From a virus: a stretch of DNA of 64,000 nt. Below, piece by piece: positions 1 to 64,000 of this stretch. Positions within the stretch are counted from its first letter, which is position 1. Every line of letters begins with the position of its first letter. The DNA lies in the IMG/VR virus record IMGVR_UViG_3300023198_000833, positions 1 through 64,000 of that record; one strand, 5' to 3'. The translations under genes were made by a program, and so were the position numbers. The notes beneath the pieces were generated by a model. The model saw only the letters and a list, made by a program, of their open reading frames with translations. It ran no database searches and had not been told where the DNA came from.

Positions 1-55
1 GCCTAGTGGCCTCTCTTACGATAAAATGTCAACCTACTGTTTTAAGGCCTAGTGC

Positions 56-247
56 TCAATTCCTTTCAATGTCTTCTATGATTGCACCTGGTGCTTGATG
101 CTTCAATTTCTCTTGAATATCTTTAGGAACATCACCATCGAAAGTATAATCCATTTCTCCAGTGGACTTATTTACTCGTATTCCTATAATGCCCATATCT
201 TCACAGCCTTCGGGCAACGGTAATCCTTTTATGTATTTCTTTGCCAT
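56..247 (-). CDS. hypothetical protein (63 aa)
   Basis: ORF in the dominant minus orientation. No recognisable motif. Confidence 0.3.
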   Translation of the reverse strand: MAKKYIKGLPLPEGCEDMGIIGIRVNKSTGEMDYTFDGDVPKDIQEKLKHQAPGAIIEDIERN

Positions 248-633
248 AATTTACTAACCTTCCAACATGAACGACAAACACAGAGATGTTCTCGAAGAAC
301 TTTTAGCACCTCATGAGGACCGTTGATCTTCTCAACAGTTTCAGATGTAAAGATGACCCACTGCCTCGACTTCACTTTCGTCTTACTACATACTGGGCAA
401 ATTCTTAAAGGACATCTTAAATTTAATAATACTTCTCGATGTCTATGACGGTACCTCTTAACATACTCTTGTTTAGTTTCGTCTATTAATCTTTTTGGCT
501 CAATAATATCTACATGCTTCTCAAACTCTTTCAAGGTCCGCTTAGCGTCCGCGAACATTTTCTTATCTTTCATGTGGTCTTGAGTTTTATTCATTTTGAA
601 AAATTTTTCGGAGCTTAATAACTGAAACTTCAA
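229..633 (-). CDS. hypothetical Cys-rich (zinc-ribbon-like) protein
   Basis: CPLRICPVCS Cys pairs. The listed start is a TTG inside the left inverted-repeat arm. The first ATG (MNKTQDH) is near 594. Confidence 0.35.
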   Translation of the reverse strand: MKFQLLSSEKFFKMNKTQDHMKDKKMFADAKRTLKEFEKHVDIIEPKRLIDETKQEYVKRYRHRHREVLLNLRCPLRICPVCSKTKVKSRQWVIFTSETVEKINGPHEVLKVLREHLCVCRSCWKVSKLWQRNT

Positions 634-877
634 TGCTAAGCTAGCGCTACCATACAGTTGTCAAATTTATCGATTATCTTTCTTGACAGTATTACCAACC
701 ATATTAATTTTATTAATACTTTATATAAAGCCTTTATTTACGACAACTTATAATAATAACCATAACAAAAAATCATAGATAATAATAATAATAATAATAA
801 TAATATATAATAGATAATCGATAAATTTGACAATGGTCAACCATGGCTAGCTTAGCATTGAAGTTTCAGTTATTAAG
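614..877. repeat. AT-rich segment bounded by long imperfect inverted repeats, with internal (ATA)n microsatellite
   Basis: Arms 614-678 and 813-877 are reverse complements except for a 12-nt central mismatch block. The core 679-812 is more than 80 percent AT, with ataataataataataataataat at 781-808. TTGACA hexamers in both arms point outward. Confidence 0.7.
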
Positions 878-1282
878 CGCTAAAACTAATGTTCTAATTA
901 AAAACACGCCAGCGGCACCCGGCGACAAGCAAAACACGTCGCGTAAGTCAACATATTGTAGTAAATTACCGTTAAGATCTTCGATTTCCATTATGTTATT
1001 TGCACGGTAGCGGACCAACAAAACAGTGTCACCACGTTCAACGAGTTTTTCCATTAAGATACGTTGTCCCGTCCGCAAGCGACCGTTATCTTTTTTCATT
1101 TCAAGCCACCCGCGAAACTTATTGTGGCATACGTATCTATCAGGCAAAGAATTGGTTTGCATATTGCCACCGACCATCGGAAGAGTAATGGCGTTACACG
1201 AATCTAAACAATTACAAAACCATCTCGTGAAAGCGGATTCATTTTTGAAGTTCATCTTTACCCCATTGCAATAAGTTCTCAC
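866..1282 (-). CDS. hypothetical protein, possible PD-(D/E)xK-type nuclease
   Basis: GWLEMKKDNG (ExK-like) segment. The 3' end lies in the right inverted-repeat arm. Confidence 0.3.
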   Translation of the reverse strand: MRTYCNGVKMNFKNESAFTRWFCNCLDSCNAITLPMVGGNMQTNSLPDRYVCHNKFRGWLEMKKDNGRLRTGQRILMEKLVERGDTVLLVRYRANNIMEIEDLNGNLLQYVDLRDVFCLSPGAAGVFLIRTLVLALNN

Positions 1283-2342
1283 CTAACGGTCCACGATGCG
1301 CTGCACTCATTCTCAAGATAGCTAAAGCCATGATTAAATTAATATGATCCCACATATAACCATTACCTAAGCACCATCGCCTAAACTCATCCACCACTTC
1401 TTGCCCGTATCCAGACCACGTGCCGTCATCTGTAATCGTATCATGCACGAAATAAATTGATTTAAGAATCTTAGCTAAGTCATGATAAACATCGCCTGTC
1501 GCTTCGCCGTGAAAATCGATATTGACAAATCCGTCACCGGTGTTGATTATATTTTCAAACCCACAATCACCATGCCAGTTCCTACACATCCTGACCTTTT
1601 TTGAATCGACTCTCGGTACGTCGAACCCGCATTTAGTAACTGTGCGCTTGTAATAAAATTCATTAGCGAAATGATCTCGACCTAAGGTCGTGTAATCCTT
1701 CCAATAAGTCTGCATCCAGTCTAAATAATTAATCAATCGATCAGGCTGCAATATATTTCCAGCCACGTGTTTGTATTTAAACCAATTACCAGACTGTGAT
1801 TCGATCTTAGGACCTAAAGCATACTTACGTCGTACTCGATTCCGCGCTTCCATCGCATCAGTAAAATGTTTGTAGATATACCCGTCATACATGTAAGTAT
1901 GATTTTTAATCTTGTCCATCCGGTCATAATACGGCAACGACTGCTGACTGATAAGAACATCCTTGAACATCCCACCGCATTCATCATCAGTCACTGGCGA
2001 TACGATTTCCAACGGTAATGTACCGAGCGTCATGAGAACTGGCTCAAGCGGATCAGACCGGAAACTGTCGTGACCTAAATGACTGTAAGCGGCTTCATAA
2101 TATATAGCATTTGAACTGATCATCTTATGAGCAACTCCGTGCTCGATCGTTGTCGCATCGCCGGGATTTAGAATTTCGACTCCGGCATCATAATATATTT
2201 TCAGTTGACCTGAGATAACGATAATCGTTTCACGTTTGTGTTTGTGATAATGCATCGACGTGTTAGCTGTCAAAATTAATAGCTTGACTTCATATCGATC
2301 ATTCTCTTCTATTATTTGTTCTGAACCCCATCGCTTGATCAT
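1239..2342 (-). CDS. cupin domain fused to APH/CotS-family (anomeric sugar kinase-like) phosphotransferase
   Basis: N-terminal two-His cupin motif (HYHKH...GDATTIEHGVAH). C-terminal Brenner motif WHGDCGFENII plus NIDFHGEATGD metal-binding segment. Confidence 0.5.
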   Translation of the reverse strand: MIKRWGSEQIIEENDRYEVKLLILTANTSMHYHKHKRETIIVISGQLKIYYDAGVEILNPGDATTIEHGVAHKMISSNAIYYEAAYSHLGHDSFRSDPLEPVLMTLGTLPLEIVSPVTDDECGGMFKDVLISQQSLPYYDRMDKIKNHTYMYDGYIYKHFTDAMEARNRVRRKYALGPKIESQSGNWFKYKHVAGNILQPDRLINYLDWMQTYWKDYTTLGRDHFANEFYYKRTVTKCGFDVPRVDSKKVRMCRNWHGDCGFENIINTGDGFVNIDFHGEATGDVYHDLAKILKSIYFVHDTITDDGTWSGYGQEVVDEFRRWCLGNGYMWDHINLIMALAILRMSAAHRGPLGENLLQWGKDELQK

Positions 2343-2653
2343 AGCGCCCTCCTTGTAATCGGGCCGGTGCCCGGTATTCTACCGACTGGGCCTTTCAGTC
2401 TCTTTGTCTTTTTAACTTTAACGCCGCCCTTCATTTTAATTACCTGCGGTTCATCGGTCCAAAGAGCATCAGGTACCTTACCATCCTTAACACGACCTTG
2501 AACTGCGAGGCGCACGCAACCGTATAACCATTCAGACCGTGCGACTACAATACCTGAATGACCAGTGACAGTATCTTTGACTTTGTCTCCGAGTTTAATC
2601 ATAATTTTCTCCTTTAATAACTCTAATAATATTACACCGCGTTCATGGAACAT
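2339..2653 (-). CDS. hypothetical protein (104 aa, Lys-rich C-terminus)
   Basis: ORF only. Confidence 0.3.
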   Translation of the reverse strand: MFHERGVILLELLKEKIMIKLGDKVKDTVTGHSGIVVARSEWLYGCVRLAVQGRVKDGKVPDALWTDEPQVIKMKGGVKVKKTKRLKGPVGRIPGTGPITRRAL

Positions 2654-2735
2654 CGGTGACGAGCGTTACTATTTCACCAGTCAGTAATTCAACTGTAGGC
2701 TCGGTGATCATACACCAATAATCGCATTATCCAAT

Positions 2736-3578
2736 TCATCTGTTTGTCGCCTCGAAAAAGAAGTCAAATAATCTGTATAGAGCAGCCTTAACAAACGGAT
2801 AAGCGCCTTTCGATACGTCTTCAGGCAACTCATTGAAATGATACTGCCCACCTAACTCAACAGCCTGAGCAATGCCGCCCCATCGTTTCCATCGCTTACC
2901 GTTAATTACTGCATCTTCCCAGTCTGCAATATTTAATCCGTGCGTGCGAGCATAGGTAACATAGGTACGCGTTGCGATAACGCCGAGCTGCGGTGCAATA
3001 TTCCACGCTTGCAGATATTTCGCTGATTTCCAAAGGACCTCTCTATTGGTGTAATCGCTATTGTGACCTTTGAGTGGCAATCCCCAAGCGTGCATGTTTT
3101 CACATAGATCTTCATCGACAGTATTAACATTGTAACACGACCTGATTTTACAGCCGGTCGGGAATGATAGATAAGCGATTCTATCCACTGGTACTATATC
3201 GAGTAATCGATACATGTACTCAATATAATTTGGTACTGGGTCCTCACCTGTTCCAAGCTCCCATTTCATATTCGGATAATGATCTACACATTGTTTAATT
3301 AATTCGAGATCAGTAGTATGCAAATGCACATAGTCATACGGCAAATCCTCAATGTGTGCGGGGTCCTCGCCGCCCTTAAGAAAATGATCTTGAGCGATGA
3401 TTCTATTAGGCCCTACGAAATCTCGTAAGCTCTTCGGTGTGAATCCCGTATATCCACCCAGCGGATTAACTTGACTCCATGAACAAATAAATCCAATAGG
3501 TACTGGGTAATTTGTAGTCATCAAAACGATATCTTTTGAGTATGGGCTGACGTACAGCTGTGGCCAAATTGTATTCAT
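2736..3578 (-). CDS. hypothetical protein (280 aa)
   Basis: Long ORF with good coding look. No motif recognised. Confidence 0.35.
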   Translation of the reverse strand: MNTIWPQLYVSPYSKDIVLMTTNYPVPIGFICSWSQVNPLGGYTGFTPKSLRDFVGPNRIIAQDHFLKGGEDPAHIEDLPYDYVHLHTTDLELIKQCVDHYPNMKWELGTGEDPVPNYIEYMYRLLDIVPVDRIAYLSFPTGCKIRSCYNVNTVDEDLCENMHAWGLPLKGHNSDYTNREVLWKSAKYLQAWNIAPQLGVIATRTYVTYARTHGLNIADWEDAVINGKRWKRWGGIAQAVELGGQYHFNELPEDVSKGAYPFVKAALYRLFDFFFEATNR

Positions 3579-3588
3579 AATATCTCCT

Positions 3589-3876
3589 TTACCAATCTAA
3601 ATGTTTTAAACACGCAATACTAAACACAGCACCTACGGCTACATCTAACAATTCTTCTCGTATCCTAATACGATCGCCGCCGTGAACCGCTTCAATAAGT
3701 TCGGTGTATTCTTCAGTAATCATACCTAATATTTCATGTCGAGATACGAATGTTTGTGAGCTCTTTTGAATCAATCGAAGATCTAATTTTGCTTCGAGTG
3801 CTTTAAAAGCTTCGATGATTTCGCCTTCAGATACCTGTTCACGTTTCATAATCCAACATTCCTTTCTGCCCACCAA
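3589..3876 (-). CDS. MazG-like all-alpha NTP pyrophosphohydrolase (small)
   Basis: EEYTELIEAV ... REELLDVAVGAV resembles the EExxE/EELxD MazG core. Confidence 0.4.
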   Translation of the reverse strand: MVGRKECWIMKREQVSEGEIIEAFKALEAKLDLRLIQKSSQTFVSRHEILGMITEEYTELIEAVHGGDRIRIREELLDVAVGAVFSIACLKHLDW

Positions 3877-4361
3877 TCAGGCGGATCACAATCTAATTTT
3901 AAATTATTGATTTCGACAAATTCATCAACTGCTCTGGCTACACCGAGAAAATCAAAGTAATCGTGGCCGCAGATTATTCCATGTTGTTTTAATTTTGGAT
4001 ACCAACATTCAAGATCAACTTTAACATTTTTATAAGCATGACTTGCATCGATATAAATAAAGTCAAATTGATTATCATTGTATTCAATAGATGCTTCATG
4101 CGATAATGCGCGATGAATTTTTACTTTAGGATTGTTTTTAAAACGGTTTACTACTTTAGGATAATTTATTTCAATACTTTGGTTACGATGTTTAGCCGTA
4201 TGTCCAGTAATAGTAGAATCCCAAATATCTACAAGTATAAGTTGCTTTATTGGAAGACGTAAAAGTATACTGTGAGCATGATCTCCAAGTCTTACACCAA
4301 TCTCTGCACCAACTAAAGGACGCTTAAATTTATTAAATACTGCTCGCATAGCTGGTCTCAT
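3846..4361 (-). CDS. class I SAM-dependent methyltransferase
   Basis: VGAEIGVRLGDH motif I-like. FDFIYIDASH ... ICGHDY is typical of TylF/CmcI-like O-methyltransferases. Confidence 0.45.
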   Translation of the reverse strand: MRPAMRAVFNKFKRPLVGAEIGVRLGDHAHSILLRLPIKQLILVDIWDSTITGHTAKHRNQSIEINYPKVVNRFKNNPKVKIHRALSHEASIEYNDNQFDFIYIDASHAYKNVKVDLECWYPKLKQHGIICGHDYFDFLGVARAVDEFVEINNLKLDCDPPDWWAERNVGL

Positions 4362-4696
4362 AATCCAACATTCCTTTCTCTATTAATTGCAAAACAACTA
4401 TCATCGCCGTTTGATTTTTTATCGTTTATTAATATGCGATCACCATGGCTGACGCCCATGATTAAATGATCCCAGAACAATTTCTGTTCACGTAACATAA
4501 TCTCAAGTCGAGATCTGCAAGATTCTTTTCGAGCTGTCATGAGAACAATACAGCAACCTTCCTTCTCCCATAAATCAAATGAATTTTTTACGCCCGGTAA
4601 TATAAACGGCGCTTGGGACCATTGATATCCGGCACCTTTACCGTGATGCTGGAATATGCAACCGTCAATATCTATTATAATTGTTTTAGGTATCAT
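4358..4696 (-). CDS. HAD-superfamily phosphatase-like protein
   Basis: N-terminal IIIDIDGCIF (DxDG motif I). Confidence 0.45.
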   Translation of the reverse strand: MIPKTIIIDIDGCIFQHHGKGAGYQWSQAPFILPGVKNSFDLWEKEGCCIVLMTARKESCRSRLEIMLREQKLFWDHLIMGVSHGDRILINDKKSNGDDSCFAINRERNVGL

Positions 4697-5910
4697 AATT
4701 TTCTATATCCACCGTATTCCTCCCACCATGAATCATCGTTCTTACGGCCCTCGAACAAATCGTTGAGGCACTTATCTAACAAACTAAAGTCAGGTTTCGA
4801 CACTTCCCATAAGCCATCGATTAAGGCTTTACGCATACCTTCACGCTTATCAAAAAATCGAACAGCTTTTAATAAATCGCCCGGCTGACTAATTCGATTC
4901 TGAGAATCCAATGGCAAATATTTCTCGAGCGGGTCAAAGGTAAACGGTGCACCTCGCCCATAGAATAACGGCATACATCGCTGAGCTAAAAGCGTCCGTA
5001 ATTTACCAGTGTAGAAATTATCTCCAGCGGCTACGCATGGACAACATACGGCGTCGGCCAAAACTTCTACAACTTGATTAGGTTTGATCACGCCCATCAT
5101 ATACTCTGGATCATAACCTGAAAAATGCTCCCAGCCTTTACCGTACAATTTCATACCAACTATTTTCAATATTTCAATATCCGCTTCCGGCAACAAAATA
5201 TTTGACCATGCATCGTCACGCCCTCTGAATTTACAGCCATCCTTGATGTGGGCGTGGGAAACGATGGTACACGGCTTAGTCTTTTCACGCTTAACTCGAG
5301 TATGTTCGCACCAATTTTCGGCGCCGGCATATACCTCACGTACTTCGTATTGTTGAAACTTGATTGTGCGAGTCCATTCATGCGTCCGTTGAGATAAGAG
5401 AGCGTACGGAATTACATGATCCCATCCTAAACTCATTTCACCCTCTCGAGGATATGAACGCGGATCATTATTAATAACAATTCTCGGCAGCTTAAAGTGC
5501 TGTAAAATATTGAGAATCGGTCCTACGTATCGAACCCCGCATGCTTGCACGCCTGAGGCTGTTGGATTACCTATCCAGCTTAAAGTTGAAGCGTACCCCG
5601 CAATATTCACGTAAACATCAGGATCAACGGCCTCCACGTTCTCTATATCGCGGTTCCAGCACTCCTGTTGGTATTTAATTGTGGACTCATTACTGAGGCC
5701 TTGTAAGGCGGATTCGATGTAAATAAGGCCTTTCGGCAACTTGCCTCTCCATTGACCGAAGTAAACAACCTGTATGTCCTTATTTTCCAGCAAATGGTTG
5801 ATAACACCCTCTGTCTCACCTTGCTCGCCTACAGCGCTATTTAAGGCCGCCTGTTCACGTGTATAGAACACACCGCCTACCTTACTAATCAATACTGTTT
5901 TCATTTCCAA
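4693..5910 (-). CDS. hypothetical protein (405 aa), possible glycosyltransferase
   Basis: Size and context only. No firm motif. No visible similarity to T4 alpha/beta-glucosyltransferases. Confidence 0.3.
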   Translation of the reverse strand: MEMKTVLISKVGGVFYTREQAALNSAVGEQGETEGVINHLLENKDIQVVYFGQWRGKLPKGLIYIESALQGLSNESTIKYQQECWNRDIENVEAVDPDVYVNIAGYASTLSWIGNPTASGVQACGVRYVGPILNILQHFKLPRIVINNDPRSYPREGEMSLGWDHVIPYALLSQRTHEWTRTIKFQQYEVREVYAGAENWCEHTRVKREKTKPCTIVSHAHIKDGCKFRGRDDAWSNILLPEADIEILKIVGMKLYGKGWEHFSGYDPEYMMGVIKPNQVVEVLADAVCCPCVAAGDNFYTGKLRTLLAQRCMPLFYGRGAPFTFDPLEKYLPLDSQNRISQPGDLLKAVRFFDKREGMRKALIDGLWEVSKPDFSLLDKCLNDLFEGRKNDDSWWEEYGGYRKL

Positions 5911-6512
5911 TATTCCTCATAAGTTTTAATGGTTCCAATGTCCCACCAATTCGGGTCATGTATTACAATTGCTTCACCGTCAATCTTTTTAAGAAACTCT
6001 AATGTATCCTGATAATGATGAGCCCATTGAATAGCATCTCGATCTAATTGCATCCAGCCTGCTAATTGTCGACCGCGGTACCAAGTTAACGCTCCTGATT
6101 TAATCGGATCATCAATCGCCATTACTGTATGGCCGATTGGTTTTGGGTCTTCAAGTTCAACTGAATAAACATTATCACAAAACGCAACAATAACTCGATC
6201 TTCAAAACCGAGAGCCGTATCTGGCAATAATTGACTAATGGCCATCGGTACACCGAGCGGCACTTCTTGAACTAAATATTCGATAGGTTCGTTAGGGTAG
6301 TAATGCTTAACAATCAATGGGATAATACTGTTAGATGGAATCACAATACTTATGGGAGTTATTTTTGATCGTATAAAGAAATCAATACTGGAAGTTATAA
6401 CTGGCTTATGATTACGTAATGGTAATAACGGTTTATTCGGTAGGCGAGTTGCTAAGCCTCCTGCTAAGATCAATCCTCGATTCATTTTATCATCCTTAAT
6501 ATTGCCGGCCAC
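5901..6512 (-). CDS. sugar-phosphate nucleotidyltransferase (MurU/RmlA-like NTP-transferase)
   Basis: N-terminal GLILAGGLATRLP is the GGxGTRL signature of sugar-1-phosphate nucleotidylyltransferases. Confidence 0.55.
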   Translation of the reverse strand: MAGNIKDDKMNRGLILAGGLATRLPNKPLLPLRNHKPVITSSIDFFIRSKITPISIVIPSNSIIPLIVKHYYPNEPIEYLVQEVPLGVPMAISQLLPDTALGFEDRVIVAFCDNVYSVELEDPKPIGHTVMAIDDPIKSGALTWYRGRQLAGWMQLDRDAIQWAHHYQDTLEFLKKIDGEAIVIHDPNWWDIGTIKTYEEYWK

Positions 6513-6598
6513 CCCGAAGGATAACCGGCGATAGTTTATGCAAACCTCATTGGTTTTATTGTACCACCAGCGTAGGCCGCATTGATATTTCTACACTG

Positions 6599-7603
6599 CT
6601 ACGGCGCAGTGCCCTTGAACATGTTCCCGAACATTCCGGATAAGTCCATCAACGACATCGACTGTTGGCCAGTCGGAATGCCGAACATTTGCAATGATGG
6701 CCCTATCTTTTCTGCAAACTTTAAAGCAACGACGTTAGCACCGCCCTCACCTACAAGTGCTTCTTGTAATAATCGCTTGCCTTCAGCTTCTGATTTGTAT
6801 ATCTCCAGCTGGCCAGCGGCCTGCGCTTCGAGTTGATATTTTTCAGCGTCAGCTGCAAGCTTAACGCTCTCTGCTTTACCCTCGGCGTCCTGTATCGCAG
6901 CAAGCTTTAAACCTTTAGCATCGTTCTCTAATTTCTTAGCCATTTCATCTGAGGCTTCAGCAAGACGCTTATTAACTTCGATTTCTTGATCAGCTAACTT
7001 CTTATCCTCGATCTTTTTCTGAAATAACGGATCGAACTCGTAATTCCGAATCAAGACATCTTGAATCTGAATCGCTGGATACTCGGATAACGACAGTTGC
7101 AAGGCATCCTTAGCCAAGTCTTGAATCGTGTCTCTGATTTCTCCTTGGTAAATTTCTTCAGCCTCATACTTACCAATTGCTATACGCGATACTGACCGGA
7201 CTTGCGGAGCTAACACATCAACTTCGAATGTAGGTCCAACAGACTCATGCAAACTCGGCACGTCGTTTTTAGCTAACGAGTAAATTGTAGTCAAGTCGAC
7301 TGAAATCTTTTGGCCGTCCTTTGTTTTACATTGGAGGGTATGATATTCTTCCCGTCCTTTAGAGTCAACTGCAGGAAAAGATCTGGCTGATACTCGATAG
7401 ACAAAAACAGATGTCTTTACTCGATTGTATAAACACCAGCCCATTAGCACAGGCTCGGTATCTATATCTTTTTGGAGCTTATTAACTTGAACTCCAACTT
7501 CGGTTGCATCTATGTCTGTTAATCCAGCGGTACATAACAGTGCAACGACTGCAATTAAACCGAGGGCTGCACAAACGTACAGGATTGTTCTTTTCTTGTT
7601 CAT
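6599..7603 (-). CDS. SPFH/band-7 (HflK/C-prohibitin-like) membrane protein
   Basis: N-terminal TM helix (ILYVCAALGLIAVVALLC), SPFH-like core, then a long Ala/Glu/Lys coiled-coil tail. Confidence 0.55.
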   Translation of the reverse strand: MNKKRTILYVCAALGLIAVVALLCTAGLTDIDATEVGVQVNKLQKDIDTEPVLMGWCLYNRVKTSVFVYRVSARSFPAVDSKGREEYHTLQCKTKDGQKISVDLTTIYSLAKNDVPSLHESVGPTFEVDVLAPQVRSVSRIAIGKYEAEEIYQGEIRDTIQDLAKDALQLSLSEYPAIQIQDVLIRNYEFDPLFQKKIEDKKLADQEIEVNKRLAEASDEMAKKLENDAKGLKLAAIQDAEGKAESVKLAADAEKYQLEAQAAGQLEIYKSEAEGKRLLQEALVGEGGANVVALKFAEKIGPSLQMFGIPTGQQSMSLMDLSGMFGNMFKGTAP

Positions 7604-7624
7604 GTTCGTTCTCCTTAAATAAAA

Positions 7625-7879
7625 TTAATGTTTCATGGCTTTCTTGAGCCAAGCTTTAAATTCTTTTCGTTTTTGGGCAACCATTACGTTGATTCCCATT
7701 AAGTGAATGCATGTGCCTTCTTTTGGAATTGGGCGTTTATTTCTGCCCATAATATTGCTGGGCAAGGTGATAGACGATAGCGATACAATAAACTCAGGAT
7801 TAATATCGCGCATTGCTCTGCCTACACTGATCTTGTCGCCGGACTGTTGTATCATAACCTCTTCTATTTCAATAAGCAT
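7625..7879 (-). CDS. hypothetical protein (84 aa), possibly an NfeD-like partner of the SPFH protein
   Basis: Adjacent to the SPFH gene. ORF only. Confidence 0.3.
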   Translation of the reverse strand: MLIEIEEVMIQQSGDKISVGRAMRDINPEFIVSLSSITLPSNIMGRNKRPIPKEGTCIHLMGINVMVAQKRKEFKAWLKKAMKH

Positions 7880-8076
7880 TACATATACCTTTCATACAAT
7901 CGATTAATTTTTTCAGTTTGAAAATCATCGTAGTAACCTAACAGTTTCATTTCGTCTAAGAATCTAATTTCCCAGTCCGTAAAGTTCTTATCGTCGGTAG
8001 CTAATATCTCATCAACCATGTCACCTAAAAAATCATTATCTGTAATCATTTTAAATCGTTCCAAGTATATACGCAT
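7879..8076 (-). CDS. hypothetical protein (65 aa)
   Basis: ORF only. Confidence 0.25.
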   Translation of the reverse strand: MRIYLERFKMITDNDFLGDMVDEILATDDKNFTDWEIRFLDEMKLLGYYDDFQTEKINRLYERYM

Positions 8077-8918
8077 TCATGTGCAGGTTTATCGATACGC
8101 CATCTACTGAAGTGTGCATGTATAAGACGATTTCCGTTTCCGACGGATTGATATGTAACTTCGCACACCCGTCCAAGATCTTCCTGTTCATCGATCGCCA
8201 CGCGTGTTGCATCGTCCATTCCAGAAACGTTAGCGATTTCTCGTAGTTCTCCATCGATATAAACGCTGCATTTGAGAGACCCGACAAGGCCAAGATATTT
8301 TCCATTGCCATCTGCAAATCCTGTCACAATACAATCGACATCTTTTGTAGGTTTAACTTTATACCAATTAGAATAGTTACTTTTCTTTAATACCCAACCT
8401 TCGATATCTAAATCAATCGCATCCTCAATCAATTGTTCACGAGTATCCTCTGGGCGTAATCTAAAGAATGGAGCGAACGGAATAAATCCGTTTGTTTGCA
8501 ATAATTCCTTAGTGGGCTCAAGACGATAACTTTGGAGGTTTTTACCTTCCCACCACGGTACAGCGAACGGCATAAACTCCAAAGTGTCTAACCCGTCTGC
8601 AAGTGCATGTGCTGCATCACCAGCATTGCCGCGTATAACGTATATCTCACCATCTACTGACGATCTCGGTGGCATGATCGCTTGAAGTTTTTTCCACCAT
8701 TTATAATCAACAATATGTGGTCGTAGAACGGTGAGTTCTCGATCAGGCCGAATCGTCCGCTCGAATGCTACAAGCTTGCCGTTATCTTGATTAAATAATG
8801 TGAGTCGATGACCGTTGTATTTATACTGCTTATAGTAAGCAAACTGACCAGTCCAATTTTTTGCTTTTAATCGTTCGTGCGTCCACATATTATCTCCAAT
8901 TAAACTTGGCATTGACAA
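8046..8918 (-). CDS. ATP-dependent DNA ligase (small, T7/Chlorella-virus type)
   Basis: Motif I KYNGHR (KxNGxR), motif III VDGEIYV, motif IV EGWVLKK, motif V YKVKP. Confidence 0.65.
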   Translation of the reverse strand: MSMPSLIGDNMWTHERLKAKNWTGQFAYYKQYKYNGHRLTLFNQDNGKLVAFERTIRPDRELTVLRPHIVDYKWWKKLQAIMPPRSSVDGEIYVIRGNAGDAAHALADGLDTLEFMPFAVPWWEGKNLQSYRLEPTKELLQTNGFIPFAPFFRLRPEDTREQLIEDAIDLDIEGWVLKKSNYSNWYKVKPTKDVDCIVTGFADGNGKYLGLVGSLKCSVYIDGELREIANVSGMDDATRVAIDEQEDLGRVCEVTYQSVGNGNRLIHAHFSRWRIDKPAHECVYTWNDLK

Positions 8919-9041
8919 TATTCATACGGTTCACCGCATCGATATAGTCACTCATTTCTTTTTCCTTAATTGTTTATACCGCTTACTTCCAACGATACGT
9001 CGTTTTATTTTTCCGGGAATTCTAACTTCTATTACTTTCAT

Positions 9042-9902
9042 TTAAAACTCCTCATCTTTTAATTGTTCTTCAAACACATGCCTGTAATTATCACACATTC
9101 GTAATGAGGCGATCCCCCACTCTAATAATCGCTTGCCGATAATATTCTCATCTTTATTAGGCTGTTCAATTTGCATCGGTGATACAAGATTCAATTTCAT
9201 CAACTTGTAATTGTAGTGCCACAGGCCTTCGTCTAAAAATTCGATTATGCTCGCTAATAGTTTAGGCGGCCACGCAGCGGAACGTACTTCTTCTACAATA
9301 TCTTTTCCTTGAACATCAGCCCACAGAATTAATCTTGCTAAAAATTCTTTACGGATACGGGGTACCCCCGGCAAGTTGTCAACCTTATCGCCAGTAAAAG
9401 CAAAAAACTCTGGCAGGAGTCGTGGGGGTACCCCGTACTTCTCAAGGACTTTAGCTGAATCCCAAAAATATAATTGAGACTTGAATGATTTTAATACTTG
9501 CACTTTATCGTTGACTGATTGTAATAAATCGTGATCATTAGTATAAATATAGTGCGGACCTATTGCAACTTGACTTATTGAATGCATAAGGTCATCAGCC
9601 TCATACCCGCGCTTTTCGCACGTAGGCCAGATTTGCTTGAGAAAAGTTTTGAATTTATTAAGGCGTTTATAGAATGAATCATCAAGAGGTTTACGGTTAG
9701 CTTTATACTGCCCGTCTTTTTTCAAATTCTCAACAGAATCAAAGCATAGCATTAGAGGATGATCAGGAAACTTTTTCTCTAACATTTCGAGAGTACGTAA
9801 TGACCCAAACTCGAGACCCGTAGGTACGCCATCTTTGTTCTTTAAAAAATCCATTTTCGCATGGCATCGTCTTATAAGCATCATGCTATCGACAATGATC
9901 AT
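9042..9902 (-). CDS. 5'-3' exonuclease / flap endonuclease (Pol I N-terminal domain-like)
   Basis: MIIVDSMMLIRR start, YEADDLMHS acidic cluster, helix-hairpin-helix-like C-terminal region. Confidence 0.65.
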   Translation of the reverse strand: MIIVDSMMLIRRCHAKMDFLKNKDGVPTGLEFGSLRTLEMLEKKFPDHPLMLCFDSVENLKKDGQYKANRKPLDDSFYKRLNKFKTFLKQIWPTCEKRGYEADDLMHSISQVAIGPHYIYTNDHDLLQSVNDKVQVLKSFKSQLYFWDSAKVLEKYGVPPRLLPEFFAFTGDKVDNLPGVPRIRKEFLARLILWADVQGKDIVEEVRSAAWPPKLLASIIEFLDEGLWHYNYKLMKLNLVSPMQIEQPNKDENIIGKRLLEWGIASLRMCDNYRHVFEEQLKDEEF

Positions 9903-9905
9903 ATT

Positions 9906-9992
9906 ATTTGCCCTTCCTAATTAGCATTATTGCGAAAAACACTACAATGGCTGTCATCATTAAATAACTTATCGCAAATACTGCTGGCATCG
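9906..9992 (-). CDS. 28-aa hydrophobic micropeptide (MPAVFAISYLMMTAIVVFFAIMLIRKGK)
   Basis: Not in the ORF track. Strong SD (TAAGGAGAATAACG ATG). Single predicted TM helix. Sits between a terminator and the FEN gene. Confidence 0.3.
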
Positions 9993-10011
9993 TTATTCTC
10001 CTTAAAAATAA

Positions 10012-10042
10012 GACCGCCGCCGCTTACCACAAGCGACGACAG
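10012..10042 (-). terminator. rho-independent terminator (minus strand)
   Basis: Minus-strand GUCGUCGC-UUGUGGUAA-GCGGCGGC hairpin followed by UCUUAUUUUU. Confidence 0.45.
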
Positions 10043-10210
10043 TCGGGTAAATGATTAGCGCGTTAGGAATGCGGACCATTATGGATGGAACTAATCGCTT
10101 TGTTCGTTTTCTCCGTTTAAGTTATTGTTTAATCTGAAAGCAACTCTGCTCAACCGCTGAGCTTCCCGCTCCATAGCAACTGTCATACTGAATAGAGAGT
10201 TGCTATGGAG

Positions 10211-10234
10211 AGCGGGATTGGATTTGAACCAATA
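10211..10234 (-). other. tRNA 3'-half-like module (T-arm ATTGG-TTCAAAT-CCAAT) followed by an 18-bp hairpin. No 5' half.
   Basis: T-loop consensus TTCRANY on the minus strand. The expected acceptor partner GAGCGGG is absent. The adjacent 10163-10215 region forms a long hairpin. Confidence 0.3.
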
Positions 10235-10370
10235 ACCGAGTGCTAAGTAAATAACCTTCGACCGAACAAACATCCAAGTCTTAGTCTGGAGCAATAGTCT
10301 AAGGCTTATTGTTTTCTGAGGATACCCTCAGGTGTATGCCAATTCCACCACTCGGCGGTACGATTTAAAA

Positions 10371-10395
10371 TCGCCGAGGCAGGACTCGAACCTGC
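10371..10395 (-). other. tRNA 3'-fragment-like element (T-arm GCAGG-TTCGAGT-CCTGC + CTCGGCG) nearly identical to the T-arm of tRNA-Lys
   Basis: No complementary 5' acceptor within 100 nt. The pseudo-acceptor CTCGGCG instead pairs with CGCCGAG at 10350-10358. Confidence 0.3.
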
Positions 10396-10436
10396 AAAAA
10401 CAATTTTTTAAACTGAAGCTCAATCTAAACCTGCGC

Positions 10437-11168
10437 TCATTTTAAAATATATCCGAGTAAGGTTTCGCCCACCATTAAATTGTAGGTAACCTCTCGGCTA
10501 TTCGCTTGCTCACGTGCAGCTTTAACTGCATCGCTTAAAAGATTGATACGTGTTAACATTTCATCACGTCGAGATTCTGGAATTGCACCAGATATATGAA
10601 TTGTTGACCAGTGACCAACTGTTTTATCAACTGAGATTAAATCAGTTTGGGCAGGGTGCTTATCAGTAGCATCATATTTAACGATAACTTCGGCCTTCTT
10701 CTGAGTCTTAATTGTTTTCTCAGCTTGAGTGACCCAGCAATTTTTTGCTTCATCCATCGACCAGACACGATCCGTCGGTAAGACTGGCAACTTTTCAATT
10801 AAAGTTCGCATATCTACAAGTTGCTTTTCGATAAACATGAGAACGGTTACTGGGATACCAGTTAATAACGGGTCATCTCCGATTTGAATATCTCCAGTTG
10901 CTTTCGTATTGCCCATGTCTTGAGTAACTACTACGTCAATGAAGTCGCTTAAAATCGATTTTAAAATTATCAATTGATCTTCGACGTGTACCTGCACGCG
11001 TCGATTTTCCGCGGGTAACATTTCGCCGTCATCGGCTATGGGTTGATAGGTTCGAGAAATACCAGTCACCTTATCTTTATGAAAGACTCGATGATGTACT
11101 TCAGTTAACAATTTTGCTGCTCTCGATTTCTTGCCTTTAACTAAGGCGACTACTTGATTCAATTGCAT
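10437..11168 (-). CDS. hypothetical protein (243 aa)
   Basis: Long ORF. No motif recognised. Confidence 0.4.
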   Translation of the reverse strand: MQLNQVVALVKGKKSRAAKLLTEVHHRVFHKDKVTGISRTYQPIADDGEMLPAENRRVQVHVEDQLIILKSILSDFIDVVVTQDMGNTKATGDIQIGDDPLLTGIPVTVLMFIEKQLVDMRTLIEKLPVLPTDRVWSMDEAKNCWVTQAEKTIKTQKKAEVIVKYDATDKHPAQTDLISVDKTVGHWSTIHISGAIPESRRDEMLTRINLLSDAVKAAREQANSREVTYNLMVGETLLGYILK

Positions 11169-11335
11169 TTTGTTCTCCTTAAATTAAGATTAATAATTAC
11201 TTGAAGGCAAAGTCAATTTACGTTTTCGATTTATTTAGGTCATTAAGTTGAGCACTGACCAAAAGCGAACACACGAAACGGCGAGTTATGGAGGGAATAA
11301 ATCGAGATGTCGTAAGGAGGGAACTTTGCCTTCAA

Positions 11336-11407
11336 ATCAGCGGACAGGACTCGAACCTGCATCTTCGGACGAAAAATCCGACGCTCTGCCAATTGAGCAA
11401 CCGCTGA
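11336..11407 (-). tRNA. tRNA-Lys (anticodon UUU)
   Basis: Minus-strand cloverleaf: acceptor TCAGCGG/CCGCTGA, D-arm GCTC-AATTGGCA-GAGC, anticodon stem TCGGA/TCCGA with loop TTTTTCG, T-arm CAGG-TTCGAGT-CCTG. No encoded CCA. Confidence 0.7.
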
Positions 11408-11495
11408 CATAAGATTGTCGAATTGAGTGACGGCTAGACAGAGTTGCGTATCAGCTATAACGTATTCGTATCAATTCGACAACTGGGAGATAGTT

Positions 11496-11654
11496 ATGAT
11501 TCCGACGGGCTGGGATTTGTTCATAATTCAGCCCGTCGATAAAGGTAAGCTCTTTGTCCAGTTGGATTCTATATTTATTTGTATGGTATTTCACCTTCAG
11601 CAGCCCATGGCGCACCGTCCTTTCTTTAGACACGTATTATATCGAGCCAATTAA
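11496..11654 (+). CDS. small plus-strand protein (52 aa, MIPTGWDLF...)
   Basis: The only convincing plus-strand gene. SD GGGAGATAGTT-ATG matches the phage consensus initiation cassette. A 12-bp palindrome pair (TTGTCGAATTGA / TCAATTCGACAA, 11415-11482) lies upstream and a bidirectional terminator downstream. Confidence 0.3.
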   Translation: MIPTGWDLFIIQPVDKGKLFVQLDSIFICMVFHLQQPMAHRPFFRHVLYRAN

Positions 11655-11732
11655 CAAAGTCTCTCAAACATCATTTTAGAGGCCTCTATTTAATTATATA
11701 GCTGCGTTTTTAAGTGATAAAAAAGGCCACCC

Positions 11733-11754
11733 TAATGGGTGGCCTTGGTGCGGT
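11733..11754. terminator. bidirectional rho-independent terminator
   Basis: GGCCACCC-TAAT-GGGTGGCC hairpin flanked by A5 on one side and a T-rich run (GGTGCGGTTTATTTT) on the other. Confidence 0.55.
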
Positions 11755-11900
11755 TTATTTTAAGATCTTTGTTATGTATTTTGAAACTGAGGTTTACTTG
11801 TTTACTCCTTGATGAATTCGCTACCATAACATCAACGAGTAGATCGCCGGAGGCATCTCGAATTTCAACACGGTCTTTATGCTTTTCAATGAACATTACT

Positions 11901-12245
11901 TTAGCCATTTTCGGTTGCCTCCTTTAGTCTATTTAATTCGGTTAACTGTTCAGATAGTTTTTGAATCTTTTTAATTAATTTGTCGTGCTCTAACATTTTC
12001 AATTCTTTTTGGTGTCGTCTGTTTTGTTTCTTCAATTCTTCAATATGACTCGGAGCTTTTATATGTTCAGCAGTTGCTTCGAGTATTTTTTCCTCCGCTT
12101 CTTTAATTATGATTCGTTGCTCATCGATTTCTTCCTTTAACCATTCATCGGTTGAAGACTGAGAATAATCTTTGATTAAAGATCGATTGATTTTAATCAT
12201 TTCCTTGAGTCTTATAATCTTTTGCTTTATTTCACCGGGTTTCAT
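11901..12245 (-). CDS. coiled-coil protein (114 aa)
   Basis: Lys/Glu-rich heptad-like sequence. Confidence 0.4.
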   Translation of the reverse strand: MKPGEIKQKIIRLKEMIKINRSLIKDYSQSSTDEWLKEEIDEQRIIIKEAEEKILEATAEHIKAPSHIEELKKQNRRHQKELKMLEHDKLIKKIQKLSEQLTELNRLKEATENG

Positions 12246-12269
12246 TTCTATCTCCTATAAAAAATTTAT

Positions 12270-12299
12270 GGGGCAGCTGACATTAGCATCGACTGCCCC
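12270..12299 (-). terminator. rho-independent terminator (minus strand)
   Basis: GGGGCAG...CUGCCCC 7-bp stem followed on the minus strand by AUAAAUUUUUUAU. Immediately after the stop at 12306. Confidence 0.5.
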
Positions 12300-12305
12300 A
12301 TTGTG

Positions 12306-12713
12306 TTAGTCCTCGACGGTTGCCAATAACTCGTCGACGTTGATGCCCTGAGCGGTGAGCTGCTCTTTGAGTTCGGACATCTTTTCCTGCAGTTTGATAA
12401 GACGCTTCGCACGTCCACGGTCTGCGGCCGACCCAAGTTTCTTCGCCTCTTCCGCTTGGTCACGGAACAAGCTTCCCTTGTAGTCCATTTCGGCGGCCCG
12501 GAATTCGTAAAAGAGATAGTCGGCTGAGAAATCTCTTTTCTTCAGAGCACGATGTAACTTGAAATCGAATCCTTCGGGAACAGCGTCCTTGAAAGGATAA
12601 AGCTCTGGGTCTTTGTTTCCGATACCCGAAAAATCAACGCGACCAGTCTTCTTAGGTTCTGGCTTTGTGATAGTGGGTTTTGCCGTCGCGGCCTGTCCTG
12701 GTTTCTTTGCCAT
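12306..12713 (-). CDS. small basic protein, paralogue family member 1 (PxGFDFKxH ... KLGS ... QLTxQGIxV)
   Basis: Clear paralogy with 13248..13631. Confidence 0.45.
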   Translation of the reverse strand: MAKKPGQAATAKPTITKPEPKKTGRVDFSGIGNKDPELYPFKDAVPEGFDFKLHRALKKRDFSADYLFYEFRAAEMDYKGSLFRDQAEEAKKLGSAADRGRAKRLIKLQEKMSELKEQLTAQGINVDELLATVED

Positions 12714-12734
12714 CCATGGGCTCCTTAATACTGC

Positions 12735-13157
12735 TTACTTCGATTGACATGCGGATAGTTTCTTTTGAACTTTCAAAAGCTCCGCGATTAACTTAACTTC
12801 TTCAGGTTGAGTTTCTTTAGTCACAATCTTGTAATGATGATATCGACCTCTTTCAGCGCCGCATACTATATTGTATAAATATCGCCATAAGTCACGGTGT
12901 CCAGACCGCACTATAAGTCGGTCTGCAAACGTATGGCAAATCTCATGACAAATGGTTTCGTCATACTTACCTTGCTCCTGCATGACATAATTGAGATTGT
13001 AATTACACATCAGTCGGTTTGCTTGACCAGCTGTCGAGCTGACTTTTGTTGTCCATTTGATTTTCGGTAACCTCTTATCAAAATTCTTATGAATATAAAC
13101 GCGTTCTAATAAAAGGTTCCACCAAAACTCATGTCTTTCTTTTACCCAATTAATCAT
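12735..13157 (-). CDS. SprT-like zinc metallopeptidase domain protein
   Basis: HEICHTF (HExxH) motif. The listed ORF start (13187) lies inside the conserved 5' leader. The ATG after the SD ATAGGAGATAGTAca is near 13157. Confidence 0.45.
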   Translation of the reverse strand: MINWVKERHEFWWNLLLERVYIHKNFDKRLPKIKWTTKVSSTAGQANRLMCNYNLNYVMQEQGKYDETICHEICHTFADRLIVRSGHRDLWRYLYNIVCGAERGRYHHYKIVTKETQPEEVKLIAELLKVQKKLSACQSK

Positions 13158-13174
13158 TGTACTATCTCCTATAA

Positions 13175-13245
13175 TTGTATGTCTCATCAGGCGGTGGCTT
13201 ACAAGACCATTCCGCGACGCCGGAATCCGTTCCGACGTTTCGACA
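13175..13245 (-). ncRNA. type II hammerhead ribozyme (copy F)
   Basis: Minus-strand UGUC-GAAA-[stem III CGUCGGAA/UUCCGGCG]-U-C^-[stem I GCGG-AA-UGG..CCA-CCGC]-CUGAUGA-GACA. Loop I UUGUA pairs with the 3' flank UACAA. Confidence 0.8.
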
Positions 13246-13247
13246 AA

Positions 13248-13631
13248 TTACGAACTGCTTTCCGTAGCAGCTTCGAGCAGAGCTTTAACATCAATGCCCT
13301 GTTCAGTAAGCTGTGCTTTGAGTTCTTCCATCTTTTCATTGAGTCGAATCATTTGACGCTTCTTAGCGCGTTCTGCAGGTGAGCCGAGTTTGCGGCATTC
13401 TTCAGCCTTGCTCCTGAACAATTTAGCTTTCCAATCCAAGCCAGCGGCGACGTGATCGTAGTACATCGCATCGTCTTTGAAGTTTTTCTTTTTCAAGACT
13501 TTGTGAACCTTGAAATCGAATCCATCAGGAATCATTACTTCGTACGGTTCTTCTGAAATTTTGAACGCTGTACGAGCGACGACCTTCTTTTCTGTTTCGA
13601 CGACTTTTGTTTTTGTGTTTGCTTTTGCCAT
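13248..13631 (-). CDS. small basic protein, paralogue family member 2
   Basis: PDGFDFKVHKVLKKKNF ... KLGS ... QLTEQGIDV, parallel to 12306..12713. Confidence 0.45.
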   Translation of the reverse strand: MAKANTKTKVVETEKKVVARTAFKISEEPYEVMIPDGFDFKVHKVLKKKNFKDDAMYYDHVAAGLDWKAKLFRSKAEECRKLGSPAERAKKRQMIRLNEKMEELKAQLTEQGIDVKALLEAATESSS

Positions 13632-13665
13632 TGTACTATCTCCTAGATTAAAAGTTGTAAGACTA

Positions 13666-13722
13666 TCTGAGCCTCATCAGTACCGCCTATTAACGGCAGA
13701 CGCCCGTGAGGGCGTTTCGGCT
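13666..13722 (-). ncRNA. type II hammerhead ribozyme (copy G)
   Basis: AGCC-GAAA-[CGCCC UCAC GGGCG]-U-C^-[UGCCGU..GGCGGUA]-CUGAUGA-GGCU. Stem II (AGCC/GGCU) is a compensatory variant. The upstream stop codon UAA overlaps the stem II strand. Confidence 0.75.
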
Positions 13723-14003
13723 TATTCATAATAGTGATTCGATTGGTCTACTGATTGCTCAATGTATACTCGCTCCCATTTCTCAGCGGTAGCCGGACCG
13801 TATTTTCCGTCTTCTTCAATTGGATTCTCTGGCTCAAATTCGTTAAGCATTTTTTGAATGTCCATCAAGCTTGGAATCAATTCTGGTTCAGGTTTCGGAA
13901 TGCTTCTTATTTGAGCCAGCGCCACAAGGACGACCATAAGCCCAAATAAAACAGTGATTAACATTACTACTGCCTTCAATCTTTCTTGGTTTCCTCTTGA
14001 CAT
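13722..14003 (-). CDS. small membrane protein (93 aa)
   Basis: TM helix AVVMLITVLFGLMVVLVALA. Confidence 0.4.
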   Translation of the reverse strand: MSRGNQERLKAVVMLITVLFGLMVVLVALAQIRSIPKPEPELIPSLMDIQKMLNEFEPENPIEEDGKYGPATAEKWERVYIEQSVDQSNHYYE

Positions 14004-14019
14004 TTCAATCTCCTATAAC

Positions 14020-14090
14020 ATGCTTGTCTCATCAGGCGGTGGGTGGCAATCCCATTCCGCGACGCCGGAATCCGTTCCGACGTTTCGACA
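14020..14090 (-). ncRNA. type II hammerhead ribozyme (copy E)
   Basis: Same architecture as copy F (UGUC/GACA stem II) with a different loop I (AUUGCCA). Confidence 0.75.
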
Positions 14091-14092
14091 AA

Positions 14093-14404
14093 TTACGAAC
14101 TAAGCTTGTCCAGCTTATCTTGAACTGCCTTGAGTTGAGCTTGTAACTTTTCTTTACGAGCGGCGATCCGTTCGGCCTTCTTAGCCTCGCGTTCGCCCTT
14201 AGTTGCTTCGTGCTGAATCGCCTTTGTTAAGTTGGCTGCTATTTTATCCAGCCGTTCAGCAATTCGGCTTAGTTGAGGACCGAAGCGCTCAATTTGTTCA
14301 GGCGGTAAAGTTAATGTGTTCACGCCTTCAGTAAGGCTGTTAATACCGACTACTGCTTCCGGTGTTACGATTGCAACCTTTTTCGTTTTCTTTGACTTTG
14401 CCAT
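14093..14404 (-). CDS. small Lys/Ala-rich coiled-coil protein (103 aa)
   Basis: ORF with the consensus SD. Confidence 0.4.
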   Translation of the reverse strand: MAKSKKTKKVAIVTPEAVVGINSLTEGVNTLTLPPEQIERFGPQLSRIAERLDKIAANLTKAIQHEATKGEREAKKAERIAARKEKLQAQLKAVQDKLDKLSS

Positions 14405-14438
14405 TTTACTATCTCCTATATAAGAGGTTTAAAAAATT

Positions 14439-14533
14439 TTGACCTGTCTCTTCAGACGGTGGTGGTCAACCCATCCGTGACCTACCCGCTTTGATTATTT
14501 GATAAGGAGAGTTGAACGGGTAGGTTTCGACTA
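14439..14533 (-). ncRNA. type II hammerhead ribozyme (copy D, long loop III)
   Basis: AGUC-GAAA-[CCUACCCG ...28 nt... CGGGUAGG]-U-C^-[ACGG..CCGU]-CUGAAGA-GACA. Loop I UUGACC pairs with the 3' flank GGUCAA (6 bp). The stop UAG of the upstream gene overlaps AGUC. Confidence 0.7.
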
Positions 14534-14968
14534 ACTGATAATAGTTTTGGCCCATGCGATGTCACTCATAAGACCGCTTGACGGATTTTCTATTTCGTCC
14601 GGCATATCACCGTCTTCATAGGCTTTAGTCGATTTATAAATATCACATCCAAAATTAATATTTGCGTAACCGAAAACGTAAACCTTTTCTTTCTCAACTA
14701 CAATATATTCTGGACATGTTCGGCCTTCACAAACGCCGCCGATAATTTCGTTAATGATTGTCAATTTTTGACTTTCATCAGTAATCGAATCATCAACTTT
14801 TTTCTCAATCAATATATCGACAAGAATCAACGGTTCATCTTCAAGAATCTCATCTGTTATATAAAACTTTTGTCCTCGGTATTCAACGACTTCCTTAATT
14901 CCATAGATGCCACCAAATACAGTATGTTCGCCGATTTTAATATCAACTGTTTTAACGTACATAATCAT
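14531..14968 (-). CDS. hypothetical protein (145 aa)
   Basis: ORF with the consensus SD. Confidence 0.4.
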   Translation of the reverse strand: MIMYVKTVDIKIGEHTVFGGIYGIKEVVEYRGQKFYITDEILEDEPLILVDILIEKKVDDSITDESQKLTIINEIIGGVCEGRTCPEYIVVEKEKVYVFGYANINFGCDIYKSTKAYEDGDMPDEIENPSSGLMSDIAWAKTIIS

Positions 14969-14993
14969 TTTACTATCTCCTATAATAAATTGT

Positions 14994-15058
14994 TTGGCAG
15001 TCTCCTCAGCAGCGGAATGCCAATCCGCTGGACGCGAGCAGTTGCCCGCGTTTCGACT
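14994..15058 (-). ncRNA. type II hammerhead ribozyme (copy B)
   Basis: AGUC-GAAA-[CGCGGGC..GCUCGCG]-U-C^-[CAGCGGA UUGGCAU UCCGCUG]-CUGAGGA-GACU-GCCAA. N7 is G, which the core allows. Loop I UUGGC pairs with the flank GCCAA. Confidence 0.8.
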
Positions 15059-15261
15059 TAAATATTTTTGATGTGTCTGATATGTTTACAATCTCTTCTC
15101 GGCATGTGTCGAGTCCAACCCATGCATGAGCATTGAAATTTTCCGCTGGCTAATTCAACAACTGTGTAGGTTCGACCGCTATCACTTTTAACTCGACGAC
15201 GTTCGACAACGTTATTGCTGACACAATAATCTGTATCTGGGCTTGCTTTTCTTGAAGTCAT
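15058..15261 (-). CDS. SWIM-type zinc-finger protein (67 aa)
   Basis: CSCMGW...CKH (CxC-x9-CxH). Confidence 0.4.
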   Translation of the reverse strand: MTSRKASPDTDYCVSNNVVERRRVKSDSGRTYTVVELASGKFQCSCMGWTRHMPRRDCKHIRHIKNI

Positions 15262-15285
15262 TTTAAATCTCCTATAATAAAATGT

Positions 15286-15346
15286 TTGGCAGTCTCATCA
15301 GCAACGGAATGCCAATCCGCTGGACCCGCCGGAGCGGGTTTCGACT
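15286..15346 (-). ncRNA. type II hammerhead ribozyme (copy A)
   Basis: AGUC-GAAA-[CCCGC UCCG GCGGG]-U-C^-[CAGCGGA UUGGCAU UCCGUUG]-CUGAUGA-GACU-GCCAA. Confidence 0.8.
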
Positions 15347-15728
15347 ATTTGCATTTCTTAATTGTTTTCCATAAACTGTTATCATGCCACCATTTTGAAA
15401 TCATCAATTGTAGTGCTTTCTTTTTACCGATGTACCTGATTATTGGGAACCCGCCGCCGGGTCCACAATCGTTAATCGTTTTTGTTTTGATGTTTGCTTT
15501 TGCAAGCCACTCAACAAATTCTTCCCAGTCAGGGTCACAAGTATCAAGGTCGGCAAACCATTTGGTATGTTCTCGAATACTTTTCTGCGTTTCTTTAATT
15601 TCCATTTTCATTAGGTCAGTATCGAATCCTAATGAACAAGCAATCTCATCTGCTTGATCTTTTGCAGCTTTCAAATTCTTGTCTTCAATTTCGTACGTTG
15701 CGGTGAATGTTAATTTGAATGTTGCCAT
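15345..15728 (-). CDS. hypothetical protein (about 127 aa)
   Basis: The listed start 15734 is TTG. The ATG with the SD AGGAGAUUGAAA sits at 15728. Confidence 0.4.
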   Translation of the reverse strand: MATFKLTFTATYEIEDKNLKAAKDQADEIACSLGFDTDLMKMEIKETQKSIREHTKWFADLDTCDPDWEEFVEWLAKANIKTKTINDCGPGGGFPIIRYIGKKKALQLMISKWWHDNSLWKTIKKCK

Positions 15729-15752
15729 TTTCAATCTCCTATGAAAAATGTT

Positions 15753-15821
15753 TAGGCCAGTCTCATCAGTACGGGTTGCCTATGTCCGTAGAACCGCGAG
15801 CCGAGCTCGCGGGTTTCGACT
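15753..15821 (-). ncRNA. type II hammerhead ribozyme (copy C)
   Basis: AGUC-GAAA-[CCGCGAGC..GCUCGCGG]-UU-C^-[UACGG ACAUAGGCAA CCGUA]-CUGAUGA-GACU. Loop I UAGGC pairs with the flank GCCUA. Confidence 0.75.
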
Positions 15822-16044
15822 TTAGGAGATATGACGTTGTGCATAGTTTTGGTCGACCATCATCAGCACCAAAATTTTTGCTTACCACTGCATCTGAATT
15901 TTTAATGGACTTATTTAAGTACGTCTCGCCATTCCATTCGATTTTCGCGTGGTCTTAAGCTACAGTCCCGAGGCTTTCGCCTGTCCAACCGTTCCGTTCC
16001 AGCTCCGTATTATTAACTTATCAAATAATCAATTACAATTACAA

Positions 16045-16072
16045 TTATACCAAGTAGTTCAATATAGTCAAT
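16045..16072 (-). promoter_or_regulatory. near-consensus sigma70 promoter (TTGACT-N16-TATAAT) reading leftward into the ribozyme/small-gene block
   Basis: Minus-strand TTGACTATATTGAACTACTTGGTATAAT, embedded in an AT-rich stretch. The overlapping 62-aa ORF 16013..16201 is probably spurious. Confidence 0.5.
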
Positions 16073-16231
16073 ATAAAAATAAAGTTTTTTCATATTTTTT
16101 TCATATTTTTTTTGGCTGTTGTAAGTAGTTGAAAACAAACAACTTACAGATGTCATTTCAGCCTCTACAAGCATCATACGAGCCTTCTTACCTTTCGGCA
16201 TACAATCAATCGAGCTATTCCTTAAAGTTTG

Positions 16232-18148
16232 TTAGAGCTTAATCTCACCGTCATCGCTGGAGGCTATCGACCAATTCTTATCTGACATTCCGCACGAAAC
16301 TCGAATAGGTACACGGAAGTTTACGGAGGTCGATTCAAACATAGTTGCAATTTGTTTTAAGACACGTTTATCTTTTGCAACTTCAATCGGAGCATACATA
16401 ACTGTTTCATCATGTACACTTGCACAAAATTTAATACCGTGATCTTTCATCCACTTAAAATATCGTGGCGCTGTTGCAACCGTTCGTTCTTTAATTAAAT
16501 CAGCAGCACTCGATTGTATGATCGTATTGAAAGCTCGGTAAGCAGCTTTAGTAGGCAGCTGCCGTTGACGACCATAAGCGTTAAAAACGTAACCTCGAGC
16601 AATTAAGTTATTCGCTGCTTGCTGTGTAACGCGTTTTAAACCTGGCAAAGTATCGTGATAGGTTTGGTAAACCTTTTCTCCTCGCTTAAGACAAAGTAAG
16701 TCAAATAGTTGACCTCGTTGACTGGGTTTGATTTTTTCTTGCTTTATAAATTCTTCAACTGTAGCTGACAAGTCGCTTACTAATTCCATGTTAGCCGCAA
16801 GCATCGATACGACTTTCTTCTTGCCGCCGCCGTACCCGATACAAAAGTTTACGTTTTTAGCGGGCTTACGCGGAATGCCGCACATCTCTGCTACCCACGT
16901 ATGAAAGTCCGTATCAGCGTCTTCTTGATAAGCAGCAATTGCAGCGACGTCTTTAATGTAGTGAATGATAAGTCGAAATTCAACTTGACTATAATCATAT
17001 CGAATAATAACATATCCTTTGGGCGGATGAATTAATTCTTTAGCGGCAGGTGACAATTGCTGAGAGTTAGGTCGACGACAAGACATACGTCCAGTCCTAA
17101 CAATCTGGTTGTAGTCGGGATGCATCAGGCCGTTAACATTATGTTCTTTATACGGGGCTATGAAAAAGTTATGCAAGGTATGCAGCTTACGATAGGTTTG
17201 TATTTTTTTAACGATAGTTGTAAGCTCTTCTGATTCTTGGACAAACGGGTGTGCTCGGTAGGAAGTTAAAGTATCTTTATCGAAAGATGGATCACCTTTA
17301 TCAGTATATCCTAAAACTGGAAGACCGTACTTATTACATAGTACTTCAAAACAATCTGCATTCGTGTGTGGTCGAATTGGAATTCCAGTTAAATGATCAA
17401 GCTCCTCTTCAAGTTTTGATAAATGATATAATGTCGTTAATTGTTTTTTGTCTAATTCGAGTGGGTCAACATATAAGCCGGTTACTTCCATATCGTATAA
17501 GACCGGAGTAAGTTTTGTCTCTGTCTCCCAGACTCCAAGCGTTTGCTCATGTCGTCGTCTTAATATATGTCGGTGCAATTTTCTATTACTAAGAACATCT
17601 TGACAACCGTACTCTCCAATTATATCGCCCGGCACATCACCGTAGTCTTTACTATTGCATCCAGTTAAGTATGCATTCAATCGATTCTCAACTTTTGAGA
17701 TATCTTCTTCAAGCCATTCTAACGATAATGCACTTAAGCTATATTCATATCGATCTGACTGTACTATTTTTGAAAGAGCTAACGTGTCAATCAATTTACA
17801 ATTAAAATCGATTCCATCTTGAGCAATAAAATGAGCATCGAATTTTATGTTATGGTTCACCCATTCTTCACAGCTATTAATAATTTCATCAATCCAATTT
17901 AAAACAGGTTGCAGCGGCACATTCCATTTCTCATGATTACATCTAATAGGTACGTACCAAGCGGGTTGATGTTTATCCGCAGTTATGCAAATGCCAGCAA
18001 CACGGTGACCGTGATATGGACGAAAAGCCTTAACCTTTCGATCAAAGGACGTAGTCTCCATATCACAGTACAAGTGTGTTGCGTTTTTAAGATTAGGCAA
18101 TTCGCTAACATCTTGAACTAATCGCCCACCGTTTTCAAAATTAAGCAT
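16232..18148 (-). CDS. family A DNA polymerase with 3'-5' exonuclease domain (T7-like)
   Basis: Exo I LYCDMETTS. Motif A RYDYSQVEFR. Motif B RKPAKNVNFCIGYGGG. Motif C SVHDET. Confidence 0.85.
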   Translation of the reverse strand: MLNFENGGRLVQDVSELPNLKNATHLYCDMETTSFDRKVKAFRPYHGHRVAGICITADKHQPAWYVPIRCNHEKWNVPLQPVLNWIDEIINSCEEWVNHNIKFDAHFIAQDGIDFNCKLIDTLALSKIVQSDRYEYSLSALSLEWLEEDISKVENRLNAYLTGCNSKDYGDVPGDIIGEYGCQDVLSNRKLHRHILRRRHEQTLGVWETETKLTPVLYDMEVTGLYVDPLELDKKQLTTLYHLSKLEEELDHLTGIPIRPHTNADCFEVLCNKYGLPVLGYTDKGDPSFDKDTLTSYRAHPFVQESEELTTIVKKIQTYRKLHTLHNFFIAPYKEHNVNGLMHPDYNQIVRTGRMSCRRPNSQQLSPAAKELIHPPKGYVIIRYDYSQVEFRLIIHYIKDVAAIAAYQEDADTDFHTWVAEMCGIPRKPAKNVNFCIGYGGGKKKVVSMLAANMELVSDLSATVEEFIKQEKIKPSQRGQLFDLLCLKRGEKVYQTYHDTLPGLKRVTQQAANNLIARGYVFNAYGRQRQLPTKAAYRAFNTIIQSSAADLIKERTVATAPRYFKWMKDHGIKFCASVHDETVMYAPIEVAKDKRVLKQIATMFESTSVNFRVPIRVSCGMSDKNWSIASSDDGEIKL

Positions 18149-18593
18149 TATTTAAATCTCGTATCAATCCTTGAATATAACTCTCATGCACGATGCATAC
18201 ACCCGCTTGTTTAATTAAATCTTCTCCGAAGCCATCTCGATAATCTTCACTCCAAACGACACCTATAATTTTACCGCAGTTCAACATCACGCTGGCACAA
18301 TGGTGGCAAGGTTTTCTCGAGGTCCATAAAATACTGGGTTTAGCCAAATCGTTATTGAATTTAGCGATTGCATTTACTTCGGCGTGCGCACATCCACAAG
18401 CGGCGACATTATCAAATTTACAATTATCATTTGGTAGGCCACGCGGCGGACCGTTATATCCGATAGCATATATCGCCGAACAATCCGTTGGAAAAATTAT
18501 ACATGCGACTTGAAGTCGACCGCATGTCGATAATCCAATTAAATGCTTACCCATATCGATAAGCGTTTTAATCTTTTTCTCCTGACGCTTCAT
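18141..18593 (-). CDS. dCMP deaminase (CMP/dCMP deaminase zinc-binding family)
   Basis: CAHAEVNAI and PCHHCASVM (the HxE ... PCxxC signature). Confidence 0.65.
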   Translation of the reverse strand: MKRQEKKIKTLIDMGKHLIGLSTCGRLQVACIIFPTDCSAIYAIGYNGPPRGLPNDNCKFDNVAACGCAHAEVNAIAKFNNDLAKPSILWTSRKPCHHCASVMLNCGKIIGVVWSEDYRDGFGEDLIKQAGVCIVHESYIQGLIRDLNNA

Positions 18594-19140
18594 GTTTAGT
18601 TCTCCTTAAAAGTAAGTGCACGATTTCTTGTACAAATTGTTGATCACTACTTGGAAATTCTTGTCTATCATTCATCGTATAAACAAAATCTATATCACAT
18701 TCCCAATCAGTACCGCCATGAGCAAGATCTCGATAATATTCGTTTACGTCGATTATTTGTTGAGCTTCAAATAATTCGTTACGCTGATGATATTTTTCAT
18801 CGAGTTGTTTTTTAAGCCAGTCTTGTTCAGCTACAATTAATACAGTGACTGATTGATTGATTCGAAGCCAGCCGTCAAGTTCACGATAATCATCTGGACT
18901 GATTTCTGAGTGACCTCGAATCGTGTTGCCGTAAGCGACCTCAGATAAGATAAATCGGTCCATACATACTCGCTGATTGATAAACGGTATATAGTCTTCG
19001 AAATAATCCCAAACATCGGCTTTCGGCAATTTACCAAAGTGTTGATAAATTATTGGGTAACGATACAGCAGCGTCTGTTTGATTAATTCATTACATAAAG
19101 TTGTCTTGCCAACTAAATCTGTTCCTTCAATGATTAGCAT
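18568..19140 (-). CDS. (d)NMP kinase, thymidylate-kinase-like P-loop kinase
   Basis: MLIIEGTDLVGKTT P-loop. Confidence 0.55.
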   Translation of the reverse strand: MLIIEGTDLVGKTTLCNELIKQTLLYRYPIIYQHFGKLPKADVWDYFEDYIPFINQRVCMDRFILSEVAYGNTIRGHSEISPDDYRELDGWLRINQSVTVLIVAEQDWLKKQLDEKYHQRNELFEAQQIIDVNEYYRDLAHGGTDWECDIDFVYTMNDRQEFPSSDQQFVQEIVHLLLRRTKHEASGEKD

Positions 19141-20068
19141 TATTTAATGCCTCCAATAAAATAGGTGAACGTGGCTTATGTACTGGTTTGCCAAATTGAT
19201 GACTACAGCAGACGACTATGTCATATAAAAAATCACTAAGCCTAATGCACTCTTCAATTCCAGTTAAGCCTTTTCGATAGCGGCCCTCTGCACAAAGTGC
19301 TTGCTGAATTTGTTCATGCCAATCCATCGTAAGGTCATTACTCCACTCATGTTCGAGCCGCCACCAATCTGTCTCATAGTGTTCACTATGAAGAGCTTCT
19401 TCAGCGGCCACCCAATTCTTTTCATACAGATGCATACTGCCAACTTGATGCGTATATACTCCGCACGGTAATCCAAGCGCCCGACTAACTAACTTTTGAA
19501 TACACGTAAATGTAAATATATCGTATGGAAGCCCAAGCCAAGCATCGTTACTTCGCATCGTCGTTATCAAGTGTAGATACCCATTGCGTATAAAAAACTG
19601 CAAAGAAAGTGTGCAAGGTAGATCTTTATGATTTTTCATAACAGCGTAATGTAAGTCATCGGCATTCCATAATGTTAAGATTGCCTGCCTTGAATCGGGC
19701 GTATGTCTTAAATGATTTATCAATAAAACTAATTGAGAGGTGTTCTTAACGATACTGAGATTCTCATATAGACGCCACCCATAGGCGCCATGCGCTTCAC
19801 CGTCTTCAGCAAACTTTTCATATTGAGGAGCATACGCTTTTATCATCTCGATTTTTTTAGTATGTTTCATATACCATAAAAATTCAGCACAGCCGTATAT
19901 CGGTGATAGTTTACGCCGACGATTTAATAAAAAATTATTAGCTGGCGAATATAGTTGTGTACTGAATCCGATTAGCTCTTTTGTTTTCCCTACTCGACTA
20001 TTAGCATCTGGAGCTTCCAAAAGCTGTTCAATTGTATTCATCCATAAGCGATCAATGCATCTCCACAT
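19127..20068 (-). CDS. thymidylate-synthase-family pyrimidine C5-hydroxymethylase/methylase, probably dCMP-specific
   Basis: Aligns with ThyA: PDSRQAILTLWNADDL, catalytic PC in DLPCTLSLQFFI, HLY. It has PYD where ThyA has PFN, i.e. Asp at the Asn177-equivalent position. Confidence 0.7.
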   Translation of the reverse strand: MWRCIDRLWMNTIEQLLEAPDANSRVGKTKELIGFSTQLYSPANNFLLNRRRKLSPIYGCAEFLWYMKHTKKIEMIKAYAPQYEKFAEDGEAHGAYGWRLYENLSIVKNTSQLVLLINHLRHTPDSRQAILTLWNADDLHYAVMKNHKDLPCTLSLQFFIRNGYLHLITTMRSNDAWLGLPYDIFTFTCIQKLVSRALGLPCGVYTHQVGSMHLYEKNWVAAEEALHSEHYETDWWRLEHEWSNDLTMDWHEQIQQALCAEGRYRKGLTGIEECIRLSDFLYDIVVCCSHQFGKPVHKPRSPILLEALNNANH

Positions 20069-20069
20069 T

Positions 20070-21275
20070 TCAGTTCTCCCTAAAAGGTGGTAAGTAATTT
20101 GTTAAGTTAAAAATCTTTTCAACTGGACGATTCGTTTTTTGATATTCGTTACCTATCCACGCATCGCAACGACCGCAATATCTTGACTCAAAATCTTCAT
20201 CCCCCCAAGCGTTTTCAAAATACAGTTTTATCTGTTCGCCTAACCATTGTCCAGTAGCTGGCACTACGCCTTTACCTATTTGCCCAACTGGGTCAGGACC
20301 TACTGGTATAAAGCCTTTAGGCCAGCCCATCAGCTTCGCTATCTCGCCGACAGTTAACGGGCGTGGTAATATGTGGTGAATTAAACGGGCGCTTGTAGAG
20401 CATATTGTAGGACAGTGGCCGTCTATTTTTAATCGAGTAGGACAATGCAAACTGAATGGAATACCGGAAGTTCGAGTTATCCATTTTTCATAATGCTCCG
20501 GAGATATTTTTTCAAGGTCATCTTCGTTGTGCATAGCGAAACTATTAAAGTCATCGCCTTGACCAAGATGCGGTACTAATATTTTTTCAGTTGGAGTTAA
20601 ATTGACATAAGTATCTTGTGTGTAATCGAGATTCGATTTTCCGTAGACCTTACCTTCGTGTACTTTCCTTTTCATCAACGGTTTTAATATGTCACCGACT
20701 GTTACTCGAAACTTCGGTAAGACTGGCGGAATTATGTTAAAGTTTCGATTCTTTTTATACGCAACGAAAAAATATCGCCTACGCTTTTGAGCATTACCTT
20801 CAGCGGCTGTATTGACGAACAAATGAGCGATCCTATATCCATTTGGAACAAATAAATCGTCTCGTAAAATATTAAGCAATTGTTTACCAATAGAAAATGC
20901 TTGCTGCACGCTTTCAAAAGCTATCAAGTCTAAGTTATTATGAATCCCAAACTCGCATAGGTCCCAAATATCTCTTGTAGGTTTTGCTGTTGGTCCTCGC
21001 ACTGTTCGATCTGAACCAGAACTATAACTCGAAAAAGCTGTACATCGAGGATTCCCATAACAAAAAGAACAGTCTTTATAAGTCGATTTAAAATCCGCCC
21101 ATGCTTGCCAACTATCCGCATTCATAAACTTCGTATCATGAGCTTCGCACGTTTGCCTACCAAAGTTATGAATCTCTAATTGTCCTACGATGTCATGGAC
21201 TTGTTTCATGCCCATCGTAAAGCCACCTGCAAATACGTGAATTCCGATTCCTTTCATGTTTGTGTCTCCAACCAA
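20070..21275 (-). CDS. DNA (cytosine-5)-methyltransferase-family protein with atypical catalytic loop
   Basis: Motif I HVFAGGFTMG. Motif IV GNPRCTAFS (PRC instead of PC(Q)). Motif VI FESVQQ (ENV-like). Motif VIII NAQKRRRYFFVA. Confidence 0.55.
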   Translation of the reverse strand: MVGDTNMKGIGIHVFAGGFTMGMKQVHDIVGQLEIHNFGRQTCEAHDTKFMNADSWQAWADFKSTYKDCSFCYGNPRCTAFSSYSSGSDRTVRGPTAKPTRDIWDLCEFGIHNNLDLIAFESVQQAFSIGKQLLNILRDDLFVPNGYRIAHLFVNTAAEGNAQKRRRYFFVAYKKNRNFNIIPPVLPKFRVTVGDILKPLMKRKVHEGKVYGKSNLDYTQDTYVNLTPTEKILVPHLGQGDDFNSFAMHNEDDLEKISPEHYEKWITRTSGIPFSLHCPTRLKIDGHCPTICSTSARLIHHILPRPLTVGEIAKLMGWPKGFIPVGPDPVGQIGKGVVPATGQWLGEQIKLYFENAWGDEDFESRYCGRCDAWIGNEYQKTNRPVEKIFNLTNYLPPFREN

Positions 21276-22093
21276 GATTGAATTTCTAACATACTTTTAG
21301 CAGGCAAAAATAATTCGTCCCAACGCTTATGCGTACCAGCGCACGCATGCCAACCATCGCGGCATTCTTTTACATCAACCGTTCGCATCGATTCATATCC
21401 TGTAACTCCACCTTCAGTGATTGCTATCCACCAAGAATCTAAAGAGTCATGCCATCGTCGTTCAATTCTTACTGGAATAAATTTAACTTGCCCAGTTATA
21501 CAATGCGTCCTTCGAGCTTGTACATATAGATGACTCATTCGATGACGATGACGATTTAGTATTTCTTTTAAATTCGGTGGCTTATAATCCGCACCTTTAT
21601 CGCGTAACCGAATGTCATCTTTTTTACGTGCGTTCTTTGTTAAGTTTGAATCACAGATTTCATTAAGGCCACGAATAAACGGTAACGCAAAAGCAATGGC
21701 TGTTCCGATTGTAACAAACCCGAGATCACTTAAGCCATCTAACACTTCGATCTCATTCTTATCAGCTAACGCCTGAACCGTTTCGCCTAATTCTTCAATC
21801 AATAATTGAGATCGGCGTAATCGTAGATCGTCATGTATTAACATTTGAGCTTCAATATGCTTTGATATGTTTATTAAACTTTTTGCAGCCTCTCCTAACA
21901 TGCGATCAACGTGTTCATCAGTTTTAAGTCCACCTAACAATACGTGTCGAGTGAAATTATGCTTTTGCATGAACTTGTCTGTTTTCTCTACTAACTCTTG
22001 CATTTTCGATCTCCTTAATATTATTGTTCCAATGACTTGTAGTATTTTTAGAATTACACGACCAACAATTAGATAGCGTTTCTTTACTAACAA
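21254..22093 (-). CDS. MazG-like NTP pyrophosphohydrolase domain protein (candidate dCTPase) with unknown C-terminal domain
   Basis: IEELGETVQAL ... EVLDGLSDLGFV. The real start is probably the internal Met near 22003, because the listed start overlaps the upstream gene. Confidence 0.4.
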   Translation of the reverse strand: MLVKKRYLIVGRVILKILQVIGTIILRRSKMQELVEKTDKFMQKHNFTRHVLLGGLKTDEHVDRMLGEAAKSLINISKHIEAQMLIHDDLRLRRSQLLIEELGETVQALADKNEIEVLDGLSDLGFVTIGTAIAFALPFIRGLNEICDSNLTKNARKKDDIRLRDKGADYKPPNLKEILNRHRHRMSHLYVQARRTHCITGQVKFIPVRIERRWHDSLDSWWIAITEGGVTGYESMRTVDVKECRDGWHACAGTHKRWDELFLPAKSMLEIQSWLETQT

Positions 22094-22134
22094 AACAACA
22101 TCCGCATGTACGACAGTATAACATATAAAATATT

Positions 22135-22389
22135 TTATCTTTGATCTTGACGCTCGTTATGTAAATTGATTGAGGGTTTTAAAATCGCACCGTTGTTTTG
22201 AATGTCTGCCCATGACCAACTCTCTGCACCTTCAACATGAAGCCTAAATTTTATCTCATCTTTAGATAATTCTGGATGATTTGTGTCTCGCAATACTTGC
22301 TGAACTTTTTCTGATATTTCCCTTTTTTGTCTAATTGAAAACATTTTGTTATCCTTAAAATTCCTCTGCAATAAAGTCTGGTCTATCAC
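22135..22389 (-). CDS. hypothetical protein (84 aa)
   Basis: ORF only. Confidence 0.3.
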   Translation of the reverse strand: MIDQTLLQRNFKDNKMFSIRQKREISEKVQQVLRDTNHPELSKDEIKFRLHVEGAESWSWADIQNNGAILKPSINLHNERQDQR

Positions 22390-25222
22390 ACATTTTCATT
22401 TCATCTGACGTAAGTAAGTTCTTTAAAAACTCAATAAATTTTGGAGACTTTCGATAAGCACGCCCATCACGTTGTAAAGCATGTTTACGAACAAGCAACG
22501 ATAGTAATTGAGTCGCCGCGCTTTTCTCCCAACCGCACCAGTCGCAGATATCTCGAAGTTCAATTTGATTTGTGTATAGCATTTGCTTTACAAAGTCGAC
22601 TGGGAACGGAGTTTGTAGAATACGCTTGCCTAATATCTCAGCATCAAGTAACGTGTTACTCATATTAAGCGCGGCTGAAAAATCTTTATATCCAAATATA
22701 GTATCTGAATAAGTTTTTTCAAGAAAGTTCGAGATATATTTAACGTGTGCTTCATGTACGATTAAAGTTTCAAAATCATTAGTTGAAAAAGTTCTACAAG
22801 CTAAGGAGGTTGCTAATCGTAATAGCTTAAATCGCATCGACCCTCTATCGACAATAGGAATCGCTTCAGTAAATATCGAACATAGTCGAGTCGCTTCAGT
22901 AAGTGCTGCATTGACTGCATTTTCAGTAAAGGTTATTTGATCAGGTTCTCGAGTCCATGCCCATAAAATTAAATTTCGACATAGGCTCTTCGTAAAGCGA
23001 TGTTTTACTTTAGGTCGATATTGTTGAAGACGGTTTAATTTGTCAACTTCGATTTGATCAGCAGAGGTTAATAGAATAGCGTCGAATCGTCTGATGTCTT
23101 CAAGCCCACCAATTAATTCCTTCACTGCTTCGATACCAAAATTATAAACGGATAGCGGTCGATCACTTCGTGGATTGCTTACCATTATTAATCGCGTGCG
23201 AGCATGCGTTCTCCTTTTTTCAATTTTTGGAATCTCTGCTACGCCTGACGACCGCATATCCGTTAATTTACCGATGACTTCAGTACTCGTTCCTTTAATT
23301 TCTTCAAGAATAACAATACGCTTATCATGCGTGGGAATCACCCCCCACGTAACAAACCAACGCGAGCCGATTTGCTGCAAGCCACCTAACAAACCAGCAA
23401 CCGTTGCGTTTTTACATTCAACTCTTTCGCCTAATTCATAATGCTCCATAAGACGTAAAATTGTTTCTGACTTGCCCTGTGAACTATCGCCCGTAATTAA
23501 AGTTTCAACCCATCCTTTTGTTAACTTATTATCAAATTTAAATAATAGTGCACTGTGATACGTAAGGTCTATAAGAAAATGTAATGGTTGTCGCTCAAAG
23601 ATATGTGTAATGTTTGCTGATAGATCTGAATAGATTCGATTTAAAATATCGTCAAGTCCTTCAAGTGTCCATTTCTTAGGTTGAAATATTTTTAATTTCC
23701 GAAGTTCAGTTTTTGAAGGTTTATAATTTGACAAAGCATCTTTTGTTGTTTCCGATTCACTGGCTAAAATAATTGATTGCTGTGTTTTAGGATGCGGGTA
23801 CATTCGGCCGATAAACTCATAGTTTTCATTCGTCTCTAAACCATGTCCGATACATAAAGCAGGTTGTAGTATATCATCGACTGAACGCGAGCTTATTTCA
23901 AGTTGAGGTGATAACCTAACATCTTCGACATTAAAATATTCAACAGGAGCAAACTCAACTACTTTGCAATGCGGTAATTTTAAACCTGACATAATTGCTT
24001 CATGTTGAGAGACTTTTGAAGCAGCTACCATTTCTAATATAGCGGGCGATTCAGGATGTAAGTCTAAGACTGTGATACCGTCATCATTCGGCGTTTCAGC
24101 GTACACTGGGCAGAGGCTGCAACAATCTTGATTACGTTCACAAAATACGTTTAGCTTTTTTGGGATCACGTATGGGGCCGTGTCCATTGCTGAAACAGTT
24201 GCTTTAATCTTAATTCGTTTACCAGTATGTTCAGCTTTCGATGCTTGATTTAAATGAAGGTTAAGTATGTTCCCATCATCTATCTGATCGAACTTAGTCG
24301 TCATTGACCATTCAGCCGTTTCAGCGATGAGGTGTAAGAAATCATTTGAAGTTTTTTGTTCAATCCCAAAGTAATCATTAATGTCACCTTTAGGATACTT
24401 ATCTAAATCAAGTGGTAAGTTTATTTTTCCAATAAAGTCTACATCTTTTTTGAGACGAGCACAAACTGAATCTGCTGCGATATTTCCTTCTTTGTCAACA
24501 TCAAAACAAATGTATACGCACTTCCTTAAAAATCGTTTATTGAAATCGACATGCCAGTTGCCTTCGCCAGATGTAGCAGTTATTGCTCCGATGCCGTGTT
24601 TATTTAATTGATCTGCAGCTACAATTGCTTTGATTTCACCGCCACATACTATAACTGTTTCGTATTTTAATTGCTCGAGTGGAAATAATCGAAGGCGCCC
24701 ATGACCACGTTTGTTTTTCATCTTTTGTGGGCCTGGTGCACTTGGTAAATAACGTCGAACATTTACGCATAAATCATTATCGTTTGTTATCGGAATTGAG
24801 ATTCGACCATTATCTAATCCTAGTCGATATTTTCGTATGAGGTCATCAGTTACACCCCGCTTATATAATTCTTTAAGGAATAATTCCGCCGTCCAAATTG
24901 CTTCGTGCCATCGTTCAACTGCGGTACTATCGATTACTTGAACACTTTCAAAATTATAACGAGTTGAAAGCTCCTCCCACATTACTCGCCGAGTCGTTTT
25001 TAATATCTTGGCTAAAAGCGTAACTATATCGCCTGTTGCTTTACAGCCAGCGGTATGGCACTTAAACAAATTCTTTTTAGTATTAACACTGCAGCTGGGA
25101 TTCTTATCGGCGTGAAATGGACACTTGATTTTCACCTCATCATCCGTGGCGAACTCATACGTACATTCACATCGCTCAAGCTCAGCTAACGCGCTTATAG
25201 TTATAAGTTGTTGTTCATCCAT
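22355..25222 (-). CDS. DNA primase-helicase (zinc-ribbon primase + TOPRIM + P-loop helicase)
   Basis: CPFHADKNPSCSV...FKCHTAGC CHC2 zinc finger. Walker A GDSSQGKSE in the C-terminal half. Confidence 0.7.
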   Translation of the reverse strand: MDEQQLITISALAELERCECTYEFATDDEVKIKCPFHADKNPSCSVNTKKNLFKCHTAGCKATGDIVTLLAKILKTTRRVMWEELSTRYNFESVQVIDSTAVERWHEAIWTAELFLKELYKRGVTDDLIRKYRLGLDNGRISIPITNDNDLCVNVRRYLPSAPGPQKMKNKRGHGRLRLFPLEQLKYETVIVCGGEIKAIVAADQLNKHGIGAITATSGEGNWHVDFNKRFLRKCVYICFDVDKEGNIAADSVCARLKKDVDFIGKINLPLDLDKYPKGDINDYFGIEQKTSNDFLHLIAETAEWSMTTKFDQIDDGNILNLHLNQASKAEHTGKRIKIKATVSAMDTAPYVIPKKLNVFCERNQDCCSLCPVYAETPNDDGITVLDLHPESPAILEMVAASKVSQHEAIMSGLKLPHCKVVEFAPVEYFNVEDVRLSPQLEISSRSVDDILQPALCIGHGLETNENYEFIGRMYPHPKTQQSIILASESETTKDALSNYKPSKTELRKLKIFQPKKWTLEGLDDILNRIYSDLSANITHIFERQPLHFLIDLTYHSALLFKFDNKLTKGWVETLITGDSSQGKSETILRLMEHYELGERVECKNATVAGLLGGLQQIGSRWFVTWGVIPTHDKRIVILEEIKGTSTEVIGKLTDMRSSGVAEIPKIEKRRTHARTRLIMVSNPRSDRPLSVYNFGIEAVKELIGGLEDIRRFDAILLTSADQIEVDKLNRLQQYRPKVKHRFTKSLCRNLILWAWTREPDQITFTENAVNAALTEATRLCSIFTEAIPIVDRGSMRFKLLRLATSLACRTFSTNDFETLIVHEAHVKYISNFLEKTYSDTIFGYKDFSAALNMSNTLLDAEILGKRILQTPFPVDFVKQMLYTNQIELRDICDWCGWEKSAATQLLSLLVRKHALQRDGRAYRKSPKFIEFLKNLLTSDEMKMCDRPDFIAEEF

Positions 25223-25234
25223 GAGAAAAATAAA

Positions 25235-25292
25235 TTTAGGGCGGGCTCTGAATCAGTTTACTTCTTCCAGAGGGAAAGCGCACCGCCCTAAA
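25235..25292 (-). terminator. long hairpin + U-tract immediately upstream of the primase start codon (terminator/attenuator-like)
   Basis: 10-bp stem UUUAGGGCGG/CCGCCCUAAA with a structured 38-nt loop, followed on the minus strand by UUUAUUUUUCUC-AUG. Confidence 0.4.
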
Positions 25293-25303
25293 TTCAAGAA
25301 AGC

Positions 25304-26140
25304 CTAAAATTCGTCAGTAGCTGGTGTTGCAGCTGCATCACCGTCAGCAGCTGGATCATACTGGGCCTGAATACGAGCGTCCTTGTGAAGCTTATCGAAT
25401 TCTAAATGAATCGATTTGAATAGCTCATACTCATCTTTTTCAACCCATGGCTTCTCAGCGGGATTACCTACATCGAAGCCGTACCAATCACCAAACTTAC
25501 CGTGACGCAACTTTACAGTTGCTTCAAATACGCAACCATAAAGAGGTGCTTTTCTAAGCTTAATTAAGCCAGCGAATTTACTACCGGCTTTCCATTCCCC
25601 ACGGGCGAACGAAAGAATTGCTGCTTCGCCGCTTAATGCGTGATTACGAAGTTGAATGATAAAGTTGAGATGTTCAACATGACGGATAAAAAGCTTGCCC
25701 GTCGAATCATTCGGATGTGGTTCAGCTCGAAGTTTTGGATTTCGGGCTTTGCCTACAATAGGATCGTTTGCATCAACTGTTCGGTATCGAATAGATGATT
25801 CTTGTCCTTTCATTTCGATAGGATTCCAAGATATCCATTCAGGATAAAACAGAATCGGTACGAATTGAAAGCTCGTGATCGATCCTTCAATTTCACGACC
25901 TTTGTTATCTCGAGGCATCTCTGCCACAATCGCATTCGTTGGCGATAAAATAACATCACCTCCGGAAAACGATTTAAGTAACTCTTCGCTTGCGTTTCTT
26001 TGTACGATTTTTATAAACGGTGGCACGACGAACTCTTTCAAGTTCTCGATGCCTAACTGCTCTTCACCATTCATAAAATCGGGAAGTTCGAACTCCGGAT
26101 TAACTTTCGTAATTTCTTGACTAACATCCTTTTTTGCCAT
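25304..26140 (-). CDS. putative ssDNA-binding protein (gp2.5-like acidic C-terminal tail)
   Basis: Acidic tail ending DPAADGDAAATPATDEF, located in the replication module. Confidence 0.35.
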   Translation of the reverse strand: MAKKDVSQEITKVNPEFELPDFMNGEEQLGIENLKEFVVPPFIKIVQRNASEELLKSFSGGDVILSPTNAIVAEMPRDNKGREIEGSITSFQFVPILFYPEWISWNPIEMKGQESSIRYRTVDANDPIVGKARNPKLRAEPHPNDSTGKLFIRHVEHLNFIIQLRNHALSGEAAILSFARGEWKAGSKFAGLIKLRKAPLYGCVFEATVKLRHGKFGDWYGFDVGNPAEKPWVEKDEYELFKSIHLEFDKLHKDARIQAQYDPAADGDAAATPATDEF

Positions 26141-26143
26141 TTG

Positions 26144-26806
26144 TCATTCCTTATTTTTCGTTGGTCGTTGACTGATTAGTTGAGCAGAGGCTTCTTCCTC
26201 CTTTCCGTCAGCCTCCTTTAGTAGTGATAATCTAAGCTGTTCAAATTTCTCAAGAATAAGATCTAACTCTTGATACGCGATAAGACGTACTTTATAAGTT
26301 GGGTAGGTATCGTCAACTGAAATGCCCGGTGGTAATGGTTTTCCTTCTTCAGACATTTGAGATATTTTTTCGCAAATGCCCGGCCAATACGGTTTAACAA
26401 TTTTGCTATCAACTGCTTCTGCTGAAACATTGAAAAACTTTATAAACTTATCAAACGCCTCAGGATCTTTTTTCTTATTTGGCATCTTAACGCCGAGATT
26501 AACAGTAGGCGTGCCAGTAGCTAATGCTGTACGAATAGGCTCGGTTTTATTTTGAGTAATGTATAACGCACATAATACATTTTCAAACATATGTCCTATG
26601 CCGTCGCATTCTTTTCGAAGGTCATCTGCAAACTTTGAGATATTTCTCAAAATAAAAATGATGTTAACCATTTCATCGAGTTCAAACTTGTGTGCTCGAA
26701 GGTCATCGCGTAAATGTGAGATCATCGTGTATTGATCTAAGTACAATTGTTTAATCTTAGAATATGCTTGAATACCGTCCAAGATCTGTTTAGTCGATGA
26801 TTTCAT
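26144..26806 (-). CDS. hypothetical protein (220 aa)
   Basis: ORF only. Confidence 0.35.
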   Translation of the reverse strand: MKSSTKQILDGIQAYSKIKQLYLDQYTMISHLRDDLRAHKFELDEMVNIIFILRNISKFADDLRKECDGIGHMFENVLCALYITQNKTEPIRTALATGTPTVNLGVKMPNKKKDPEAFDKFIKFFNVSAEAVDSKIVKPYWPGICEKISQMSEEGKPLPPGISVDDTYPTYKVRLIAYQELDLILEKFEQLRLSLLKEADGKEEEASAQLISQRPTKNKE

Positions 26807-27143
26807 GTCGTTCTCCTTTTGTAAATTGTTTTTCTACGTAACAACTGTCTATACTGTTAAACAGTAATGCTTTAAAACTTGGGTATGCTTGAGCGATAGT
26901 AATCATTGCTATTGAAACAACTAAAATCGAACCTACGATACAAATATAGTCTTCATTTGGATTATAATTTAATGATTCAAGTTTGTCTAATATTGCTCGG
27001 CCAAAGCTGACATGATGAAAGGCACTACACCGCCGATCATTCGGTTCAAATATAAACGTCAGTTCGCCAAATTCTTCAGCGCTGTTAATATCTAAATTTG
27101 GCTTTGGATGTTCTACTACAAATACTCTACACATTGTCGTCAC
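26790..27143 (-). CDS. hypothetical protein (117 aa)
   Basis: ORF only. Confidence 0.3.
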   Translation of the reverse strand: MTTMCRVFVVEHPKPNLDINSAEEFGELTFIFEPNDRRCSAFHHVSFGRAILDKLESLNYNPNEDYICIVGSILVVSIAMITIAQAYPSFKALLFNSIDSCYVEKQFTKGERHEIID

Positions 27144-29157
27144 CTATACTTGGGATTGAAGTTAAAATTCTTTCCATAATAACTCTGACGTCTTGAAGCT
27201 GTAACGCAGATATCTGCTTGTTCAATACACGGGTTGCTATTTCTTCATCGATAGTGCCCGGAACAATTAAGTCAGTGACTTGAACTGATACTCGAGTACC
27301 GCGTCTAACTGGTCGATCTTCGCTCTGTGATCGATGAATCATTGACCAGCCTTGAGAATAATATATCGACTGTGTCGTATTGCAGCCGTGGTCTTTTTCA
27401 GTGTCAGCCCATTCAGGTATATGACCCCATAGATCTAAACCGACTCCGCCGGCCGCTGGGTTACCTATAAACACTCTGACTGCTGAATCCATATTATACG
27501 TGTCCTGAGCGGCTTGTCTATCATCATCTGAAGTGCCGCCGTAATATAACACGTGTTTAATACCTTCCTCTTCAAATCGCTTATGGAGCATCTTAATAAC
27601 GGCGACCCAGTTTGTCCAGATAATTGTTTTTTCTTCTATCGGTTTATTCTTAATCAATTCAACAAGAGCTTCAATTTTTGGATTCGGAGTTATTTCTTCA
27701 AATTGAGACTCAGCATTGAGCAAATTACCGTCATCATCAAATTGAGCGTCCCATTTTAAATATCCTGCAGTTATTTGAGAAAGCCGTAAAAGCTTAGTTA
27801 AAATATGACTGGCTGTCAGTTGTTTATTTTCTGTCTTTGAAAGTTCGTTTTCGATTTCTAACGCTAACTGACTTTGAAGTTTCATATAGCATTCGCGTTG
27901 AAACGGCGTCATCTCAATTTCAAAAATATCATATGTCTTTTCAGGTAACTCCGGCATGGCTTCTTTTCGCGTAATCATAAAACAAAGACGGGCGAATCGT
28001 TCTTGCAATAACGGTAAATTTTGATAACCTGTTAAAACGTCGTGTGGGCTATTGTCATGTCGAACAAATCGTCCATAGTATTTTTTAAAAGCTTTGTAGG
28101 TAGTAAATCCACTTAAGCCTTCACCGAGCCATTCAAGCTGAGTCCAAGCATCGAATAAATTATTAGCGAGCGGAGTTCCAGTTAAACCAGTACGAGCTTT
28201 AACTAATTCTCGAAGCTCTTTCATTTTATTCCAGCGCTTCGTATAATGACCTTTTATCATATGTGATTCATCAAGTGCACAAAGGTCCCACTCTATCATA
28301 CGAAGAGCATCCCAAGAACGTAAGATTGTTTCATAGCTGCAAATCACTACAGTGTATTTTGAATCTTCATCAGACTTAAAAGCTTCAACCATTAACTTGA
28401 CGCGTTCTAATTGACCACCGCGTAAGATAGTTAATTTGCCAGGCTGTACTGCAAACTCTACAAATTTATTTCGCCAATTAACTCGCATATTTTTAGGTAC
28501 ACCAATCAATGCTCGATACATTCGATTCTGATCATTATATACGCGATTAGCTTCATAACATGTTCGTGCAATGATAATCGGTGTTTTTCCAGTTCCTTGC
28601 TCCATCCATAGATTAGAACCTTCCTCAAATATTTGAGTAAACAATGCGACTTTCTGAAAAGACATGAGCGGCTTATTTGGATGATCGATAAAATCGTCCG
28701 GCATCTCAGGGATTTCACCGTTTAACTTATAAGCAGCTTTAATTTGAGAATTGATCGTTTGCTTTAAAAATCGAGTTAGTAAAAATTCATACAGCAACTT
28801 TGCTTCAGGGCTAAAAGAAAGCTGTTCATTCGTCCAAACAGCGTTTATTAAAAGTGCTGTAAAATCTGTTCCGGCTACTTGCCATAGAGTTGGGAAGCCA
28901 TAATCGTTTTGTTTATGTAATGGTTTTCTTTCAGGTATGCGCTCAACAAACTTTCGCACAGACCATGATGCGCTCAATCTTCGACCTTCAAAAGATACTG
29001 CAAAGAAGTCTAAAATGAAATGCTTTCCAGTGTCATTAAGCTCGATGTGGCATCGGTCATTTGTTCTAAAGTTGATGGGCTTAAAAAGCTGTCGCGTCTT
29101 ATCATTAAGAGGTTCAATAAAGCGCTGTGTAATTAAATCAACGTTCTCTGTTTTCAT
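27127..29157 (-). CDS. SNF2/RAD54-family helicase
   Basis: DESH box (LDESHMIKG), LTGTPLANN, C-terminal GGVGLDL. Confidence 0.7.
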   Translation of the reverse strand: MKTENVDLITQRFIEPLNDKTRQLFKPINFRTNDRCHIELNDTGKHFILDFFAVSFEGRRLSASWSVRKFVERIPERKPLHKQNDYGFPTLWQVAGTDFTALLINAVWTNEQLSFSPEAKLLYEFLLTRFLKQTINSQIKAAYKLNGEIPEMPDDFIDHPNKPLMSFQKVALFTQIFEEGSNLWMEQGTGKTPIIIARTCYEANRVYNDQNRMYRALIGVPKNMRVNWRNKFVEFAVQPGKLTILRGGQLERVKLMVEAFKSDEDSKYTVVICSYETILRSWDALRMIEWDLCALDESHMIKGHYTKRWNKMKELRELVKARTGLTGTPLANNLFDAWTQLEWLGEGLSGFTTYKAFKKYYGRFVRHDNSPHDVLTGYQNLPLLQERFARLCFMITRKEAMPELPEKTYDIFEIEMTPFQRECYMKLQSQLALEIENELSKTENKQLTASHILTKLLRLSQITAGYLKWDAQFDDDGNLLNAESQFEEITPNPKIEALVELIKNKPIEEKTIIWTNWVAVIKMLHKRFEEEGIKHVLYYGGTSDDDRQAAQDTYNMDSAVRVFIGNPAAGGVGLDLWGHIPEWADTEKDHGCNTTQSIYYSQGWSMIHRSQSEDRPVRRGTRVSVQVTDLIVPGTIDEEIATRVLNKQISALQLQDVRVIMERILTSIPSIGDDNV

Positions 29158-29280
29158 CGTTCTATATCCTTTGTCCTATATTTTGTTCGATTCAGTATAT
29201 TATATCAAAAGTTATTATTAATGTAAATAAAAAAATCTTAAATTTGAAAAAATTTTTTTCTGTAAGGCCGCATAAAAATA

Positions 29281-29336
29281 GAGGGCATGCACTCAGGTAA
29301 GGCCGGTTGTCGGAAAGGATTCTGATGCATGCCCTC
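29281..29336 (-). terminator. hairpin (10-bp GAGGGCAUGC stem, large loop) with downstream U-tract
   Basis: Followed on the minus strand by UAUUUUUAUG. Confidence 0.35.
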
Positions 29337-29343
29337 GTCATAC

Positions 29344-29937
29344 TTAAGGTACATTATGATTTTTATTTTGAACTTTACGTGAGTGTTGATAGTGCACAAT
29401 CACCGGGTCTTTTATACGTTGCATCCTATCGAAAATTTTACAGTACTCGCCCGGCATTGTAGTAAAATCATTACCCAAAACTTTCTCAAGATTTCTCTGA
29501 TCCCATACCTTTGGATTCAGCGCTTGCTGTTTTTCCCAACGACGTACGGTATCTTTGACTTCTTCACAATTGCTTAAAAATATTGTACCGCTCAATACCT
29601 CAGTTCCTTGAACGCTGTGCTTATAGCATGACCTATCGAAAACATAGACTCCAATTTTAACATAAGTAAGTGTACTCCAATTATCGAAGAGCTCTGGGAA
29701 TTTTAAAAACTCAGCATCAGCATCAACGTATACGATATTTAAATCTGGAAACTTATCAAGCATCCTTAAAAGGAACGTTGGCTTATAGGCTGTATTCTTA
29801 TACCATGTACCTAAATTTTCGATTCCTTCGATATAATGCGGAACATGATGTCGTTCAAGTGAGCGAATTAAAACTTGTGCACTTGCCTCGTATAAAGTAC
29901 CTCTCGTATAATATCCGACAACTATAAACTGGCTCAT
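29344..29937 (-). CDS. putative nucleotide-sugar glycosyltransferase (GT-A, DxD)
   Basis: NIVYVDADAEF DxD segment. Confidence 0.35.
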   Translation of the reverse strand: MSQFIVVGYYTRGTLYEASAQVLIRSLERHHVPHYIEGIENLGTWYKNTAYKPTFLLRMLDKFPDLNIVYVDADAEFLKFPELFDNWSTLTYVKIGVYVFDRSCYKHSVQGTEVLSGTIFLSNCEEVKDTVRRWEKQQALNPKVWDQRNLEKVLGNDFTTMPGEYCKIFDRMQRIKDPVIVHYQHSRKVQNKNHNVP

Positions 29938-31070
29938 ATTAAATTCCTATCAACATTATCATTTACATAATAATTTTTGAAGTACTTATCGTACCCATAG
30001 TTAGAACAACGAATATTACAATCCGGACCTTTTCCACCGCGATTAATAACTTCATGAACAATCTCGATATGCTTCGGACTGCCCCAAATATCGCTTAAGG
30101 CTGACCAACCGTTTTTACCACAATCGGCGAGTAATATACTTTCATCGCATCGTCTATCGACACAGGCATACACTTTGCCATCACTGGTGACAGTAACAGT
30201 TAATGGTGTCAAGTAGCAATAAGCCGGCAGTACCTTTTTATAACTTGTAGTAAACTTATGCCGAATGCCTACAATTTCAAATTTACCGGGCACTTCGAGT
30301 TCTTTAATTGCTCGAGTAATTTGACGCTCAACTTCTTTCGTGTCAATTTTATTAAGTTCACTCATAGGTAAGTCAGCTGGACGGATTTGAACGTATCGAC
30401 AACCTGCGACTTTAGCTGTCTTACAGCTTTCAAATATCTCATGATACGATTGTGGCAAGATTAATATTTTCCAACCTACATCATTCCTAAAGTTTAAACT
30501 ATTAATTAAAGTAGTCAATTCTCTAACATTACCTATCACGCGTTCCCATGCATTAGGCGGAGATTGTTTAATTTTTTGATACGTTGCACTGCTGCCCGCG
30601 TCCATACTGAATCCAACAAACTTGGTGTAAAAAGCAGCATGCAGTTTCAAGTTCCAATCGAGTCCATAACCGTTAGTCACTAAGCCGATTTCAATTCCTG
30701 AAAAATGTAAGCTCTTTAATAATTCTGGTAAGTGATCATATAGTAAAGCATCGCCTTGACTTCCAACTATACAGCAAGCTTTTACTCCGAAGCCATTTAC
30801 TTTCCAAGTCTGTAAAAAGTACGGCAGCGTTTTCATTAATCGTTTTGATAAATCCGGCAGTTCTTTATTGCGTATTTGTTTTGTTCGATGATGACAATGT
30901 CCACAATGAAATTGACAGCGTCCACTGACATCCAAGTTAAAAACTACCGGCGGCAAATACTGCCCATTAACTATAGCTTCCATTCGGCTGCCATGGGTTA
31001 AAACTTTTAGACTATTGAACGGGTGAAAATCACTACCTTGAATATCTACGCCAATATTTTGCGACACCAC
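29934..31070 (-). CDS. radical SAM enzyme
   Basis: CQFHCGHC (CxxxCxxC) cluster motif near the N-terminus, with additional Cys pairs towards the C-terminus. Confidence 0.6.
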   Translation of the reverse strand: MVSQNIGVDIQGSDFHPFNSLKVLTHGSRMEAIVNGQYLPPVVFNLDVSGRCQFHCGHCHHRTKQIRNKELPDLSKRLMKTLPYFLQTWKVNGFGVKACCIVGSQGDALLYDHLPELLKSLHFSGIEIGLVTNGYGLDWNLKLHAAFYTKFVGFSMDAGSSATYQKIKQSPPNAWERVIGNVRELTTLINSLNFRNDVGWKILILPQSYHEIFESCKTAKVAGCRYVQIRPADLPMSELNKIDTKEVERQITRAIKELEVPGKFEIVGIRHKFTTSYKKVLPAYCYLTPLTVTVTSDGKVYACVDRRCDESILLADCGKNGWSALSDIWGSPKHIEIVHEVINRGGKGPDCNIRCSNYGYDKYFKNYYVNDNVDRNLI

Positions 31071-31606
31071 ATTGCTCCTTTCTCTTTTAAAATATTATTC
31101 TTATGCCAGTTTGGATAATGGTATACCTCGTAGCCCATTTTTTTCAAATCTTTAGGATACCAAGTACTACGATGAGTTTGATAATAATGATTGTTAAATC
31201 CTCTATCATCTCTAACTTGTGGATGATCTCCAACAGGAATAAAAAACATTATACACTTGGTTGCTTTAAGTTCACAGATCTTTATTAAATCCACTGCATC
31301 AGATATATTAAAGTGCTCGATAATATCGATCCCAATAATGCATTCAACCGTTGGAATCGAATTGTATAGTTCATCTTTTAAATCGGCTTTAATAAATTTT
31401 ACACCGTTATTACGTTGGCTTGCTTTAAGTAAAGCTAATTCACAAGCATCGACACCGTATCGACGTTTAGCTTTAATCCGTTTAATCGTATTACCTGAAC
31501 CGCAACCAATATCAACGACTGAATCATATTCTGAAGCAAGTTCAATTAACTTTTTAATCGACCAATCAATAGTAGATGCTATAGATTTCTCGGCCATAGC
31601 CGTCAT
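31046..31606 (-). CDS. class I SAM-dependent methyltransferase
   Basis: VVDIGCGSGN motif I. Confidence 0.5.
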   Translation of the reverse strand: MTAMAEKSIASTIDWSIKKLIELASEYDSVVDIGCGSGNTIKRIKAKRRYGVDACELALLKASQRNNGVKFIKADLKDELYNSIPTVECIIGIDIIEHFNISDAVDLIKICELKATKCIMFFIPVGDHPQVRDDRGFNNHYYQTHRSTWYPKDLKKMGYEVYHYPNWHKNNILKEKGAMWCRKILA

Positions 31607-32546
31607 CTGTATCCTTTCCTAAATAACGAATCTGTTTAGCGCGTTTTTGCAATATATTAAAAAGATGTTTTTGTGAGCATCCAGCTTTCTCTAACTTATC
31701 CCATCGTCCCGGCGCAAAAATCAATCGTTCATTTGTATTATTGATGATAGATTGTAAATGCCAGTAAGCTGTTTCAACGCCCTTCTCAAGAATCGTATGA
31801 TAAAAGACATCGAGATAAATCGATACATCAAAGGTGCTATCGAATCGACCGAGGCTATCATGTATAAGTCGAGACGATTGTTTAATAGCTTTCATTTTAG
31901 CCTCAGCTACTTTTAAATACGGCAAGCTTCGGTCAACGAACGTAATATCGAAATCATGTAAAGATAATCCGACTCCAAAGTATCCATCGTTGCATCCTAA
32001 ATCGATAAGACGGTTGCCGCTACAAGTAATGATGTCTCGATATATTTTGGTGAGGCGATCAACTGACTTACGAATCGAATAGAGGCCCGGAAAATAATTG
32101 TAGCTTTGACCGGTTTTGAGACTTTCAGTCTTACATACATTAGAATATAATTGTTTAATGTATTCAATATCAATACTTGACATATAGTGATACGCGCTGA
32201 ACGGTTTAATCTTAACGGGAATTTCTTTTATACCCAATATGTGCGCTATCACAGCTCGATGATGGCCGCCGTATATTTCATAGTAGCCATCGCCTATTTC
32301 CCAAGCATCAATCGGTTCTCTAATTCCGTAAAGTTTAATCGATTCTATTAATGCTTTTAAAGATTCAGGGGTATGTCCTTTAGGTTTTCGGATTAAATTA
32401 TACGTTGATTGTTTAAAACTCGACCGAGCACCCATATCAATAATTGGAATATGCGTATGCATCTGTGTTAATGGTGCACCAGCCGTTCGATAAGTACGCG
32501 TTAATGACGACCGATTAACTAATAGCTTGTCAACTGATACATTCAT
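31566..32546 (-). CDS. ParB/Srx-like N-terminal domain fused to a class I SAM methyltransferase
   Basis: IREPIDAWEIGDGYYEIYGGHHRAVIAHILG (GxHR ParB/sulfiredoxin-like), then LIDLGCNDGYFGV motif I. No DPPY/NPPY amino-MTase motif. Confidence 0.45.
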   Translation of the reverse strand: MNVSVDKLLVNRSSLTRTYRTAGAPLTQMHTHIPIIDMGARSSFKQSTYNLIRKPKGHTPESLKALIESIKLYGIREPIDAWEIGDGYYEIYGGHHRAVIAHILGIKEIPVKIKPFSAYHYMSSIDIEYIKQLYSNVCKTESLKTGQSYNYFPGLYSIRKSVDRLTKIYRDIITCSGNRLIDLGCNDGYFGVGLSLHDFDITFVDRSLPYLKVAEAKMKAIKQSSRLIHDSLGRFDSTFDVSIYLDVFYHTILEKGVETAYWHLQSIINNTNERLIFAPGRWDKLEKAGCSQKHLFNILQKRAKQIRYLGKDTDDGYGREIYSIYY

Positions 32547-33270
32547 TTAAATACCTCACTAACTTTTCAGGATAATCATTCATCACTTCTGGCAATTCTG
32601 CTATATCACGAATCGTATCTGCCTCAACTTCACGACGCCATGGCTTTAACATTTTTTCAAAGTGAGCAAACGGCTTAACATTTGGAATAAGAAATGAGCA
32701 ATTAGAATTTTTTCCAATTCGTTGTTTTGAGCCTTTAAGTATATGCATTTCGCCCGGCGAATATTTTGTCATTTCAATTGCTTTAGTTAAAAATATTCGT
32801 CCACTATGCGAAGTTCTAAAAATTTGAGTTAAAGTTAGGTGCCAAATCAATGATGTAAATCCGCAGACTTTATCCTTTGGCCAATTGTCAACACAATGGC
32901 GTATTGCTGATATTGTTTGATGAAAATGTATTTCATCACCATCTAAAATTAAAAAGTATTCAGTATCAGTTTCATCTATCATTCGCTGTCGAGCCCACCA
33001 CGTACCTTTTTGTCCGTAATGTTGTTTTGCCATTTCTCGACAAGTGCCTACTTTCCACGGAGTCTCATCATAATCGAGTAGTACATTTTTAAAAGTTATT
33101 TTTTGTTCAGTATCCTCATCTTGTAATTGTAGGATATCCTTAATCGTATACTTATCGTTTGAACCAGTATCATAGATTAAAATTTTATCCACGTAATCGT
33201 ATACTGACTTAACTGCATAATAAACGAACGGTTCATTACGAACCATACAGTGAACAGTTATTTTTGCCAT
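32530..33270 (-). CDS. GT-A fold glycosyltransferase
   Basis: ILIYDTGSNDKYT and LILDGDE (DxD). Confidence 0.4.
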   Translation of the reverse strand: MAKITVHCMVRNEPFVYYAVKSVYDYVDKILIYDTGSNDKYTIKDILQLQDEDTEQKITFKNVLLDYDETPWKVGTCREMAKQHYGQKGTWWARQRMIDETDTEYFLILDGDEIHFHQTISAIRHCVDNWPKDKVCGFTSLIWHLTLTQIFRTSHSGRIFLTKAIEMTKYSPGEMHILKGSKQRIGKNSNCSFLIPNVKPFAHFEKMLKPWRREVEADTIRDIAELPEVMNDYPEKLVRYLNECIS

Positions 33271-34040
33271 AATTGAACATCCTTAATTGTATTTGGTCGA
33301 GTCCAATCTTGAACGTCTTTATTCGGATAAGCGTTTTCTTTTTTCAGTCGCTTATGTAACGGTAGTGTATATGTCTTTCTTAAATGAGCGTACTCTGGAT
33401 TATCAGATGGTGATGGATGCCAAGTATGCATTACGGGATAGGCTGCCTGCTTCGCTTTTCTATTATGTAACCACCACCAGATAAAGTACGAATCTTCGCC
33501 AGCAAAACCTAAAGCATACCGTTCGTCGAACCCACCGTTAGTAATAAAGTCTGATTTATTAAAGCATAAACAATATCCGCCAAAATTAATCGGTCGCGTT
33601 TTTGAATATATAACTGCAGGCCTTACGCCTTGCGGCAAAATATAACATTTGTGATGTAATAGTAACTGAGGTTTTAAATTAACTTGAATATTAGTTACTT
33701 GATGTATATCGCAAAACAAAACTTCAGGATCAGTTACAATAATTTTTTCAGCATCTGGCATGTTTGCTATCATCGCATTTCGATCGGTTGCTGGACAATT
33801 ACTTGCAACTTTAAAAGGTAATTCAGATCGATCACAAAAAGCTGTTTTAATCGAATGAAAATATTTATACCATTTATGAACAATTGATAACCACGCATCA
33901 CTCGATCCGCCGTCTGCTAAGCAAATTTGAACTTTATTAAAATTACAGCGCTGATTCGTTAAATCTAGAAAGAAATTATCTAAATAAGTTGCTCGATTTT
34001 TGAAAGTTAAACAAATCGAGATATTAGGTCCGTCTGGCAT
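33258..34040 (-). CDS. GT2-like glycosyltransferase
   Basis: ICLADGGSSDAW in the N-terminal Rossmann-like domain. Confidence 0.35.
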   Translation of the reverse strand: MPDGPNISICLTFKNRATYLDNFFLDLTNQRCNFNKVQICLADGGSSDAWLSIVHKWYKYFHSIKTAFCDRSELPFKVASNCPATDRNAMIANMPDAEKIIVTDPEVLFCDIHQVTNIQVNLKPQLLLHHKCYILPQGVRPAVIYSKTRPINFGGYCLCFNKSDFITNGGFDERYALGFAGEDSYFIWWWLHNRKAKQAAYPVMHTWHPSPSDNPEYAHLRKTYTLPLHKRLKKENAYPNKDVQDWTRPNTIKDVQLWQK

Positions 34041-34779
34041 TCGATTCCGCCCGTCCTTTCGTGTCTTTAAATTTTAAACAACCTATCCTATCAGTGTTAG
34101 TTAATCGAACATAATACAGTCGTTCAATCGTATTAATATATGCTATACCCGTAGCCTTCATATCTCGGGCCCAGTCGACATCCTCGCCGCCCATATCAAC
34201 GCCGGGCGTGAATTGAACCGCTTGTTCAGATCGAAACATTGTAGAGGCGAATGAGCCGCTTCTATCGTTCGGATTAATCTTTGGGTAAGTATAGCATTCA
34301 TCTTTGTTGTTTCGATACAATCGAGTATGACAAGTCGTTACACAACCTTTCGGGATTCGCTTAAGTAAAGCAAGTTGTTTTTCTATTCGATAAATATTAC
34401 TTATATCGTCTGAATCTTGCCAACATGCAAACTCAAGATCTTTCGATATTTCTAACAACGAATTTCGAGCATACGATACGCCTCGATGATTGTCTTTAAA
34501 ATATCGAATGCGTGGATCGTTAATCTTTTTAACATATCGCTCTGTGTCATCGGTTGAACCGTCGTCATATACTACAATACTTAAATCTGCATGGGTCTGG
34601 CCGCGGATCGTATTCAGGCATTGTAGCAATAATCGCCTACGATTAAAAGTTGGAATTAAGACGCTTACTTTACACATCGATAATATATACCTTTCGATTT
34701 CCTCTGACTTTATGTTTATATCGTTTAAGAATCGTACCGCCAACAATTGAATCGATTTCTTTTTCAGTCGTTTCTCCAA
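34024..34779 (-). CDS. family 2 glycosyltransferase
   Basis: VSVLIPTFNRRRLLLQCLNTIRGQT...VVYDDGSTDDT, the canonical GT2 signature. Confidence 0.6.
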   Translation of the reverse strand: MEKRLKKKSIQLLAVRFLNDINIKSEEIERYILSMCKVSVLIPTFNRRRLLLQCLNTIRGQTHADLSIVVYDDGSTDDTERYVKKINDPRIRYFKDNHRGVSYARNSLLEISKDLEFACWQDSDDISNIYRIEKQLALLKRIPKGCVTTCHTRLYRNNKDECYTYPKINPNDRSGSFASTMFRSEQAVQFTPGVDMGGEDVDWARDMKATGIAYINTIERLYYVRLTNTDRIGCLKFKDTKGRAESNARRT

Positions 34780-35563
34780 ACATCGGCGGCATAATTAATT
34801 CGACAAAAACGTACTTGCGTGCGATATACTTTAAGTTCGCTATAGTATTCTCTAAATCAGTATACGTCGGATCTATTTGATGATGAACGCTTAAATACAT
34901 TACGATGTCAGTCGACTTGCCAGCGTATTTAAACGGTCGACAAAAATCGATATCTTGCTGTGTGATATTATCTCGAATCGTTTTTGCCATCCGAAGCGAA
35001 TCACAATTATTATCTACTCCAATAACACGAGCACCTTTCTTACTGGCCTCGAATGAAAAGTATCCGTAGTGACAACCAATATCTAAAACGGCTTGGTTGC
35101 TCCAGTCCACAGTTCCTTTTATAGTATTCCATACAAGTGCACTGTCTGCTTTTTGAACTGGGGCAAACGTAAATCCTTGAAACCAATACTTATCTTTTGC
35201 CCATTCTTTTATTCGAGTACTGTTCCAAGGCTCAAAGATGTTAATTTCGATTGGATTTATTTTAAAGTTAGTAGGCAGTATTTTTTTCGTTAAAATTTCA
35301 ATAGTGCTTTGACGTTGCTTACTGGTGTGATCTCTAATCGCCCAACCATATTGAGTATCGTTGTCTTTCGATATACTTAAAAACCAATAATCTTTTTTCA
35401 ATAATCGAATGCTTGGTTTCTTTTGAAGAATACGCAACCCAACTACTTGCACATTAAAGGTTCCAAACATTTGTGTATTAAACACAGACTCATGTACATG
35501 ACATAAGGTATGAGCTTTATTACGACCGTTAACATATTCACCTCTCATTTTAAATCTTTCCAA
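34670..35563 (-). CDS. class I SAM-dependent methyltransferase
   Basis: VLDIGCHYGYFSFEASKKGARVIGVDNN. Confidence 0.5.
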   Translation of the reverse strand: MERFKMRGEYVNGRNKAHTLCHVHESVFNTQMFGTFNVQVVGLRILQKKPSIRLLKKDYWFLSISKDNDTQYGWAIRDHTSKQRQSTIEILTKKILPTNFKINPIEINIFEPWNSTRIKEWAKDKYWFQGFTFAPVQKADSALVWNTIKGTVDWSNQAVLDIGCHYGYFSFEASKKGARVIGVDNNCDSLRMAKTIRDNITQQDIDFCRPFKYAGKSTDIVMYLSVHHQIDPTYTDLENTIANLKYIARKYVFVELIMPPMFGETTEKEIDSIVGGTILKRYKHKVRGNRKVYIIDV

Positions 35564-36192
35564 TTTAAATACGGTATCTCTTTATTTAACGAACTGATCG
35601 AACTGCAACTAATTAATTCGATGTTAGGTCTTGCTCTCTTTAATTGCTTTAGGCCACGTATAAAATAATTTTCATATATCTTTAATCGATTTAAAAACTG
35701 ACTATTGTTTCGATACTGTGCATGATAATGCATATGTTCATTTATACATAAATCAATTCCAAACAGATAAACTTTCGTGTAGCCTAAAAGCACTGCTAAT
35801 TGTAAGGCACAATAACCTGAATTAACGCCAGTCCTAAAATCGTTAAACGTGAGACCCATTCCAATTTGACCACGCGCTTTAATTATAATATCAAACATTT
35901 CTAATTTATAAATTAACCGTATCCGAGTATCAACTATATGACCATCACGTTCAACTAGATTTTTATGAGCCAGATCAGCTACGAATATTTTAGTGCAGTT
36001 AGTGTTCTTAAACAGGTTTATTTGATTGCTGATTTTACTTAAGAAAGTATAATCGACTGTTATAAAATAGGTGGGCTCAGGCACGTCGAGTATAGCAACA
36101 TTCGTAACGATTGTCTCGATGTTTCTTAATTGTTCAAAATCGAAATTTTTTAAACTGGGGCCGCCGCCGACTATTGCAATTGACTTAGACAC
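35545..36192 (-). CDS. CstII/GT42-like (MptE/DUF115 clan) putative nonulosonic-acid (sialic/pseudaminic-type) transferase
   Basis: IAIVGGGPSLKNFDF resembles CstII VIIAGNGPSLKEIDY. SGYCALQLAVLLGYTKVYLFGIDL...HYH resembles CstII SGVYMCAVAIALGYKEIYLSGIDFY with catalytic His. Confidence 0.5.
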   Translation of the reverse strand: MSKSIAIVGGGPSLKNFDFEQLRNIETIVTNVAILDVPEPTYFITVDYTFLSKISNQINLFKNTNCTKIFVADLAHKNLVERDGHIVDTRIRLIYKLEMFDIIIKARGQIGMGLTFNDFRTGVNSGYCALQLAVLLGYTKVYLFGIDLCINEHMHYHAQYRNNSQFLNRLKIYENYFIRGLKQLKRARPNIELISCSSISSLNKEIPYLNWKDLK

Positions 36193-38686
36193 GATTCACC
36201 GTTATATCATAGGATTGCCAACTATCGTAACCGTCTCGTACTGCTGTCAAAACAAATCGGAGCGAAGTATTGAGAGGACTGCCCGATGGTATACTGCTGT
36301 CTGCCATTTCATCTTCAACAGAATAAGTATACGTTTCTCCAGTTAAGCCTGATTCCGTTCTCACGAGAGTGTCACTTTCATTATATATTTTTAGCGTATA
36401 AGTATTATTCGTTTCAGGAGTAATACTCGCTGCACTGTGTAATACGATTTCATCAGCTTGAGTTAGTCTATTTCGATGATTCCAAGTAATTGTAGGTTGC
36501 CCACTGAATGAAGCAGGATAGCTTACGCTATTAACTTTTAAATCACCGGGCGGGTATGGTCGAATCATTCTATCATCAAATGCAGTTGCAGTATATATCG
36601 AAGCTGAGCCTTCAGCAAATTGACCTTTAGAAGTACGAGGTAATATTTTAACTGCAGGCGTATCACCATTCGTATATTCACTACCGCCGATTGCACTTCT
36701 TGCACCAATAAACCAAACACGAGTTGTTGATGCATGAGCAGCCGGTACTGTATCAAGTACACCGCGTGATACGTTTACAATTAATGTATCTTCGTCGATT
36801 GAATTTATTAAAACACATTCATTTTCGATCAATGCATACGTGCCAACATACTCCTCATCTATATCGTATTCTCCAGTCAACGTGATATCTATATCTGCTG
36901 CGCTTAATGGCATCGAGCCTACCAGTGTTCCGGTTGGTGTAAAATCGCTATCGCCATCTGAAATAAAATCATCACCTACTTCATCTCGAACTAATAACTC
37001 GTAATCAAGAGCATCAGTCGACGGCGTCATAGCTGCCACCATTAGGAAAGCAGTATTCGCATCCAGTAATGCGGTTGCTTCAGAACCGTAAGCAATTAAG
37101 ATATCATAATACGGTACTTCAGTTAATACGCGAGCCGGCGCCGCAGCTGGTTCTGATATTGGATCAGTCCATCCTGAAGAGGGTACATCAGAATATAAAG
37201 CTGAACCGGGTTTATAAATATCTTCAGTACATTGTAAGATTATATCGCCTTCAGTTAATGACCCATAGTCCACTGTCACCACTCGTAATATTAATTGGTC
37301 GATTCCTAATTTTGGCCAAGTAAGTATGAATATATCGTTAGGTCGTATATGCTGCATTGTTCGCTTACATCTGAGTTTGATATTTGGAACGTTACTCGAA
37401 GCTTGTCGTAGTTCTCGTTGAGCTAATTTAATAGCCAAAGTATCATCATGAACGCATTTAAAATCTGTCTCCATTGAGACGATCTCTCCTTCTCTATCAA
37501 TCATCGCAATATCGTGTACTGTTACTGATACTTTTGAGCCAGTTAAATAATCCCGATAATGCACTGTAACTTCATTCGTAATTTTATTAGTCAGTTCTCG
37601 ATAAAATTCTTCAACTTCGATAATATCATCTGTTGAGAAAGTTTCTAAATACGGAATCGAATAATCATCTCTGGCTAAGTTAAGTGTAAACTTACCAGTT
37701 GTTAAATCTTCGTTACATACGCCGTTTATAACACTGAGAACGTACTCAATAAATTTGTCTAACGGCATTGCTTTTGGGTTCCACTCATAAGAAATCCCAA
37801 AGTCTTCATCGTATAGCGTATCAGCTGACGCCTCAAAAGACGTTGAATCGATACGACTCGTTGAATGCGCTAACCCAAATATATTACTTGTCATAGCCTC
37901 TCTAATAACGTGCGCTGGGTTTAGTGCATTATTTATCTCTGCTTTTGCAATGTACCATTGAGCTGTTCCGTCTGTTAAAACATCTGTACGTTTACAGAAA
38001 AACTCGCATTCTTGCGGTGTTGGATTAGTACCATAATAAAACTTGTAAAGAATAACTCCAACTACGCCACGTGATGCTGGGATATCTGAACCCATTGCAG
38101 CTGTTAAATATGAATGCGGCGATTGAGTAGAATATCCGTATTGTATTCTTATTCGACCGTTTACTCCACCCATCGATTTATCACCGCCGAATAAACTTTT
38201 AGCACTAACCCAAAAAGCAGTTGTACCATCGGCAGCTAACGTCGATAAGCTATTAACTGTTGGTGCTATAACATGTCGTCCCATACTTATTCTTTTAACA
38301 CCATCGATAGGACCAAGAGAAAGTTTGAAATGCGCAGTATACTTATATTTCCAGCCAGCTACGAAATATTTTTTCTTTGTATTAAACGGCCCACCGCGTT
38401 TAGTTGTTCGATGATAATGATCCCAAATAGCTTTGGTTTCAATATCGCCCCACCAAGATATTAAATAGCTCTTAATAAGACAAGACCCAAAGACTACTGA
38501 ATACGGCCGTCCTTCTTCAATAGATGGAATCTCTACATCTAACGGTTTTATGTCCGGTGGAGCCTTTTCGCCTTTATGACTTAAATACCAAACAGCCATT
38601 GAAATTCCAGCGGCTATCGCTGCTTGATAAAGCATCGATAATAGAATAGCGCTTAAACCGCCATCTGCTAATATCATATCATTCAT
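36185..38686 (-). CDS. tail fibre / host-specificity protein (833 aa)
   Basis: Size and position at the distal end of the tail module. Confidence 0.4.
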   Translation of the reverse strand: MNDMILADGGLSAILLSMLYQAAIAAGISMAVWYLSHKGEKAPPDIKPLDVEIPSIEEGRPYSVVFGSCLIKSYLISWWGDIETKAIWDHYHRTTKRGGPFNTKKKYFVAGWKYKYTAHFKLSLGPIDGVKRISMGRHVIAPTVNSLSTLAADGTTAFWVSAKSLFGGDKSMGGVNGRIRIQYGYSTQSPHSYLTAAMGSDIPASRGVVGVILYKFYYGTNPTPQECEFFCKRTDVLTDGTAQWYIAKAEINNALNPAHVIREAMTSNIFGLAHSTSRIDSTSFEASADTLYDEDFGISYEWNPKAMPLDKFIEYVLSVINGVCNEDLTTGKFTLNLARDDYSIPYLETFSTDDIIEVEEFYRELTNKITNEVTVHYRDYLTGSKVSVTVHDIAMIDREGEIVSMETDFKCVHDDTLAIKLAQRELRQASSNVPNIKLRCKRTMQHIRPNDIFILTWPKLGIDQLILRVVTVDYGSLTEGDIILQCTEDIYKPGSALYSDVPSSGWTDPISEPAAAPARVLTEVPYYDILIAYGSEATALLDANTAFLMVAAMTPSTDALDYELLVRDEVGDDFISDGDSDFTPTGTLVGSMPLSAADIDITLTGEYDIDEEYVGTYALIENECVLINSIDEDTLIVNVSRGVLDTVPAAHASTTRVWFIGARSAIGGSEYTNGDTPAVKILPRTSKGQFAEGSASIYTATAFDDRMIRPYPPGDLKVNSVSYPASFSGQPTITWNHRNRLTQADEIVLHSAASITPETNNTYTLKIYNESDTLVRTESGLTGETYTYSVEDEMADSSIPSGSPLNTSLRFVLTAVRDGYDSWQSYDITVNRV

Positions 38687-39502
38687 TTATATCCTCTTAT
38701 ATGCAATGGGCTGACCGTATAGTTCTCGTGTAGGCAATTTTACATCGCCCCAGAAATTATCTAAATTTGCAAACTTGTTCTTACAAGTAGTCGGTGTATG
38801 ATCACAACCAGCTAAAGCTCCGAAACTGTTACCAACGATTGCTCCAACTATTGGTTCAGTTATTGTAATCGTATTCGTAACATGCGTCAAAATCATACGT
38901 TGCTTATTTAAACTGTTTATAAATATTTTACCGCCAACAAACCACCCATCCGCTTTAGTTGCAAATGCAGCGCTTGTTATCGTTATCGTTGAGATTGTAT
39001 CGATAGTTCCATTGACTTGAAACGCTGTAGGATTAACTCTACAAAATGTTCCGTACAGTGGAACGTTACATAATCGACAGGATATTCTCGCACGCCTCGC
39101 ACGCTTCAAATTTGTAGTTACGGGTTCAGCTAAAACGACAGCGTCTTTACTTTGTTTGAATCGAATCGAATTCAATACTAAATTTCTATACTCTATAAAA
39201 TTTAGACCGTGACCGCGATAGATAGTAACGTACACTGGGTATTCTGGGGCGGCTGCAACGAACCCAGAGATCGCGGGATTATCAAAATCAGTAGTTATCT
39301 CTACTTCATTTCGAGTTGAAACACCCATTAACTTTATTGCATTTCGACTTATACGATAAGTGGGTGACCAATCGTATCCAGCATAGGTAATTATTTCCCC
39401 GCAAGAGGTCTGACGATAATGATCTCCAGCTTGAGAATACCAGTGATATAATTCAACAGGTTGACCGCTTGCAACACTTTCTTCAGAAGCTTCATATGTC
39501 AT
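38687..39502 (-). CDS. tail tip protein (271 aa)
   Basis: Tail module position. Confidence 0.35.
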   Translation of the reverse strand: MTYEASEESVASGQPVELYHWYSQAGDHYRQTSCGEIITYAGYDWSPTYRISRNAIKLMGVSTRNEVEITTDFDNPAISGFVAAAPEYPVYVTIYRGHGLNFIEYRNLVLNSIRFKQSKDAVVLAEPVTTNLKRARRARISCRLCNVPLYGTFCRVNPTAFQVNGTIDTISTITITSAAFATKADGWFVGGKIFINSLNKQRMILTHVTNTITITEPIVGAIVGNSFGALAGCDHTPTTCKNKFANLDNFWGDVKLPTRELYGQPIAYKRI

Positions 39503-41172
39503 TGTTCTATTCTCACAAAGTTTAAACGTGATTCATTTTTAAAGCACTTAATCCATTTGATTTCAACTTCATCTGAAGCAAGTCGATACTTATCTAAAAA
39601 ACATATTTCACAATCTCCAATGCTTACATCCACCCCTAAAGAAGTATCGATACTTACGATCTCTTCGCTTCCAGATTCGGTTATCCCAGTTATCTCTCGA
39701 TAAATGTTGGTGCCATCAGGAAATATAAACGCTAAGTCTGTTCTTAAAGAATTAAGACCCATGTTATCAGCTAATCCAATATTGTCAATTGTAAAGGTCG
39801 TTTCAGCTTGACCAATAAATTGCGTTTGCACTAAATCAGCTTTAAAAGTTGGAATCCAAACCAGACCTTGTCGACCTTTTAACGAATGTAAAAACAATCT
39901 ATAGTTCCAACATTCTTCTTTTGTATAATTTTTAAAGATATGCGATTGTGTAACTACGTTATAGTCACTATCTGAAAAAATGTTAAACTTACCTGTGCCA
40001 GAATCTACAATTGTTATTTCTGCATTATGATCGATCTCTTGAGTTCCATCAGTATATGTTGCGGCTGTAAGAACTGTATTGCCTTTATATGTTTCATCAG
40101 CTGTGAAGCCAGTTAATTCAATATTATCAGTTGCAAGAAATTGACAGTTGATATGCGAAAATCCATCAGCAGCTTGCCGGCCTTTAATCGATGTAGGCAT
40201 CTGCATTATTCGTACTGGCATAATTACTTTAGTGCCAGAGTATGTACTTTGAACTGGAGCTTCTAAATTCAATACTGAATCTGTTTTAGTATCGATTTTT
40301 ATGATTTCAAAGTTATCTTGATCTTGATAGATTAACGCCATACTCTCGTCTCTAAAATCAGCGAAAGTCGTATCTATGGTTATGCTCATAGCGCCGGCTG
40401 TTATTGTAGTTGAATGTTCAACCCACTCTGCCCAAACAGGTACGCCCCAAATTAATTTCTGCCATGTAAATATGGCCGACTCAAACGTAGCTTGTCTCTG
40501 TTCAGTCGATAAGAATACTGCAAGATTAAAAAATTGTCTAGGAATATATCGTAATGATATGCGCTGTTCTTTGCCGCTTTTACCTTTAAGTATTTGTGTT
40601 AGCCAACTTAACTTTTCAGTCATGCCAACTAAAGGTTCCCAGCCAAAAGTAATTATTCGAGTTCCAGTTATTATAAGAACTGGAAGTTCAGATGCGAAAT
40701 CAAATGTTATAGTAGATAAGATTTCGACTGAACCGTCTTTAGGTACATCGATCTCATAATCTAAATACTCTAATCCTTGCATCGTGTATGGAGCAGCTTG
40801 GCCCGTTAAAACGAATTCAGCAGGGTTCGTTTTATTAATAGCTGTAAAAGTTTTCGATACGAACCATGAATTCCACAAAATAAATTCTTGGTTAATTGGA
40901 GCCAATACTGGGCCCAGTGGAATGACTAATGGATTAAGATGAATACGATAATAATAATCATCAAGAAAAGTTTCGACCTTAGTTCCTATTTCAGCTGTCG
41001 CGTTCATACCTATATCGACATACGTTTGTTGACTATTACCGATAAGAGGAACGGATGAAACTGGAGTTTTTAAAGTAGGTGCGTCTTTATCTTGGTTTTG
41101 TATCGTTTGTGAACATATTAAGCTATTATCCACAAATACTCCAGAATTTAAAACGCCATTATAATTCGCCAT
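39499..41172 (-). CDS. tail tip/baseplate protein (557 aa)
   Basis: Tail module position. Confidence 0.35.
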   Translation of the reverse strand: MANYNGVLNSGVFVDNSLICSQTIQNQDKDAPTLKTPVSSVPLIGNSQQTYVDIGMNATAEIGTKVETFLDDYYYRIHLNPLVIPLGPVLAPINQEFILWNSWFVSKTFTAINKTNPAEFVLTGQAAPYTMQGLEYLDYEIDVPKDGSVEILSTITFDFASELPVLIITGTRIITFGWEPLVGMTEKLSWLTQILKGKSGKEQRISLRYIPRQFFNLAVFLSTEQRQATFESAIFTWQKLIWGVPVWAEWVEHSTTITAGAMSITIDTTFADFRDESMALIYQDQDNFEIIKIDTKTDSVLNLEAPVQSTYSGTKVIMPVRIMQMPTSIKGRQAADGFSHINCQFLATDNIELTGFTADETYKGNTVLTAATYTDGTQEIDHNAEITIVDSGTGKFNIFSDSDYNVVTQSHIFKNYTKEECWNYRLFLHSLKGRQGLVWIPTFKADLVQTQFIGQAETTFTIDNIGLADNMGLNSLRTDLAFIFPDGTNIYREITGITESGSEEIVSIDTSLGVDVSIGDCEICFLDKYRLASDEVEIKWIKCFKNESRLNFVRIEQ

Positions 41173-42182
41173 TACGAAACTTTCTTAAAAGCAAAACCAG
41201 TATTTACATTTAGAACGTCCGCTACATCTGCTACGCTATCAGCTGGGAACACTAACCATTCATCGCCGCCGTATGTTATAACATCAGCTGGGTCATAGTT
41301 AAGAACGTTTAAAACTCTTACTCCAGCGGGCTCTCCAAGTAGTGTATAGTTACTATCACTTCTTTCAAGAAAAACGTACGCTGGACAGAATGCTGGGATA
41401 TTATTATAAAAGTTCGGAGACTTCTCCCAAAAATGCGAAGCAATTTGCGCTTGTGAAAAAACCGCATTAGCTCTTTGAGAGGCAACCGCGGGAAACATTA
41501 TTTCAGGAGAGGAAGAAGCTTCAGCAACTCTCCAGTCTGCAGTACTGTCTGCATCTACGTAAACAGCTCCGTGAACGTCGCCTGCTACTAATCCTGAAAG
41601 GTAATGCGGTACATACCAAGCCGAAGAATTTGTATATTCGTAATATGGATCAAGTGTTTGATAGGACGCTGTGAAAAACATCCCACCAGTATACACGCCT
41701 TCTTTATCTAGCATTCCAAAAGACATGAACTGAAAAATACCTGAAGTTATTTCAACGACTATATTCACGGTGTTATTTTCAGAAAAGAAATGATATGACG
41801 GAATGGCGGTTACCGACACTGGACTGATACACATTCCAAAAGAGTCGCCACCCTGTGCGATATTTAATGCATAGCCCGGTTGCTTATCCCAGTCGTTACC
41901 ACCATTGTATCCAGTTGAACCATTAACTATGATTCCAGTGACTGCACCATTTACGCCGTTTGTATTATCTTCGGTTATAGTAGCTCCGTATTCATCAGTC
42001 GCTGACCTAAAATTAAAATACATAGTAGTTAAGCCAGTGCCCGGACTTTTTTGAACGTGCAAACGATCGCCGGTTCCGTCTGAAGTGTATGAGTTTACTG
42101 ACCAACCATCGGCTATTAAAAATAATCTTAATTTGTCAAGTAGGTCATCAGGACCCGTTGACGTTCCCGTTTGATAAGACAT
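41172..42182 (-). CDS. tail tip protein (336 aa)
   Basis: Tail module position. Gly/Ser/Thr-rich beta-type composition. Confidence 0.35.
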   Translation of the reverse strand: MSYQTGTSTGPDDLLDKLRLFLIADGWSVNSYTSDGTGDRLHVQKSPGTGLTTMYFNFRSATDEYGATITEDNTNGVNGAVTGIIVNGSTGYNGGNDWDKQPGYALNIAQGGDSFGMCISPVSVTAIPSYHFFSENNTVNIVVEITSGIFQFMSFGMLDKEGVYTGGMFFTASYQTLDPYYEYTNSSAWYVPHYLSGLVAGDVHGAVYVDADSTADWRVAEASSSPEIMFPAVASQRANAVFSQAQIASHFWEKSPNFYNNIPAFCPAYVFLERSDSNYTLLGEPAGVRVLNVLNYDPADVITYGGDEWLVFPADSVADVADVLNVNTGFAFKKVS

Positions 42183-42185
42183 TCT

Positions 42186-43226
42186 TTACTCCTTTTTGAT
42201 ACACATGAAATCAGCTCTATCTGCATTCGGCGCTATTGGAAACGCGATGTACGTATCACCGTTTATTGTAAAAGTATCTTCAGCTGCAATTCCACCAAAA
42301 CCAGGTACCGCAAAGCAGCCTTGTAATTCTCCAAAAATATTATTGTTTGGATTTTGCATCATCACGATTAATGGAAAAATCGGATATGATCCATCGAGAT
42401 TTTCTCGTAATGCAGTAGAGAAAATATTATACGGCATATCGTCACCGCCGCTTGTAGAATATGTTGATGAACAGTACGGCCAAACAGTATTCGTAGATCC
42501 ATATACAGTAAGAGATGTTCGATTAGCTGTCTTTATCCATGAAGTCCCTTGTAATATTTTTAAAGATGATCTATCCGAAGCATCCGCATCAACAGCTCCT
42601 GTACAAACCTCTGCACCGTCGCCGTCAGGATTCGGAAAGCCACGATGCTCTGCTTCGACTGAACTGTATCGAGGTGCTCCAGCACCGTCAGAGAAACTTC
42701 CACCTACAACTAAGGGATACGGAAATTGAGTTGGTAAACCGTACGGTAATGCAAAACCTTGATATAACATTTCATACGAAGTTGAGACCTTAGCAATTAC
42801 GACATATCGTCGACCGTTTGCCAAGAACCAGTAATCTATCGGGTCATCCCACATAAGTAACTTGGGCCAACAACCTTGAACACTGCCTGGTTGAAGTTGC
42901 ATAGTCTGTCCAGACACGAAGCCAGTCATTCCGTTTAGCTTCCAATTGTAGTAATCGTCGCCCGCGTGATAGTAGGTTTGAATACCTGTAAAAATCTCAT
43001 CAACTCCAGAAGCACCGGGACCGTTAGCAATCATTTCATAGCCACCGTCTGCATCAAAGTTAGTATCCCATCTTTCAATTGTCCAACCTTCTCCAGATGC
43101 TTGCGGACTTAACTCCGATATTGAAGTATCTCCAGATGCAATTGCTCGAGCTGGGTTACTAATAAAATCTTTAAGACGTAATAGCAACTCTCTGTAATCA
43201 GTAGCCGTTCCTATTTCATAAGCCAT
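42186..43226 (-). CDS. distal tail protein (346 aa)
   Basis: Immediately downstream of the tape measure gene. Confidence 0.35.
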   Translation of the reverse strand: MAYEIGTATDYRELLLRLKDFISNPARAIASGDTSISELSPQASGEGWTIERWDTNFDADGGYEMIANGPGASGVDEIFTGIQTYYHAGDDYYNWKLNGMTGFVSGQTMQLQPGSVQGCWPKLLMWDDPIDYWFLANGRRYVVIAKVSTSYEMLYQGFALPYGLPTQFPYPLVVGGSFSDGAGAPRYSSVEAEHRGFPNPDGDGAEVCTGAVDADASDRSSLKILQGTSWIKTANRTSLTVYGSTNTVWPYCSSTYSTSGGDDMPYNIFSTALRENLDGSYPIFPLIVMMQNPNNNIFGELQGCFAVPGFGGIAAEDTFTINGDTYIAFPIAPNADRADFMCIKKE

Positions 43227-43235
43227 ATTTTATTC

Positions 43236-45725
43236 CTACAATAAGTCGTGTCTTTTCATTGTGTTAAGTATTACTGTATCGCCTTCAGGACTATCCATAG
43301 CTCCAACGATTTCTGTTTTATCGAAAATATTATTGACTGTTACTTTCGGTTCAACATTAATATTAGGTTGTGCAGCTTTCACTCCCAGCTCTCCACCGTT
43401 CGTTCTGGTTAGTGGCATAATCGCTTCAGGTTTCTTTTCTCCAATTAAAGCTGTATTGCCATTTGCAGTCGGTAAGAAGGTTGGGCCCATTGCAACTCCA
43501 CCTGAAGCAAATGGAATAATTTTACCCATTCCGTATAAAGCTCCAGCCGCATGCGCTGGATATATGTTTTGTGTTCCGCCGCCGCCAGTGTCTGTAGGAG
43601 CGCCGCCTATTCCAAGCGCAGACATAATCATTTTAGCAAGCATCATTCGAACTATCATACGCGCTAAGTCAGCTAAGATACTTACAGCTAATGCCTTGAA
43701 ATCCGCCTTACCTGTCATCATAAAATCAGTGATAGCATCAGCTGTTGAATTTAAGGCGTTAACTGCTACGTCAGAAACTCGATTCCAAGTATCGGTTGTT
43801 GTCTCTAACCAACTGTTCAAACTCTGCATACTTGTAGTGACTCGGTTCGCCATCTTTTCTTGAGTTGTTAACTGTCGAGTTAAATCGTCTTCTTCCTGCG
43901 TCGCTTGCGGAACAAATTTAGCTGGCAGATAATTTGAGCCAGAACCTGTAGGAACTGTTATCGGTTTGATATCTGCACCAGCAAACTTATCTTCGATATC
44001 TTGGATCGCTTGGTCCGTTGTTTCAACAAGGAAAGCCATTTGTCGATCGTACTCTTTAGTGTTCTCTTCAATCTCTTTAGTTAAATCTTGAAAATCTTTA
44101 GTGGCTGACATATTTAACTTGTGAATATGATCGCCCAATTCTTCAAAGCCTAAATCTTTACCGAGTACATTTTCCCACCATCCTAAACTTTCTTGTACTG
44201 AAATTAAAAACGACGCCCATTCCAGTTTTAATAAAGCAATTCCTTTTGACCAAGTTTGGCGAATTTTTAATACACCATCTTTAAACGCGAACTTTATAAG
44301 AATCCATGAAGCCATTATTGTTTGAGCTAGTTTTTCCATCCAAATTGCAAACGGCTTTATATTTTCTCGAGCCCAAGCGCTTAAGCGCCAACTTGCAACT
44401 GCAACCCCAATTCCAATTAGAGCTATGCTTAAAGCTGTCGCTGCTCCGGCTGCGGCAAACATAGCTACTTTCAAAAGGATTATACCTTGAAGTAATTTAC
44501 CTACAACAAGCAATGCTGGTCCGACGGCTGCTGTCATTAATGCGAGTTCAATTATAAAGTTTTGAGTGCTATCGTTTAATCCTTCCCACCACGCTAAACC
44601 TTCCTTAATTTTTTCATTAGCCTTTATAAGTGCTGGTGCAAGTTTCTCACCGATAATTCTGGCTGCAGCTACCACGTTGTTCCAAAGTATTTTCATTTGA
44701 GAAGCGAAGCTCTTTAATTGCTTATTTGCGATCTCTTCTGTAATTCCTTGAGCACGATCTAATTCTTTTCGATAGTACGCTATTGCATCGCCCATACCGA
44801 TCAATGGCAAAATCGCTTGCTGTGATCGAGCCTGAAAACCTAACGTGGTTAAAGTAGCTACTTTCATTTCAGTTGACATTGGTCCTAACAAACCTGTTAG
44901 GTCTCTAACGATATCAGCCATTGGTCGAAGATTACGATTAGCGTCAAAGATATCAATCCCAAGATTTTTCCATGCTGCTCGGTTAGATTGAAAACCTTTT
45001 GTCATTAGCCGTAACATTCGACTAAACATATTGCCAGCCTCTTCAGCTTTAATTCCTTGATCGGCGTATGCAGCGAGAACAGCGACGCCCTCTTCAAGTT
45101 CAACATTAAATGCTTTCATTGCTGGGCCAGCTTGCGAAGTTAATGATTTAGAGAATTGTAAAGTTGATGCGTTAGCTAACGTATTCGCTCCAGTAAGAAC
45201 ATCTGAAACGCGTGTCATGTTTATCATATTTTGAGTCGCGTTTTCAACTGTCAAACCTAAAGCACTTTGAGCATCGGTTACAAGATCAGTAGCTAATGCC
45301 ATATCAAACGCACCGGCAACTGCGAATCGTTCAACAGTTGCTAATGCAGCGACGGATTGTTCGGCGGATAAACCCGCTGACGCTAAGAAGAAATAACTGC
45401 GAGCTAATTCAGTCGCCGAGGTAACTGAATTTTTTGAGATTGAGATCGCTGTCTTCTCCATCTCTGCTCGCATCGATTTTGTCGCATCTGACATAATCGC
45501 AGTTGACTTAGTCATCGCATCGTCAAAACTTGAAAAAGCTTTAACTGAGGCTACGCCTATGCCTAAAATTGGAGCCGTCACACGTAACGTTAATGTCCGT
45601 CCGACTTGTTCCATTTTTTTAGCAGTCGATTTCAATCTTGCTTCAGCAGTATTCAATTGCTTAACAAATTGAGAACCGTCTAAACGTAAATGCGCTAACA
45701 AATTACCTAAATCAAGATCTGCCAT
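43236..45725 (-). CDS. tail tape measure protein
   Basis: 829 aa. Ala-rich helical N-terminal region with a hydrophobic transmembrane-like block, and a Gly-rich C-terminus. Follows the two chaperone-like genes. Confidence 0.65.
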   Translation of the reverse strand: MADLDLGNLLAHLRLDGSQFVKQLNTAEARLKSTAKKMEQVGRTLTLRVTAPILGIGVASVKAFSSFDDAMTKSTAIMSDATKSMRAEMEKTAISISKNSVTSATELARSYFFLASAGLSAEQSVAALATVERFAVAGAFDMALATDLVTDAQSALGLTVENATQNMINMTRVSDVLTGANTLANASTLQFSKSLTSQAGPAMKAFNVELEEGVAVLAAYADQGIKAEEAGNMFSRMLRLMTKGFQSNRAAWKNLGIDIFDANRNLRPMADIVRDLTGLLGPMSTEMKVATLTTLGFQARSQQAILPLIGMGDAIAYYRKELDRAQGITEEIANKQLKSFASQMKILWNNVVAAARIIGEKLAPALIKANEKIKEGLAWWEGLNDSTQNFIIELALMTAAVGPALLVVGKLLQGIILLKVAMFAAAGAATALSIALIGIGVAVASWRLSAWARENIKPFAIWMEKLAQTIMASWILIKFAFKDGVLKIRQTWSKGIALLKLEWASFLISVQESLGWWENVLGKDLGFEELGDHIHKLNMSATKDFQDLTKEIEENTKEYDRQMAFLVETTDQAIQDIEDKFAGADIKPITVPTGSGSNYLPAKFVPQATQEEDDLTRQLTTQEKMANRVTTSMQSLNSWLETTTDTWNRVSDVAVNALNSTADAITDFMMTGKADFKALAVSILADLARMIVRMMLAKMIMSALGIGGAPTDTGGGGTQNIYPAHAAGALYGMGKIIPFASGGVAMGPTFLPTANGNTALIGEKKPEAIMPLTRTNGGELGVKAAQPNINVEPKVTVNNIFDKTEIVGAMDSPEGDTVILNTMKRHDLL

Positions 45726-45726
45726 A

Positions 45727-46002
45727 TTATTTCCTTTTAAGAATACCTAAACCTTTTAGCCAGAAAGATTTCGATTTATTAAGGTTCGCCTTTCGCTGAT
45801 CTTCTTTACTTATAAACTTAATAACGAAATCCTCTACCTTTACTTTTTCAGGTTTCTTAACGATCGTACGTCGAACTTCAGCTGCAATTTGAGCAAGATA
45901 AAAATACAGTGGATTAAATCTATTAGGCTCTTCATTTAAATACTGAACCCAATTAACAAACTCACTGGATGTTGTCTGCTTCTTAACCAACTGAACCGGC
46001 AA
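45727..46002 (-). CDS. tail assembly chaperone-like protein (91 aa)
   Basis: Position between the major tail and tape measure genes. Confidence 0.3.
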   Translation of the reverse strand: MPVQLVKKQTTSSEFVNWVQYLNEEPNRFNPLYFYLAQIAAEVRRTIVKKPEKVKVEDFVIKFISKEDQRKANLNKSKSFWLKGLGILKRK

Positions 46003-46046
46003 CCCGAGGTGAGACGCGAGCCGATACCAACTCCACGCCTCACCCT

Positions 46047-46418
46047 CTAAACGTTTTTTGGTTCTTCATTTAAGTCACTCAATTCTTGAGCGGTTTCAAA
46101 TAAAGCTGTTAGTACGTGTGCCGGATACTTTTGAATTGCCTCTCTTCCAACAGGCATATCGTTACTGTCAAATAAACACATTGACACGAGTTCAGCTTGA
46201 AGGCCTTTTAAACTCGACACGTCTTGAACCTTGCCATCTCGCACTGTCATACGTGAACGTACGAACTCAAGCCAAACATCTCGGCCTTCGCCGATTAGCT
46301 CTTTTAGCGTGTAATTCGATTTCAAATCGTCCTCGTCTTTTAAAACTATTTCTCGTGTTCTTAATACTAATGAAAATTCTAATACATCGGCCATTTTTAA
46401 TCCTTTCCACATTTGCAT
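46047..46418 (-). CDS. tail assembly chaperone-like protein (123 aa)
   Basis: Position. Confidence 0.3.
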   Translation of the reverse strand: MQMWKGLKMADVLEFSLVLRTREIVLKDEDDLKSNYTLKELIGEGRDVWLEFVRSRMTVRDGKVQDVSSLKGLQAELVSMCLFDSNDMPVGREAIQKYPAHVLTALFETAQELSDLNEEPKNV

Positions 46419-46521
46419 GATTAATACTGCCTTTTAAAGCGATAACAGGACCTCGTAGAAGCCCATATAAGCTTTTTCTATATTGGCCGTATTAATTATA
46501 TGCAGTCTTATTAACTTTTCA

Positions 46522-46968
46522 TTACGCGGCTGCGTACACAGGCGCTGTCTCGGCACCAGCAAGATTCTGATTCCCCGGCTGAATCGTAATCGTTGCAGTA
46601 GGCTGCTCACCTTCAACCATATTACCCGGAACGAATTTATCGAGCCATCCAAAAAAGGCAACGGTTGAGCCGTCTGGGAACGTGATTGTGATTAACTGAT
46701 TTGTACTGATCATAGCAACGATGTCATCGTAAAACCTTGGATCGTAGCTTGCGACTAAGGTCATTTCCGTCATCGTGATCAGTTGCTTTGGTGCCATCGT
46801 TCGGTATGTGGAATTTCGCATGGTGGTGGTATCGTTTGCTCCACCTGAGTCCATTCCCGGAGGCGTCACTTCCTTTTCCCAGAAAGTAATCGTCGGCCCC
46901 GTGCCCGAAGGCTGATTGGCAAACTCTATTGTAGTTGGATGTCCGTCGTCAATGCGACTCATAAGCAT
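46522..46968 (-). CDS. putative major tail (tube) protein (148 aa)
   Basis: Position upstream of the chaperones. Beta-rich composition. Confidence 0.4.
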   Translation of the reverse strand: MLMSRIDDGHPTTIEFANQPSGTGPTITFWEKEVTPPGMDSGGANDTTTMRNSTYRTMAPKQLITMTEMTLVASYDPRFYDDIVAMISTNQLITITFPDGSTVAFFGWLDKFVPGNMVEGEQPTATITIQPGNQNLAGAETAPVYAAA

Positions 46969-46977
46969 ACCCTTTCA

Positions 46978-47412
46978 TTAATTTTCTTTTACAGCTATTG
47001 TCCAATTAACGCTAAACATATAGCGTCTTTTTGTTCCGGGCTCGGTACCCATAAAAACAGGCCCGCTCCGTTTAGTAATATTTTGAATTAAGTAATCAGT
47101 AGTATTTAAAGTCTGTATTTCATTATGCACAATATCCATAGCCGTTGTAATTTCATTAATCTTAGACCAGCCCAACGCGAAATCAACGCTTCTAATTCTA
47201 AGTTGAATTCCGGGATGCTGAATAAAATCTCCGCGCATTAATTTTCCATGCTTAATTGGAGACGTATCAAAGATAGCTCCTATATTGTTTATAAGCCCGT
47301 CTGGTAAACTTGAAATATATAACGGCCAACTATCATTACTGACTTCAAACATATATCCCTCAGCGATAATAAATGCTCTTAATATTTCACAAGGAGAATC
47401 TGTTATTATCAT
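46978..47412 (-). CDS. 144-aa protein paralogous to the C-terminal domain of the giant repeat protein (tail terminator/tube-related?)
   Basis: WPLYISSLPDG, QLRIRSVDFALGWSKINEIT and GTKRRYMF match WPVYLTHLPDG, QLRIRSVDYKTGWAKINDIT and GTKRRHMF at the C-terminus of 47409..52409. Confidence 0.4.
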   Translation of the reverse strand: MIITDSPCEILRAFIIAEGYMFEVSNDSWPLYISSLPDGLINNIGAIFDTSPIKHGKLMRGDFIQHPGIQLRIRSVDFALGWSKINEITTAMDIVHNEIQTLNTTDYLIQNITKRSGPVFMGTEPGTKRRYMFSVNWTIAVKEN

Positions 47413-50400
47413 GACGGCCTCAGGGTTAATAAAAAATCTTCAAGGAACATATGTCGACGTTTAGTTCCAGCTTCAGCACCTAAATAATTTACTCCACTTC
47501 TGGAAATATTTTCTATTAGATAAGCATTCGCTCCACCTTTAATAAACAACTCTTGAGTAACGTCGTCTAACGTATCAGTAATATCATTTATTTTTGCCCA
47601 GCCGGTTTTATAATCTACACTTCTGATTCTTAATTGAACTGAGTGATGCGCGATTGTTTGACCAGCCATATGTCTGCCATCGAGTGTTGGCGAATGATCA
47701 TCGACAGCACCTGCATTATTTTCAACATTCATTCCGTCTGGAAGATGCGTCAAATATACTGGCCAACTTTGACTATCTGACGGCAAACTCATTTTACCAA
47801 TGTAGGCTAAGTAAGCTTGCATAATTGCAGCCGGCGAATCTAATAGATAATCAGCGATCTCTCGATCAGTCACCGTAACTACGACTGAATCCGTCAAGCC
47901 AATAGTATCGTAAACGTTGATAAAGAATACAGTACCATTCACCCATTCAGTATAATCTTCGAGTTGTATATTATCGAATACCGAAATATGAAAAACAGGT
48001 AACTGCGTAAGTAAATAATCTGTTACTTGAATATCATCGCCAACTGATATTAAAAACTTATCAAACGCTGTGTTTGAATAATCAGTAACTATTACGTCGT
48101 CATAAACACTGACATATAGTTGGTCTGCTACCTCTGCCTCAATAATTGTAGTGTCAGAAACTTCAATCGAATCGTAAACTTCAATTCGTAAAACAGGAAT
48201 CGAAACATCAGCTACGTCTGTTACTGTGATTGAATCATAAACGCTAATATATAGTTTAGCGGCTGCTTCTGATTCAATGATAATCGTATCGGTTACTTGA
48301 ATCGAATCAAAGACGCTAACTTCATAATGATCAAGCGCAGCACTAATTTCATCTGAAACGATTATGTCGTCATAAGTATTAATTAATAGTACATCAAGTA
48401 AGGTAGTTGTTACATCAGTTACTTGAACTAAATCAAATACATCAATCTCGTATAGATTAAGAGCTAAGTTAACTGACTCAATAACTGTTATGCTGTCGAA
48501 TACGTCAACGTTTAAAATCCCAGCACCTAACAATTGAGCATTAAACGTATCAGATAATCCAATTGTTTCAAAAACATTAATTTCATATAGGTTAAGTGCA
48601 GCGCTAATAGCATCCGATAATCCAATTGAATCGAATACCTCAACTTCGAGTTCGTTAGCTGCATCGCCTAATAGTGCAAGATCGATATAAAAGTTATGCG
48701 TTGGATTGCCAGCTGACGTATGAGCAATCTTTAATCGAATCTTGCCGGCTGAAATATAATCAGGATCGTTAATTAGTACAAAATGATAGTCTTGCTTAGA
48801 TGCTGTCGATGGAAAATCAATCGCATCAGTTGTAACATCTGTCCAATCAAGCGCATTGTAATCCCATTGCTGTAATTTAGTAATATGTGCTGGGTTACCA
48901 TCGTACCAAGCCGCGAGATCTATAACTAAATCTGTATCAGGAACTGCTTCGAATTCTCCAAACTCGAGCTCAATTTCAGAGCCCGGTGTGCCTACTTCCT
49001 CGTTCACAATTAACTCGACACCGTTATTTGAATAAGTATCAACTAACGTGCCAGATTGAATACTCGTTGTAACTGTAATATCTGTAGGCAAGTACCAAGG
49101 AACTACTACCAGCGGAGTTACGTCTTCAGTTACAACGATTGAGTCGAATACGTTAACAAGTAAAATTGGAATCGAAATATCAACTGCATCAGTAACCGTA
49201 ATTGAATCGTAAACATATGCTAACAAAATTGGAATCGAAATATCGACAGCGTCAGTTGCCGCAACTTCATCATAAGCAGCAATTAATAAAATTGGAATCG
49301 AAATATCAACAGCGTCAGTTACTGCAATTGAATCGTAAACATTAATTTCATATAAGTCAAGTGCTAAATCGATCGCCTCAGTAACCGTAATTGAATCAAA
49401 CACATCGATGTTTAAAATTCCAGCACCAACTGCTTGTATATTTAATGCATCTGAAACTCCAATTGAATCGAAAACCGAAGCTAAAAGAACTGGAATTGAA
49501 AGTTCAACCACATCAGATATTTCAATCGTGTCAAAAACTTTGATCGCTAAGAACGGGACTTCAACCGTTTCGGAATCAGTCACACCGATTGAATCGAATA
49601 CATTAACATTAACGAATGGAATATTAACATTAACGTAATCTGTAACTCCAATATTATCAGAGTAAATATCAATATGCTTAATAAGACCTTCAACTTGTGG
49701 AATATTAACGACTGCTAAACCAGCACCGTCCGTTAACGTAACCCAAGCGTTATCGTACTTCCACATCGTATCGTCAGCACCGTTAAGATTCGTCTCATCT
49801 CTTAACCAGTCAACGATCACAGGATCGGTCTTATCAGAAATATCGATTAAAACTAAAGTGTGTCGATACCTGCCAGTGGCAATTGCCCAATTATCATTAA
49901 TAATATCCGGAACATATGCGCCGCTTAATATATCTGCATCTGCGACGTAACCTTCAATGTACATTCCTTCGGGAGCATCTACGTTAATAATATTAAAGCA
50001 TTGTTTTTCAGATGTCGGTAAGGATGGTGACGAACATGCATAAGCTTTACCATTCACTACAATAACGCCGGCGAGACGTTCAAATCTTTTCGTTACGTCG
50101 TCAGTTAAATGCTGACCTAAGCTAATTGTATCTGTTACAGAAACATCAAAAGAAGTTATCCGTTTAGACCATCTACAAGCGGCGAAAATATATCCGTCAT
50201 GATAACCGCAAGATATGATTCCGTTTATATCAGCATCGGGACCGTATGTTGTAATCCAAGTTGGATTTAATGAGTCTGAAATATCATAAGCCGAAAGTCT
50301 TTGACCTTGAAACGCGCATATAAACGCTACTCTTGCTCGACCCCATATATTTCTAACAATCACCGTGCCTGCTGCACCCGTTAATCGATCATTCTCACCG

Positions 50401-52409
50401 GGCCCATCAATTACCGTCGAAACTATTGAAATATTATCGGGGTCTTCAACATCCACCATGTGGATGGCATCTGAATAGATAGTAGTAATAAACGTATGCT
50501 TGCCGTCCGTTTCAACATACTCTATTCCGTTAAGATTAACTGCATCTGGACCGATTTGATCTCTTTCAGTTATCGCTGATATTGTTGAAGAATCCAGCGT
50601 AAAGAAAGAATCTCCAGAAAGGCCAGCGATATGTACAACGTCTCGAAGTACGTCAACCCATCCAGAATCATCAAGATCAACATCAAAGAATGTTCCTGCA
50701 ATTGACATCTGGCCTTGATGTGCAAAGTCTGTTAAGCTAATATCATCATAAACGGAAATCGCTAAGAAAGGAACCTCAACATTTTCAAAATCCGTTAAAG
50801 TAATTGAATCGAATACAGAAACTAAATATAAGTTTAGCGCTACTGTACTCGCATCTGTTACTCCAACTGAATCGAATACATCGATTGCTAAAACATCTGC
50901 TCCCGTTAGTTGTACAGTCTCGACATCAGTTACAGTAATCGAATCGAAGACTGATATTACAAGTACTGGAACTGAAAGCGTAATTGCGTCAGTTACTGCA
51001 ATTGAATCAAATACGTTAATCTCATATAAGTCTAAGGCTAAGTCAACTGCGTCAGTTACTGCAATTGAATCGAATACATTAATCTCATATAAGTCTAAGG
51101 CTAAGTCAACTGCGTCAGTTACTGCAATTGAATCGAATACATTAATTAGTACTATCGGCTCTACTGCAATTTCGATAGTTACAGCTTCTATTACTTGAAC
51201 TGAATCGAATACGTTAACAAGTAAAATCGGAATCGAAATATCAACTACATCGGTGATTCCAACTGAATCAAAAGTATTAATAACTAGAATAGGAATCTCA
51301 AGTATTGGAGTGTCTGATACTCCAATTGAATCAAAAACACTAATACTTAAGCTTGCGGCACCGGCTGCAACCTTAAACGCCACCATCGCATATGCTTCGT
51401 AGAACCACATATCTTTATTGGCGTCTTGACACATCATCCCCATTTGTTGGGCGTTAAATAATGCCTGTGACCAAGCTGTCGGTGTTGCTTCCCAAGTAGA
51501 TGTTTCGTATTCTGCAACCCATGTAGGGTCTTTAGGGTCGTCTAAAGCTGTCATGCCAGACCGGCCAGAAGCATCACGGCCATATATATTATACTCATCA
51601 ACAGAACCGCCGCCTGCAGTTTCATAATAATATAGGAAATTCACCGCTTCAATCGTATCGGAACCACCAATACCAGAAAGATTGCCGGAGCCACAATCAT
51701 CTAAACCAACCGAATAATACTGTGCTACACCATCGGCTTCTGCCCAGTTGTAATCTGTAATGTTCGGCGGGTCTTGGTCTATCTCTGTATATACAGCAGG
51801 CGTGTTGTCTGAATCCTGCCAATCTGACCCTGTTCCTGTGTCTTGGTCTGTACCTTCCGCTACTGGACGGGCGGCTAAAACTCGGATATCTCCGAGGTCA
51901 TCAGTTGAACTTGTATCATCAAAGGATACATCATCCATATTGATGGTTGTACTTGAATTAGAACTTTGACCTATACTTACAGATGAAGCAAAATCCGCCC
52001 CTTGAGCAACTGAGCATATTTCAACCCCATCCATATATAATTTCGTCGTTGAGCCATTAGTAGCAAGGCATAAGCGTTGATGCCCAGATGTAACAACTGT
52101 TTCTGTGGACGTATCAGTAGAACCGTTTACATCAAGTGTCAAAGTATCATCTGTATTTAATGTAACCTTATCTCCACCCGCCGCCCAAAGAATATCTGCT
52201 GCTGTTGAAAGACTTGCACTTGGTCTGATAGACAGATTTATTCTGTTCGGTGCGGACGCTACATTTTTAGTCACATAACCAGTATTACCTGATAGAAGTC
52301 TATAATTTCCAGTGCGGGGAGAAAGACCTGACACTGAAATTGCACCGCTCGACGCATCCCAAGCATCTGTCCCGCCAGCTTCAAAACCATCATGGAAAGT
52401 TAATGCCAT
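47409..52409 (-). CDS. giant repeat-containing virion protein (1666 aa) with dozens of 21-aa xVFDSIxVTDxxxxxxPxLxI repeats
   Basis: Two repeat blocks with DNA-level tandem 63-bp units, e.g. near-identical copies at about 50987-51049 and 51050-51112. The C-terminal 150 aa are homologous to the next gene. Confidence 0.6.
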   Translation of the reverse strand: MALTFHDGFEAGGTDAWDASSGAISVSGLSPRTGNYRLLSGNTGYVTKNVASAPNRINLSIRPSASLSTAADILWAAGGDKVTLNTDDTLTLDVNGSTDTSTETVVTSGHQRLCLATNGSTTKLYMDGVEICSVAQGADFASSVSIGQSSNSSTTINMDDVSFDDTSSTDDLGDIRVLAARPVAEGTDQDTGTGSDWQDSDNTPAVYTEIDQDPPNITDYNWAEADGVAQYYSVGLDDCGSGNLSGIGGSDTIEAVNFLYYYETAGGGSVDEYNIYGRDASGRSGMTALDDPKDPTWVAEYETSTWEATPTAWSQALFNAQQMGMMCQDANKDMWFYEAYAMVAFKVAAGAASLSISVFDSIGVSDTPILEIPILVINTFDSVGITDVVDISIPILLVNVFDSVQVIEAVTIEIAVEPIVLINVFDSIAVTDAVDLALDLYEINVFDSIAVTDAVDLALDLYEINVFDSIAVTDAITLSVPVLVISVFDSITVTDVETVQLTGADVLAIDVFDSVGVTDASTVALNLYLVSVFDSITLTDFENVEVPFLAISVYDDISLTDFAHQGQMSIAGTFFDVDLDDSGWVDVLRDVVHIAGLSGDSFFTLDSSTISAITERDQIGPDAVNLNGIEYVETDGKHTFITTIYSDAIHMVDVEDPDNISIVSTVIDGPGENDRLTGAAGTVIVRNIWGRARVAFICAFQGQRLSAYDISDSLNPTWITTYGPDADINGIISCGYHDGYIFAACRWSKRITSFDVSVTDTISLGQHLTDDVTKRFERLAGVIVVNGKAYACSSPSLPTSEKQCFNIINVDAPEGMYIEGYVADADILSGAYVPDIINDNWAIATGRYRHTLVLIDISDKTDPVIVDWLRDETNLNGADDTMWKYDNAWVTLTDGAGLAVVNIPQVEGLIKHIDIYSDNIGVTDYVNVNIPFVNVNVFDSIGVTDSETVEVPFLAIKVFDTIEISDVVELSIPVLLASVFDSIGVSDALNIQAVGAGILNIDVFDSITVTEAIDLALDLYEINVYDSIAVTDAVDISIPILLIAAYDEVAATDAVDISIPILLAYVYDSITVTDAVDISIPILLVNVFDSIVVTEDVTPLVVVPWYLPTDITVTTSIQSGTLVDTYSNNGVELIVNEEVGTPGSEIELEFGEFEAVPDTDLVIDLAAWYDGNPAHITKLQQWDYNALDWTDVTTDAIDFPSTASKQDYHFVLINDPDYISAGKIRLKIAHTSAGNPTHNFYIDLALLGDAANELEVEVFDSIGLSDAISAALNLYEINVFETIGLSDTFNAQLLGAGILNVDVFDSITVIESVNLALNLYEIDVFDLVQVTDVTTTLLDVLLINTYDDIIVSDEISAALDHYEVSVFDSIQVTDTIIIESEAAAKLYISVYDSITVTDVADVSIPVLRIEVYDSIEVSDTTIIEAEVADQLYVSVYDDVIVTDYSNTAFDKFLISVGDDIQVTDYLLTQLPVFHISVFDNIQLEDYTEWVNGTVFFINVYDTIGLTDSVVVTVTDREIADYLLDSPAAIMQAYLAYIGKMSLPSDSQSWPVYLTHLPDGMNVENNAGAVDDHSPTLDGRHMAGQTIAHHSVQLRIRSVDYKTGWAKINDITDTLDDVTQELFIKGGANAYLIENISRSGVNYLGAEAGTKRRHMFLEDFLLTLRPS

Positions 52410-52410
52410 A

Positions 52411-52842
52411 TTACCACCATTCCCCTGTAATAGGGCCAGCCTGTTTATTCTGAATCCTAATATTAAAACTTAAAGGACTGGCGGTGTAAATATGAACGGC
52501 AATATATGTTTTGATAGCTATGAAATCGCTACCGTCTACGTATTCATACGGCAGCAATACAGGCGGGACTTCTAATGCTCTATCGTCTGGTTCTAAATCA
52601 GCTAACGGAATGATTGTTGAAAATGCCGGTTGGAGTTGCAACCATTCGTTGAACTTATCTTCTTTCTTTTTGAGATTACCTGATACACCGGCAAGGCGAC
52701 CTTGGATATTCAGCTTCGATTCGACAAAAGACGCTCCATCCGTCAAAGCAATATCAATCCCATCCTCAAAATTTATGCTTCTTACTGGCGGCATATTGGA
52801 TACTCCCTGCAAATCTGTGGACGAGTTGTGTATATAACGCAA
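52411..52842 (-). CDS. hypothetical protein (143 aa)
   Basis: ORF only. Confidence 0.3.
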   Translation of the reverse strand: MRYIHNSSTDLQGVSNMPPVRSINFEDGIDIALTDGASFVESKLNIQGRLAGVSGNLKKKEDKFNEWLQLQPAFSTIIPLADLEPDDRALEVPPVLLPYEYVDGSDFIAIKTYIAVHIYTASPLSFNIRIQNKQAGPITGEWW

Positions 52843-53060
52843 TCTTTGTTAGGAGCAATAAACGGACAGAGGCCACCTTTGTGTTTTTTCCGTATTATAA
52901 ATGGCATTTTCTTTTCAATCATATACGCTCTTGTTTTTGGATTACCAACATTCTGTATCGGAGTCACGACTTGCCAAAGTCTCGGCTCTCGATTCATATC
53001 TTCAAGAGTTAAGGTAACTCCAGTCCCACGACAACACTTTCCGCATTTTTTACACGGCAT
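52782..53060 (-). CDS. Cys-rich metal-binding protein (YkgJ/UPF0153-like)
   Basis: CKKCGKCC ... CPFIAPNKDC ... CREYPIC. Confidence 0.4.
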   Translation of the reverse strand: MPCKKCGKCCRGTGVTLTLEDMNREPRLWQVVTPIQNVGNPKTRAYMIEKKMPFIIRKKHKGGLCPFIAPNKDCVIYTTRPQICREYPICRQ

Positions 53061-53069
53061 CTTTACTCC

Positions 53070-53867
53070 TTATGCCGGATATTGTCTTCCAGTACTTAAA
53101 TCAATATGTTTGCAAAAGATGTTTGTATCGCATAGAAACGGATATTTCTTTCGACCGATTTTCGGCCAGCCCGCTCGAGCAATAACTTTTTCTTTAATTA
53201 CGCGATGACACCATGCTAAGTCTGACGTACCGCTACCGGATGCGAATGATTTTGTTTCTTGATCAAAGTACATCTTAGCTGGAGTTTCAAATATCTTCTT
53301 TGTTACTTTTTTACCTAACGTCTCATACGGCTCACTTTCATCCCACATGATTTTAATAATCTTAGAATGAATTAATAGAAAGCCGGTCGGTACGCCGTCA
53401 GCCCATACTTTCTGACCAACTTTAAAATTATCGTAACAACCATTACCTAAACCGCGATATAAAATCGGCTCAGTATAGTTGCCCTTGATATAATATAGTC
53501 CACTTACAACCGGCACACTTTCATCTCGCATATACTGATTCAATTGTAGTAATGCGTCGTGCGGTGGGACTACGTCATCTTCCCAAAGTAAAAGCCATTC
53601 ATAGCCTTTTGCAACAACATCTTCACAGCCTAAATTTTGAGCATCTGCTACAAGGTAATGCATGGGCACTGTGCAGCCGATACCGAGTGAGGCGCTTGAT
53701 GCAGACCAGTTAGGCGGGGTCACTTGCCCGTATCGAGCCATGACCCATTCCATACGAACTTGTCCAAGAGTTGGAGTTACAATCAACAACCGTACGCGTG
53801 GGTTGCCATTTTTGCCGCTCTTAAGAATTGTCGTATACTCTGACATTTTAGGAGTTCGTTTTTTCAT
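53070..53867 (-). CDS. putative GT-A-like glycosyltransferase (265 aa)
   Basis: LLLWEDDVVPPHD DxD-like segment. Weak. Confidence 0.3.
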   Translation of the reverse strand: MKKRTPKMSEYTTILKSGKNGNPRVRLLIVTPTLGQVRMEWVMARYGQVTPPNWSASSASLGIGCTVPMHYLVADAQNLGCEDVVAKGYEWLLLWEDDVVPPHDALLQLNQYMRDESVPVVSGLYYIKGNYTEPILYRGLGNGCYDNFKVGQKVWADGVPTGFLLIHSKIIKIMWDESEPYETLGKKVTKKIFETPAKMYFDQETKSFASGSGTSDLAWCHRVIKEKVIARAGWPKIGRKKYPFLCDTNIFCKHIDLSTGRQYPA

Positions 53868-54136
53868 GATTTAGATTTATCCCTCGTAATGATTTCGACA
53901 TTACACACATCAGTTAATTTAACTGCACTGCCGGGTATATTATTATTTTTTGCCGGCATTACAACTAACTTCGCGTGCGTCGTAACTAATACTCCTTTCG
54001 TGTGCGTCGGATCAGGATTTTTTAAACACGTATTAATATGTTCATCTAAATCGGCTTCGTCTTTACAACGAACTTTACACATTCCACAAACCCATACTTC
54101 GAGTCCCATTCTAATTCTCCGTAACTGCGTCGTCAT
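53864..54136 (-). CDS. small zinc-ribbon protein (90 aa)
   Basis: CGMCKVRC ... H..C Cys cluster. Confidence 0.3.
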   Translation of the reverse strand: MTTQLRRIRMGLEVWVCGMCKVRCKDEADLDEHINTCLKNPDPTHTKGVLVTTHAKLVVMPAKNNNIPGSAVKLTDVCNVEIITRDKSKS

Positions 54137-54668
54137 CTTTAACTTTTTTAACTTCGGGCAATATTGGATTACCCTTCTTATCTTTTCTCGGTTCCATAAT
54201 TAATTCAAGGCAACCGTTCATACAGAAAATGTTCCGAACTATTTTCCAAGGTAACGGTTTTCTGTAACTGCACGAATGCCATAACTGATAGTCAGGATCG
54301 AAAAATTGAAATGTTGCTTCGTTAGGACACATATAATGAGCTGGATGAGCAGCTTCTAAAAAACTGCCAGCATATGGGCAAGATAATAAAAGCTGTCCAT
54401 CGTGTCTCATGATTCGCCATACTTCATCCATTAACTCGAATCTGTATTTTGGTTCAATATGTTCCCAAACGTGAGACATCAAAACTTGAAAACAGATATC
54501 ATCCGGAATCGGTTTCCACGGCATCTTTTGAATATCCCACACAATATCGACATTAGGATGATTCATTATATCCATGCCGATGAAACGCGGCTGTTTAAAC
54601 AATCCACAGCCGACATCAAGCTTAATGCCTTTCGCTTTTTGAAATAAATGTTTATGTGTTTTTGACAT
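54111..54668 (-). CDS. class I SAM-dependent methyltransferase
   Basis: KLDVGCGLFKQPRFIGMDI motif I. Confidence 0.5.
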   Translation of the reverse strand: MSKTHKHLFQKAKGIKLDVGCGLFKQPRFIGMDIMNHPNVDIVWDIQKMPWKPIPDDICFQVLMSHVWEHIEPKYRFELMDEVWRIMRHDGQLLLSCPYAGSFLEAAHPAHYMCPNEATFQFFDPDYQLWHSCSYRKPLPWKIVRNIFCMNGCLELIMEPRKDKKGNPILPEVKKVKDDDAVTEN

Positions 54669-54694
54669 TGTACTAATCGTTCTCCGTAATTTGA

Positions 54695-55261
54695 TTATGT
54701 AGTCGAGTACCTCAGCTCGTAGGTACAGTTCACATCTTGATCAGTCGTTATAGCTGAAGATGCAAACGTGTTACCTGCAATAATCGTTCCAGTTGACGCT
54801 GCAAAGATACCAATATTTGAAAGTGTGGCCGCATCCAAAGTACCGTCAAAAGATACAGTCATACGTGCGGTTAAACTTGCAATCACAGCGCTTTGAGCAA
54901 AAGCTGAATAATATTTTGACAGGCTCTGATGTAATGCAACTGCATCACTGGCTGGAACAGTGCCGCTGCCTAACAAAATGCCAGCTGCTTGTACAGACCC
55001 AGCGCCGATCGGCGCCGCGACAATACAACTGTTCAAACCGTAATTAGTGATCTGATTTTCCATGAAGCCAGTATCACCAACTATCTTACGCGTTTTCCTA
55101 TCTACAAGTTGAAGGCGCGTAAAACCTTTAACTGCGACTCTACTTTTTGTCTTCATTTTTACTCCTAAATTAAATACCTGCGTAAACCGCAACAATTCGT
55201 AACATCTCTTTACGTTTCTCTCGAGCTGGGCGTTCCAAGTATTTAGCTTGCTGATTTTCAC
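54695..55261 (-). CDS. virion structural protein (188 aa, Gly/Ala/Ser/Thr-rich)
   Basis: Composition and position. Confidence 0.3.
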   Translation of the reverse strand: MKISKLNTWNAQLERNVKRCYELLRFTQVFNLGVKMKTKSRVAVKGFTRLQLVDRKTRKIVGDTGFMENQITNYGLNSCIVAAPIGAGSVQAAGILLGSGTVPASDAVALHQSLSKYYSAFAQSAVIASLTARMTVSFDGTLDAATLSNIGIFAASTGTIIAGNTFASSAITTDQDVNCTYELRYSTT

Positions 55262-55619
55262 CGCGGTTAAACATTCCGCCTTCAGCAGTACGTGCTCGGG
55301 ACGATGCGTTCAAAATCTCATCCCGATGTTTCTCATTAAATTTACGTCCATGGGCTTTTGTTAAATCTTCGTGAACATAGACTGCATACTCTGCTGTGAA
55401 CCCAACAACAACATCTGTACTAAGTCCAGAACCGAATCGCCGAGTGAAAGCGGTATCTTTTAAGTTTCCTGTTTGAACAGGAACCATTTTCATACTTTCA
55501 CGTTGCAGAAATAAGCCAGCATAGGTTAGGCCGACTCCAGCTCGATCGGCGATTTGATTCTTGGCCTTAGACAGTCGTTCCAGTAATTCAGGAATGCCTT
55601 TTAATTCAAGCATTTTCAT
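55170..55619 (-). CDS. head-tail joining region protein (149 aa)
   Basis: Position. The start is probably downstream of the listed one, which overlaps the next gene. Confidence 0.3.
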   Translation of the reverse strand: MKMLELKGIPELLERLSKAKNQIADRAGVGLTYAGLFLQRESMKMVPVQTGNLKDTAFTRRFGSGLSTDVVVGFTAEYAVYVHEDLTKAHGRKFNEKHRDEILNASSRARTAEGGMFNRGENQQAKYLERPAREKRKEMLRIVAVYAGI

Positions 55620-56065
55620 AAATAAGCAATCCTTAAAAACTTATCTGCTTTTAATGTGGGTATTTTGTCAAAGCGTTTAATCTCCCAAGCTCCTGCATTG
55701 TTTTTAGGGATTACTAAATCGCTTACGTCAACTAACGCGCTTAACAGTAATGCTCCGCCGGGCCTAACATCTTGCCCAACGTAAACTAATGAATGGGATA
55801 ATTCACGCGTCCCATTCGCATTAATAAACTCTTCTGATTTATCTTCCCAACGACATAGAAGTTCAACAGGAGTAGCATACAGCGGTTGACCGTAATCATC
55901 GAAGTCAGCCCCACCAGATGCTTCTGAACCCGGCGGCCAATATACTGCAGTCTGTTTTCGCATCGTTGTTAAGATTCTCATAGAGAGCCCGCCGCTTTCA
56001 AAAGTGCAACTATTACGCCGCCACTGGCGAGCCCGCTGCCAATTGCAATACCAATAGAGACGCAC
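55616..56065 (-). CDS. head-tail joining region protein (149 aa)
   Basis: Position. Confidence 0.3.
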   Translation of the reverse strand: MRLYWYCNWQRARQWRRNSCTFESGGLSMRILTTMRKQTAVYWPPGSEASGGADFDDYGQPLYATPVELLCRWEDKSEEFINANGTRELSHSLVYVGQDVRPGGALLLSALVDVSDLVIPKNNAGAWEIKRFDKIPTLKADKFLRIAYL

Positions 56066-56183
56066 ATCATTTTTAATATACTACGACCATGCGGGCAAGA
56101 TTGTATATGCAGTTGAAGAACTTCAGCTACAATCTCTCTGGCCAACTCCTTGCAAGTATTCTTGTCACCGTTGTCTAGCATAC

Positions 56184-56585
56184 TTAATCCTCAAGGTCCT
56201 CTTTTTCGGTTCCTAAAGACGTAACGCTTACAGGAATCGCGCCGCCTTTTTTCGATTGCTGATTTAAAGTAGACAGAGCCCCAGACCAATCTAAACGCAT
56301 CGCCATTTGACCGTAGTGACTTAAGTCAAAACCTAAATCAACTTTGCTTTGGTACCGTGCGCTAACTTGACCAGCTCGTTCTTCAGAAGCTCTTGCTTTA
56401 TACATCGCATAGAAGTGAGCTGCTAGCCACCGTTCAATTATTTCTAAATCAGTAACTGTAAAGTCAGCATGCGTACAATTTTTGGTCACAATAACATTAG
56501 CTGCTTCAATGAACGGAGTTAAATCATCTCCAACATCAACTTCAATAATCGCTGAAACAGCTATGCTTGTAGTTCGTGTGGCCAT
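56184..56585 (-). CDS. head completion/adaptor-like protein (133 aa)
   Basis: Position. Confidence 0.3.
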   Translation of the reverse strand: MATRTTSIAVSAIIEVDVGDDLTPFIEAANVIVTKNCTHADFTVTDLEIIERWLAAHFYAMYKARASEERAGQVSARYQSKVDLGFDLSHYGQMAMRLDWSGALSTLNQQSKKGGAIPVSVTSLGTEKEDLED

Positions 56586-56588
56586 GTC

Positions 56589-57041
56589 CTATCCTTTCGG
56601 CGGTAATCCACGTAGACCTCGGATGACGTTTTCGAGCACCTTATTATCGATACCCGCAATATCCAGTCCTTTTATAAGTAAAGGTTCTAGATGCTTCCAA
56701 TCTTCAGGGTAATCTTTCTTTAAGGCGTCGATTGCATCAACCATTGAACCTGCGACAGTGTTAGCTACCTCAGCTTTATTTTGAGCTTCAACGTATCGCG
56801 GTTTTAATTTTCGCCAAACGCCTAACGCCGCTAAAAGAGCTGAACCTGCAATTGTTACACTGGGTCCAAACAGAGGTGTTAAAAGCGTAAGCACTCCTGC
56901 TGTACCTTCGACTCCAGCCTCTACTTGAATCGCAGTATTCGGATCAACGGAATAAGTCTTTTCGCCGGACTCATCTGTTGCAACATTACAGCTAACTAAT
57001 AGCAGCAACGGTAAGACGGTTATTAGTAATAACTTTCGCAT
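56589..57041 (-). CDS. predicted lipoprotein
   Basis: MRKLLLITVLPLLLLVSC signal peptide with a lipobox (LVSC). The start is trimmed to this Met to avoid overlap. Confidence 0.45.
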   Translation of the reverse strand: MRKLLLITVLPLLLLVSCNVATDESGEKTYSVDPNTAIQVEAGVEGTAGVLTLLTPLFGPSVTIAGSALLAALGVWRKLKPRYVEAQNKAEVANTVAGSMVDAIDALKKDYPEDWKHLEPLLIKGLDIAGIDNKVLENVIRGLRGLPPKG

Positions 57042-57681
57042 ACTTATTCCTTTCTTGCCAAAAGGCGTCAAAGTCTAATTTTGTAAAAAGATTTAAACTA
57101 CTTTTCTTTGTCACGTTTAAAATTCGACAGTTAGGAAATTTTTTCAAATCTTTTCTTACATGAATAAACGCTGACACCATTCGAGCATAAACATCAGAGC
57201 CCGGTTTATCAATTAGGTGGTTATGCCAATTAGGCTTTCCATTGTTATCAAGGAACATGTCAAAACCTAAAAGATAAATCGTTGACGCCCCTAACATTAA
57301 AGCTAAGTTAATCGCCGCGGCTCCCGTGTTAGCATTATAGCCTAAGGTCTCGATTCCTAATCCTCTAACCTTACGAGGAATATACTTTAACCAAGGCTCT
57401 TTACGATTACGTAACTGATCATCGTTTGTTACGATCGGATTTGGAAATTTTGAAAGTTCTTCATAGAAGCCCCACCGCGGTTCATCGCTATCAAATATAA
57501 ATCCTTTATCACAAAATATGCAAATGTTGCATACTTTAGGACCTAATCTGAAAGCATTATTACAACCGATAGTATTCTCGTGCTCCAGTACAGACCAATC
57601 AAAATTTCGAAGAGAGGTACCGCCACCTATAATAAAGCAATCTTGATCTTGCCAAATTTTTTCAGGTTTCCATTGAGGCAT
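56992..57681 (-). CDS. second CstII/GT42-like (MptE/DUF115 clan) putative glycosyltransferase
   Basis: CFIIGGGTSLRNFDW and GAAAINLALMLGASTIYLLGFDMF...NWHNH parallel 35545..36192. Confidence 0.5.
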   Translation of the reverse strand: MPQWKPEKIWQDQDCFIIGGGTSLRNFDWSVLEHENTIGCNNAFRLGPKVCNICIFCDKGFIFDSDEPRWGFYEELSKFPNPIVTNDDQLRNRKEPWLKYIPRKVRGLGIETLGYNANTGAAAINLALMLGASTIYLLGFDMFLDNNGKPNWHNHLIDKPGSDVYARMVSAFIHVRKDLKKFPNCRILNVTKKSSLNLFTKLDFDAFWQERNKYAKVITNNRLTVAAIS

Positions 57682-58124
57682 TACTCTATATAGCCTTTAA
57701 GAAATGCGGGAATCTCATCTTTCTTTAAGTACCCTTCGTTGACGACTTGGTTTGTGCCTTTGTCTACAACGGTATACTTACCGCCGGGCTTTAAGTAGAC
57801 TAAGCAGTTAGCCAATCGAGCGCCCGGAAATTGAATCGTTACGTCCCGTCCCAATACAGGCGGCGCGATAGCGACTGGCGTATCGGAGGCCGTACCTGTT
57901 AAGGCCGGTTCCTCCGATACATTAACGCCAGCTCGGAGAACGCTTACTTCAGATTCTGATAACTTTCGAAATTTATCTCGACCGAAATTCTTAACCAAAT
58001 CGCTTTCGGATTCTACAATGGGCATCTTCTTATCGACGATCTCATTGTTGTCACCTCGAATAAGTTCAACCTCGAATACTTCCGTAGCCTCGCGATGAAC
58101 TCCAAATAACAATTGAAAAAACAT
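57681..58124 (-). CDS. hypothetical virion protein (147 aa)
   Basis: Position. Confidence 0.3.
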   Translation of the reverse strand: MFFQLLFGVHREATEVFEVELIRGDNNEIVDKKMPIVESESDLVKNFGRDKFRKLSESEVSVLRAGVNVSEEPALTGTASDTPVAIAPPVLGRDVTIQFPGARLANCLVYLKPGGKYTVVDKGTNQVVNEGYLKKDEIPAFLKGYIE

Positions 58125-58170
58125 ATGACTATCCTTTCCAAACTAAGCAACCGTTTAACTGGCCTTACAG

Positions 58171-59226
58171 TTATACGCTACCGTGAACAATTCCGGTGTT
58201 CCCATTGATATCTGCCCGCAGCTGCGGTACCATGATCGTCATAACTTTGTAATTTTTCTGGAGACCACCCATGGTGTCCCATTCCAAAGTCATGACCTCA
58301 AGGCCAATGACAATACGCATGACCTCTGGGTTCATCTCGAGCATAACTGATTCGTAGCCGCTCAGATAATCCAGAGTTTTAATGTCGCTGATTCCGTCGA
58401 TTTCTTTAAGACGGTTACGCAGCGTTTTATTCGGATAACTTGTATTGAAGTCGTTATCCAAATACCGATCCCAGCCTGTAGCGAAGTACAGAGTCCATGG
58501 GCCGTAGTGCTTGTAGGTTTGAGATGTTTGTCGCATCTCCAAAACCTCATCCAACAGCGTAGCTGGGGTCCAGCCGGTAGCTGTGGGACTTGTCAGCGTT
58601 TGTGTGAGACGACCGGTATAATTTGTCATACCGTAAATCGTCCCGCCGCCGTAGGTGTACGTATCTAACGAACCTATGACGAGTTGTTCAACCATTTCTG
58701 CGACCTTACGACCGGCGAGTTCGCCCATTGTAGTATCGAGCGGCGCACCGCTTTGTCGAGATGTCTGAATCTGTCTCAGGCTGAATTGAAAATCTTTGTG
58801 AACGATTGGCAGTGGCAAGAACTGTGAATCGAATTGCGGGCGATCATCGTCACCGAGACGAATCCCGTCCATGCTAATCGACGCATCGTTGATGTCACTC
58901 ATCCGCTGATATTCGAGAACCGTAGTTCCCATACCATTGGGGATTCCATAGGTCAAGCCGGCGCTGCGTAAATCGGCTACAACTCTCAGGCGGTTTCTTG
59001 CTGCTCTGAGAATAGCTGTATCCAATTGCAGCCATGCTTCCTTCGTTAACGTTGCCGCATTCGTGCGAACCTTAGTAGGTACGCCGCCGCGGTTAAGTGT
59101 AACGTACGGAAGGCCGTCTTTACCTATCCATGGCCTCAGTGCTCCGACATCGAAATTGCAGGCAAGCAATTTTTCTTTAATGTCGTTTGAAGAGGCCGCT
59201 CCGTTAAACATAAAATCGATAGGCAT
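58171..59226 (-). CDS. putative major capsid protein (351 aa)
   Basis: Size, position downstream of the protease/scaffold and decoration genes. No explicit motif. Confidence 0.5.
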   Translation of the reverse strand: MPIDFMFNGAASSNDIKEKLLACNFDVGALRPWIGKDGLPYVTLNRGGVPTKVRTNAATLTKEAWLQLDTAILRAARNRLRVVADLRSAGLTYGIPNGMGTTVLEYQRMSDINDASISMDGIRLGDDDRPQFDSQFLPLPIVHKDFQFSLRQIQTSRQSGAPLDTTMGELAGRKVAEMVEQLVIGSLDTYTYGGGTIYGMTNYTGRLTQTLTSPTATGWTPATLLDEVLEMRQTSQTYKHYGPWTLYFATGWDRYLDNDFNTSYPNKTLRNRLKEIDGISDIKTLDYLSGYESVMLEMNPEVMRIVIGLEVMTLEWDTMGGLQKNYKVMTIMVPQLRADINGNTGIVHGSV

Positions 59227-59265
59227 CTATTTCTCCTTTCATAAAGAGAATAAAACGAGTTGCAA

Positions 59266-59709
59266 CTATTTGATACGTACTTTGACCAAAGTAATTGCGG
59301 TTGTGGTTATCGCCTCTTGTGCATAGGCAATAGTTTCTTGAACGGTAACCCCACTTGAAGCGTTATCGCGAGCTTTAAGAGTACCGTCGCCGGCACTAAT
59401 AAGCTGCTCTCCAATCGTGAGTGTCTCGCCGCTGGCGACTTGCATAATAAATTCGTCGCCCGGCATTGCGAGAGCAAGGAAGACCTGGTCGAGAGCGGAA
59501 TAATCATCCGTAACAGTATTGCCTTGAAGAGCATCTTCGAGAGCAATCATTTTCTCAGACCGTCCACCTTCAGTTGAGTGTGCTTGAACGGTGCCAGCTG
59601 CAATCTCTTCAGTAAGCATGCCCGGAGTAATTGTGCCAGCCGCCACGCGCTCTTCACCACGCCAGTAAAGGCCTTTGCTATGAATCTTTCGATACGTTGG
59701 CATATTCAA
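59266..59709 (-). CDS. putative head decoration protein (147 aa)
   Basis: Small Ala/Thr/Gly-rich protein between the scaffold and capsid genes. Confidence 0.35.
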   Translation of the reverse strand: MNMPTYRKIHSKGLYWRGEERVAAGTITPGMLTEEIAAGTVQAHSTEGGRSEKMIALEDALQGNTVTDDYSALDQVFLALAMPGDEFIMQVASGETLTIGEQLISAGDGTLKARDNASSGVTVQETIAYAQEAITTTAITLVKVRIK

Positions 59710-59725
59710 ACCTTTCTTTTAATGG

Positions 59726-61057
59726 TTATGCACTCTGGAAATTCATGACCGGTAATCCCAGCGGCTCTTCAGTGTTTGTGACTACAGCGTCTTCCTGTCC
59801 GAGATAATCAGGTTGATTATTATTCTCGGTAACAGGCGGTGCGGCCAGTCTTGCTAACGACTGTAGTTCAACGACTTGACACGCCTTGAGGTATTCCTCA
59901 GTGAACGTGTTTCGGCTATTGCCCGTAATAATGGCAATCAGCTTTGCTTTCTCACGCTGCAGCGATGCGACGCTCGAATTTAGCACCTCACGAATACCTT
60001 CAGGTGCATCGCTAATATACTGCTCCATTGTCTTCGGCACTGGAGTAGCGATATTAACGACGGGCTCGGTTACTGCCGGGCTCGGTTCCTCGTTGGCGAC
60101 GGGGGCGACCGCTTCAGGTGCCTTTATCGTCAACTCGAGTTGTTCTAACGCCTTATCATTCATCGCCATGAGTTCTTCGCGGTCATCGTCGGACCACGGA
60201 GTGTTCTCATTCGATATGAGGGCGTTCACGACTTTCTCTTTGTCCATTGTCGTTCCTTTCTCAATAACTTTGTCATTTCCCACAAACTTGCCGTCAGTGG
60301 CTTTACGATATTCTACAACTCTCACTACCTCTTCGACATCGTCAACGAGGGTAACCTCGTCTTCAGCATCGAGATAGCTTTGACGATACAATTTTACGTC
60401 TTTTTCAAATACGAAAAAGTTGTCATATACATCTTCAATCCAAACGTCATCTGCTATTAATACGGATAGTTTCATTCGAATCGAACCGTGACTCATTTCA
60501 TTCAATCGAAGTAAGCCAGCGCCGTCAGCGATTGAACAAGCACCTTTTGAATCTGGAAGTAAGGCAAGATGATCTAAAATCAAATTGCGTGCGGTGCCAA
60601 TATAAGGCTCGCCGTTCCATTCACCGGGCGTCCTATCCAGATTCATAAATAGGCCGGTACTTAATTCCATCATTTCATTTTGTTCGATAGCTACTGATAC
60701 GCGATTATCTACCTTCTCCATTCGAGCAGGTTCCAGCCAAGCTTCGCCTTTTACTTTCCCGTCGTCGAAACTTGATGACATGGTGATGCCCACTTTACGA
60801 GCAGATAATTCTGCAGGTTCACAGGCACTAACACCTTGCCCGTTCTGTACTGGATGATACACCACTACTGGACGATGATCCCATGCCGGTGTGATCTTAT
60901 CAAGTTCTTCTTTTGGATAAAAAATCGGACCATCGCTACCGTTGTGAACGCCTTCTGTAATCATAACCATCGGCGCTACTAAATAATCACGATCTTCCAT
61001 CTTTTCATTACGAACAGTTGCTTTAACATTCGTTGTAACAAATTGAAAGTCTGGCAT
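59726..61057 (-). CDS. putative prohead protease / scaffolding protein
   Basis: The start is trimmed to MPDFQF, which has a strong SD (AAGGAGAUCCA AUG). The listed start overlaps the Mu F gene by 150 nt. Acidic coiled-coil C-terminal half. Confidence 0.45.
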   Translation of the reverse strand: MPDFQFVTTNVKATVRNEKMEDRDYLVAPMVMITEGVHNGSDGPIFYPKEELDKITPAWDHRPVVVYHPVQNGQGVSACEPAELSARKVGITMSSSFDDGKVKGEAWLEPARMEKVDNRVSVAIEQNEMMELSTGLFMNLDRTPGEWNGEPYIGTARNLILDHLALLPDSKGACSIADGAGLLRLNEMSHGSIRMKLSVLIADDVWIEDVYDNFFVFEKDVKLYRQSYLDAEDEVTLVDDVEEVVRVVEYRKATDGKFVGNDKVIEKGTTMDKEKVVNALISNENTPWSDDDREELMAMNDKALEQLELTIKAPEAVAPVANEEPSPAVTEPVVNIATPVPKTMEQYISDAPEGIREVLNSSVASLQREKAKLIAIITGNSRNTFTEEYLKACQVVELQSLARLAAPPVTENNNQPDYLGQEDAVVTNTEEPLGLPVMNFQSA

Positions 61058-61068
61058 TGGATCTCCTT

Positions 61069-61935
61069 TTAATTTACTGTGCTTGCTATTACAGGTAACC
61101 ATGCGCATCGGCAATTTGGATGTAATGGAATCAAGCCATGAGCGTCCTCGACTGAGTAAACTTCGCCGCTCATTCCTTCGCACTGTTCGCATACTCGCTC
61201 GTCTTCGGCTGTTGACCATTCCACAAACGCTCCTACTTCTGTAATACCTAATCGGGTATAAGAATCTAATGAGCCTTCAGCATGCGCCCGTATAACTTCG
61301 GTACGTGCTAACACGCGAGCTCTTTTACTCGTTATTGTATCAATGGTCTTTGCCATCGTTCGAGCGATAGTCAAGGGATTCTCACCTCTTGCTAATCCAT
61401 CAGCTAATATTCTTGACATCTGTTGACTCATTGCAGTCGTTATTCCATTCAGTTCTTCAAAGGTACGTATCGAAACTAATCGAAGCTTGCTAACCATTTC
61501 TGGAGCAAAGAAACTTGATCGTATAAAACTTTCTTTAGTGCCTACGTACATTTTTTCAAATTGCGAATCAGTAACTAATTTATGCGTTTCAATATACGAC
61601 CGTTCTACGCCTCTGGTATACGCTGAACTTACATAATCAGAAGTCCATGGGTCACCTACAACATTGGTCGTCAATATGTTTTCGTCAATTTGAGATTTAA
61701 ACCAATTATTAAATTCAGTTAACTTACTTGGGTCAGATTGAAAATCGAACGTACGCAATTCAACATTTAAAGTTAGCGCATTGTCTCGACCAACGACCTT
61801 TAATATTATTCTTCTTAACTTTCCAAAACGTCGATTCATATCAGCAACAAAGGACCGACGTAAAAGAACTGTCCTTGTCGGATCAATCTTCAACGGGTTC
61901 TTTGCCATCGTCATCCTCAGGTTCTTTGTCGTCAA
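61069..61935 (-). CDS. Mu F-like head morphogenesis (minor capsid) protein
   Basis: C-terminal ...CEQCEGMSGEVYSVEDAHGLIPLHPNCRCAW is the Phage_Mu_F signature. Confidence 0.65.
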   Translation of the reverse strand: MTTKNLRMTMAKNPLKIDPTRTVLLRRSFVADMNRRFGKLRRIILKVVGRDNALTLNVELRTFDFQSDPSKLTEFNNWFKSQIDENILTTNVVGDPWTSDYVSSAYTRGVERSYIETHKLVTDSQFEKMYVGTKESFIRSSFFAPEMVSKLRLVSIRTFEELNGITTAMSQQMSRILADGLARGENPLTIARTMAKTIDTITSKRARVLARTEVIRAHAEGSLDSYTRLGITEVGAFVEWSTAEDERVCEQCEGMSGEVYSVEDAHGLIPLHPNCRCAWLPVIASTVN

Positions 61936-63232
61936 CCCATTTTGCTGCTTCTACTATCATTGCTTTCGCTTCTTCATCTGAATAATGCAATACCTTAGTT
62001 AAAAATTGTTCAGGCGGCATTAAAACATCGGCGCCCGAAGAGACATACTTGGACATCGCTTCTGTAGTGTCTTTAGCAATTTGTGATTGCTCTTTTTCGT
62101 CAAGCTCGTCTAATCGCGGCCATACAACCTCATATCCTTCGGGCGCCTCTATAATTCCAAACGATGAAATTCTATCTATAAACGGTCGAACAATTGACGG
62201 AGTAATAAATCCTACTTGTCTTTTTTCAACACGTCGATGCCATGTCTTAGTATCAGTTGTCGATGCCAGCTTCGCTTCCTCTGAACCTAAAAAGACTCGA
62301 TACGGTACGCCCATCGTTAATGAAATAGCTTTTACGTGTGTTGTAAAATGAGCAGTCGGATCGGCAACCTGTGGTGACAGCGATTTCGCTGATACACCGG
62401 TGACGGCCAAGTATCGCTGCAGGCCGTTTGAATATTTCAAAAATTCTTCACGTAATTCTTCTTTCTCGTCAGTGCTTAATGGTTCGTGTCGCTCAGGTGA
62501 AACTTCAAACGCGTATCCGGGAAAGCCGCCCTTCCAAAACATCTCACCGGAACCCGCCATTATTTTGCGAATGTCCCATAAGCGATTAAAGACTGGCCGC
62601 ATTCGAGGCTCACCAAATATATCACTGTTCAATGCGTTATCTGCAACATGAATAATTCTTGTCCAGTGAATCTCGCGTAAAGTACTGTCGAGCTGGCCTT
62701 GTTTATTTAAACTTTTAAGACCGTATACTGTAGGATGCCCGTACCTTGGCGATTTTGTATCGATCTCCGTTTCTTTAATTGTAATATAGTTCTCACTGTA
62801 CGGCTTAAGATATATTAGTTCTTTATTGTTACCTTCTACCGGTTCACTCAAATCTTTTCCATCATTGATGCCGAGCAATAAAACACCATATTGCCCAATG
62901 CCGCAAAGAATATCAAGCCTTTGTAAATAATGCCATATTTGATGTTTTTGTTCGAGATCTTTCCATGCTTTCTCGAATTTTGATTCTTGCGTGTCTTCAG
63001 TCTCTACAATTTCTGGAGTTACATTCCAGCATTCCTCAGGGAATAGCATAACAACTCGTGCACCGACGCCTTCTCGATCAAACATTGCTTGATAGTCGAA
63101 TATAGTTAATGTTTCAGGATAACCACATTCATAATTAATGTTACGATCTTGACTCATTAGTCGCTGCAATACTTCACGCTGCAACGTCGTAGCATTTGAT
63201 ACCATGAATCTTTGAAATTCGTTATCATTCAT
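61883..63232 (-). CDS. portal protein
   Basis: 449 aa, immediately downstream of the terminase, with an acidic C-terminus. Confidence 0.55.
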   Translation of the reverse strand: MNDNEFQRFMVSNATTLQREVLQRLMSQDRNINYECGYPETLTIFDYQAMFDREGVGARVVMLFPEECWNVTPEIVETEDTQESKFEKAWKDLEQKHQIWHYLQRLDILCGIGQYGVLLLGINDGKDLSEPVEGNNKELIYLKPYSENYITIKETEIDTKSPRYGHPTVYGLKSLNKQGQLDSTLREIHWTRIIHVADNALNSDIFGEPRMRPVFNRLWDIRKIMAGSGEMFWKGGFPGYAFEVSPERHEPLSTDEKEELREEFLKYSNGLQRYLAVTGVSAKSLSPQVADPTAHFTTHVKAISLTMGVPYRVFLGSEEAKLASTTDTKTWHRRVEKRQVGFITPSIVRPFIDRISSFGIIEAPEGYEVVWPRLDELDEKEQSQIAKDTTEAMSKYVSSGADVLMPPEQFLTKVLHYSDEEAKAMIVEAAKWVDDKEPEDDDGKEPVED

Positions 63233-64000
63233 AAAGCACCTACGTGAATAACGCCTTTAACTAATTTATTAAACGCTCCAGACGCGGCGTCAACTTGATC
63301 TTTATATTTCGACGCTGGAAAGAATCGATGCTCATCTAAAAATTCAGCGTTCCAACCAGCAGTGATCATATATACGTTGCCGCTATTTACTTGGTCGGCG
63401 AAAGGTCCCGCTCTCGAAACTTTATTACCTGTAGCTGAACCAACCTTCTCTGCTTGAATACGATAACCCGCCAAGTTTTTAATCGTATACATCGCTTGAT
63501 CTTTGCCACCACTGCCGGGTTCTTGCTCAATCCAAACGCGTACTTGATGCCCGTCTATCGCTGCTGTATTTTTAATTGTCGCTTCCCGCTCTTCCATCGC
63601 CCAACGTCCTCGCACTACGTCGAGAATCCAAAAGCGGTCGTCCATATCTTTACCCATTAAAACTCCAGCCGTGTAGGCGCCTGCATTCTGGGTCCCAGCT
63701 TTATCCCAATAACGGATACGGGCTTTCCATCGTACAGGCGCCGTGTCGACTGTAATTCGACCGGGCTTAAACATTGCACCTCCGCGAGGTACCGGTCTTT
63801 GTCCGAATTGTCCTGCATAGCCAAACTCACCTAATGCTTTAAAGTTTTCTCGCAGAACTTTTTGACTTAATCGATTCGGGTCCATCAACCCGTCAACGTA
63901 ATACTTTTTCAGGTCTGGTGGTTTAATCTCGTCTACAGATTCAGCTGGCAAGCAAATATGCCGAACAGTTTCGTATGTATCTAGCACGTGTTGAGTAGGA
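63229..64000 (-). CDS. terL: terminase large subunit, C-terminal nuclease domain (gene continues beyond the window)
   Basis: WIEQEPGSGGK ... YRIQAEKVGSATGNKVSRAGPFADQVNSGNV RNaseH-like nuclease motifs. No stop within the window. Confidence 0.7.
   Translation of the reverse strand, partial: PTQHVLDTYETVRHICLPAESVDEIKPPDLKKYYVDGLMDPNRLSQKVLRENFKALGEFGYAGQFGQRPVPRGGAMFKPGRITVDTAPVRWKARIRYWDKAGTQNAGAYTAGVLMGKDMDDRFWILDVVRGRWAMEEREATIKNTAAIDGHQVRVWIEQEPGSGGKDQAMYTIKNLAGYRIQAEKVGSATGNKVSRAGPFADQVNSGNVYMITAGWNAEFLDEHRFFPASKYKDQVDAASGAFNKLVKGVIHVGAL

Follow-up and report, generated by a model that had tools for sequence, protein, structure and literature searches.

The region lies in a 64-kb window, the whole stretch of DNA that was analyzed, and represents an accessory-gene operon that interrupts the DNA-replication module of a phage not in culture. 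The operon occupies ~4.3 kb of the minus strand (~16037 to 11723), on which all its features given below are also located, and forms one transcription unit, bracketed by a strong promoter and terminator. The promoter is of the sigma-70 type (16071-16044; TTGACT, a 16-nt spacer, TG, and TATAAT), matches 11 of 12 consensus positions, and has an extended -10; similar promoters were found at the equivalent position in the relatives L026, L028, L003, and L014. An intrinsic terminator is present at 11746-11723. Counted from an inferred transcription start, an untranslated leader without any ORF (15822..16037) extends ~215 nt to the first hammerhead (HH1), or ~245 nt to its cleavage site. The leader had no match in an Rfam search, and carries a box, TTGATAAGTTAATAATACG (16024-16006), that occurs as a single strong copy within the 64-kb window and is kept in five relatives. 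The phage genes of the window use a single reading strand throughout.

Genes g1 to g10 make up the operon, and eight of them are preceded by a near-invariant start site, (U)AUAGGAGAU, termed the cassette herein. g1 (15345..15728, 127 aa), with cassette CAUAGGAGAU at 15743-15734, matches phrog_5922 (E = 7e-5), and g2 (15058..15261, 67 aa; cassette 15276-15267) encodes a CxC...CxH motif. These are followed by g3 (14531..14968, 145 aa; cassette 14984-14975), g4 (14093..14404, 103 aa; cassette 14420-14411), which has a homologue in L038, and g5 (13722..14003, 93 aa; cassette 14017-14008), with a membrane helix predicted from its sequence. g6 (13248..13631, 127 aa; cassette UCUAGGAGAU at 13647-13638) and g8 (12306..12713, 135 aa) are paralogues; none of the g6 homologues has an annotation, and the Shine-Dalgarno (SD) sequence of g8, UAAGGAGC, is unlike the cassette. 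Between them, g7 (12735..13157, 140 aa; cassette 13173-13164) encodes a SprT-like protein (Pfam PF10263, E = 6e-7). The ORF listing starts g7 at 13187, an in-frame AUG within the CUGAUGA core of HH7. g9 (11901..12259 including the cassette, start 12245; 114 aa) has the exact cassette UAUAGGAGAU at 12259-12250, and g10 (11908-11732, 58 aa) is the last ORF of the operon.

The sequence TATAGGAGAT was present in six exact copies and two with one mismatch, all in 12250-15743; at ≤1 mismatch, 16 matches were found across the window versus 4.9 expected, and the window's other genes use AAGGAGA-type sites. The initial annotation had assigned the same cassette to a plus-strand ORF at 11496, which matches it only in part (GGGAGATAGTTATG) and lacks a homologue among the fetched loci. 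It had also described the cassette as part of the ribozyme unit. The near-invariance holds before the eight genes, but the cassette is a separate module from the ribozyme: g9, alone in the window, has it behind a plain hairpin (~12292-12263) in place of a hammerhead, and nine hammerhead-free genes of the relative L037 also carry it.

Seven complete type II hammerheads (HH1 to HH7) were identified at 13180-15821, one per junction at the operon's first seven junctions; the g7/g8 junction in the window carries none. The catalytic core is intact in all seven (CUGANGA...GAAA, an A15.1-U16.1 pair, and C17), with stems II, III, and I of 3-6, 6-11, and 4-8 bp, respectively. A loose core pattern returned six matches versus 0.04 expected by chance, and a covariance model built here recovered 7/7 hammerheads and nothing else in 64 kb. 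With Rfam RF02276, only HH2 scored above threshold (41.2 bits), while HH6 (34.1) and HH1 (25.9) fell below it. When 31 distinct sequences of the family were compared, standard pairs filled 94% of the pair cells, both-sided changes were seen at 16 of 18 pairs, and the observed pairing score was reached by none of 500 shuffles. The seven ribozymes are real.

Individually, HH1 (15821-15759), the seed sequence of the covariance model (76.9 bits), is predicted to cleave 3' of C15791 and has a 5-bp pseudoknot and a C-U mismatch at 15.2/16.2. HH2 (15347-15290; cleavage 3' of 15323) forms the pseudoknot UUGGCA/UGCCAA, and HH3 (15058-14999; cleavage 3' of 15031) has the core CUGAGGA. HH4 (14531-14446; cleavage 3' of 14479), with core CUGAAGA and pseudoknot UUGACC/GGUCAA, combines a long stem III loop with a 3-bp stem II (23.4 bits, E = 3e-4). 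HH5 (14092-14023; cleavage 3' of 14061; 27.9 bits) has no evident pseudoknot (4 bp in the scan), and HH6 (13722-13670; cleavage 3' of 13699; 36.9 bits), with stem II AGCC/GGCU, has a weak one (4 bp). In HH7 (13245-13180; cleavage 3' of 13216; 25.2 bits) the pseudoknot is ~5 bp (UUGUA/UACAA), although the scan counts 7. The initial annotation included a pseudoknot in the junction unit; pairing of loop I with the 3' tail spans 5-7 bp in HH1-4 and HH7, but does not exceed 4 bp in HH5 or HH6. The mismatch by the HH1 cleavage site and the lack of a convincing pseudoknot in HH5 and HH6 suggest that some copies may be slow.

Stop codon, ribozyme, spacer, SD, and AUG fall within 83-126 nt, and this compact anatomy agrees with the first description of the locus, although the re-initiation coupling over ~90 nt that it proposed was unsupported by our results. 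The AUG lies ~17-34 nt 3' of the pseudoknot strand, rather than the 10-25 nt given initially, and 19-41 nt after stem IIb. We consider it probable that the array consists of constitutive hammerheads, acting at seven consecutive intercistronic junctions to convert a polycistronic RNA into stable single-gene mRNAs.

At four junctions the upstream stop codon overlaps stem II by 1-3 nt, and at two it is 0-2 nt away, so that the overlap at "at least four" junctions claimed earlier was borne out at HH2, HH3, HH4, and HH6. At HH2, the g1 stop UAG (15347-15345) is wholly within stem IIa (UAGUC/GACUG, 5 bp, counting a U-G pair); stem IIa of HH3 and HH6 takes in the final A of the UAA stops of g2 (15060-15058) and g5 (13724-13722), and stem II of HH4 takes in the G of the g3 stop UAG (14533-14531). 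The 6-bp stem II of HH5 adjoins the g4 stop (UAA, 14095-14093) with a 0-nt gap, and the g6 stop (UAA, 13250-13248) is 2 nt 5' of stem IIa of HH7. HH1 has no upstream ORF.

A survey of loci drawn with the pattern GTCGAAAC...CTGATGAGAC, which makes it unrepresentative of all type II hammerheads, yielded 176 parsed hammerheads, 152 of them with an upstream ORF and 165 with a predicted downstream start (0-3 false positives of the descriptor per 1.17 Mb of shuffled sequence versus 179 real matches). The stop was 2-6 nt from G12 of the catalytic core in 112/152 (74%), and the downstream start was 20-39 nt after G10.1 in 119/165 (72%). Within this pattern-selected sample, a stop placed by the core is thus general in phage type II hammerheads. 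A one-nucleotide overlap with stem II was commonest (43 cases, versus 5 with a larger overlap). UAG accounted for 37.5% of the stops beside surveyed hammerheads (57/152) versus 18% in the window, and UAG-UC, the largest overlap possible, was used in 24% of those with an upstream ORF.

One explanation, in line with the translation-dependent cleavage suggested by the initial annotation, would be that selection placed the stop in stem II, with upstream ribosome traffic controlling cutting and thereby coupling cistron separation, stability, or translation to expression of the upstream neighbor. The survey's stop distances, the prevalence of one-nucleotide overlaps, and the over-representation of UAG speak for this, as does the spacer of 17-34 nt that is kept 3' of the ribozyme when none exists 5' to hold off terminating ribosomes; the UAG excess and UAG-UC usage could reflect selection for coupling, and count against pure compaction. 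Given the known ribosome footprint, a ribosome terminating at these stops would occupy stem IIa, G12-A14, and the first part of stem III, such that it and the folded ribozyme are mutually exclusive. However, the ribozyme lies wholly 3' of the stop and folds without a ribosome, so that a transient delay of cleavage is the most that translation could cause. The stop offset is also variable (2 to 8 nt and more) with no fixed register, and HH1 has no ORF from which ribosomes could arrive. Moreover, the g10 stop UAG sits at the loop/3'-arm junction of the terminator hairpin, a non-ribozyme element of the same operon, and does likewise in the relative L235, while about half of the window's gene junctions overlap or have a spacer of ≤3 nt. 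A flush stop that is general in phage type II hammerheads and also consistent with genome compaction limits the case for translational control, which we regard as unlikely; tight packing best explains the flush stop, though compaction as its cause is unproven.

The arrangement of the units points to a mosaic history. A 77-nt block that takes in the final three codons of the upstream genes shows 94% identity between HH5 and HH7 (repeat D2), and a 62-nt block comprising the 3' half and start site shows 94% identity between HH2 and HH3 (repeat D3). Among relatives, homologues were found only for g4, g6/g8, and g9, and the SprT-like/g8 junction has a hammerhead in L235. Arrays of 8-9 hammerheads were found in IMG/VR contigs L085 and L086, so the length of the seven-copy array is not unique. 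We conclude that the units are mosaic and that the hammerhead is optional, probably having been gained, lost, and recombined between junctions. It is conceivable, though rather improbable and somewhat less credible than control by ribosomes, that the repeated stop-hammerhead-spacer-start units serve chiefly as short homologous boundaries for duplicating, swapping, and capturing small accessory genes, ribozyme activity being secondary or merely tolerated. Near-identical blocks at non-adjacent junctions with breakpoints in ribozymes and in last/first codons, the paralogy of g6 and g8, the varying gene content, and the variable hammerhead at an orthologous junction would fit, and the genes flanked by clustered hammerheads were likewise not constant in Perreault 2011 (PMC3088659). 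Yet all seven cores are intact, and compensatory change is abundant in the stems, which indicates selection on the RNA fold beyond DNA homology. Homology-driven shuffling would also work just as well if the junctions had no more than the cassette, as those in L037 do.

At HH1, an anti-SD strand, AUAUCUCCUA (15823..15832), lies 2 nt 5' of stem IIa and is complementary to the g1 SD. The duplex energy is -12.8 kcal/mol, the helix is present in the minimum free energy structure (z = -3.2), and with native HH1 enforced the computed probability of an unpaired GGAG is 0.00. The element is kept in L026/L038, L028, L003, and L014/L037. After cleavage, the HH1 products cofold at -39.5 kcal/mol versus -25.3 for separate products, and hence the leader fragment is predicted to remain bound, a misfit with simple cut-and-release. 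At internal junctions, cleavage changes start-site accessibility little.

A GUC/GAC core recurs in stem II of six hammerheads out of seven, and through it a chimeric hammerhead could reassemble. The ends of an excised cistron might then be rejoined by it, or by RtcB, into circular single-gene mRNAs, an idea raised by Perreault 2011 (PMC3088659) for which the end chemistry (5'-OH and 2',3'-cyclic phosphate) is suitable. We regard this as very improbable: Perreault et al. detected neither spliced nor circular products when they looked for them (PMC3088659), and a stem II of 3-4 bp spanning a ~400-nt loop is weak. The ten neighboring proteins scanned included no RNA ligase, just a DNA ligase-like protein.

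The array has several parallels. Dunn and Studier reportedly described RNase III sites between genes of the T7 early region, where, as is proposed here, structured RNAs between the cistrons are the points at which a long early transcript is cut, giving mRNAs of one gene each that keep a protective 3' hairpin. T7 relies on host RNase III, whereas here the RNA would cut itself, leaving 5'-OH and 2',3'-cyclic-phosphate ends; no long duplex of the RNase III type was noted by eye at the seven junctions. Arbiol et al. 2010 are said to have described PeSL "mobile regulatory cassettes" in T4-type phages, which share short repeated regulatory units by small accessory ORFs, a hyperplastic region, and signs of inter-copy recombination; PeSL is a promoter plus stem-loop without a ribozyme, whereas one promoter drives this array. 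The type I hammerheads of certain eukaryotic RNA viruses likewise take up a short UTR between genes and, as predicted here, are cleaved a few to tens of nucleotides 5' of the next ORF; an IRES-like role was proposed for those, while this is a DNA phage with an SD start site and type II ribozymes. Aptazyme-controlled ribosome-binding sites were reportedly built by Ogawa and Maeda 2008 and by Wieland and Hartig 2008. Like these and RiboJ (PMC6206723), the array has a hammerhead directly 5' of the ribosome-binding site, which would remove upstream context and standardize the 5' UTR, and at HH1 the anti-SD is predicted to pair with the SD on the far side of the ribozyme, an arrangement also used in engineered designs. 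Unlike the synthetic insulators and switches, it is a natural type II element cut 5' of stem I, and the HH1 post-cleavage complex is predicted to be too stable (~-14 kcal/mol) for spontaneous release.

Clustered hammerheads are known to flank genes in prophages and, in vitro, to cleave polycistronic constructs of ~2 kb; processing of long phage transcripts was suggested as their role (PMC3088659), although their function is still treated as an open question (PMC6765202). Clusters flanking single phage genes being already published, the array is a further example of that arrangement (PMC3088659). The Perreault 2011 clusters (RF02276, Hammerhead_II) share its type II topology, loop I/3'-tail pseudoknot, same-orientation copies flanking small, variable phage genes, and proposed role in polycistronic processing, but the three arrangements tested there were triple or tandem, versus seven consecutive junctions here (PMC3088659). 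The flush stop, uniform cassette, and leader anti-SD are absent from that paper, in which "stop codon" and "Shine-Dalgarno" have 0 occurrences each (PMC3088659).

Constitutive cutting to stable single-gene mRNAs is the most likely function. From the family's known chemistry, each ribozyme would cut 3' of C17, and the two products would probably separate fast because stem II is just 3-6 bp. Every cistron would become its own mRNA. From a 5'-OH, this would run through the hairpin of stem I with its pseudoknot, a spacer rich in U and A, UAUAGGAGAU, and 6-8 nt to the AUG; beyond the stop, ≤6 nt and GAA would lead into the G+C-rich hairpin of stem III, which ends in a 2',3'-cyclic phosphate. The stop would lie flush with stem II mainly through loss of untranslated spacer, and a terminating ribosome would melt stems II and III, delaying rather than triggering cleavage. 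RiboJ raises the expression of insulated genes (PMC6206723); by analogy with it and with T7 RNase III processing, such ends should withstand 5'-end-dependent and 3'-exonucleolytic decay. Beyond the initial annotation, the analysis adds the general stop position, the ribozyme-independent cassette, and the stop that overlaps a non-ribozyme terminator. The cassette would be a separate module to which the hammerhead is an optional add-on, and, by the same analogies, start sites would be insulated from their neighbors, allowing genes of mixed origin to be expressed uniformly and independently.

All ORFs of at least 133 aa in the window lie on the minus strand, and their gene content is phage-like. 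The hammerhead array is surrounded by genes for a family A-type DNA polymerase (16232-18148), thymidylate synthase, a 5'-3' exonuclease, and primase-type and ligase-like proteins, and the window also encodes dCMP deaminase and a C5 methylase. A single transcription unit separates the polymerase gene from a tRNA-Lys(UUU) gene (11335-11408, minus strand); it starts at a near-consensus promoter (TTGACT-16-TG-TATAAT, 16071-16044, minus strand) and ends at an intrinsic terminator (11746-11723, minus strand), just past which the tRNA gene lies. The unit encodes ten small proteins (g1 to g10), and function searches on all ten obtained only a SprT-like domain in g7, the sole recognizable domain of the operon, and a match of g1 to a PHROG of unknown function. 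The paralogues g6 (13248-13631, minus strand) and g8 (12306-12713, minus strand) represent the most conserved gene family of these arrays, present in one to two copies in each of the comparison loci L026/L038, L028, L003, L014/L037, and L235; searches of this family gave no Pfam or PHROG match, and its database homologues are unnamed. The UAG stop of g10, the last ORF (11732-11734, minus strand), falls at the junction of the loop and 3' arm of the terminator hairpin (11723-11746), and the g10 homologue of L235 has its stop in the equal position (about 3025-3050). Seven hammerheads of the same orientation (HH1 to HH7 in operon order, 15821-13180) flank the genes between this one promoter and one terminator, an arrangement of the type described by Perreault in 2011.

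The seven elements are genuine type II hammerheads, as results from a structural descriptor, a covariance model and covariation agree. A loose core pattern found six minus-strand matches in 13183-15818 versus 0.04 expected by chance, and a regular expression with a longer gap added the seventh. Rfam model RF02276 (gathering threshold, 37 bits) placed HH2 above threshold (41.2 bits) and HH6 and HH1 below it (34.1 and 25.9 bits), with HH3, HH4, HH5, and HH7 unreported even at E ≤5. Because Rfam recovered three of the seven, we built our own descriptor and covariance model. The descriptor, which demands CUGANGA, GAAA, an A15.1-U16.1 pair, H at position 17 and three helices, parsed exactly seven elements in the window; across all real loci it parsed 179, versus 0 to 3 false positives per 1.17 Mb of shuffled sequence. 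The catalytic core (CUGANGA, GAAA, A15.1-U16.1, and non-G at position 17) is intact in 7/7 copies, with an allowed U, G or A at position 7 and C as the cleavage nucleotide throughout, and in every copy three helices surround it, stems I and III being loop-closed and stem II open, with both RNA ends entering through stem II. We infer self-cleavage from these intact cores. In HH4 (14446-14531, minus strand) the core reads CUGAAGA and the stem III loop is unusually long.

The covariance model, R1, was built from HH1 to HH3; an initial MAFFT alignment of the seven copies put the stems out of register and was excluded from modeling. R1 scored its seeds at 77 to 90 bits and recovered the four non-seed hammerheads at 23 to 37 bits (E = 2e-8 to 3e-4), with nothing beyond the seven over the 64-kb window. 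In an alignment of 31 distinct sequences from the window and its relatives, itself fitted to the structure of R1, 94% of pair cells were standard pairs and 16 of the 18 pairs had changes on both sides; none of 500 shuffles reached the observed score, and paired cells dropped to 30 to 50% in slid-register controls. The pseudoknot that the initial annotation had placed at the junctions, formed by loop I with the 3' tail beyond stem II, is clear in HH1 to HH4 and HH7 (5 to 7 contiguous pairs) and doubtful in HH5 and HH6 (only 4 pairs each). Among the surveyed hammerheads described below, 57% had a pseudoknot of at least 5 bp, versus 28% with permuted tails.

HH1 has no upstream ORF, and at all six internal junctions the stop codon of the upstream gene lies 2 to 6 nt from G12. 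The stop shares 3 nt with the stem IIa strand at HH2 (counting a U-G pair) and 1 nt at each of HH3, HH4, and HH6; it abuts the helix with a gap of 0 nt at HH5 and is separated from it by 2 nt at HH7. The overlap of stop codon and stem II reported earlier for at least four junctions is thus borne out, and the geometry matches the suggestion that a ribosome at the upstream stop would sit on stem II. With the stop codon in its A site, a ribosome would cover stem IIa, G12 to A14, and the first nucleotides of stem III. The start site that follows is predicted to be largely unpaired at five of the six internal junctions, both before and after cleavage. In the spacer between HH4 and g4 (CCUCUUAUAUAGGAG), a small predicted local hairpin hides the g4 Shine-Dalgarno (SD) sequence, with a predicted probability of being unpaired of 0.03 both before and after HH4 cleavage. 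An AUG at 13185-13187 (minus strand), within the CUGAUGA core of HH7, shares the reading frame of g7, which is why a mechanical ORF listing puts the start of that gene at 13187, not 13157.

The region 12000-18200 had no BLAST match among GenBank phages, and relatives were present in IMG/VR and Logan assemblies. The polymerases of L037/L014, L038/L026, and L039 are 65 to 69% identical to that of the window, and L028, L003, and L235 are further relatives; hammerhead arrays occupy the equivalent position in these phages and share the window's start site. A core-plus-start-site scan of bacterial and archaeal genomes returned 49 loci with one weak R1 match (22 bits) and therefore gave no clue to the host. 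For a broader view, we surveyed viral contigs drawn by the pattern GTCGAAAC-N28-58-CTGATGAGAC, which is blind to ORFs and start sites. In this sample the descriptor parsed 176 hammerheads, 152 of which had an upstream ORF (≥50 codons). In 74% of these 152 the stop codon was at most 6 nt from G12 (37, 24, 21, 16, and 14 cases at 2, 3, 4, 5, and 6 nt, respectively). Measured from the helix edge, the stop most often overlapped by one nucleotide (43 cases), with exact abutment next in frequency (26 cases), and 72% of the predicted downstream starts lay 20 to 39 nt past G10.1. These spacings make the order of stop, hammerhead, pseudoknot, spacer, SD, and AUG the usual anatomy in this pattern-selected sample. 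Arrays of 8 to 9 type II hammerheads were also found in two unrelated viral contigs, L085 (8126-11264) and L086 (2154-5021). The start site is nearly uniform within each of these arrays but differs between them, reading AAUGGAGAYU in L085 and UUGGAGAAC in L086. The junction anatomy is therefore not peculiar to the window, and the sequence of its start site is specific to its phage family.

Translation of the upstream gene could, through the flush stop codon, gate the ribozyme. In keeping with such coupling, surveyed stops pile up at the maximum possible overlap, the 5' side of the ribozyme has no protective spacer, unlike its 3' side, and UAG is over-represented, making up 57/152 (37.5%) of the stops just upstream of surveyed hammerheads (L040-L159) versus 18% in the window. 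In 37 of the 57 UAG cases the stop reads UAG-UC, with G as stem II nucleotide 11.3. However, the ribozyme lies wholly 3' of the stop and can fold whenever the ribosome is absent, so the expected effect is a duty-cycle delay rather than dependence on translation. Tight packing of junctions is also general in this genome, and the g10 stop in the same operon, like that in L235, overlaps a terminator hairpin, so a stop that overlaps downstream RNA structure is not special to ribozymes. We consider it quite unlikely that upstream translation gates cleavage. The original observation holds with minor corrections, and its interpretation is partly supported: the anatomy was right and translation coupling is unproven.

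The start-site cassette is a unit separate from the ribozyme. It reads (U)AUAGGAGAU, followed by 6 to 8 nt and AUG, and precedes eight operon genes, exactly in six and with one mismatch in two; the description of a near-invariant SD cassette thus stands, but its attachment to the ribozyme does not. The cassette precedes g9 exactly, behind a plain hairpin, and in the related locus L037 (13022-18794) the start site UAUAGGAGAUAGUACAAUG occurs at nine junctions at which neither R1 nor Rfam detected any ribozyme and a search for other ribozymes found none. Some of these ribozyme-free junctions follow plain hairpins, and two follow a repeated GTGTCACTGGTTAAC motif. In the window, cassette copies are confined to 12250-15743, and strong start sites elsewhere in the phage read AAGGAGA. 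The plus-strand 52-aa ORF at 11496-11654, which had been credited with the same cassette, has a partial match only (GGGAGATAGTTATG), lacks homologues in all fetched loci, and is probably not a gene.

Hammerheads appear to have been gained or lost at fixed gene junctions, because L235 carries a hammerhead and cassette between its SprT-like gene and g8 homologue (1897-1970), whereas the orthologous junction of the window (12714-12734) has neither. Sequence is also repeated within the array. HH5 and HH7 share a 77-nt repeat at 94% identity (14025-14101 versus 13180-13256) that reaches into two otherwise unrelated gene ends, covering their final three codons and stop, and HH2 and HH3 are 94% identical over 62 nt from cassette to cleavage site (15267-15328 versus 14975-15036). 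Loop I and its pseudoknot partner differ between HH5 and HH7, and the stem III sequences differ between HH2 and HH3. Only g4, g6/g8, and g9 have homologues in the relatives. This accessory region is hyperplastic, with duplication and exchange of its ribozyme and start-site modules.

At the operon entry, the leader carries AUAUCUCCUA (15823-15832, minus strand), two nucleotides 5' of stem IIa of HH1 and complementary to the SD of g1. This anti-SD is kept at the first hammerhead of L026/L038 (about 2471-2487 in L026), L028 (939-955), L003, and L014/L037, where the flanks have diverged, and its extension in L026 and L028 matches each phage's own first start site. When the native hammerhead fold was imposed, the SD had a predicted probability of being unpaired of 0.00 for both the window and L026, 0.01 for L028, and 0.49 for L014; the free 3' product gave 0.39 to 0.97 across the window and relatives. 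For GGAG at HH1, the predicted value rose from 0.00 before cleavage to 0.64 to 0.82 in the free 3' product; SD accessibility at internal junctions was predicted to change little with cleavage. The HH1 products are, though, predicted to stay paired (cofold energy of -39.5 versus -25.3 kcal/mol, about 14 kcal/mol), which makes a simple cut-and-release switch doubtful because the leader fragment would remain bound. The anti-SD may clamp stem II where no ribosome clears upstream RNA or, alternatively, may restrain g1 translation until the leader is displaced or degraded.

We also considered the anti-SD as a general feature of phage arrays. Duplex energies averaged -6.9 kcal/mol for first-in-array hammerheads versus -5.1 for others (p = 0.02), but in this weak test the -6.9 mean falls in the permuted-partner range (mean -6.4), and the element is therefore taken to be specific to the window's phage family. 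Matches to TCTCCNAAARTCGAAAC across viral contigs were mostly due to chance, and the sequence accompanied a hammerhead only in the known relatives L026 and L028. Further upstream, about 20 to 45 nt past the promoter -10 element, lies a leader box (TTGAWAAGTNAATAATAYG, 16006-16024, minus strand) that occurs at the matching position in L026, L028, L003, and L014, that is, in five related phages including the window. With just a single strong copy in the window, the box was rejected as a repeated promoter. Other parts of the leader are conserved, for example GGTGCTGAT.A.TGGTCGACC, common to the window and L003, and the leader had no Rfam match.

The reading supported most is the 2011 proposal that clustered prophage hammerheads process polycistronic RNA (PMC3088659), with cleavage deduced from the intact cores. 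Constitutive self-cleavage would turn the polycistronic transcript into single-gene mRNAs. Each 5' product would end in a stop codon, at most 6 nt, GAA and a closed, G+C-rich stem III, its terminus bearing a one-nucleotide overhang and a cyclic phosphate, and each 3' product would open with a 5'-OH end, followed by the stem I hairpin with its pseudoknot, a U/A-rich spacer, and the start site. With a stem II of just 3 to 6 bp, the two products should come apart easily. The ends would be expected, as in RNase III processing of T7 transcripts and in RiboJ (PMC6206723), to protect against 3' exonucleases and 5'-end-dependent decay and to insulate each start site.

A bolder reading, which we think unlikely, concerns both the internal junctions and the operon entry: the flush stop would be a selected coupling device at internal junctions, and the leader a regulatory clamp. 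Here, the terminating ribosome would gate both hammerhead folding and product release, so that each cistron would be severed and stabilized in step with translation of its upstream neighbor, while at the entry the anti-SD would clamp HH1 and keep the first start site masked for as long as the leader fragment was neither displaced nor degraded. The anti-SD might act on the seven further identical start sites as well. If true, such an arrangement would parallel, in nature, the ribosome-binding sites engineered for ribozyme control and would give phage hammerheads a concrete function.

The role of bacterial and phage hammerheads has been a standing question since 2011 (PMC3088659, PMC6765202), and this locus is a new, unusually complete example of the known clustered phage hammerheads. 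It offers a clean natural test bed, a single operon that has one promoter, one terminator, well-defined ORF limits, and seven ribozymes, and in which hammerhead-free junctions with an identical start site provide an internal comparison. The flush-stop rule and the leader anti-SD are parts worth following, and the units, if they are natural insulators, may serve as parts for synthetic operons. For the mRNA-processing hypothesis, the survey provides a precise anatomy: in most of the pattern-selected phage type II hammerheads, the stop codon is flush with the hammerhead and the next start lies 20 to 40 nt downstream.

Follow-up and report, generated by a model that had tools for sequence, protein, structure and literature searches.

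Seven consecutive gene spacers in the 64-kb window (by which we mean the whole stretch of DNA analysed, 64,000 nucleotides) each hold one type II hammerhead motif, and these motifs are very probably functional self-cleaving ribozymes built into a phage transcription unit of about 4.3 kb. The array is real, and it belongs to a known kind of arrangement rather than being unprecedented. What is new here is a conserved anti-SD sequence that lies just 5′ of the first hammerhead and is predicted to pair with the SD of gene 1. The source genome, which features a structural module and a DNA polymerase A gene, is that of an uncultured phage, probably of lytic type. The closest match of its DNA polymerase is 38.6% identical, and no nucleotide match to a phage was obtained among 50,697 phage records.

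Read directly from the letters of the minus strand, the region 15821-13180 contains seven complete motifs:

HH1, 15821-15759 (to 15753 with the pseudoknot), minus strand: type II hammerhead, predicted cut after C17 at 15791
HH2, 15346-15291 (to 15286 with the pseudoknot), minus strand: type II hammerhead, predicted cut after C17 at 15323
HH3, 15058-14999 (to 14994 with the pseudoknot), minus strand: type II hammerhead, N7 = G, predicted cut after C17 at 15031
HH4, 14532-14445 (to 14439 with the pseudoknot), minus strand: type II hammerhead, N7 = A, predicted cut after C17 at 14479
HH5, 14090-14025, minus strand: type II hammerhead, predicted cut after C17 at 14061
HH6, 13722-13670, minus strand: type II hammerhead, stem II AGCC/GGCU, predicted cut after C17 at 13699
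HH7, 13245-13180 (to 13175 with the pseudoknot), minus strand: type II hammerhead, predicted cut after C17 at 13216

All seven units share the layout s2a-GAAA-(stem III hairpin)-UC-(stem I hairpin)-CUGANGA-s2b, a circular permutation in which stem II is open while stems I and III are capped by loops, as in type II hammerheads. The first-pass annotation had called seven such elements on this strand, with C3-A9, G12-A14 and A15.1-U16.1 in every copy. Both statements are borne out, the latter on reading the minus strand and the former by the intact core, the three helices, and the descriptor and covariance model described below. C17, G10.1-C11.1 and GAAA...UC are likewise present in 7/7 copies. 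From HH1 to HH7, N7 of CUGANGA is U, U, G, A, U, U, U, and the pair 1.1-2.1 is U-A, C-G, C-G, A-U, G-C, U-A, G-C. Stems I and III each have at least 4 bp, and no mispair adjoins the core at 10.1-11.1, 1.1-2.1 or 15.1-16.1; the acceptance rule of Perreault et al. (2011) was that no mispair be directly adjacent to the hammerhead core (PMC3088659). Outside the seven-copy block, no other complete hammerhead motif was found in the 64 kb.

A strict descriptor, which demanded the core, stem II, and 4 bp or more in both stem I and stem III, matched the window six times; 100 dinucleotide shuffles averaged 0.18 matches. A loose scan for the core and stem II only gave 11 matches, and only the seven copies of the block possess stems I and III as well. 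The search with the Rfam type II model that had been proposed as a check gave a mixed outcome: with RF02276 (Hammerhead_II; threshold 37), HH2 passes at 41.2 bits, HH6 (34.1) and HH1 (25.9) fall below, and HH3, HH4, HH5 and HH7 are unreported even at E ≤ 10. This threshold appears insensitive for the group, since only four of more than 40 copies in related arrays reach it; most copies score below it because their stems I and III have a greater length or another shape. R1, a covariance model built for this analysis, recovers 7/7 copies at 29-41.5 bits (HH1 36.2, HH4 29, HH6 41.5). With filters off, its next best match in the 64 kb has E = 0.9, and it has 0 matches in 605 kb and 210 kb of control loci sharing only short sequence patterns. 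HH2, HH3, HH5 and HH6 have the canonical three-way junction as their MFE structure; that of HH7 folded alone is not a hammerhead fold.

The copies are not uniform. Co-variation of stem II, as annotated at first, is seen as paired variants across copies, except that AGUC/GACA in HH4 leaves only 3 bp. Similarly, stems I and III stay paired though their sequences differ, but in HH1 the base of stem III, one step beyond the core pair, is mismatched (C15.2.U16.2). Loop I can pair with the 3′ tail in a pseudoknot of 5-6 bp in HH1, HH2, HH3, HH4 and HH7 (loop-shuffle p 0.009-0.14 each): UAGGC (15782-15778) with GCCUA (15757-15753) in HH1, UUGGC(A) with (U)GCCAA in HH2, UUGACC with GGUCAA in HH4 and UUGUA with UACAA in HH7. 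HH3 has the same stem I and pseudoknot as HH2, together with an unrelated stem III. Thus, the pseudoknots originally assigned to copies A, B, C and D stand, whereas the fifth belongs to G (HH7) and not to F (HH6). In HH5 and HH6, no Watson-Crick pseudoknot of 4 bp or more was found that joins loop I to the nucleotides following stem II; the 3′ tail of HH6 is of the CAGAUAGUCUUAC type. Stem III of HH4 spans 44 nt, with CUCUCCUUAU (14511-14502) in its loop. Given the HH1 mismatch, the HH4 stems and the lack of the tertiary contact in HH5 and HH6, cleavage rates could vary widely or be low.

At least five related uncultured phages have syntenic arrays, with two to seven copies each, after the DNA polymerase gene: L002 (at least 6), L200 (7), L045 (5), L001 (2) and L203 (at least 2). 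The genes flanking the hammerheads are orthologous, while the stem sequences are unrelated. Among the 29 clade copies, pairing holds in 95.2% of cells, a count biased upward by the fitting of the covariation alignments to the model, and double changes occur in 11 of 13 pairs. Double-change cells number 97 versus 29.5 in shuffles (0/500 shuffles reach the observed values), and sliding the stem partners cuts pairing to 20-45%. A wider set of 61 copies shows the same covariation behaviour. Between HH1 and its L002 orthologue, compensatory changes affect both the pair 1.1-2.1 (U-A to C-G) and the pseudoknot (UAGGC/GCCUA to UUGGC/GCCAA); between HH6 and its L200 orthologue (at 11139), they affect stems I and II. 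The core is intact in 27/29 clade copies. Larger arrays exist in IMG/VR, with a maximum of 15 copies in 14.6 kb. What this analysis establishes is that the motifs exist, are placed exclusively in these spacers, covary and are conserved across the phage clade. Four observations support identifying the seven elements as type II hammerheads: the core is complete, the topology fits, there is an Rfam match, and the relatives' 29 copies show covariation.

Might the repeats nevertheless be structured elements that are non-catalytic in vivo and act as attenuators, as barriers to decay or as sites recognised by RNases or proteins, with the core as a relic? Such a reading could appeal to the four of seven copies missed by the Rfam model at E ≤ 10 and to the predicted tertiary contact missing in some copies. 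It could also point to L001, where a different hairpin motif occupies most spacers at the same position, indicating that the position can be served by an element unrecognisable as a hammerhead. However, the 13 core positions that matter only for catalysis are intact in 7/7 copies here and in 27/29 of the clade, while the stems turn over completely, and conservation of CUGANGA, GAAA and UC is not expected of a plain structural element. Nor are the stem III hairpins terminators, since no U-run follows them. We therefore regard a non-catalytic role as very improbable and retain self-cleavage as the preferred reading.

The array is embedded in a unit with recognizable boundaries:

16044..16071, minus strand: sigma-70-type promoter (TTGACT, 16-nt spacer, TG-n-TATAAT), predicted start near 16037
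15831..16037, minus strand: untranslated leader with no plausible ORF; start to HH1 cleavage site about 247 nt
15823..15830, minus strand: anti-SD AUCUCCUA, 2 nt 5′ of HH1 stem II, predicted to pair with the gene 1 SD (15741-15734)
15741, 15274, 14982, 14418, 14015, 13645, 13171 and 12257 (12250..15741), minus strand: eight identical SD sequences UAGGAGAU, 6-8 nt before ATG
11717..11746, minus strand: strong intrinsic terminator, a 10-bp G+C-rich stem followed by six U, at the end of the unit

From promoter to terminator, the unit comprises ten small genes downstream of the DNA polymerase gene. The promoter matches 11/12 consensus positions in addition to the extended -10 element, is the top site within 10-19 kb and is conserved in the relatives L002, L200, L198 and L203. 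The leader folds no better than shuffles (z = -0.2) and gave no Rfam family at E ≤ 10; L002 has kept its first ~45 nt, beyond which the leader has diverged. The initial designation of the unit as an "early" operon is unsupported, as what can be recognized is only a sigma-70-type promoter and a terminator around ten genes. The claim that every spacer of the small-gene block carries a hammerhead also needs narrowing: it is true of the seven consecutive spacers but not of all junctions, hammerheads being present at only seven of the unit's nine gene junctions plus leader. All lie on the coding (minus) strand, like all the genes. Each takes up the space from a stop codon to the SD that follows, the stop codon either overlapping stem II, as does the UAG of gene 1 in HH2, or being at most 2 nt away. 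UAGGAGAU occurs only eight times on the transcribed strand of the 64 kb, and the first seven sites begin 9-27 nt past a hammerhead; the 5′ UTRs predicted after cleavage are 57-74 nt long. The genes g6 and g8 are paralogues.

Since there is one hammerhead per gene junction along the array, the long transcript is probably split into single-gene messages. Cleavage we infer by homology with hammerheads that have been tested, and every downstream consequence is likewise an inference. Each ribozyme would fold while being transcribed and then cut after C17, yielding the ~247-nt leader, six single-gene mRNAs of 468, 292, 552, 418, 362 and 483 nt, and a 3′ piece of about 1.5 kb. This last product would keep the last four genes because not all junctions carry a hammerhead. 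The products should part readily, as a stem II of 3-5 bp is all that joins them. The upstream product would retain its own stop codon and end in the G+C-rich stem III hairpin with a 2′,3′-cyclic phosphate. The downstream product would start with a 5′-OH on the stem I hairpin, locked by the pseudoknot in five copies, and lead through the short 5′ UTR to UAGGAGAU. Three payoffs seem likely: each cistron would become independent of its neighbours, each would acquire a standardised 5′ UTR (ribozyme insulation), and both ends would resist 5′-end-dependent and 3′-exonucleolytic decay. Such benefits of cleavage in stability and insulation are conjecture, and a 2019 review considered the role of bacterial and phage hammerheads unresolved (PMC6765202).

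The same termini invite another idea, namely, that excised cistrons are re-ligated into exonuclease-proof circular mRNAs, the 5′-OH and 2′,3′-cyclic phosphate being joined by a host RtcB-type ligase or by a chimeric hammerhead made of the stem I half of unit n and the stem III half of unit n+1. Both halves of a type II hammerhead are indeed self-contained hairpins linked through stem II alone, and at cistrons 1-4 the stem II strands of successive units match each other (GACU/AGUC three times, then GACA/UGUC). Yet such complementarity would arise in any case, since GUC/GAC is common to nearly all units, and it fails at cistrons 5 and 6. Moreover, Perreault et al. sought spliced or circular products of clustered hammerheads and found none (PMC3088659). 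Circularization is thus extremely unlikely.

Repeats within the array raise the question of whether the hammerhead-SD units are mainly recombination linkers, shuffling accessory cassettes of hammerhead, SD and gene, with cleavage being secondary. A 77-nt stretch that takes in the final three codons of the upstream genes is 94% identical between HH5 and HH7. HH2 and HH3 form a mosaic, 94% identical across a 62-nt repeat (the 3′ half and SD) despite their different stem III. In addition, relatives differ in gene content between conserved units, hammerhead number ranges from 2 to 7, and the paralogy of g6 and g8 would fit as well. However, homologous recombination between any repeats yields the same mosaics as a by-product, most units share only the ~20-nt core, which is too short for efficient recombination, and the catalytic core and compensatory changes would be left unexplained. 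A primarily recombinational role therefore seems quite improbable to us, and transcript processing by self-cleavage remains our favoured interpretation.

HH1 may be a special case. In the MFE structures of the window, L002 and L001, it is closed by the anti-SD/SD helix (z -3.3, -3.5 and -2.1, respectively), a duplex of -11.2 kcal/mol compared with -7.6 kcal/mol for a generic 16S rRNA 3′ end. The transcribed strand of the 64 kb contains a single AUCUCCU, and the anti-SD is kept in 6/7 distinct clade members while the surrounding leader diverges. The first hammerhead is also repeatedly non-canonical, with C15.2.U16.2 in the window, L002, L198 and L203 and U4C in L200. Being both imperfect and clamped by the anti-SD/SD helix, HH1 may be regulated rather than constitutive, and the conserved anti-SD combined with a repeatedly sub-optimal first ribozyme suggests cleavage-gated translation. 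According to this idea, the leader helix would close HH1 like an extended stem II and hide the ribosome-binding site. Cleavage would turn it into a two-molecule duplex that ribosomes outcompete, so that a slow or conditional ribozyme would license gene 1. Engineered hammerhead and twister switches with an SD/anti-SD open stem do show 5- to 100-fold increases in expression on cleavage in E. coli (PMC5052635).

On the other hand, the SD is invariant, which makes a covariation test impossible, the anti-SD is absent from L203 and L206, and the feature is limited to HH1, with a weaker hint at HH4. The cleaved leader could stay bound through stem II plus 8-11 bp, or the helix may only stabilise HH1 folding. 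Gating of gene 1 translation, whether added to simple processing or replacing it at HH1, is therefore possible but on balance doubtful. The stricter proposition that HH1 is a natural cleavage-gated ribosome-binding-site switch, composed of an anti-SD clamp and a sub-optimal ribozyme, and not a plain processing site, we consider rather unlikely. If true, HH1 cleavage would license gene 1 translation and free the ~247-nt leader RNA, which, with its stem III-capped 3′ end and anti-SD, could act in trans on the eight UAGGAGAU sites. To our knowledge, no natural SD-sequestering hammerhead is known; only engineered ones have been described.

Overall, the elements resemble the first natural type II hammerheads (Rfam RF02276), reported by Perreault et al. 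in 2011 (PMC3088659), in having the same 13-nt catalytic core, stem topology and GUC cleavage triplet. The pseudoknot of loop I with nucleotides 3′ of stem II, described for most type II members (PMC3088659) though not obligatory, is predicted in 5/7 copies here. They differ in that most copies are sub-threshold, HH1 has the 15.2/16.2 mismatch, and HH5 and HH6 lack a recognisable pseudoknot. HHphage of haloviruses HF1/HF2 is also a hammerhead ahead of a start codon on a polycistronic transcript; it lies 13 nt upstream of the start codon at the transcript head, and a 5′ end has been mapped at most 3 nt from its cleavage site (PMC3088659). In contrast to the array, HHphage is a single, structurally unusual, high-Mg variant of an archaeal virus. 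As for HH1, its predicted geometry matches that of the engineered SD-sequestering switches, in which an SD/anti-SD helix acts as the open closing helix and cleavage by the ribozyme frees the SD, but they are artificial and ligand-controlled (PMC5052635). HH1 has no evident ligand-sensing domain, and an asymmetric loop holding the pseudoknot strand separates its clamp from stem II. Synthetic ribozyme insulators, RiboJ and relatives, were reportedly introduced by Lou et al. in 2012. A RiboJ-type hammerhead upstream of the ribosome-binding site strips variable RNA and leaves a 5′-OH hairpin, making translation context-independent. The self-cleaving hammerheads just 5′ of the ribosome-binding sites here are similar in position, but natural and repeated for each cistron, whereas RiboJ is engineered from a type III satellite-RNA hammerhead and placed singly after promoters.

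The closest parallel is provided by the clustered prophage hammerheads of Agrobacterium tumefaciens, Azorhizobium caulinodans and Clostridium scindens (PMC3088659). Their triple arrays cleave in vitro and in E. coli, and it was proposed, and partly demonstrated, that they process long phage RNAs into single-gene mRNAs (PMC3088659). In both cases several coding-strand copies bracket individual genes of a phage transcript. Here, however, seven stand in a row, one per junction and all of type II, with a stop codon fused on one side and an identical SD at a near-constant distance on the other. The genome is that of an uncultured phage rather than an integrase-linked prophage region, and the first unit bears the putative anti-SD clamp. 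The array is thus a very dense instance of the arrangement first described in prophages in 2011.

Reading the minus strand from 16200 to 12600, we found seven units with one shared layout: a short strand (AGUC, UGUC or AGCC) leading into GAAA and a G+C-rich hairpin, then UC with another hairpin behind it, and finally CUGANGA with a strand that complements the first. In standard hammerhead numbering this is the order of a type II hammerhead (11.x, G12-A14, A15.1, stem III, U16.1, the cleavage-site nucleotide C17, stem I, C3-A9, 10.x). The units are numbered HH1 to HH7 in transcript order.

Type II hammerhead units of the block
15821-15759, minus strand: HH1, C17 at 15791
15346-15291, minus strand: HH2, C17 at 15323
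15058-14999, minus strand: HH3, C17 at 15031
14532-14445, minus strand: HH4, C17 at 14479
14090-14025, minus strand: HH5, C17 at 14061
13722-13670, minus strand: HH6, C17 at 13699
13245-13180, minus strand: HH7, C17 at 13216

The first-pass annotation had proposed seven complete type II hammerheads here, and the layout, a strict descriptor, a covariance model built in this analysis (R1) and, in part, Rfam bear this out. The core positions it named are intact in all seven copies; the pairing it described needs amendment at HH1, which has a C.U mismatch at 15.2/16.2, and at HH4, where stem II has three pairs only (AGUC/GACA). The claimed pseudoknot between loop I and the 3' tail is predicted for HH1, HH2, HH3 and HH4, the fifth copy that has it being the seventh unit (HH7) and not the one labelled F; none was found in HH5 or HH6. 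HH2, HH3, HH5 and HH6 have the canonical three-way junction as their minimum-free-energy fold, and HH4 comes close to it. HH6 belongs to a subclass with the loop I sequence GU(U)AAUAG(G), the 3' tail CAGNNAGUYUYAC and no Watson-Crick pseudoknot, represented in the window at 13670-13722 (minus strand) and in other viral contigs (L002 at 13097 and 13907; L200 at 9732, 10683, 11139 and 11425; L029 at 7528; L045 at 947). Judging from these sequences, the joint conservation of loop and tail suggests a different tertiary contact. For HH6, pairing of the loop UAAUAG with CUAUUA, 8 nt upstream, was dropped as a pseudoknot on the 5' side because the L002 orthologue does not keep it.

A loose scan of the window (CUGANGA, GAAA within 140 nt, 3-bp stem II) gave 11 matches, and stems I and III occur only in the seven of the block. 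The strict descriptor matched 6 times, compared with a mean of 0.18 and a maximum of 2 in 100 dinucleotide-preserving shuffles of the 64 kb, HH1 being missed solely because of its mismatch. The Rfam type II model, proposed earlier as a check, agreed in part: HH2 (41.2 bits) exceeds the threshold of 37, HH6 (34.1) and HH1 (25.9) fall below it, and HH3, HH4, HH5 and HH7 are not reported by Hammerhead_II. Since a MAFFT alignment of the seven full-length copies misplaced the stems, copies were trimmed to a 49-nt core, and R1 was built from the trimmed cores of 53 copies. R1 scores all seven units at 29-41.5 bits; with filters off it gave no match better than E = 0.9 in the rest of the window, and it had 0 matches in 605 kb and 210 kb of control loci sharing only a short sequence pattern with the units. 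Scanning genome contigs for CTGATGAGAC..TAGGAGAT returned 111 loci from every phylum; because R1 was negative in the 80 examined, these are chance matches and give no clue to the host. A pattern combining an anti-Shine-Dalgarno (anti-SD) sequence with a hammerhead returned 23 loci in viral contigs, two of them known relatives and the other 21 without a hammerhead.

The window is a tailed-phage genome with all ORFs on the minus strand, a structural module that includes a 1666-aa ORF, and one tRNA-Lys. The hammerheads lie in a transcription unit that runs from promoter to terminator and comprises a leader of ~247 nt and ten small genes.

Landmarks of the transcription unit
16232-18148, minus strand: family A DNA polymerase gene, 638 aa
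16071-16044, minus strand: sigma-70-type promoter (TTGACT, 16-nt spacer, TG-n-TATAAT), the best of the region, between the polymerase gene and HH1
11746-11717, minus strand: strong intrinsic terminator

Hammerheads occupy the junction between the leader and gene 1 and the next six junctions, the last three having none. Other ribozyme classes were rejected for the hammerhead-free spacers, which match no Rfam family. The spacer between genes 8 and 9 (12268-12301, minus strand) carries a 10-bp hairpin with a 13-nt loop, then A3U6 and the operon's SD; by its sequence it is probably a terminator-like or stabilising hairpin internal to the unit, in the position that a hammerhead takes at other junctions. 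Stem II shares 1-2 nt with the stop codon of the preceding gene in HH2, HH3, HH4 and HH6 and lies 2 nt beyond it in HH5 and HH7; the hammerhead ends 9-27 nt upstream of AGGAG. The 8-mer UAGGAGAU has 8 copies on the transcribed strand of the 64 kb, every one an SD of this unit. The products are mostly of no assigned function; one matches the SprT-like family, and genes 6 (13248-13631, minus strand) and 8 (12306-12713, minus strand) are paralogues of a lysine-rich family, both matching the same protein in L002, L200 and L045 (44-59% identity). The first-pass annotation called the operon early; nothing in our analysis shows it to be so.

The leader has a fold z-score of -0.2 and no Rfam match, giving no sign of a structured non-coding RNA. 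A second hammerhead within it (CUGAUGA-UGGUCGACCA-AAAC at 15867-15851) was considered and rejected: G12 is A in the window, 15.1 is C, Rfam gives no match, and the "stem II" is a palindrome without a viable loop. The motif GCUGAUGAUGGUCGACC at this place (15851-15867, minus strand) contains the palindrome GGUCGACC and is kept in L200, L198 and L203/L206, not in L002 or L045; it resembles pieces of a hammerhead core yet is no hammerhead; it may serve as an operator or protein site.

In blastn searches against 50,697 phage records, the block had no nucleotide match. The closest DNA polymerase among deposited phages, that of Manatee Spring phage, is 38.6% identical, and the corresponding region of that phage has no hammerhead. 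Polymerase-based searches of IMG/VR and JGI metagenomes found relatives at 63-72% amino-acid identity, in which the polymerase gene is likewise followed by this promoter, leader and array.

Hammerheads in the relatives
L002 (= L201 = L204): at least 6
L200: 7
L045: 5
L001 (= L202): 2
L203/L206: at least 2 before the contig end

The array is kept across at least six related phages while stem sequences turn over: the flanking genes are orthologous, and the hammerhead stems are unrelated in sequence yet still pair. The L200 unit before the gene 6 orthologue retains stem III and has C-G in place of U-A at 1.1-2.1 and AGUC/GACU in place of AGCC/GGCU in stem II; between HH1 and the corresponding L002 unit, compensatory changes are seen at 1.1-2.1 and in the pseudoknot (UAGGC/GCCUA versus UUGGC/GCCAA). 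Across 29 copies of this clade (the window and relatives with syntenic arrays), 95.2% of cells are paired, 11 of 13 pairs have changes on both sides, and double-change cells number 97 versus 29.5 in shuffles (0 of 500 shuffles reached the observed value), counts that are inflated by alignments fitted to the model, a bias of which the orthologue comparisons are independent. When partners are slid, pairing in these copies falls to 20-45%. The same pairing behaviour was seen in 61 distinct copies from unrelated viral contigs. That the units are structured repeats devoid of catalysis is unlikely, since the stems change from copy to copy and the positions that serve catalysis alone do not vary.

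Some units resemble each other closely. HH5 and HH7 (14025-14101 and 13180-13256) share 94% identity over a 77-nt stretch that takes in the last three codons of the upstream genes, with differences confined to loop I and tail; in HH2 and HH3 (15267-15328 and 14975-15036) a 62-nt stretch of stem I, core and SD is likewise 94% identical, next to unrelated stem III sequences. These patterns look like signs of recombination between units. Such mosaics favour the idea that the units are recombination linkers, which nevertheless leaves the conservation of the core unexplained, and we consider it quite improbable.

Two further features of related contigs deserve mention. Three spacers of the syntenic block in L001 (= L202, L028) hold, in the slot between stop codon and SD, a ~40-nt motif UUGCCUAGG-hairpin-GUCACNGGUUAA (13461-13499, 13937-13975 and 14861-14897) that matches no Rfam family at E <= 5; it may be a processing element of another kind, or a ribozyme not yet described. 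The polymerase homologue of L003 (10001-12907) has 968 aa versus 638 aa in the window, and its match is split in two, suggestive of an inserted intein or domain.

The first unit stands in a particular context. Two nucleotides 5' of HH1 stem II the leader reads AUCUCCUA (15830-15823, minus strand), the exact complement of the gene 1 SD (15734-15741, minus strand), and in RNAfold predictions for the window, L002 and L001 the two strands form an anti-SD/SD helix of 8-11 bp that closes HH1. As a bimolecular duplex they reach -11.2 kcal/mol, compared with -7.6 for a generic 16S rRNA 3' end. On the transcribed strand of the window AUCUCCU occurs at this leader site only, and the anti-SD is present in 6 of 7 distinct clade members though the neighbouring leader diverges, being absent from L203/L206. 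Its reading as the SD of a plus-strand mini-ORF was ruled out, as the ATG would be just 2 nt away and is missing from L002. In the window, L002, L198 and L203 alike, the first hammerhead carries the C15.2.U16.2 mismatch; its L200 counterpart has a U4C core change and a stem III mismatch.

Anti-SD sites in relatives, and first hammerheads
Window: first hammerhead 15759-15821, minus strand
L002: anti-SD 12469-12477, first hammerhead 12479-12542
L001: anti-SD 12377-12383
L045: anti-SD 936-947
L200: anti-SD 9459-9466, first hammerhead 9469-9535
L198: anti-SD 6097-6104
L203: first hammerhead 2217-2291

The first hammerhead is therefore repeatedly sub-optimal and may be tuned to be slow or conditional. 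That HH1 is a natural cleavage-gated ribosome-binding site is a tentative proposal, to which we give perhaps one chance in a handful; alternatively, the helix might merely aid the folding of a weak HH1. A weaker hint of an anti-SD-like feature comes from HH4, whose unusually long stem III loop (24 nt) contains CUCUCCUUAU at 14511-14502 (minus strand), a site with UCUCCU, of which the 64 kb has only four copies on the transcribed strand; the L200 orthologue (10683-10747) has CUCCUCC in this loop, the L002 orthologue does not.

Apart from the word early and small details, the sequence supports the earlier interpretation of type II hammerheads dividing a transcript; the motifs, their placement, conservation and covariation are direct observations. 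By the chemistry of the hammerhead family, cleavage of each unit would follow C17 and produce ends with a 2',3'-cyclic phosphate and a 5'-OH. Stem II being the open helix, only 3-5 bp would link the products, and quick separation is therefore expected. Cleavage at all seven sites would give a leader of ~247 nt, six monocistronic RNAs of 468, 292, 552, 418, 362 and 483 nt, and a 3' RNA of ~1.5 kb with four genes. Each upstream product would keep its stop codon and terminate in the stem III hairpin. At the head of each downstream product would stand stem I, in five copies as part of a pseudoknot, and beyond it a uniform UTR leading to the same SD; the predicted length of these 5' UTRs is 57-74 nt. 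In bacterial mRNA decay, RNase E and RNase J are stimulated by a 5'-monophosphate, and hairpins block 3' exonucleases. From this, and by analogy with synthetic insulators, we conjecture that the likely benefit is individually stabilised cistrons, independent of context. The layout argues that the selected function is to provide defined ends and a standard 5' UTR for every cistron. Circularisation of the cistrons into circular mRNAs is chemically possible; we found no specific support for it here, and Perreault et al. (PMC3088659) did not see it. Complementarity between stem II strands of neighbouring units, as chimeric hammerheads would need, is trivial, GUC/GAC being shared.

A pattern joining the hammerhead 3' half to an SD matched 61 IMG/VR loci, about half of which hold true hammerheads, several as one-strand arrays.

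Arrays in other viral contigs
L062 (IMGVR_UViG_3300033551_000003), 81-11039: 15 hammerheads in 14.6 kb
L036, 1772-6063: 7 hammerheads in 4.3 kb
L012, L018, L053 and L054: 3 hammerheads each, on one strand

In the unrelated contigs L062 and L036, an SD follows immediately after most units, and most fail to reach Rfam's threshold. This threshold catches only 4 copies in the IMG/VR arrays; as it misses most copies, viral metagenomes contain arrays of 7-15 hammerheads that largely escape annotation.

The first natural type II hammerheads and their pseudoknot between loop I and tail were described by Perreault et al. in 2011 (PMC3088659), together with triple arrays that cleave in vitro and, for the A. 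tumefaciens array, also in E. coli. The present array is unusually dense, whereas the arrangement and its proposed role were already published in that study; our full-text literature searches turned up neither longer arrays nor natural hammerheads that mask an SD. A 2019 review (PMC6765202) calls the biological purpose of bacterial and phage hammerheads elusive. The operon has seven ribozymes, all of them joined to a stop codon on one side and a constant distance away from the same ribosome-binding site sequence on the other. This makes it an unusually clean natural system for this question of role, posed since 2011, and the whole 3-kb block could be tested in E. coli without phage culture. 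In engineered hammerhead and twister devices the SD and an anti-SD form the open stem, and cleavage raises translation 5- to 100-fold (PMC5052635); the geometry of the anti-SD/SD helix at HH1 is alike, and the clamp, if functional, would be a natural precedent for such ribosome-binding-site-masking switches. In its defined cistron ends and standard 5' UTR, the operon as a whole appears as a natural counterpart of synthetic ribozyme insulators.

What the first reader, a model, noticed from the sequence alone, without database searches (positions are those of the whole stretch)
18141..22093. T4-like dCMP modification pathway in a non-T4 genome: ThyA-family enzyme with Asp at the Asn177 position, dNMP kinase, dCMP deaminase, MazG-like dCTPase candidate
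The 313-aa protein aligns end to end with thymidylate synthase (PDSR..LWN, catalytic PC, HLY), but the substrate-specifying PFN is PYD. Asp at this position is the known switch from dUMP to dCMP. It is natural in T4 dCMP hydroxymethylase, and the ThyA N177D mutant methylates dCMP. A P-loop dNMP kinase, a dCMP deaminase and a MazG-family NTP pyrophosphatase flank it in one operon with the DNA polymerase. These four genes are the set needed to replace dC with 5-hydroxymethyl- or 5-methyl-dC at the nucleotide level. Given the many glycosyltransferases elsewhere, the likely product is 5-hmC that is then glycosylated.
Basis: partly seen in the sequence, partly recalled or inferred. Interest (0 to 1): 0.75.

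Follow-up and report, generated by a model that had tools for sequence, protein, structure and literature searches.

The report
Phage operon for hydroxymethylcytosine DNA
An uncultured tailed phage carries an operon that most likely replaces cytosine in its DNA with 5-hydroxymethylcytosine before replication, as phage T4 does; this kind of pathway is already known, but the operon also holds an unusual DNA cytosine-methyltransferase-like gene whose role does not fit the simple model.

Summary
Window 19127-20068 (-) encodes a 313-aa thymidylate-synthase-family protein with Asp183 at the E. coli ThyA Asn177 position. At all eight residues I took as diagnostic it matches T4 dCMP hydroxymethylase. 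These include Asp at Leu143 (hydroxymethyl rather than methyl product), Asp kept at Asp169 (not a 5-hydroxy-dCMP synthase) and Ser/Arg at the deoxyribose-selecting sites. Its closest solved relative, in sequence and in the predicted fold, is the CMP hydroxymethylase MilA.

It sits in a run of overlapping genes: MazG-like pyrophosphatase, C5-methyltransferase-like protein, ThyA-like enzyme, thymidylate-kinase-like P-loop kinase, dCMP deaminase, DNA polymerase A. The module recurs in 83 related metagenomic phage loci.

The partners are analogues of the T4 proteins, not detectable relatives. dCTPase specificity and glycosylation remain inference. The pathway type is already published for metagenomic phages.

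Its family is almost always found with the Asp-type ThyA homologue. It has Lys where natural and engineered carboxymethyltransferases carry the cationic residue that selects carboxy-SAM. A cytosine C5 transferase has no obvious substrate if all cytosine is already hydroxymethylated. This is unexplained.

The parts
19127..20068 (-). MilA/gp42-type pyrimidine hydroxymethylase of the thymidylate synthase superfamily; predicted dCMP hydroxymethylase (313 aa)
   Evidence: PF00303, E 5.7e-26. Best solved relative is MilA, E 3.5e-31. The AlphaFold2 model (pLDDT 93) matches MilA over its full length (TM 0.82-0.85), whereas thymidylate synthases match only the core (TM about 0.6). Family profile against T4 gp42: 98.8% probability, E 1.4e-16. 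Diagnostic residues: Cys152, Asp149, Thr153, Ser173, Asn174, Asp175, Asp183, Arg127.
18568..19140 (-). P-loop nucleotide kinase of the thymidylate-kinase/YorR type (190 aa); predicted kinase for hm-dCMP
   Evidence: Invariant GxDxxGK(T) P-loop and DR motif. The family profile hits SPbeta YorR (2axp) at 3.1e-13 and thymidylate kinases at 4e-5. 20 of 32 family members hit PF02223. A homologue is found in 46 of 83 related loci. The substrate is inferred.
18141..18593 (-). dCMP deaminase (150 aa)
   Evidence: PF00383, E 2.3e-11; phrog_174, E 2.1e-23. Best solved relative is chain 4p9c, deposited as a deoxycytidylate deaminase, E 3.1e-09, with HAE and PCxxC aligned.
20070..21257 (-). Divergent DNA cytosine-C5 methyltransferase-family protein (395 aa from the ATG). 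Motif IV is NPRCT, motif VI is ESV, motif VIII is QxRxR, and motif X is QIGKGVVP with Lys in place of the usual Asn. Function unresolved.
   Evidence: PF00145, E 1e-14. The AlphaFold2 model (pLDDT 93) best matches M.HaeIII (E 6e-18); the carboxymethyltransferase CmoX (8yf3) ranks 10th. Lys329 aligns with CmoX Arg350 and M.HhaI Asn304. The motifs are nearly invariant in 120 homologues. 32 of 34 IMG/VR loci with this family also carry the Asp-type ThyA homologue. Its start codon overlaps the MazG stop codon as ATGA.
21254..22003 (-). MazG-like all-alpha NTP pyrophosphohydrolase (249 aa) with an extra C-terminal domain of about 100 aa; candidate dCTPase and/or dUTPase
   Evidence: PF01503, E 1.7e-05; phrog_671, E 7e-16. 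Acidic residues E70, E71, E74, D89 and D93 are invariant or nearly so. The family profile hits D. radiodurans DR2231 at 4e-13. The ATG at 22003 follows AAGGAG. A homologue is found in 49 of 83 related loci.
16232..18148 (-). Family A DNA polymerase with 3'-5' exonuclease domain; last gene of the run (context)
   Evidence: PF00476, E 3.7e-40; PF01612. It overlaps the dCMP deaminase gene by 8 nt. A homologue is found in 60 of 83 related loci.
22355..25222 (-). Primase-helicase (context; upstream end of the replication module)
   Evidence: PF01807 CHC2 zinc finger and a weak MCM P-loop match. 44% identical to the homologue in the Manatee Spring phage MW202657.
29344..36192 (-). Cluster of glycosyltransferase-like genes, SAM-methyltransferase-like genes, a radical SAM/SPASM gene, a ParB_N-methyltransferase fusion and an MptE-like gene. 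Possible post-replicative decoration of hmC; the link is unproven.
   Evidence: Pfam hits. Sequences. Window proteins from 29344-31070 found a homologue in at most 2 of the 83 related loci; the rest of the cluster lies beyond the 10-kb flanks and was not tested.
1239..6512 (-). Possible sugar-nucleotide supply genes: cupin/mannose-6-phosphate-isomerase-like, Methyltransf_24, HAD phosphatase and nucleotidyltransferase. The link is unproven.
   Evidence: Pfam hits.

Best explanation
The genes from 18141 to 22003 form one operon of a siphovirus-type phage. The operon makes 5-hydroxymethyl-dCTP for the phage's own DNA polymerase.

Proposed steps:
1. The ThyA-family enzyme (19127-20068) uses Cys152 to attack C6 of dCMP, which it selects through Asp183. 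It takes the one-carbon unit from methylene-tetrahydrofolate. Because the active-site entrance carries Asp149 instead of a hydrophobic Leu, water adds to the exocyclic methylene and the product is 5-hydroxymethyl-dCMP.
2. The adjacent thymidylate-kinase-like kinase phosphorylates this to the diphosphate. A host nucleoside diphosphate kinase makes the triphosphate.
3. The polymerase encoded at the end of the operon incorporates it.
4. The MazG-like pyrophosphatase returns competing triphosphates (dCTP, dUTP or both) to monophosphates.
5. The dCMP deaminase diverts part of the dCMP to dUMP for thymidylate synthesis, which suits a 40% G+C genome.
6. The hydroxymethyl group may then be decorated by the distant glycosyltransferase and methyltransferase cluster.

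Shown here: the family assignments, the specificity residues, the gene arrangement and its conservation. Inferred: every substrate and product, the extent of replacement, and any glycosylation. The embedded C5-methyltransferase-like enzyme is not explained by this scheme. It suggests that replacement is incomplete, or that a second cytosine modification exists.
For: - Specificity residues. In E. coli numbering, positions 126, 143, 147, 165, 167, 168, 169 and 177 read R, D, T, M, S, N, D, D. T4 gp42 is identical at all eight. MilA is identical except at the two ribose-selecting sites.
- Published rules for these residues. N177D gives dCMP, L143D/E goes with hydroxymethyl products, and D169N marks 5-hydroxy-dCMP synthases (PMC13326640). 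MilA A176S/K133R switches preference from CMP to dCMP (PMC5175136).
- Homology. Best solved relative is MilA (3.5e-31). The predicted fold matches MilA at TM 0.82-0.85. The family profile matches T4 gp42 at 98.8% probability. NCBIfam thymidylate synthase equivalog scores are far below their cut-offs (86 against 327 bits).
- Selection. Asp149, Cys152, Thr153, Asp175 and Asp183 are invariant in 29 relatives.
- Operon. Neighbouring genes overlap or lie 1 nt apart, including an ATGA overlap. Terminator-like sites in the region are no more frequent than in shuffled sequence.
- Conservation. Homologues of the primase-helicase, MazG-like protein, kinase, deaminase and PolA accompany the ThyA-like gene in related loci. 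One relative, L004, also encodes ThyX, a separate thymidylate synthase.
- Literature. TS(N177D), PRA-PH and dCMP deaminase co-occur on metagenomic phage contigs experimentally enriched for modified cytosine (PMC8670742).
- No DHFR, second ThyA/ThyX or TET-like oxygenase was found among the window ORFs scanned.
Against: - There is no biochemical or DNA-composition evidence. The phage is known only from a metagenome.
- The L143 rule is a correlation, not a proven determinant.
- A conserved cytosine-C5 transferase homologue sits in the same operon. It needs an unsubstituted C5, which argues against complete replacement of dC.
- The MazG-like protein's nearest solved relative is DR2231, a dUTP-specific enzyme by my recollection, so depletion of dCTP is not established.
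- The kinase family has no characterised member; YorR is deposited as an uncharacterised protein.
- The glycosyltransferase cluster is not conserved in the relatives I could examine and lies next to tail genes, so it could serve another purpose.
Confidence: 0.72

Rival explanations
1. The ThyA-like enzyme is a dCMP methylase of the kind expected in Xanthomonas phage Xp12. The genome then carries 5-methylcytosine in place of cytosine.
For: Asp at position 177 is also what turns ThyA into a dCMP methylase (N177D). The Xp12 homologue also has Asp177 and sits next to a dCMP deaminase. BLASTP identity to the Xp12 protein (30%) is about the same as to T4 gp42 (27%).
Against: The Xp12 enzyme has Asn143, Pro147, Leu165 and Ser168, where the window protein has Asp, Thr, Met and Asn, as in T4 gp42 and MilA. 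Xp12 has a gene noted as dihydrofolate reductase beside its enzyme; none was found in the window ORFs scanned. The fold and C-terminal domain are those of the hydroxymethylase MilA.
Confidence: 0.07
2. Replacement of dC is only partial, and the phage carries two cytosine C5 modifications. Hydroxymethyl-dC is incorporated during replication. The C5-methyltransferase-like enzyme then methylates, or carboxymethylates with host-made carboxy-SAM, the remaining cytosines in its recognition sequence. This extends the main explanation rather than opposing it.
For: - The MTase-like family keeps the residues for covalent attack on cytosine (Cys72, Glu115, Arg159, Arg161) and the motif II Glu28. In CmoX the corresponding Glu-47 binds the cofactor ribose.
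- Lys329 aligns with CmoX Arg350, which binds the carboxyl of carboxy-SAM. A cationic side chain at the matching site of M.MpeI (N374K) gives carboxy-SAM use.
- 32 of 34 loci with this family carry the Asp-type ThyA homologue, even where gene order is rearranged.
- The MazG-like protein's nearest solved relative is DR2231, which I recall as a dUTPase, so dCTP may persist.
Against: No CmoA homologue was found in the window or in 117 related loci (NCBIfam). Motif IV is NPRC, not the SPPC used to define CmoX. No ligase-type partner was seen. Only 25 of 83 ThyA-like loci carry the gene, so it is dispensable for the pathway.
Confidence: 0.3
3. The enzyme is a 5-hydroxy-dCMP synthase like RB69 gp48 or DLP3 gp80. 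The DNA would carry glycosylated 5-hydroxycytosine.
For: It belongs to the same superfamily, and Asp177 and an acidic residue at 143 are shared. Many glycosyltransferase-like genes are present in the window.
Against: The diagnostic D169N change is absent: Asp175 is invariant in the family. The RB69-type homologue from phage JK45 has Asn169, Gln168 and Val173, unlike the window protein.
Confidence: 0.03
4. The pathway ends in a modified thymine. The adjacent deaminase converts hydroxymethyl-dCMP to hydroxymethyl-dUMP. Alternatively the enzyme acts on dUMP directly, giving 5-hydroxymethyluracil DNA as in phage SPO1 or M6.
For: A dCMP deaminase lies two genes downstream. From my own knowledge, some dCMP deaminases accept 5-substituted dCMP. 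Cultured phages with 30-36% identical homologues include groups credited with thymidine hypermodification.
Against: The dUMP hydroxymethylase of phage SP10 has Asn at 177, and the window protein has Asp. No aGPT-Pplase or hydroxymethyl-dUMP kinase domain was seen in the window ORFs scanned. TS(N177D) with a deaminase is associated with modified cytosine in MetaGPA.
Confidence: 0.05

Closest known systems
T4 gp42 dCMP hydroxymethylase and the T-even hmC pathway (gp42, gp1 dNMP kinase, gp56 dCTPase/dUTPase, cd dCMP deaminase, alpha/beta-glucosyltransferases)
   Same: The logic is the same: a thymidylate-synthase-family enzyme that acts on dCMP, a kinase, a triphosphatase and a dCMP deaminase, encoded with the replication genes. 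The hydroxymethylase is a true homologue (98.8% hhalign probability) and matches gp42 at all eight specificity residues examined.
   Different: Identity to gp42 is only 27%, and the protein has an extra MilA-like C-terminal helical domain. A profile of the kinase family finds no chain named as a dNMP kinase among solved structures at E <= 1. The genome is a siphovirus type of at least 64 kb with a family A polymerase, not a T4-like myovirus. T4 has no C5-methyltransferase-like gene in this pathway (my own knowledge).
MilA, CMP 5-hydroxymethylase of Streptomyces rimofaciens (mildiomycin pathway; PDB 5b6d, 5jnh)
   Same: It is the closest solved relative by sequence (E 3.5e-31; 34% identity) and by predicted fold (TM up to 0.85), including the C-terminal helical domain. 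Asp is shared at positions 143, 169 and 177, and Thr at 147.
   Different: MilA has Ala176 and Lys133, which favour CMP. The window protein has Ser173 and Arg127, the pair that switches MilA to dCMP. The context is a phage replication operon, not an antibiotic gene cluster.
Metagenomic phage contigs with TS(N177D), PRA-PH and dCMP deaminase (MetaGPA, eLife 2021), and ThyS-associated DNA glycosyltransferase pathways (bioRxiv 2023.12.21.572611)
   Same: The domain combination is the same, and in MetaGPA it was found on contigs experimentally enriched for modified cytosine. An association of ThyS with GT-A and GT-B enzymes is reported as a pre-replicative hypermodification route.
   Different: I found no mention of an embedded C5-methyltransferase-like gene in the parts of those papers I read. 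No carbamoyltransferase is present here. I did not check whether this particular clade was among their contigs.
CmoX, the phage DNA cytosine C5-carboxymethyltransferase (Synechococcus phage S-B43; PDB 8yf3), and engineered M.MpeI N374K
   Same: The neighbouring 395-aa protein has a C5-methyltransferase fold. It has a conserved cationic residue (Lys329) at exactly the position of CmoX Arg350, M.HhaI Asn304 and M.MpeI N374K, the site that selects carboxy-SAM.
   Different: The residue is Lys, not Arg. Motif IV is NPRC, not SPPC. No CmoA or amide ligase partner is present. The gene is paired instead with a dCMP hydroxymethylase homologue.

Membership tests
Pyrimidine (dCMP) hydroxymethylase branch of the thymidylate synthase superfamily (T4 gp42 / MilA type) | Thymidylate synthase fold with the catalytic Cys (E. 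coli C146) | tested here: met
   PF00303, E 5.7e-26. Cys152 aligns with C146. The AlphaFold2 model matches MilA and thymidylate synthases.
Pyrimidine (dCMP) hydroxymethylase branch of the thymidylate synthase superfamily (T4 gp42 / MilA type) | Asp at the Asn177 position (cytosine rather than uracil substrate) | tested here: met
   Asp183, invariant in the family. Rule.
Pyrimidine (dCMP) hydroxymethylase branch of the thymidylate synthase superfamily (T4 gp42 / MilA type) | Acidic residue at the Leu143 position (goes with a hydroxymethyl, not methyl, product) | tested here: met
   Asp149 in D-L-P-C-T, as in T4 gp42 and MilA. At least 100 of 120 homologues read D-x-P-C-T. Rule.
Pyrimidine (dCMP) hydroxymethylase branch of the thymidylate synthase superfamily (T4 gp42 / MilA type) | Deoxyribose-selective pair Ser167/Arg126 (against Ala/Lys in the CMP-preferring MilA) | tested here: met
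   Ser173 and Arg127. Rule.
Pyrimidine (dCMP) hydroxymethylase branch of the thymidylate synthase superfamily (T4 gp42 / MilA type) | Conversion of dCMP and methylene-tetrahydrofolate to 5-hydroxymethyl-dCMP and tetrahydrofolate | not testable with these tools
   Needs an enzyme assay, or the in vivo incorporation assay of PMC13326640.
Canonical thymidylate synthase ThyA | Asn177, hydrophobic Leu143 and His147, with scores above the curated equivalog cut-offs | tested here: not met
   The residues are Asp183, Asp149 and Thr153. The best NCBIfam thymidylate synthase score is 86.5 bits against a cut-off of 327. The C-terminal segment is replaced by a MilA-like helical domain.
5-hydroxy-dCMP synthase (RB69 gp48 / DLP3 gp80 type) | Asn at the Asp169 position | tested here: not met
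   Asp175 is retained and invariant. Rule.
T4 gp1-type dNMP kinase | Detectable homology to a solved dNMP kinase | tested here: not met
   A profile search of all PDB sequences at E <= 1 lists YorR, thymidylate kinases and other P-loop proteins, but no chain named as a dNMP kinase.
Thymidylate-kinase-like P-loop nucleotide kinase | GxxxxGK(S/T) P-loop together with a DR(Y/F/H) motif | tested here: met
   G6, D8, G11, K12, D61 and R62 are invariant in 32 family members. 20 of 32 members hit PF02223.
MazG-like all-alpha NTP pyrophosphohydrolase acting as dCTPase | MazG/PRA-PH domain with conserved acidic residues of the kind that bind metal in this family | tested here: met
   PF01503. E70, E71, E74, D89 and D93 are conserved. 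The family profile matches DR2231 at 4e-13.
MazG-like all-alpha NTP pyrophosphohydrolase acting as dCTPase | Preference for dCTP over hydroxymethyl-dCTP | not testable with these tools
   The nearest solved relative is DR2231, which I recall as dUTP-specific. Specificity cannot be read from the sequence.
CmoX DNA cytosine C5-carboxymethyltransferase | C5-methyltransferase fold with a cationic residue at the M.HhaI Asn304 position | tested here: met
   Lys329 aligns with CmoX Arg350. Lys is present in 114 of 120 homologues. Fold match.
CmoX DNA cytosine C5-carboxymethyltransferase | SPPC motif IV and Arg350, as used by Yang et al. to define the family | tested here: not met
   Motif IV is NPRC in 117 of 120 homologues, and the cationic residue is Lys, not Arg. 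Definition.
CmoX DNA cytosine C5-carboxymethyltransferase | Phage-encoded carboxy-SAM synthase CmoA nearby | tested here: not met
   tblastn with E. coli CmoA finds nothing below E 0.29 in the window or in 117 related loci. No NCBIfam CmoA hit for the window's methyltransferase-like ORFs.
Ordinary SAM-dependent DNA cytosine-5 methyltransferase (Dcm type) | Motifs IV (PC), VI (ENV), VIII (QxRxR) and X (GN) | tested here: inconclusive
   The fold, Cys, Glu and QxRxR are present. The motifs read P-R-C, E-S-V and G-K. The TIGR00675 score is 33 bits against a cut-off of 100. Only 5 of 50,697 GenBank phage records hit at E < 1e-5.

The most novel reading that the evidence does not exclude
The PRC/Lys C5-methyltransferase-family enzyme is found almost only beside Asp-type ThyA homologues. 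It may not be an ordinary 5mC methyltransferase but a new kind of DNA cytosine-modifying enzyme. One possibility is a natural Lys-type transferase that uses carboxy-SAM or another anionic SAM analogue, so that the genome carries two different C5 modifications. A more radical possibility is an enzyme that takes 5-hydroxymethylcytosine itself as substrate. It would use covalent attack at C6, with the Lys placed next to the exocyclic carbon, to exchange the hydroxyl for another group. That would be a new route to hypermodified cytosine.
Probability: 0.25. Interest if true: 0.8.

Novelty: new variant of a known kind. Interest (0 to 1): 0.45.

Why it matters
Taken alone, the ThyA-like operon adds one more uncultured phage lineage to the known set that builds modified cytosine at the nucleotide level. 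This is useful for annotation. Such genes are routinely mislabelled 'thymidylate synthase', and these genomes resist restriction enzymes, some CRISPR nucleases and standard sequencing chemistries.

Two things go beyond that.

1. The enzyme belongs to a MilA-like clade with deoxy-type residues. I found no characterised phage member of this clade. It would give a second, independent lineage of dCMP hydroxymethylases against which to test the published residue code.

2. A conserved pairing of a pre-replicative hydroxymethylase with a cytosine-C5 transferase homologue that carries the cofactor-switching cationic residue is not described in the papers I could find. The pairing makes a concrete prediction: either mixed cytosine modifications in one genome, or an enzyme that works on 5hmC. 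Either would be relevant to phage anti-restriction biology and to enzymatic tools for epigenetic sequencing.

Tried and rejected
- Nucleotide similarity of 16000-25300 to 50,697 GenBank phages: no match. The nearest deposited record is an uncultured Manatee Spring phage, detected only at protein level (44% identity).
- Exact look-up of the window's ThyA-like protein in the contig index failed, so the sample of origin is unknown.
- Canonical thymidylate synthase: rejected on residues and on curated score cut-offs.
- 5-hydroxy-dCMP synthase: rejected because Asp169 is retained.
- A TET/5mYOX route to hmC: no such domain in the ORFs scanned.
- A phage CmoA to feed a carboxymethyltransferase: not found in the window or in 117 loci.
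- A carbamoyltransferase as in MetaGPA: not seen in the ORFs scanned.
- The MetaGPA supplements hold no Pfam accession tables as text, so the association of PF00145 with modified contigs could not be checked.
- The 415-aa gene beside the hydroxymethylase in the Manatee Spring phage is not a homologue of the methyltransferase-like protein and has no Pfam match.
- Promoter and terminator consensus scans gave no more sites than shuffled sequence and say nothing firm about operon boundaries.
- Two literature searches found no paper that pairs a C5-methyltransferase homologue with a thymidylate synthase homologue.

Full report
**What is in the sequence**

The window is one strand of a tailed-phage genome, about 40% G+C, with every gene on the minus strand. 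It runs from a terminase, portal and HK97-type capsid gene (about 58-64 kb), through tail genes that include a 1666-aa ORF, to a replication module and small early-type genes.

The finding's coordinates cover five tightly packed genes, read 5' to 3' on the minus strand:
- a MazG/PRA-PH-like pyrophosphohydrolase;
- a C5-DNA-methyltransferase-family protein;
- the 313-aa thymidylate-synthase-family protein;
- a P-loop kinase;
- a dCMP deaminase.

A family A DNA polymerase follows directly, and a 955-aa primase-helicase lies upstream. Neighbouring genes overlap by 4 to 26 nt or lie 1 nt apart. The methyltransferase-like ATG overlaps the MazG stop codon as ATGA. The MazG-like gene most likely starts at the ATG at 22003, which follows AAGGAG, and not at the TTG the ORF list gives. 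Consensus scans for terminators found no more sites than in shuffled sequence. This is best read as one operon.

**The ThyA-family protein**

It matches Pfam Thymidylat_synt at E 5.7e-26. Against curated NCBIfam thymidylate synthase models it scores only 86 bits, where the cut-off is 327.

Among all solved structures its best sequence match is MilA, the CMP 5-hydroxymethylase of the mildiomycin pathway (E 3.5e-31). True thymidylate synthases follow at 1e-20 and weaker. An AlphaFold2 model built on 29 relatives (pLDDT 93.2) superposes on MilA over its whole length, TM 0.82-0.85. This includes the C-terminal helical domain that MilA has and ThyA lacks. Thymidylate synthases match only the core, at TM about 0.6. 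The claim that it aligns end to end with ThyA is therefore only partly right. A profile of the family aligns with T4 gp42 at 98.8% probability, E 1.4e-16.

**Specificity residues**

I aligned the protein with six reference enzymes:
- E. coli ThyA;
- T4 gp42 (my recalled sequence was 100% identical to record M37159);
- MilA;
- the thymidylate synthase homologue of Xanthomonas phage Xp12, whose DNA carries 5mC;
- the gene annotated as dUMP hydroxymethylase in Bacillus phage SP10;
- an RB69-type homologue from Shigella phage JK45.

In E. coli numbering the window protein reads Arg126, Asp143, Cys146, Thr147, Met165, Ser167, Asn168, Asp169 and Asp177. T4 gp42 is identical at every one of these. 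MilA differs only at 126 (Lys) and 167 (Ala). The Xp12 protein has Asn143, Pro147, Leu165 and Ser168. The SP10 protein has Asn177. The JK45 protein has Asn169.

Published work gives meaning to these positions:
- N177D switches the substrate from dUMP to dCMP.
- An acidic residue at 143 goes with hydroxymethyl rather than methyl products.
- D169N marks the recently discovered flavin-dependent 5-hydroxy-dCMP synthases (PMC13326640).
- The MilA double mutant A176S/K133R reverses preference from CMP to dCMP (PMC5175136).

By all four rules the window enzyme is a dCMP hydroxymethylase. The residues are under selection. Asp149, Cys152, Thr153, Asp175 and Asp183 are invariant in 29 relatives of 40-61% identity, and 115 of the 120 best homologues carry S-N-D...D.

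**The partner genes**

- *Deaminase.* It has the HAE and PCxxC zinc motifs. Its best solved relative is chain 4p9c, deposited as a deoxycytidylate deaminase.
- *Kinase.* As a single sequence it is weak. A 32-member family alignment shows an invariant P-loop and a DR motif. Its profile hits the uncharacterised SPbeta protein YorR (3e-13) and then thymidylate kinases. No chain named as a dNMP kinase appears at E <= 1.
- *MazG-like protein.* Its acidic residues are conserved, and its best solved relative is Deinococcus DR2231. From my own knowledge DR2231 is a dUTP-specific enzyme. A dCTPase role is therefore plausible but not shown.

The pathway resembles T4's in logic. Only the hydroxymethylase was shown here to be related to its T4 counterpart.

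**Relatives**

The large protein database holds 1382 homologues at E <= 1e-10, all from metagenomes. Three metagenomic contigs and 80 IMG/VR loci were fetched. Within 10 kb of the ThyA-like gene, window proteins find a homologue in this many of the 83 loci:

| Protein | Loci with a homologue |
|---|---|
| DNA polymerase A | 60 |
| MazG-like | 49 |
| Primase-helicase | 48 |
| Kinase | 46 |
| Methyltransferase-like | 25 |
| dCMP deaminase | 20 |

One relative (L004) also encodes the flavin-dependent thymidylate synthase ThyX. This fits a non-thymidylate role for the ThyA-like gene. The nearest GenBank record is an uncultured phage from Manatee Spring, whose gene is labelled 'pyrimidine hmase'.

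**How new this is**

The kind of pathway is already known:
- MetaGPA showed that thymidylate synthase domains with Asp177, PRA-PH domains and dCMP deaminase domains co-occur on phage contigs experimentally selected for modified cytosine (PMC8670742).
- A 2023 preprint reports widespread association of phage thymidylate synthase homologues with DNA glycosyltransferases.

Window 20070-21257 encodes a 395-aa protein with the C5-DNA-methyltransferase domain (PF00145, E 1e-14). Its model is confident (pLDDT 93.1), and its best structural match is M.HaeIII.

It is far from ordinary enzymes of this class. Only 5 of 50,697 GenBank phage records match at E < 1e-5. It scores 33 bits against the 100-bit cut-off of the dcm superfamily model.

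Its motifs are nearly invariant across 120 homologues: NPRCT in place of the usual PPCQ-type motif IV, ESV in place of ENV, QxRxR, and QIGKGVVP in place of the GN(S/A)V motif X.

In a profile alignment, the motif X Lys329 falls exactly on Arg350 of CmoX and on Asn304 of M.HhaI. CmoX is the natural phage DNA cytosine carboxymethyltransferase, and its Arg350 binds the carboxyl group of carboxy-SAM (PMC12783734). Introducing a cationic side chain at the matching site of M.MpeI (N374K) confers use of carboxy-SAM (PMC13288465).

I found no CmoA homologue in the window or in 117 related loci. Any such cofactor would have to come from the host.

**Linkage of the methyltransferase-like gene to the hydroxymethylase**

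- Of 34 IMG/VR loci that encode this family, 32 also encode the Asp-type ThyA homologue.
- In 30 of those, it lies directly downstream.
- The two exceptions are contigs cut off at or near the gene.
- The pairing holds in members only 29-33% identical. It also holds in one locus (L116) with a rearranged gene order. The PRCT and Lys signatures are still present in these.
- The reverse does not hold: only 25 of 83 ThyA-like loci carry the gene.

Part of this pattern could be vertical inheritance within one phage lineage, and several of the loci are near-duplicates. Even so, the family was not seen anywhere else.

A cytosine-C5 transferase needs an unsubstituted C5. Its presence therefore conflicts with complete pre-replicative replacement of dC. 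I see three possible explanations:
1. Replacement is partial and a second modification is added to the remaining cytosines. I favour this one.
2. The enzyme acts on other DNA.
3. It has evolved to work on 5-hydroxymethylcytosine itself. This is speculative.

None of these can be decided from sequence.

**Glycosylation**

Between 29344 and 36192 the window carries several GT-A-like glycosyltransferase genes, a nucleotide-diphospho-sugar transferase, three class I methyltransferase-like genes, a ParB_N-methyltransferase fusion, a radical SAM/SPASM protein and an MptE-like protein. Between 1239 and 6512 it carries cupin/isomerase-like, nucleotidyltransferase and HAD phosphatase genes.

But one glycosyltransferase has only a marginal match to the TET-associated DNA glycosyltransferase family (E about 1e-3). 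The part of the cluster within reach of the 10-kb flanks is absent from the related loci, and the cluster abuts the tail genes. I rate glycosylated hmC as possible, not likely.

**Verdict**

The core interpretation, a dCMP hydroxymethylase in a nucleotide-level cytosine replacement operon, is well supported by residue-level evidence, predicted structure and conserved context, with confidence about 0.7. No chemistry was tested.

On its own this is a new member of a known kind. The conserved Lys-bearing C5-methyltransferase-like partner makes the operon a variant that I did not find described. That partner is the part most worth an experiment.

Noticed in passing
window 20070-21257 (-): A divergent C5-DNA-methyltransferase-family gene lies between the MazG-like and ThyA-like genes. 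Motif IV is NPRCT, and motif X has Lys at the position of CmoX Arg350 and M.HhaI Asn304. In IMG/VR, 32 of 34 loci with this family also carry an Asp-type ThyA homologue.
   Followed up: yes
window 21254-21560 (-), C-terminal part of the MazG-like protein; also L002:5544-6278 and L008:7864-8613: The MazG-like protein carries an extra C-terminal domain of about 100 aa, with conserved stretches (GGVTG.ES.R, GW.ACAGT, LFLP..SM). Only the two closest relatives share it. Most family members stop after the MazG domain. No Pfam match.
   Followed up: partly
window 29344-36192 (-): A dense cluster sits directly upstream of the tail genes. It holds three or four GT-A-like glycosyltransferases, a Nucleotid_trans protein, a radical SAM/SPASM protein, three class I methyltransferase-like proteins, a ParB_N-methyltransferase fusion (31566-32546) and an MptE/CST-I-like protein (35545-36192). 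Its target (DNA, virion proteins or host surface) is unknown.
   Followed up: partly
window 1239-6512 (-): Possible sugar-nucleotide genes (cupin/mannose-6-phosphate-isomerase-like, Methyltransf_24, HAD phosphatase, nucleotidyltransferase), together with a 405-aa ORF that has no Pfam match.
   Followed up: no
window 10437-11168 (-): A 243-aa protein matches the uncharacterised family DUF7873 over its full length at E 2.8e-83. This is by far the strongest Pfam hit in the window.
   Followed up: no
window 11335-11408 (-): A single tRNA-Lys (anticodon TTT) gene lies among the small early-type genes.
   Followed up: no
window 6599-7603 (-): An SPFH/Band 7 family protein (E 4e-22), an unusual domain for a phage genome.
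   Followed up: no
L002:12416-13315, L003:12458-13336, L004:9173-10978: Relatives vary the module. Two carry a radical SAM (plus or minus SPASM) gene directly after the DNA polymerase gene. One carries an MT-A70 adenine methyltransferase and ThyX between the kinase and the polymerase, and lacks the C5-methyltransferase-like gene.
   Followed up: partly
window 25304-27143 (-): Proteins matching the Pam3 phage gp34-like and gp32-like families sit between the SNF2 helicase and the primase-helicase. The same order is seen in the related contigs.
   Followed up: no
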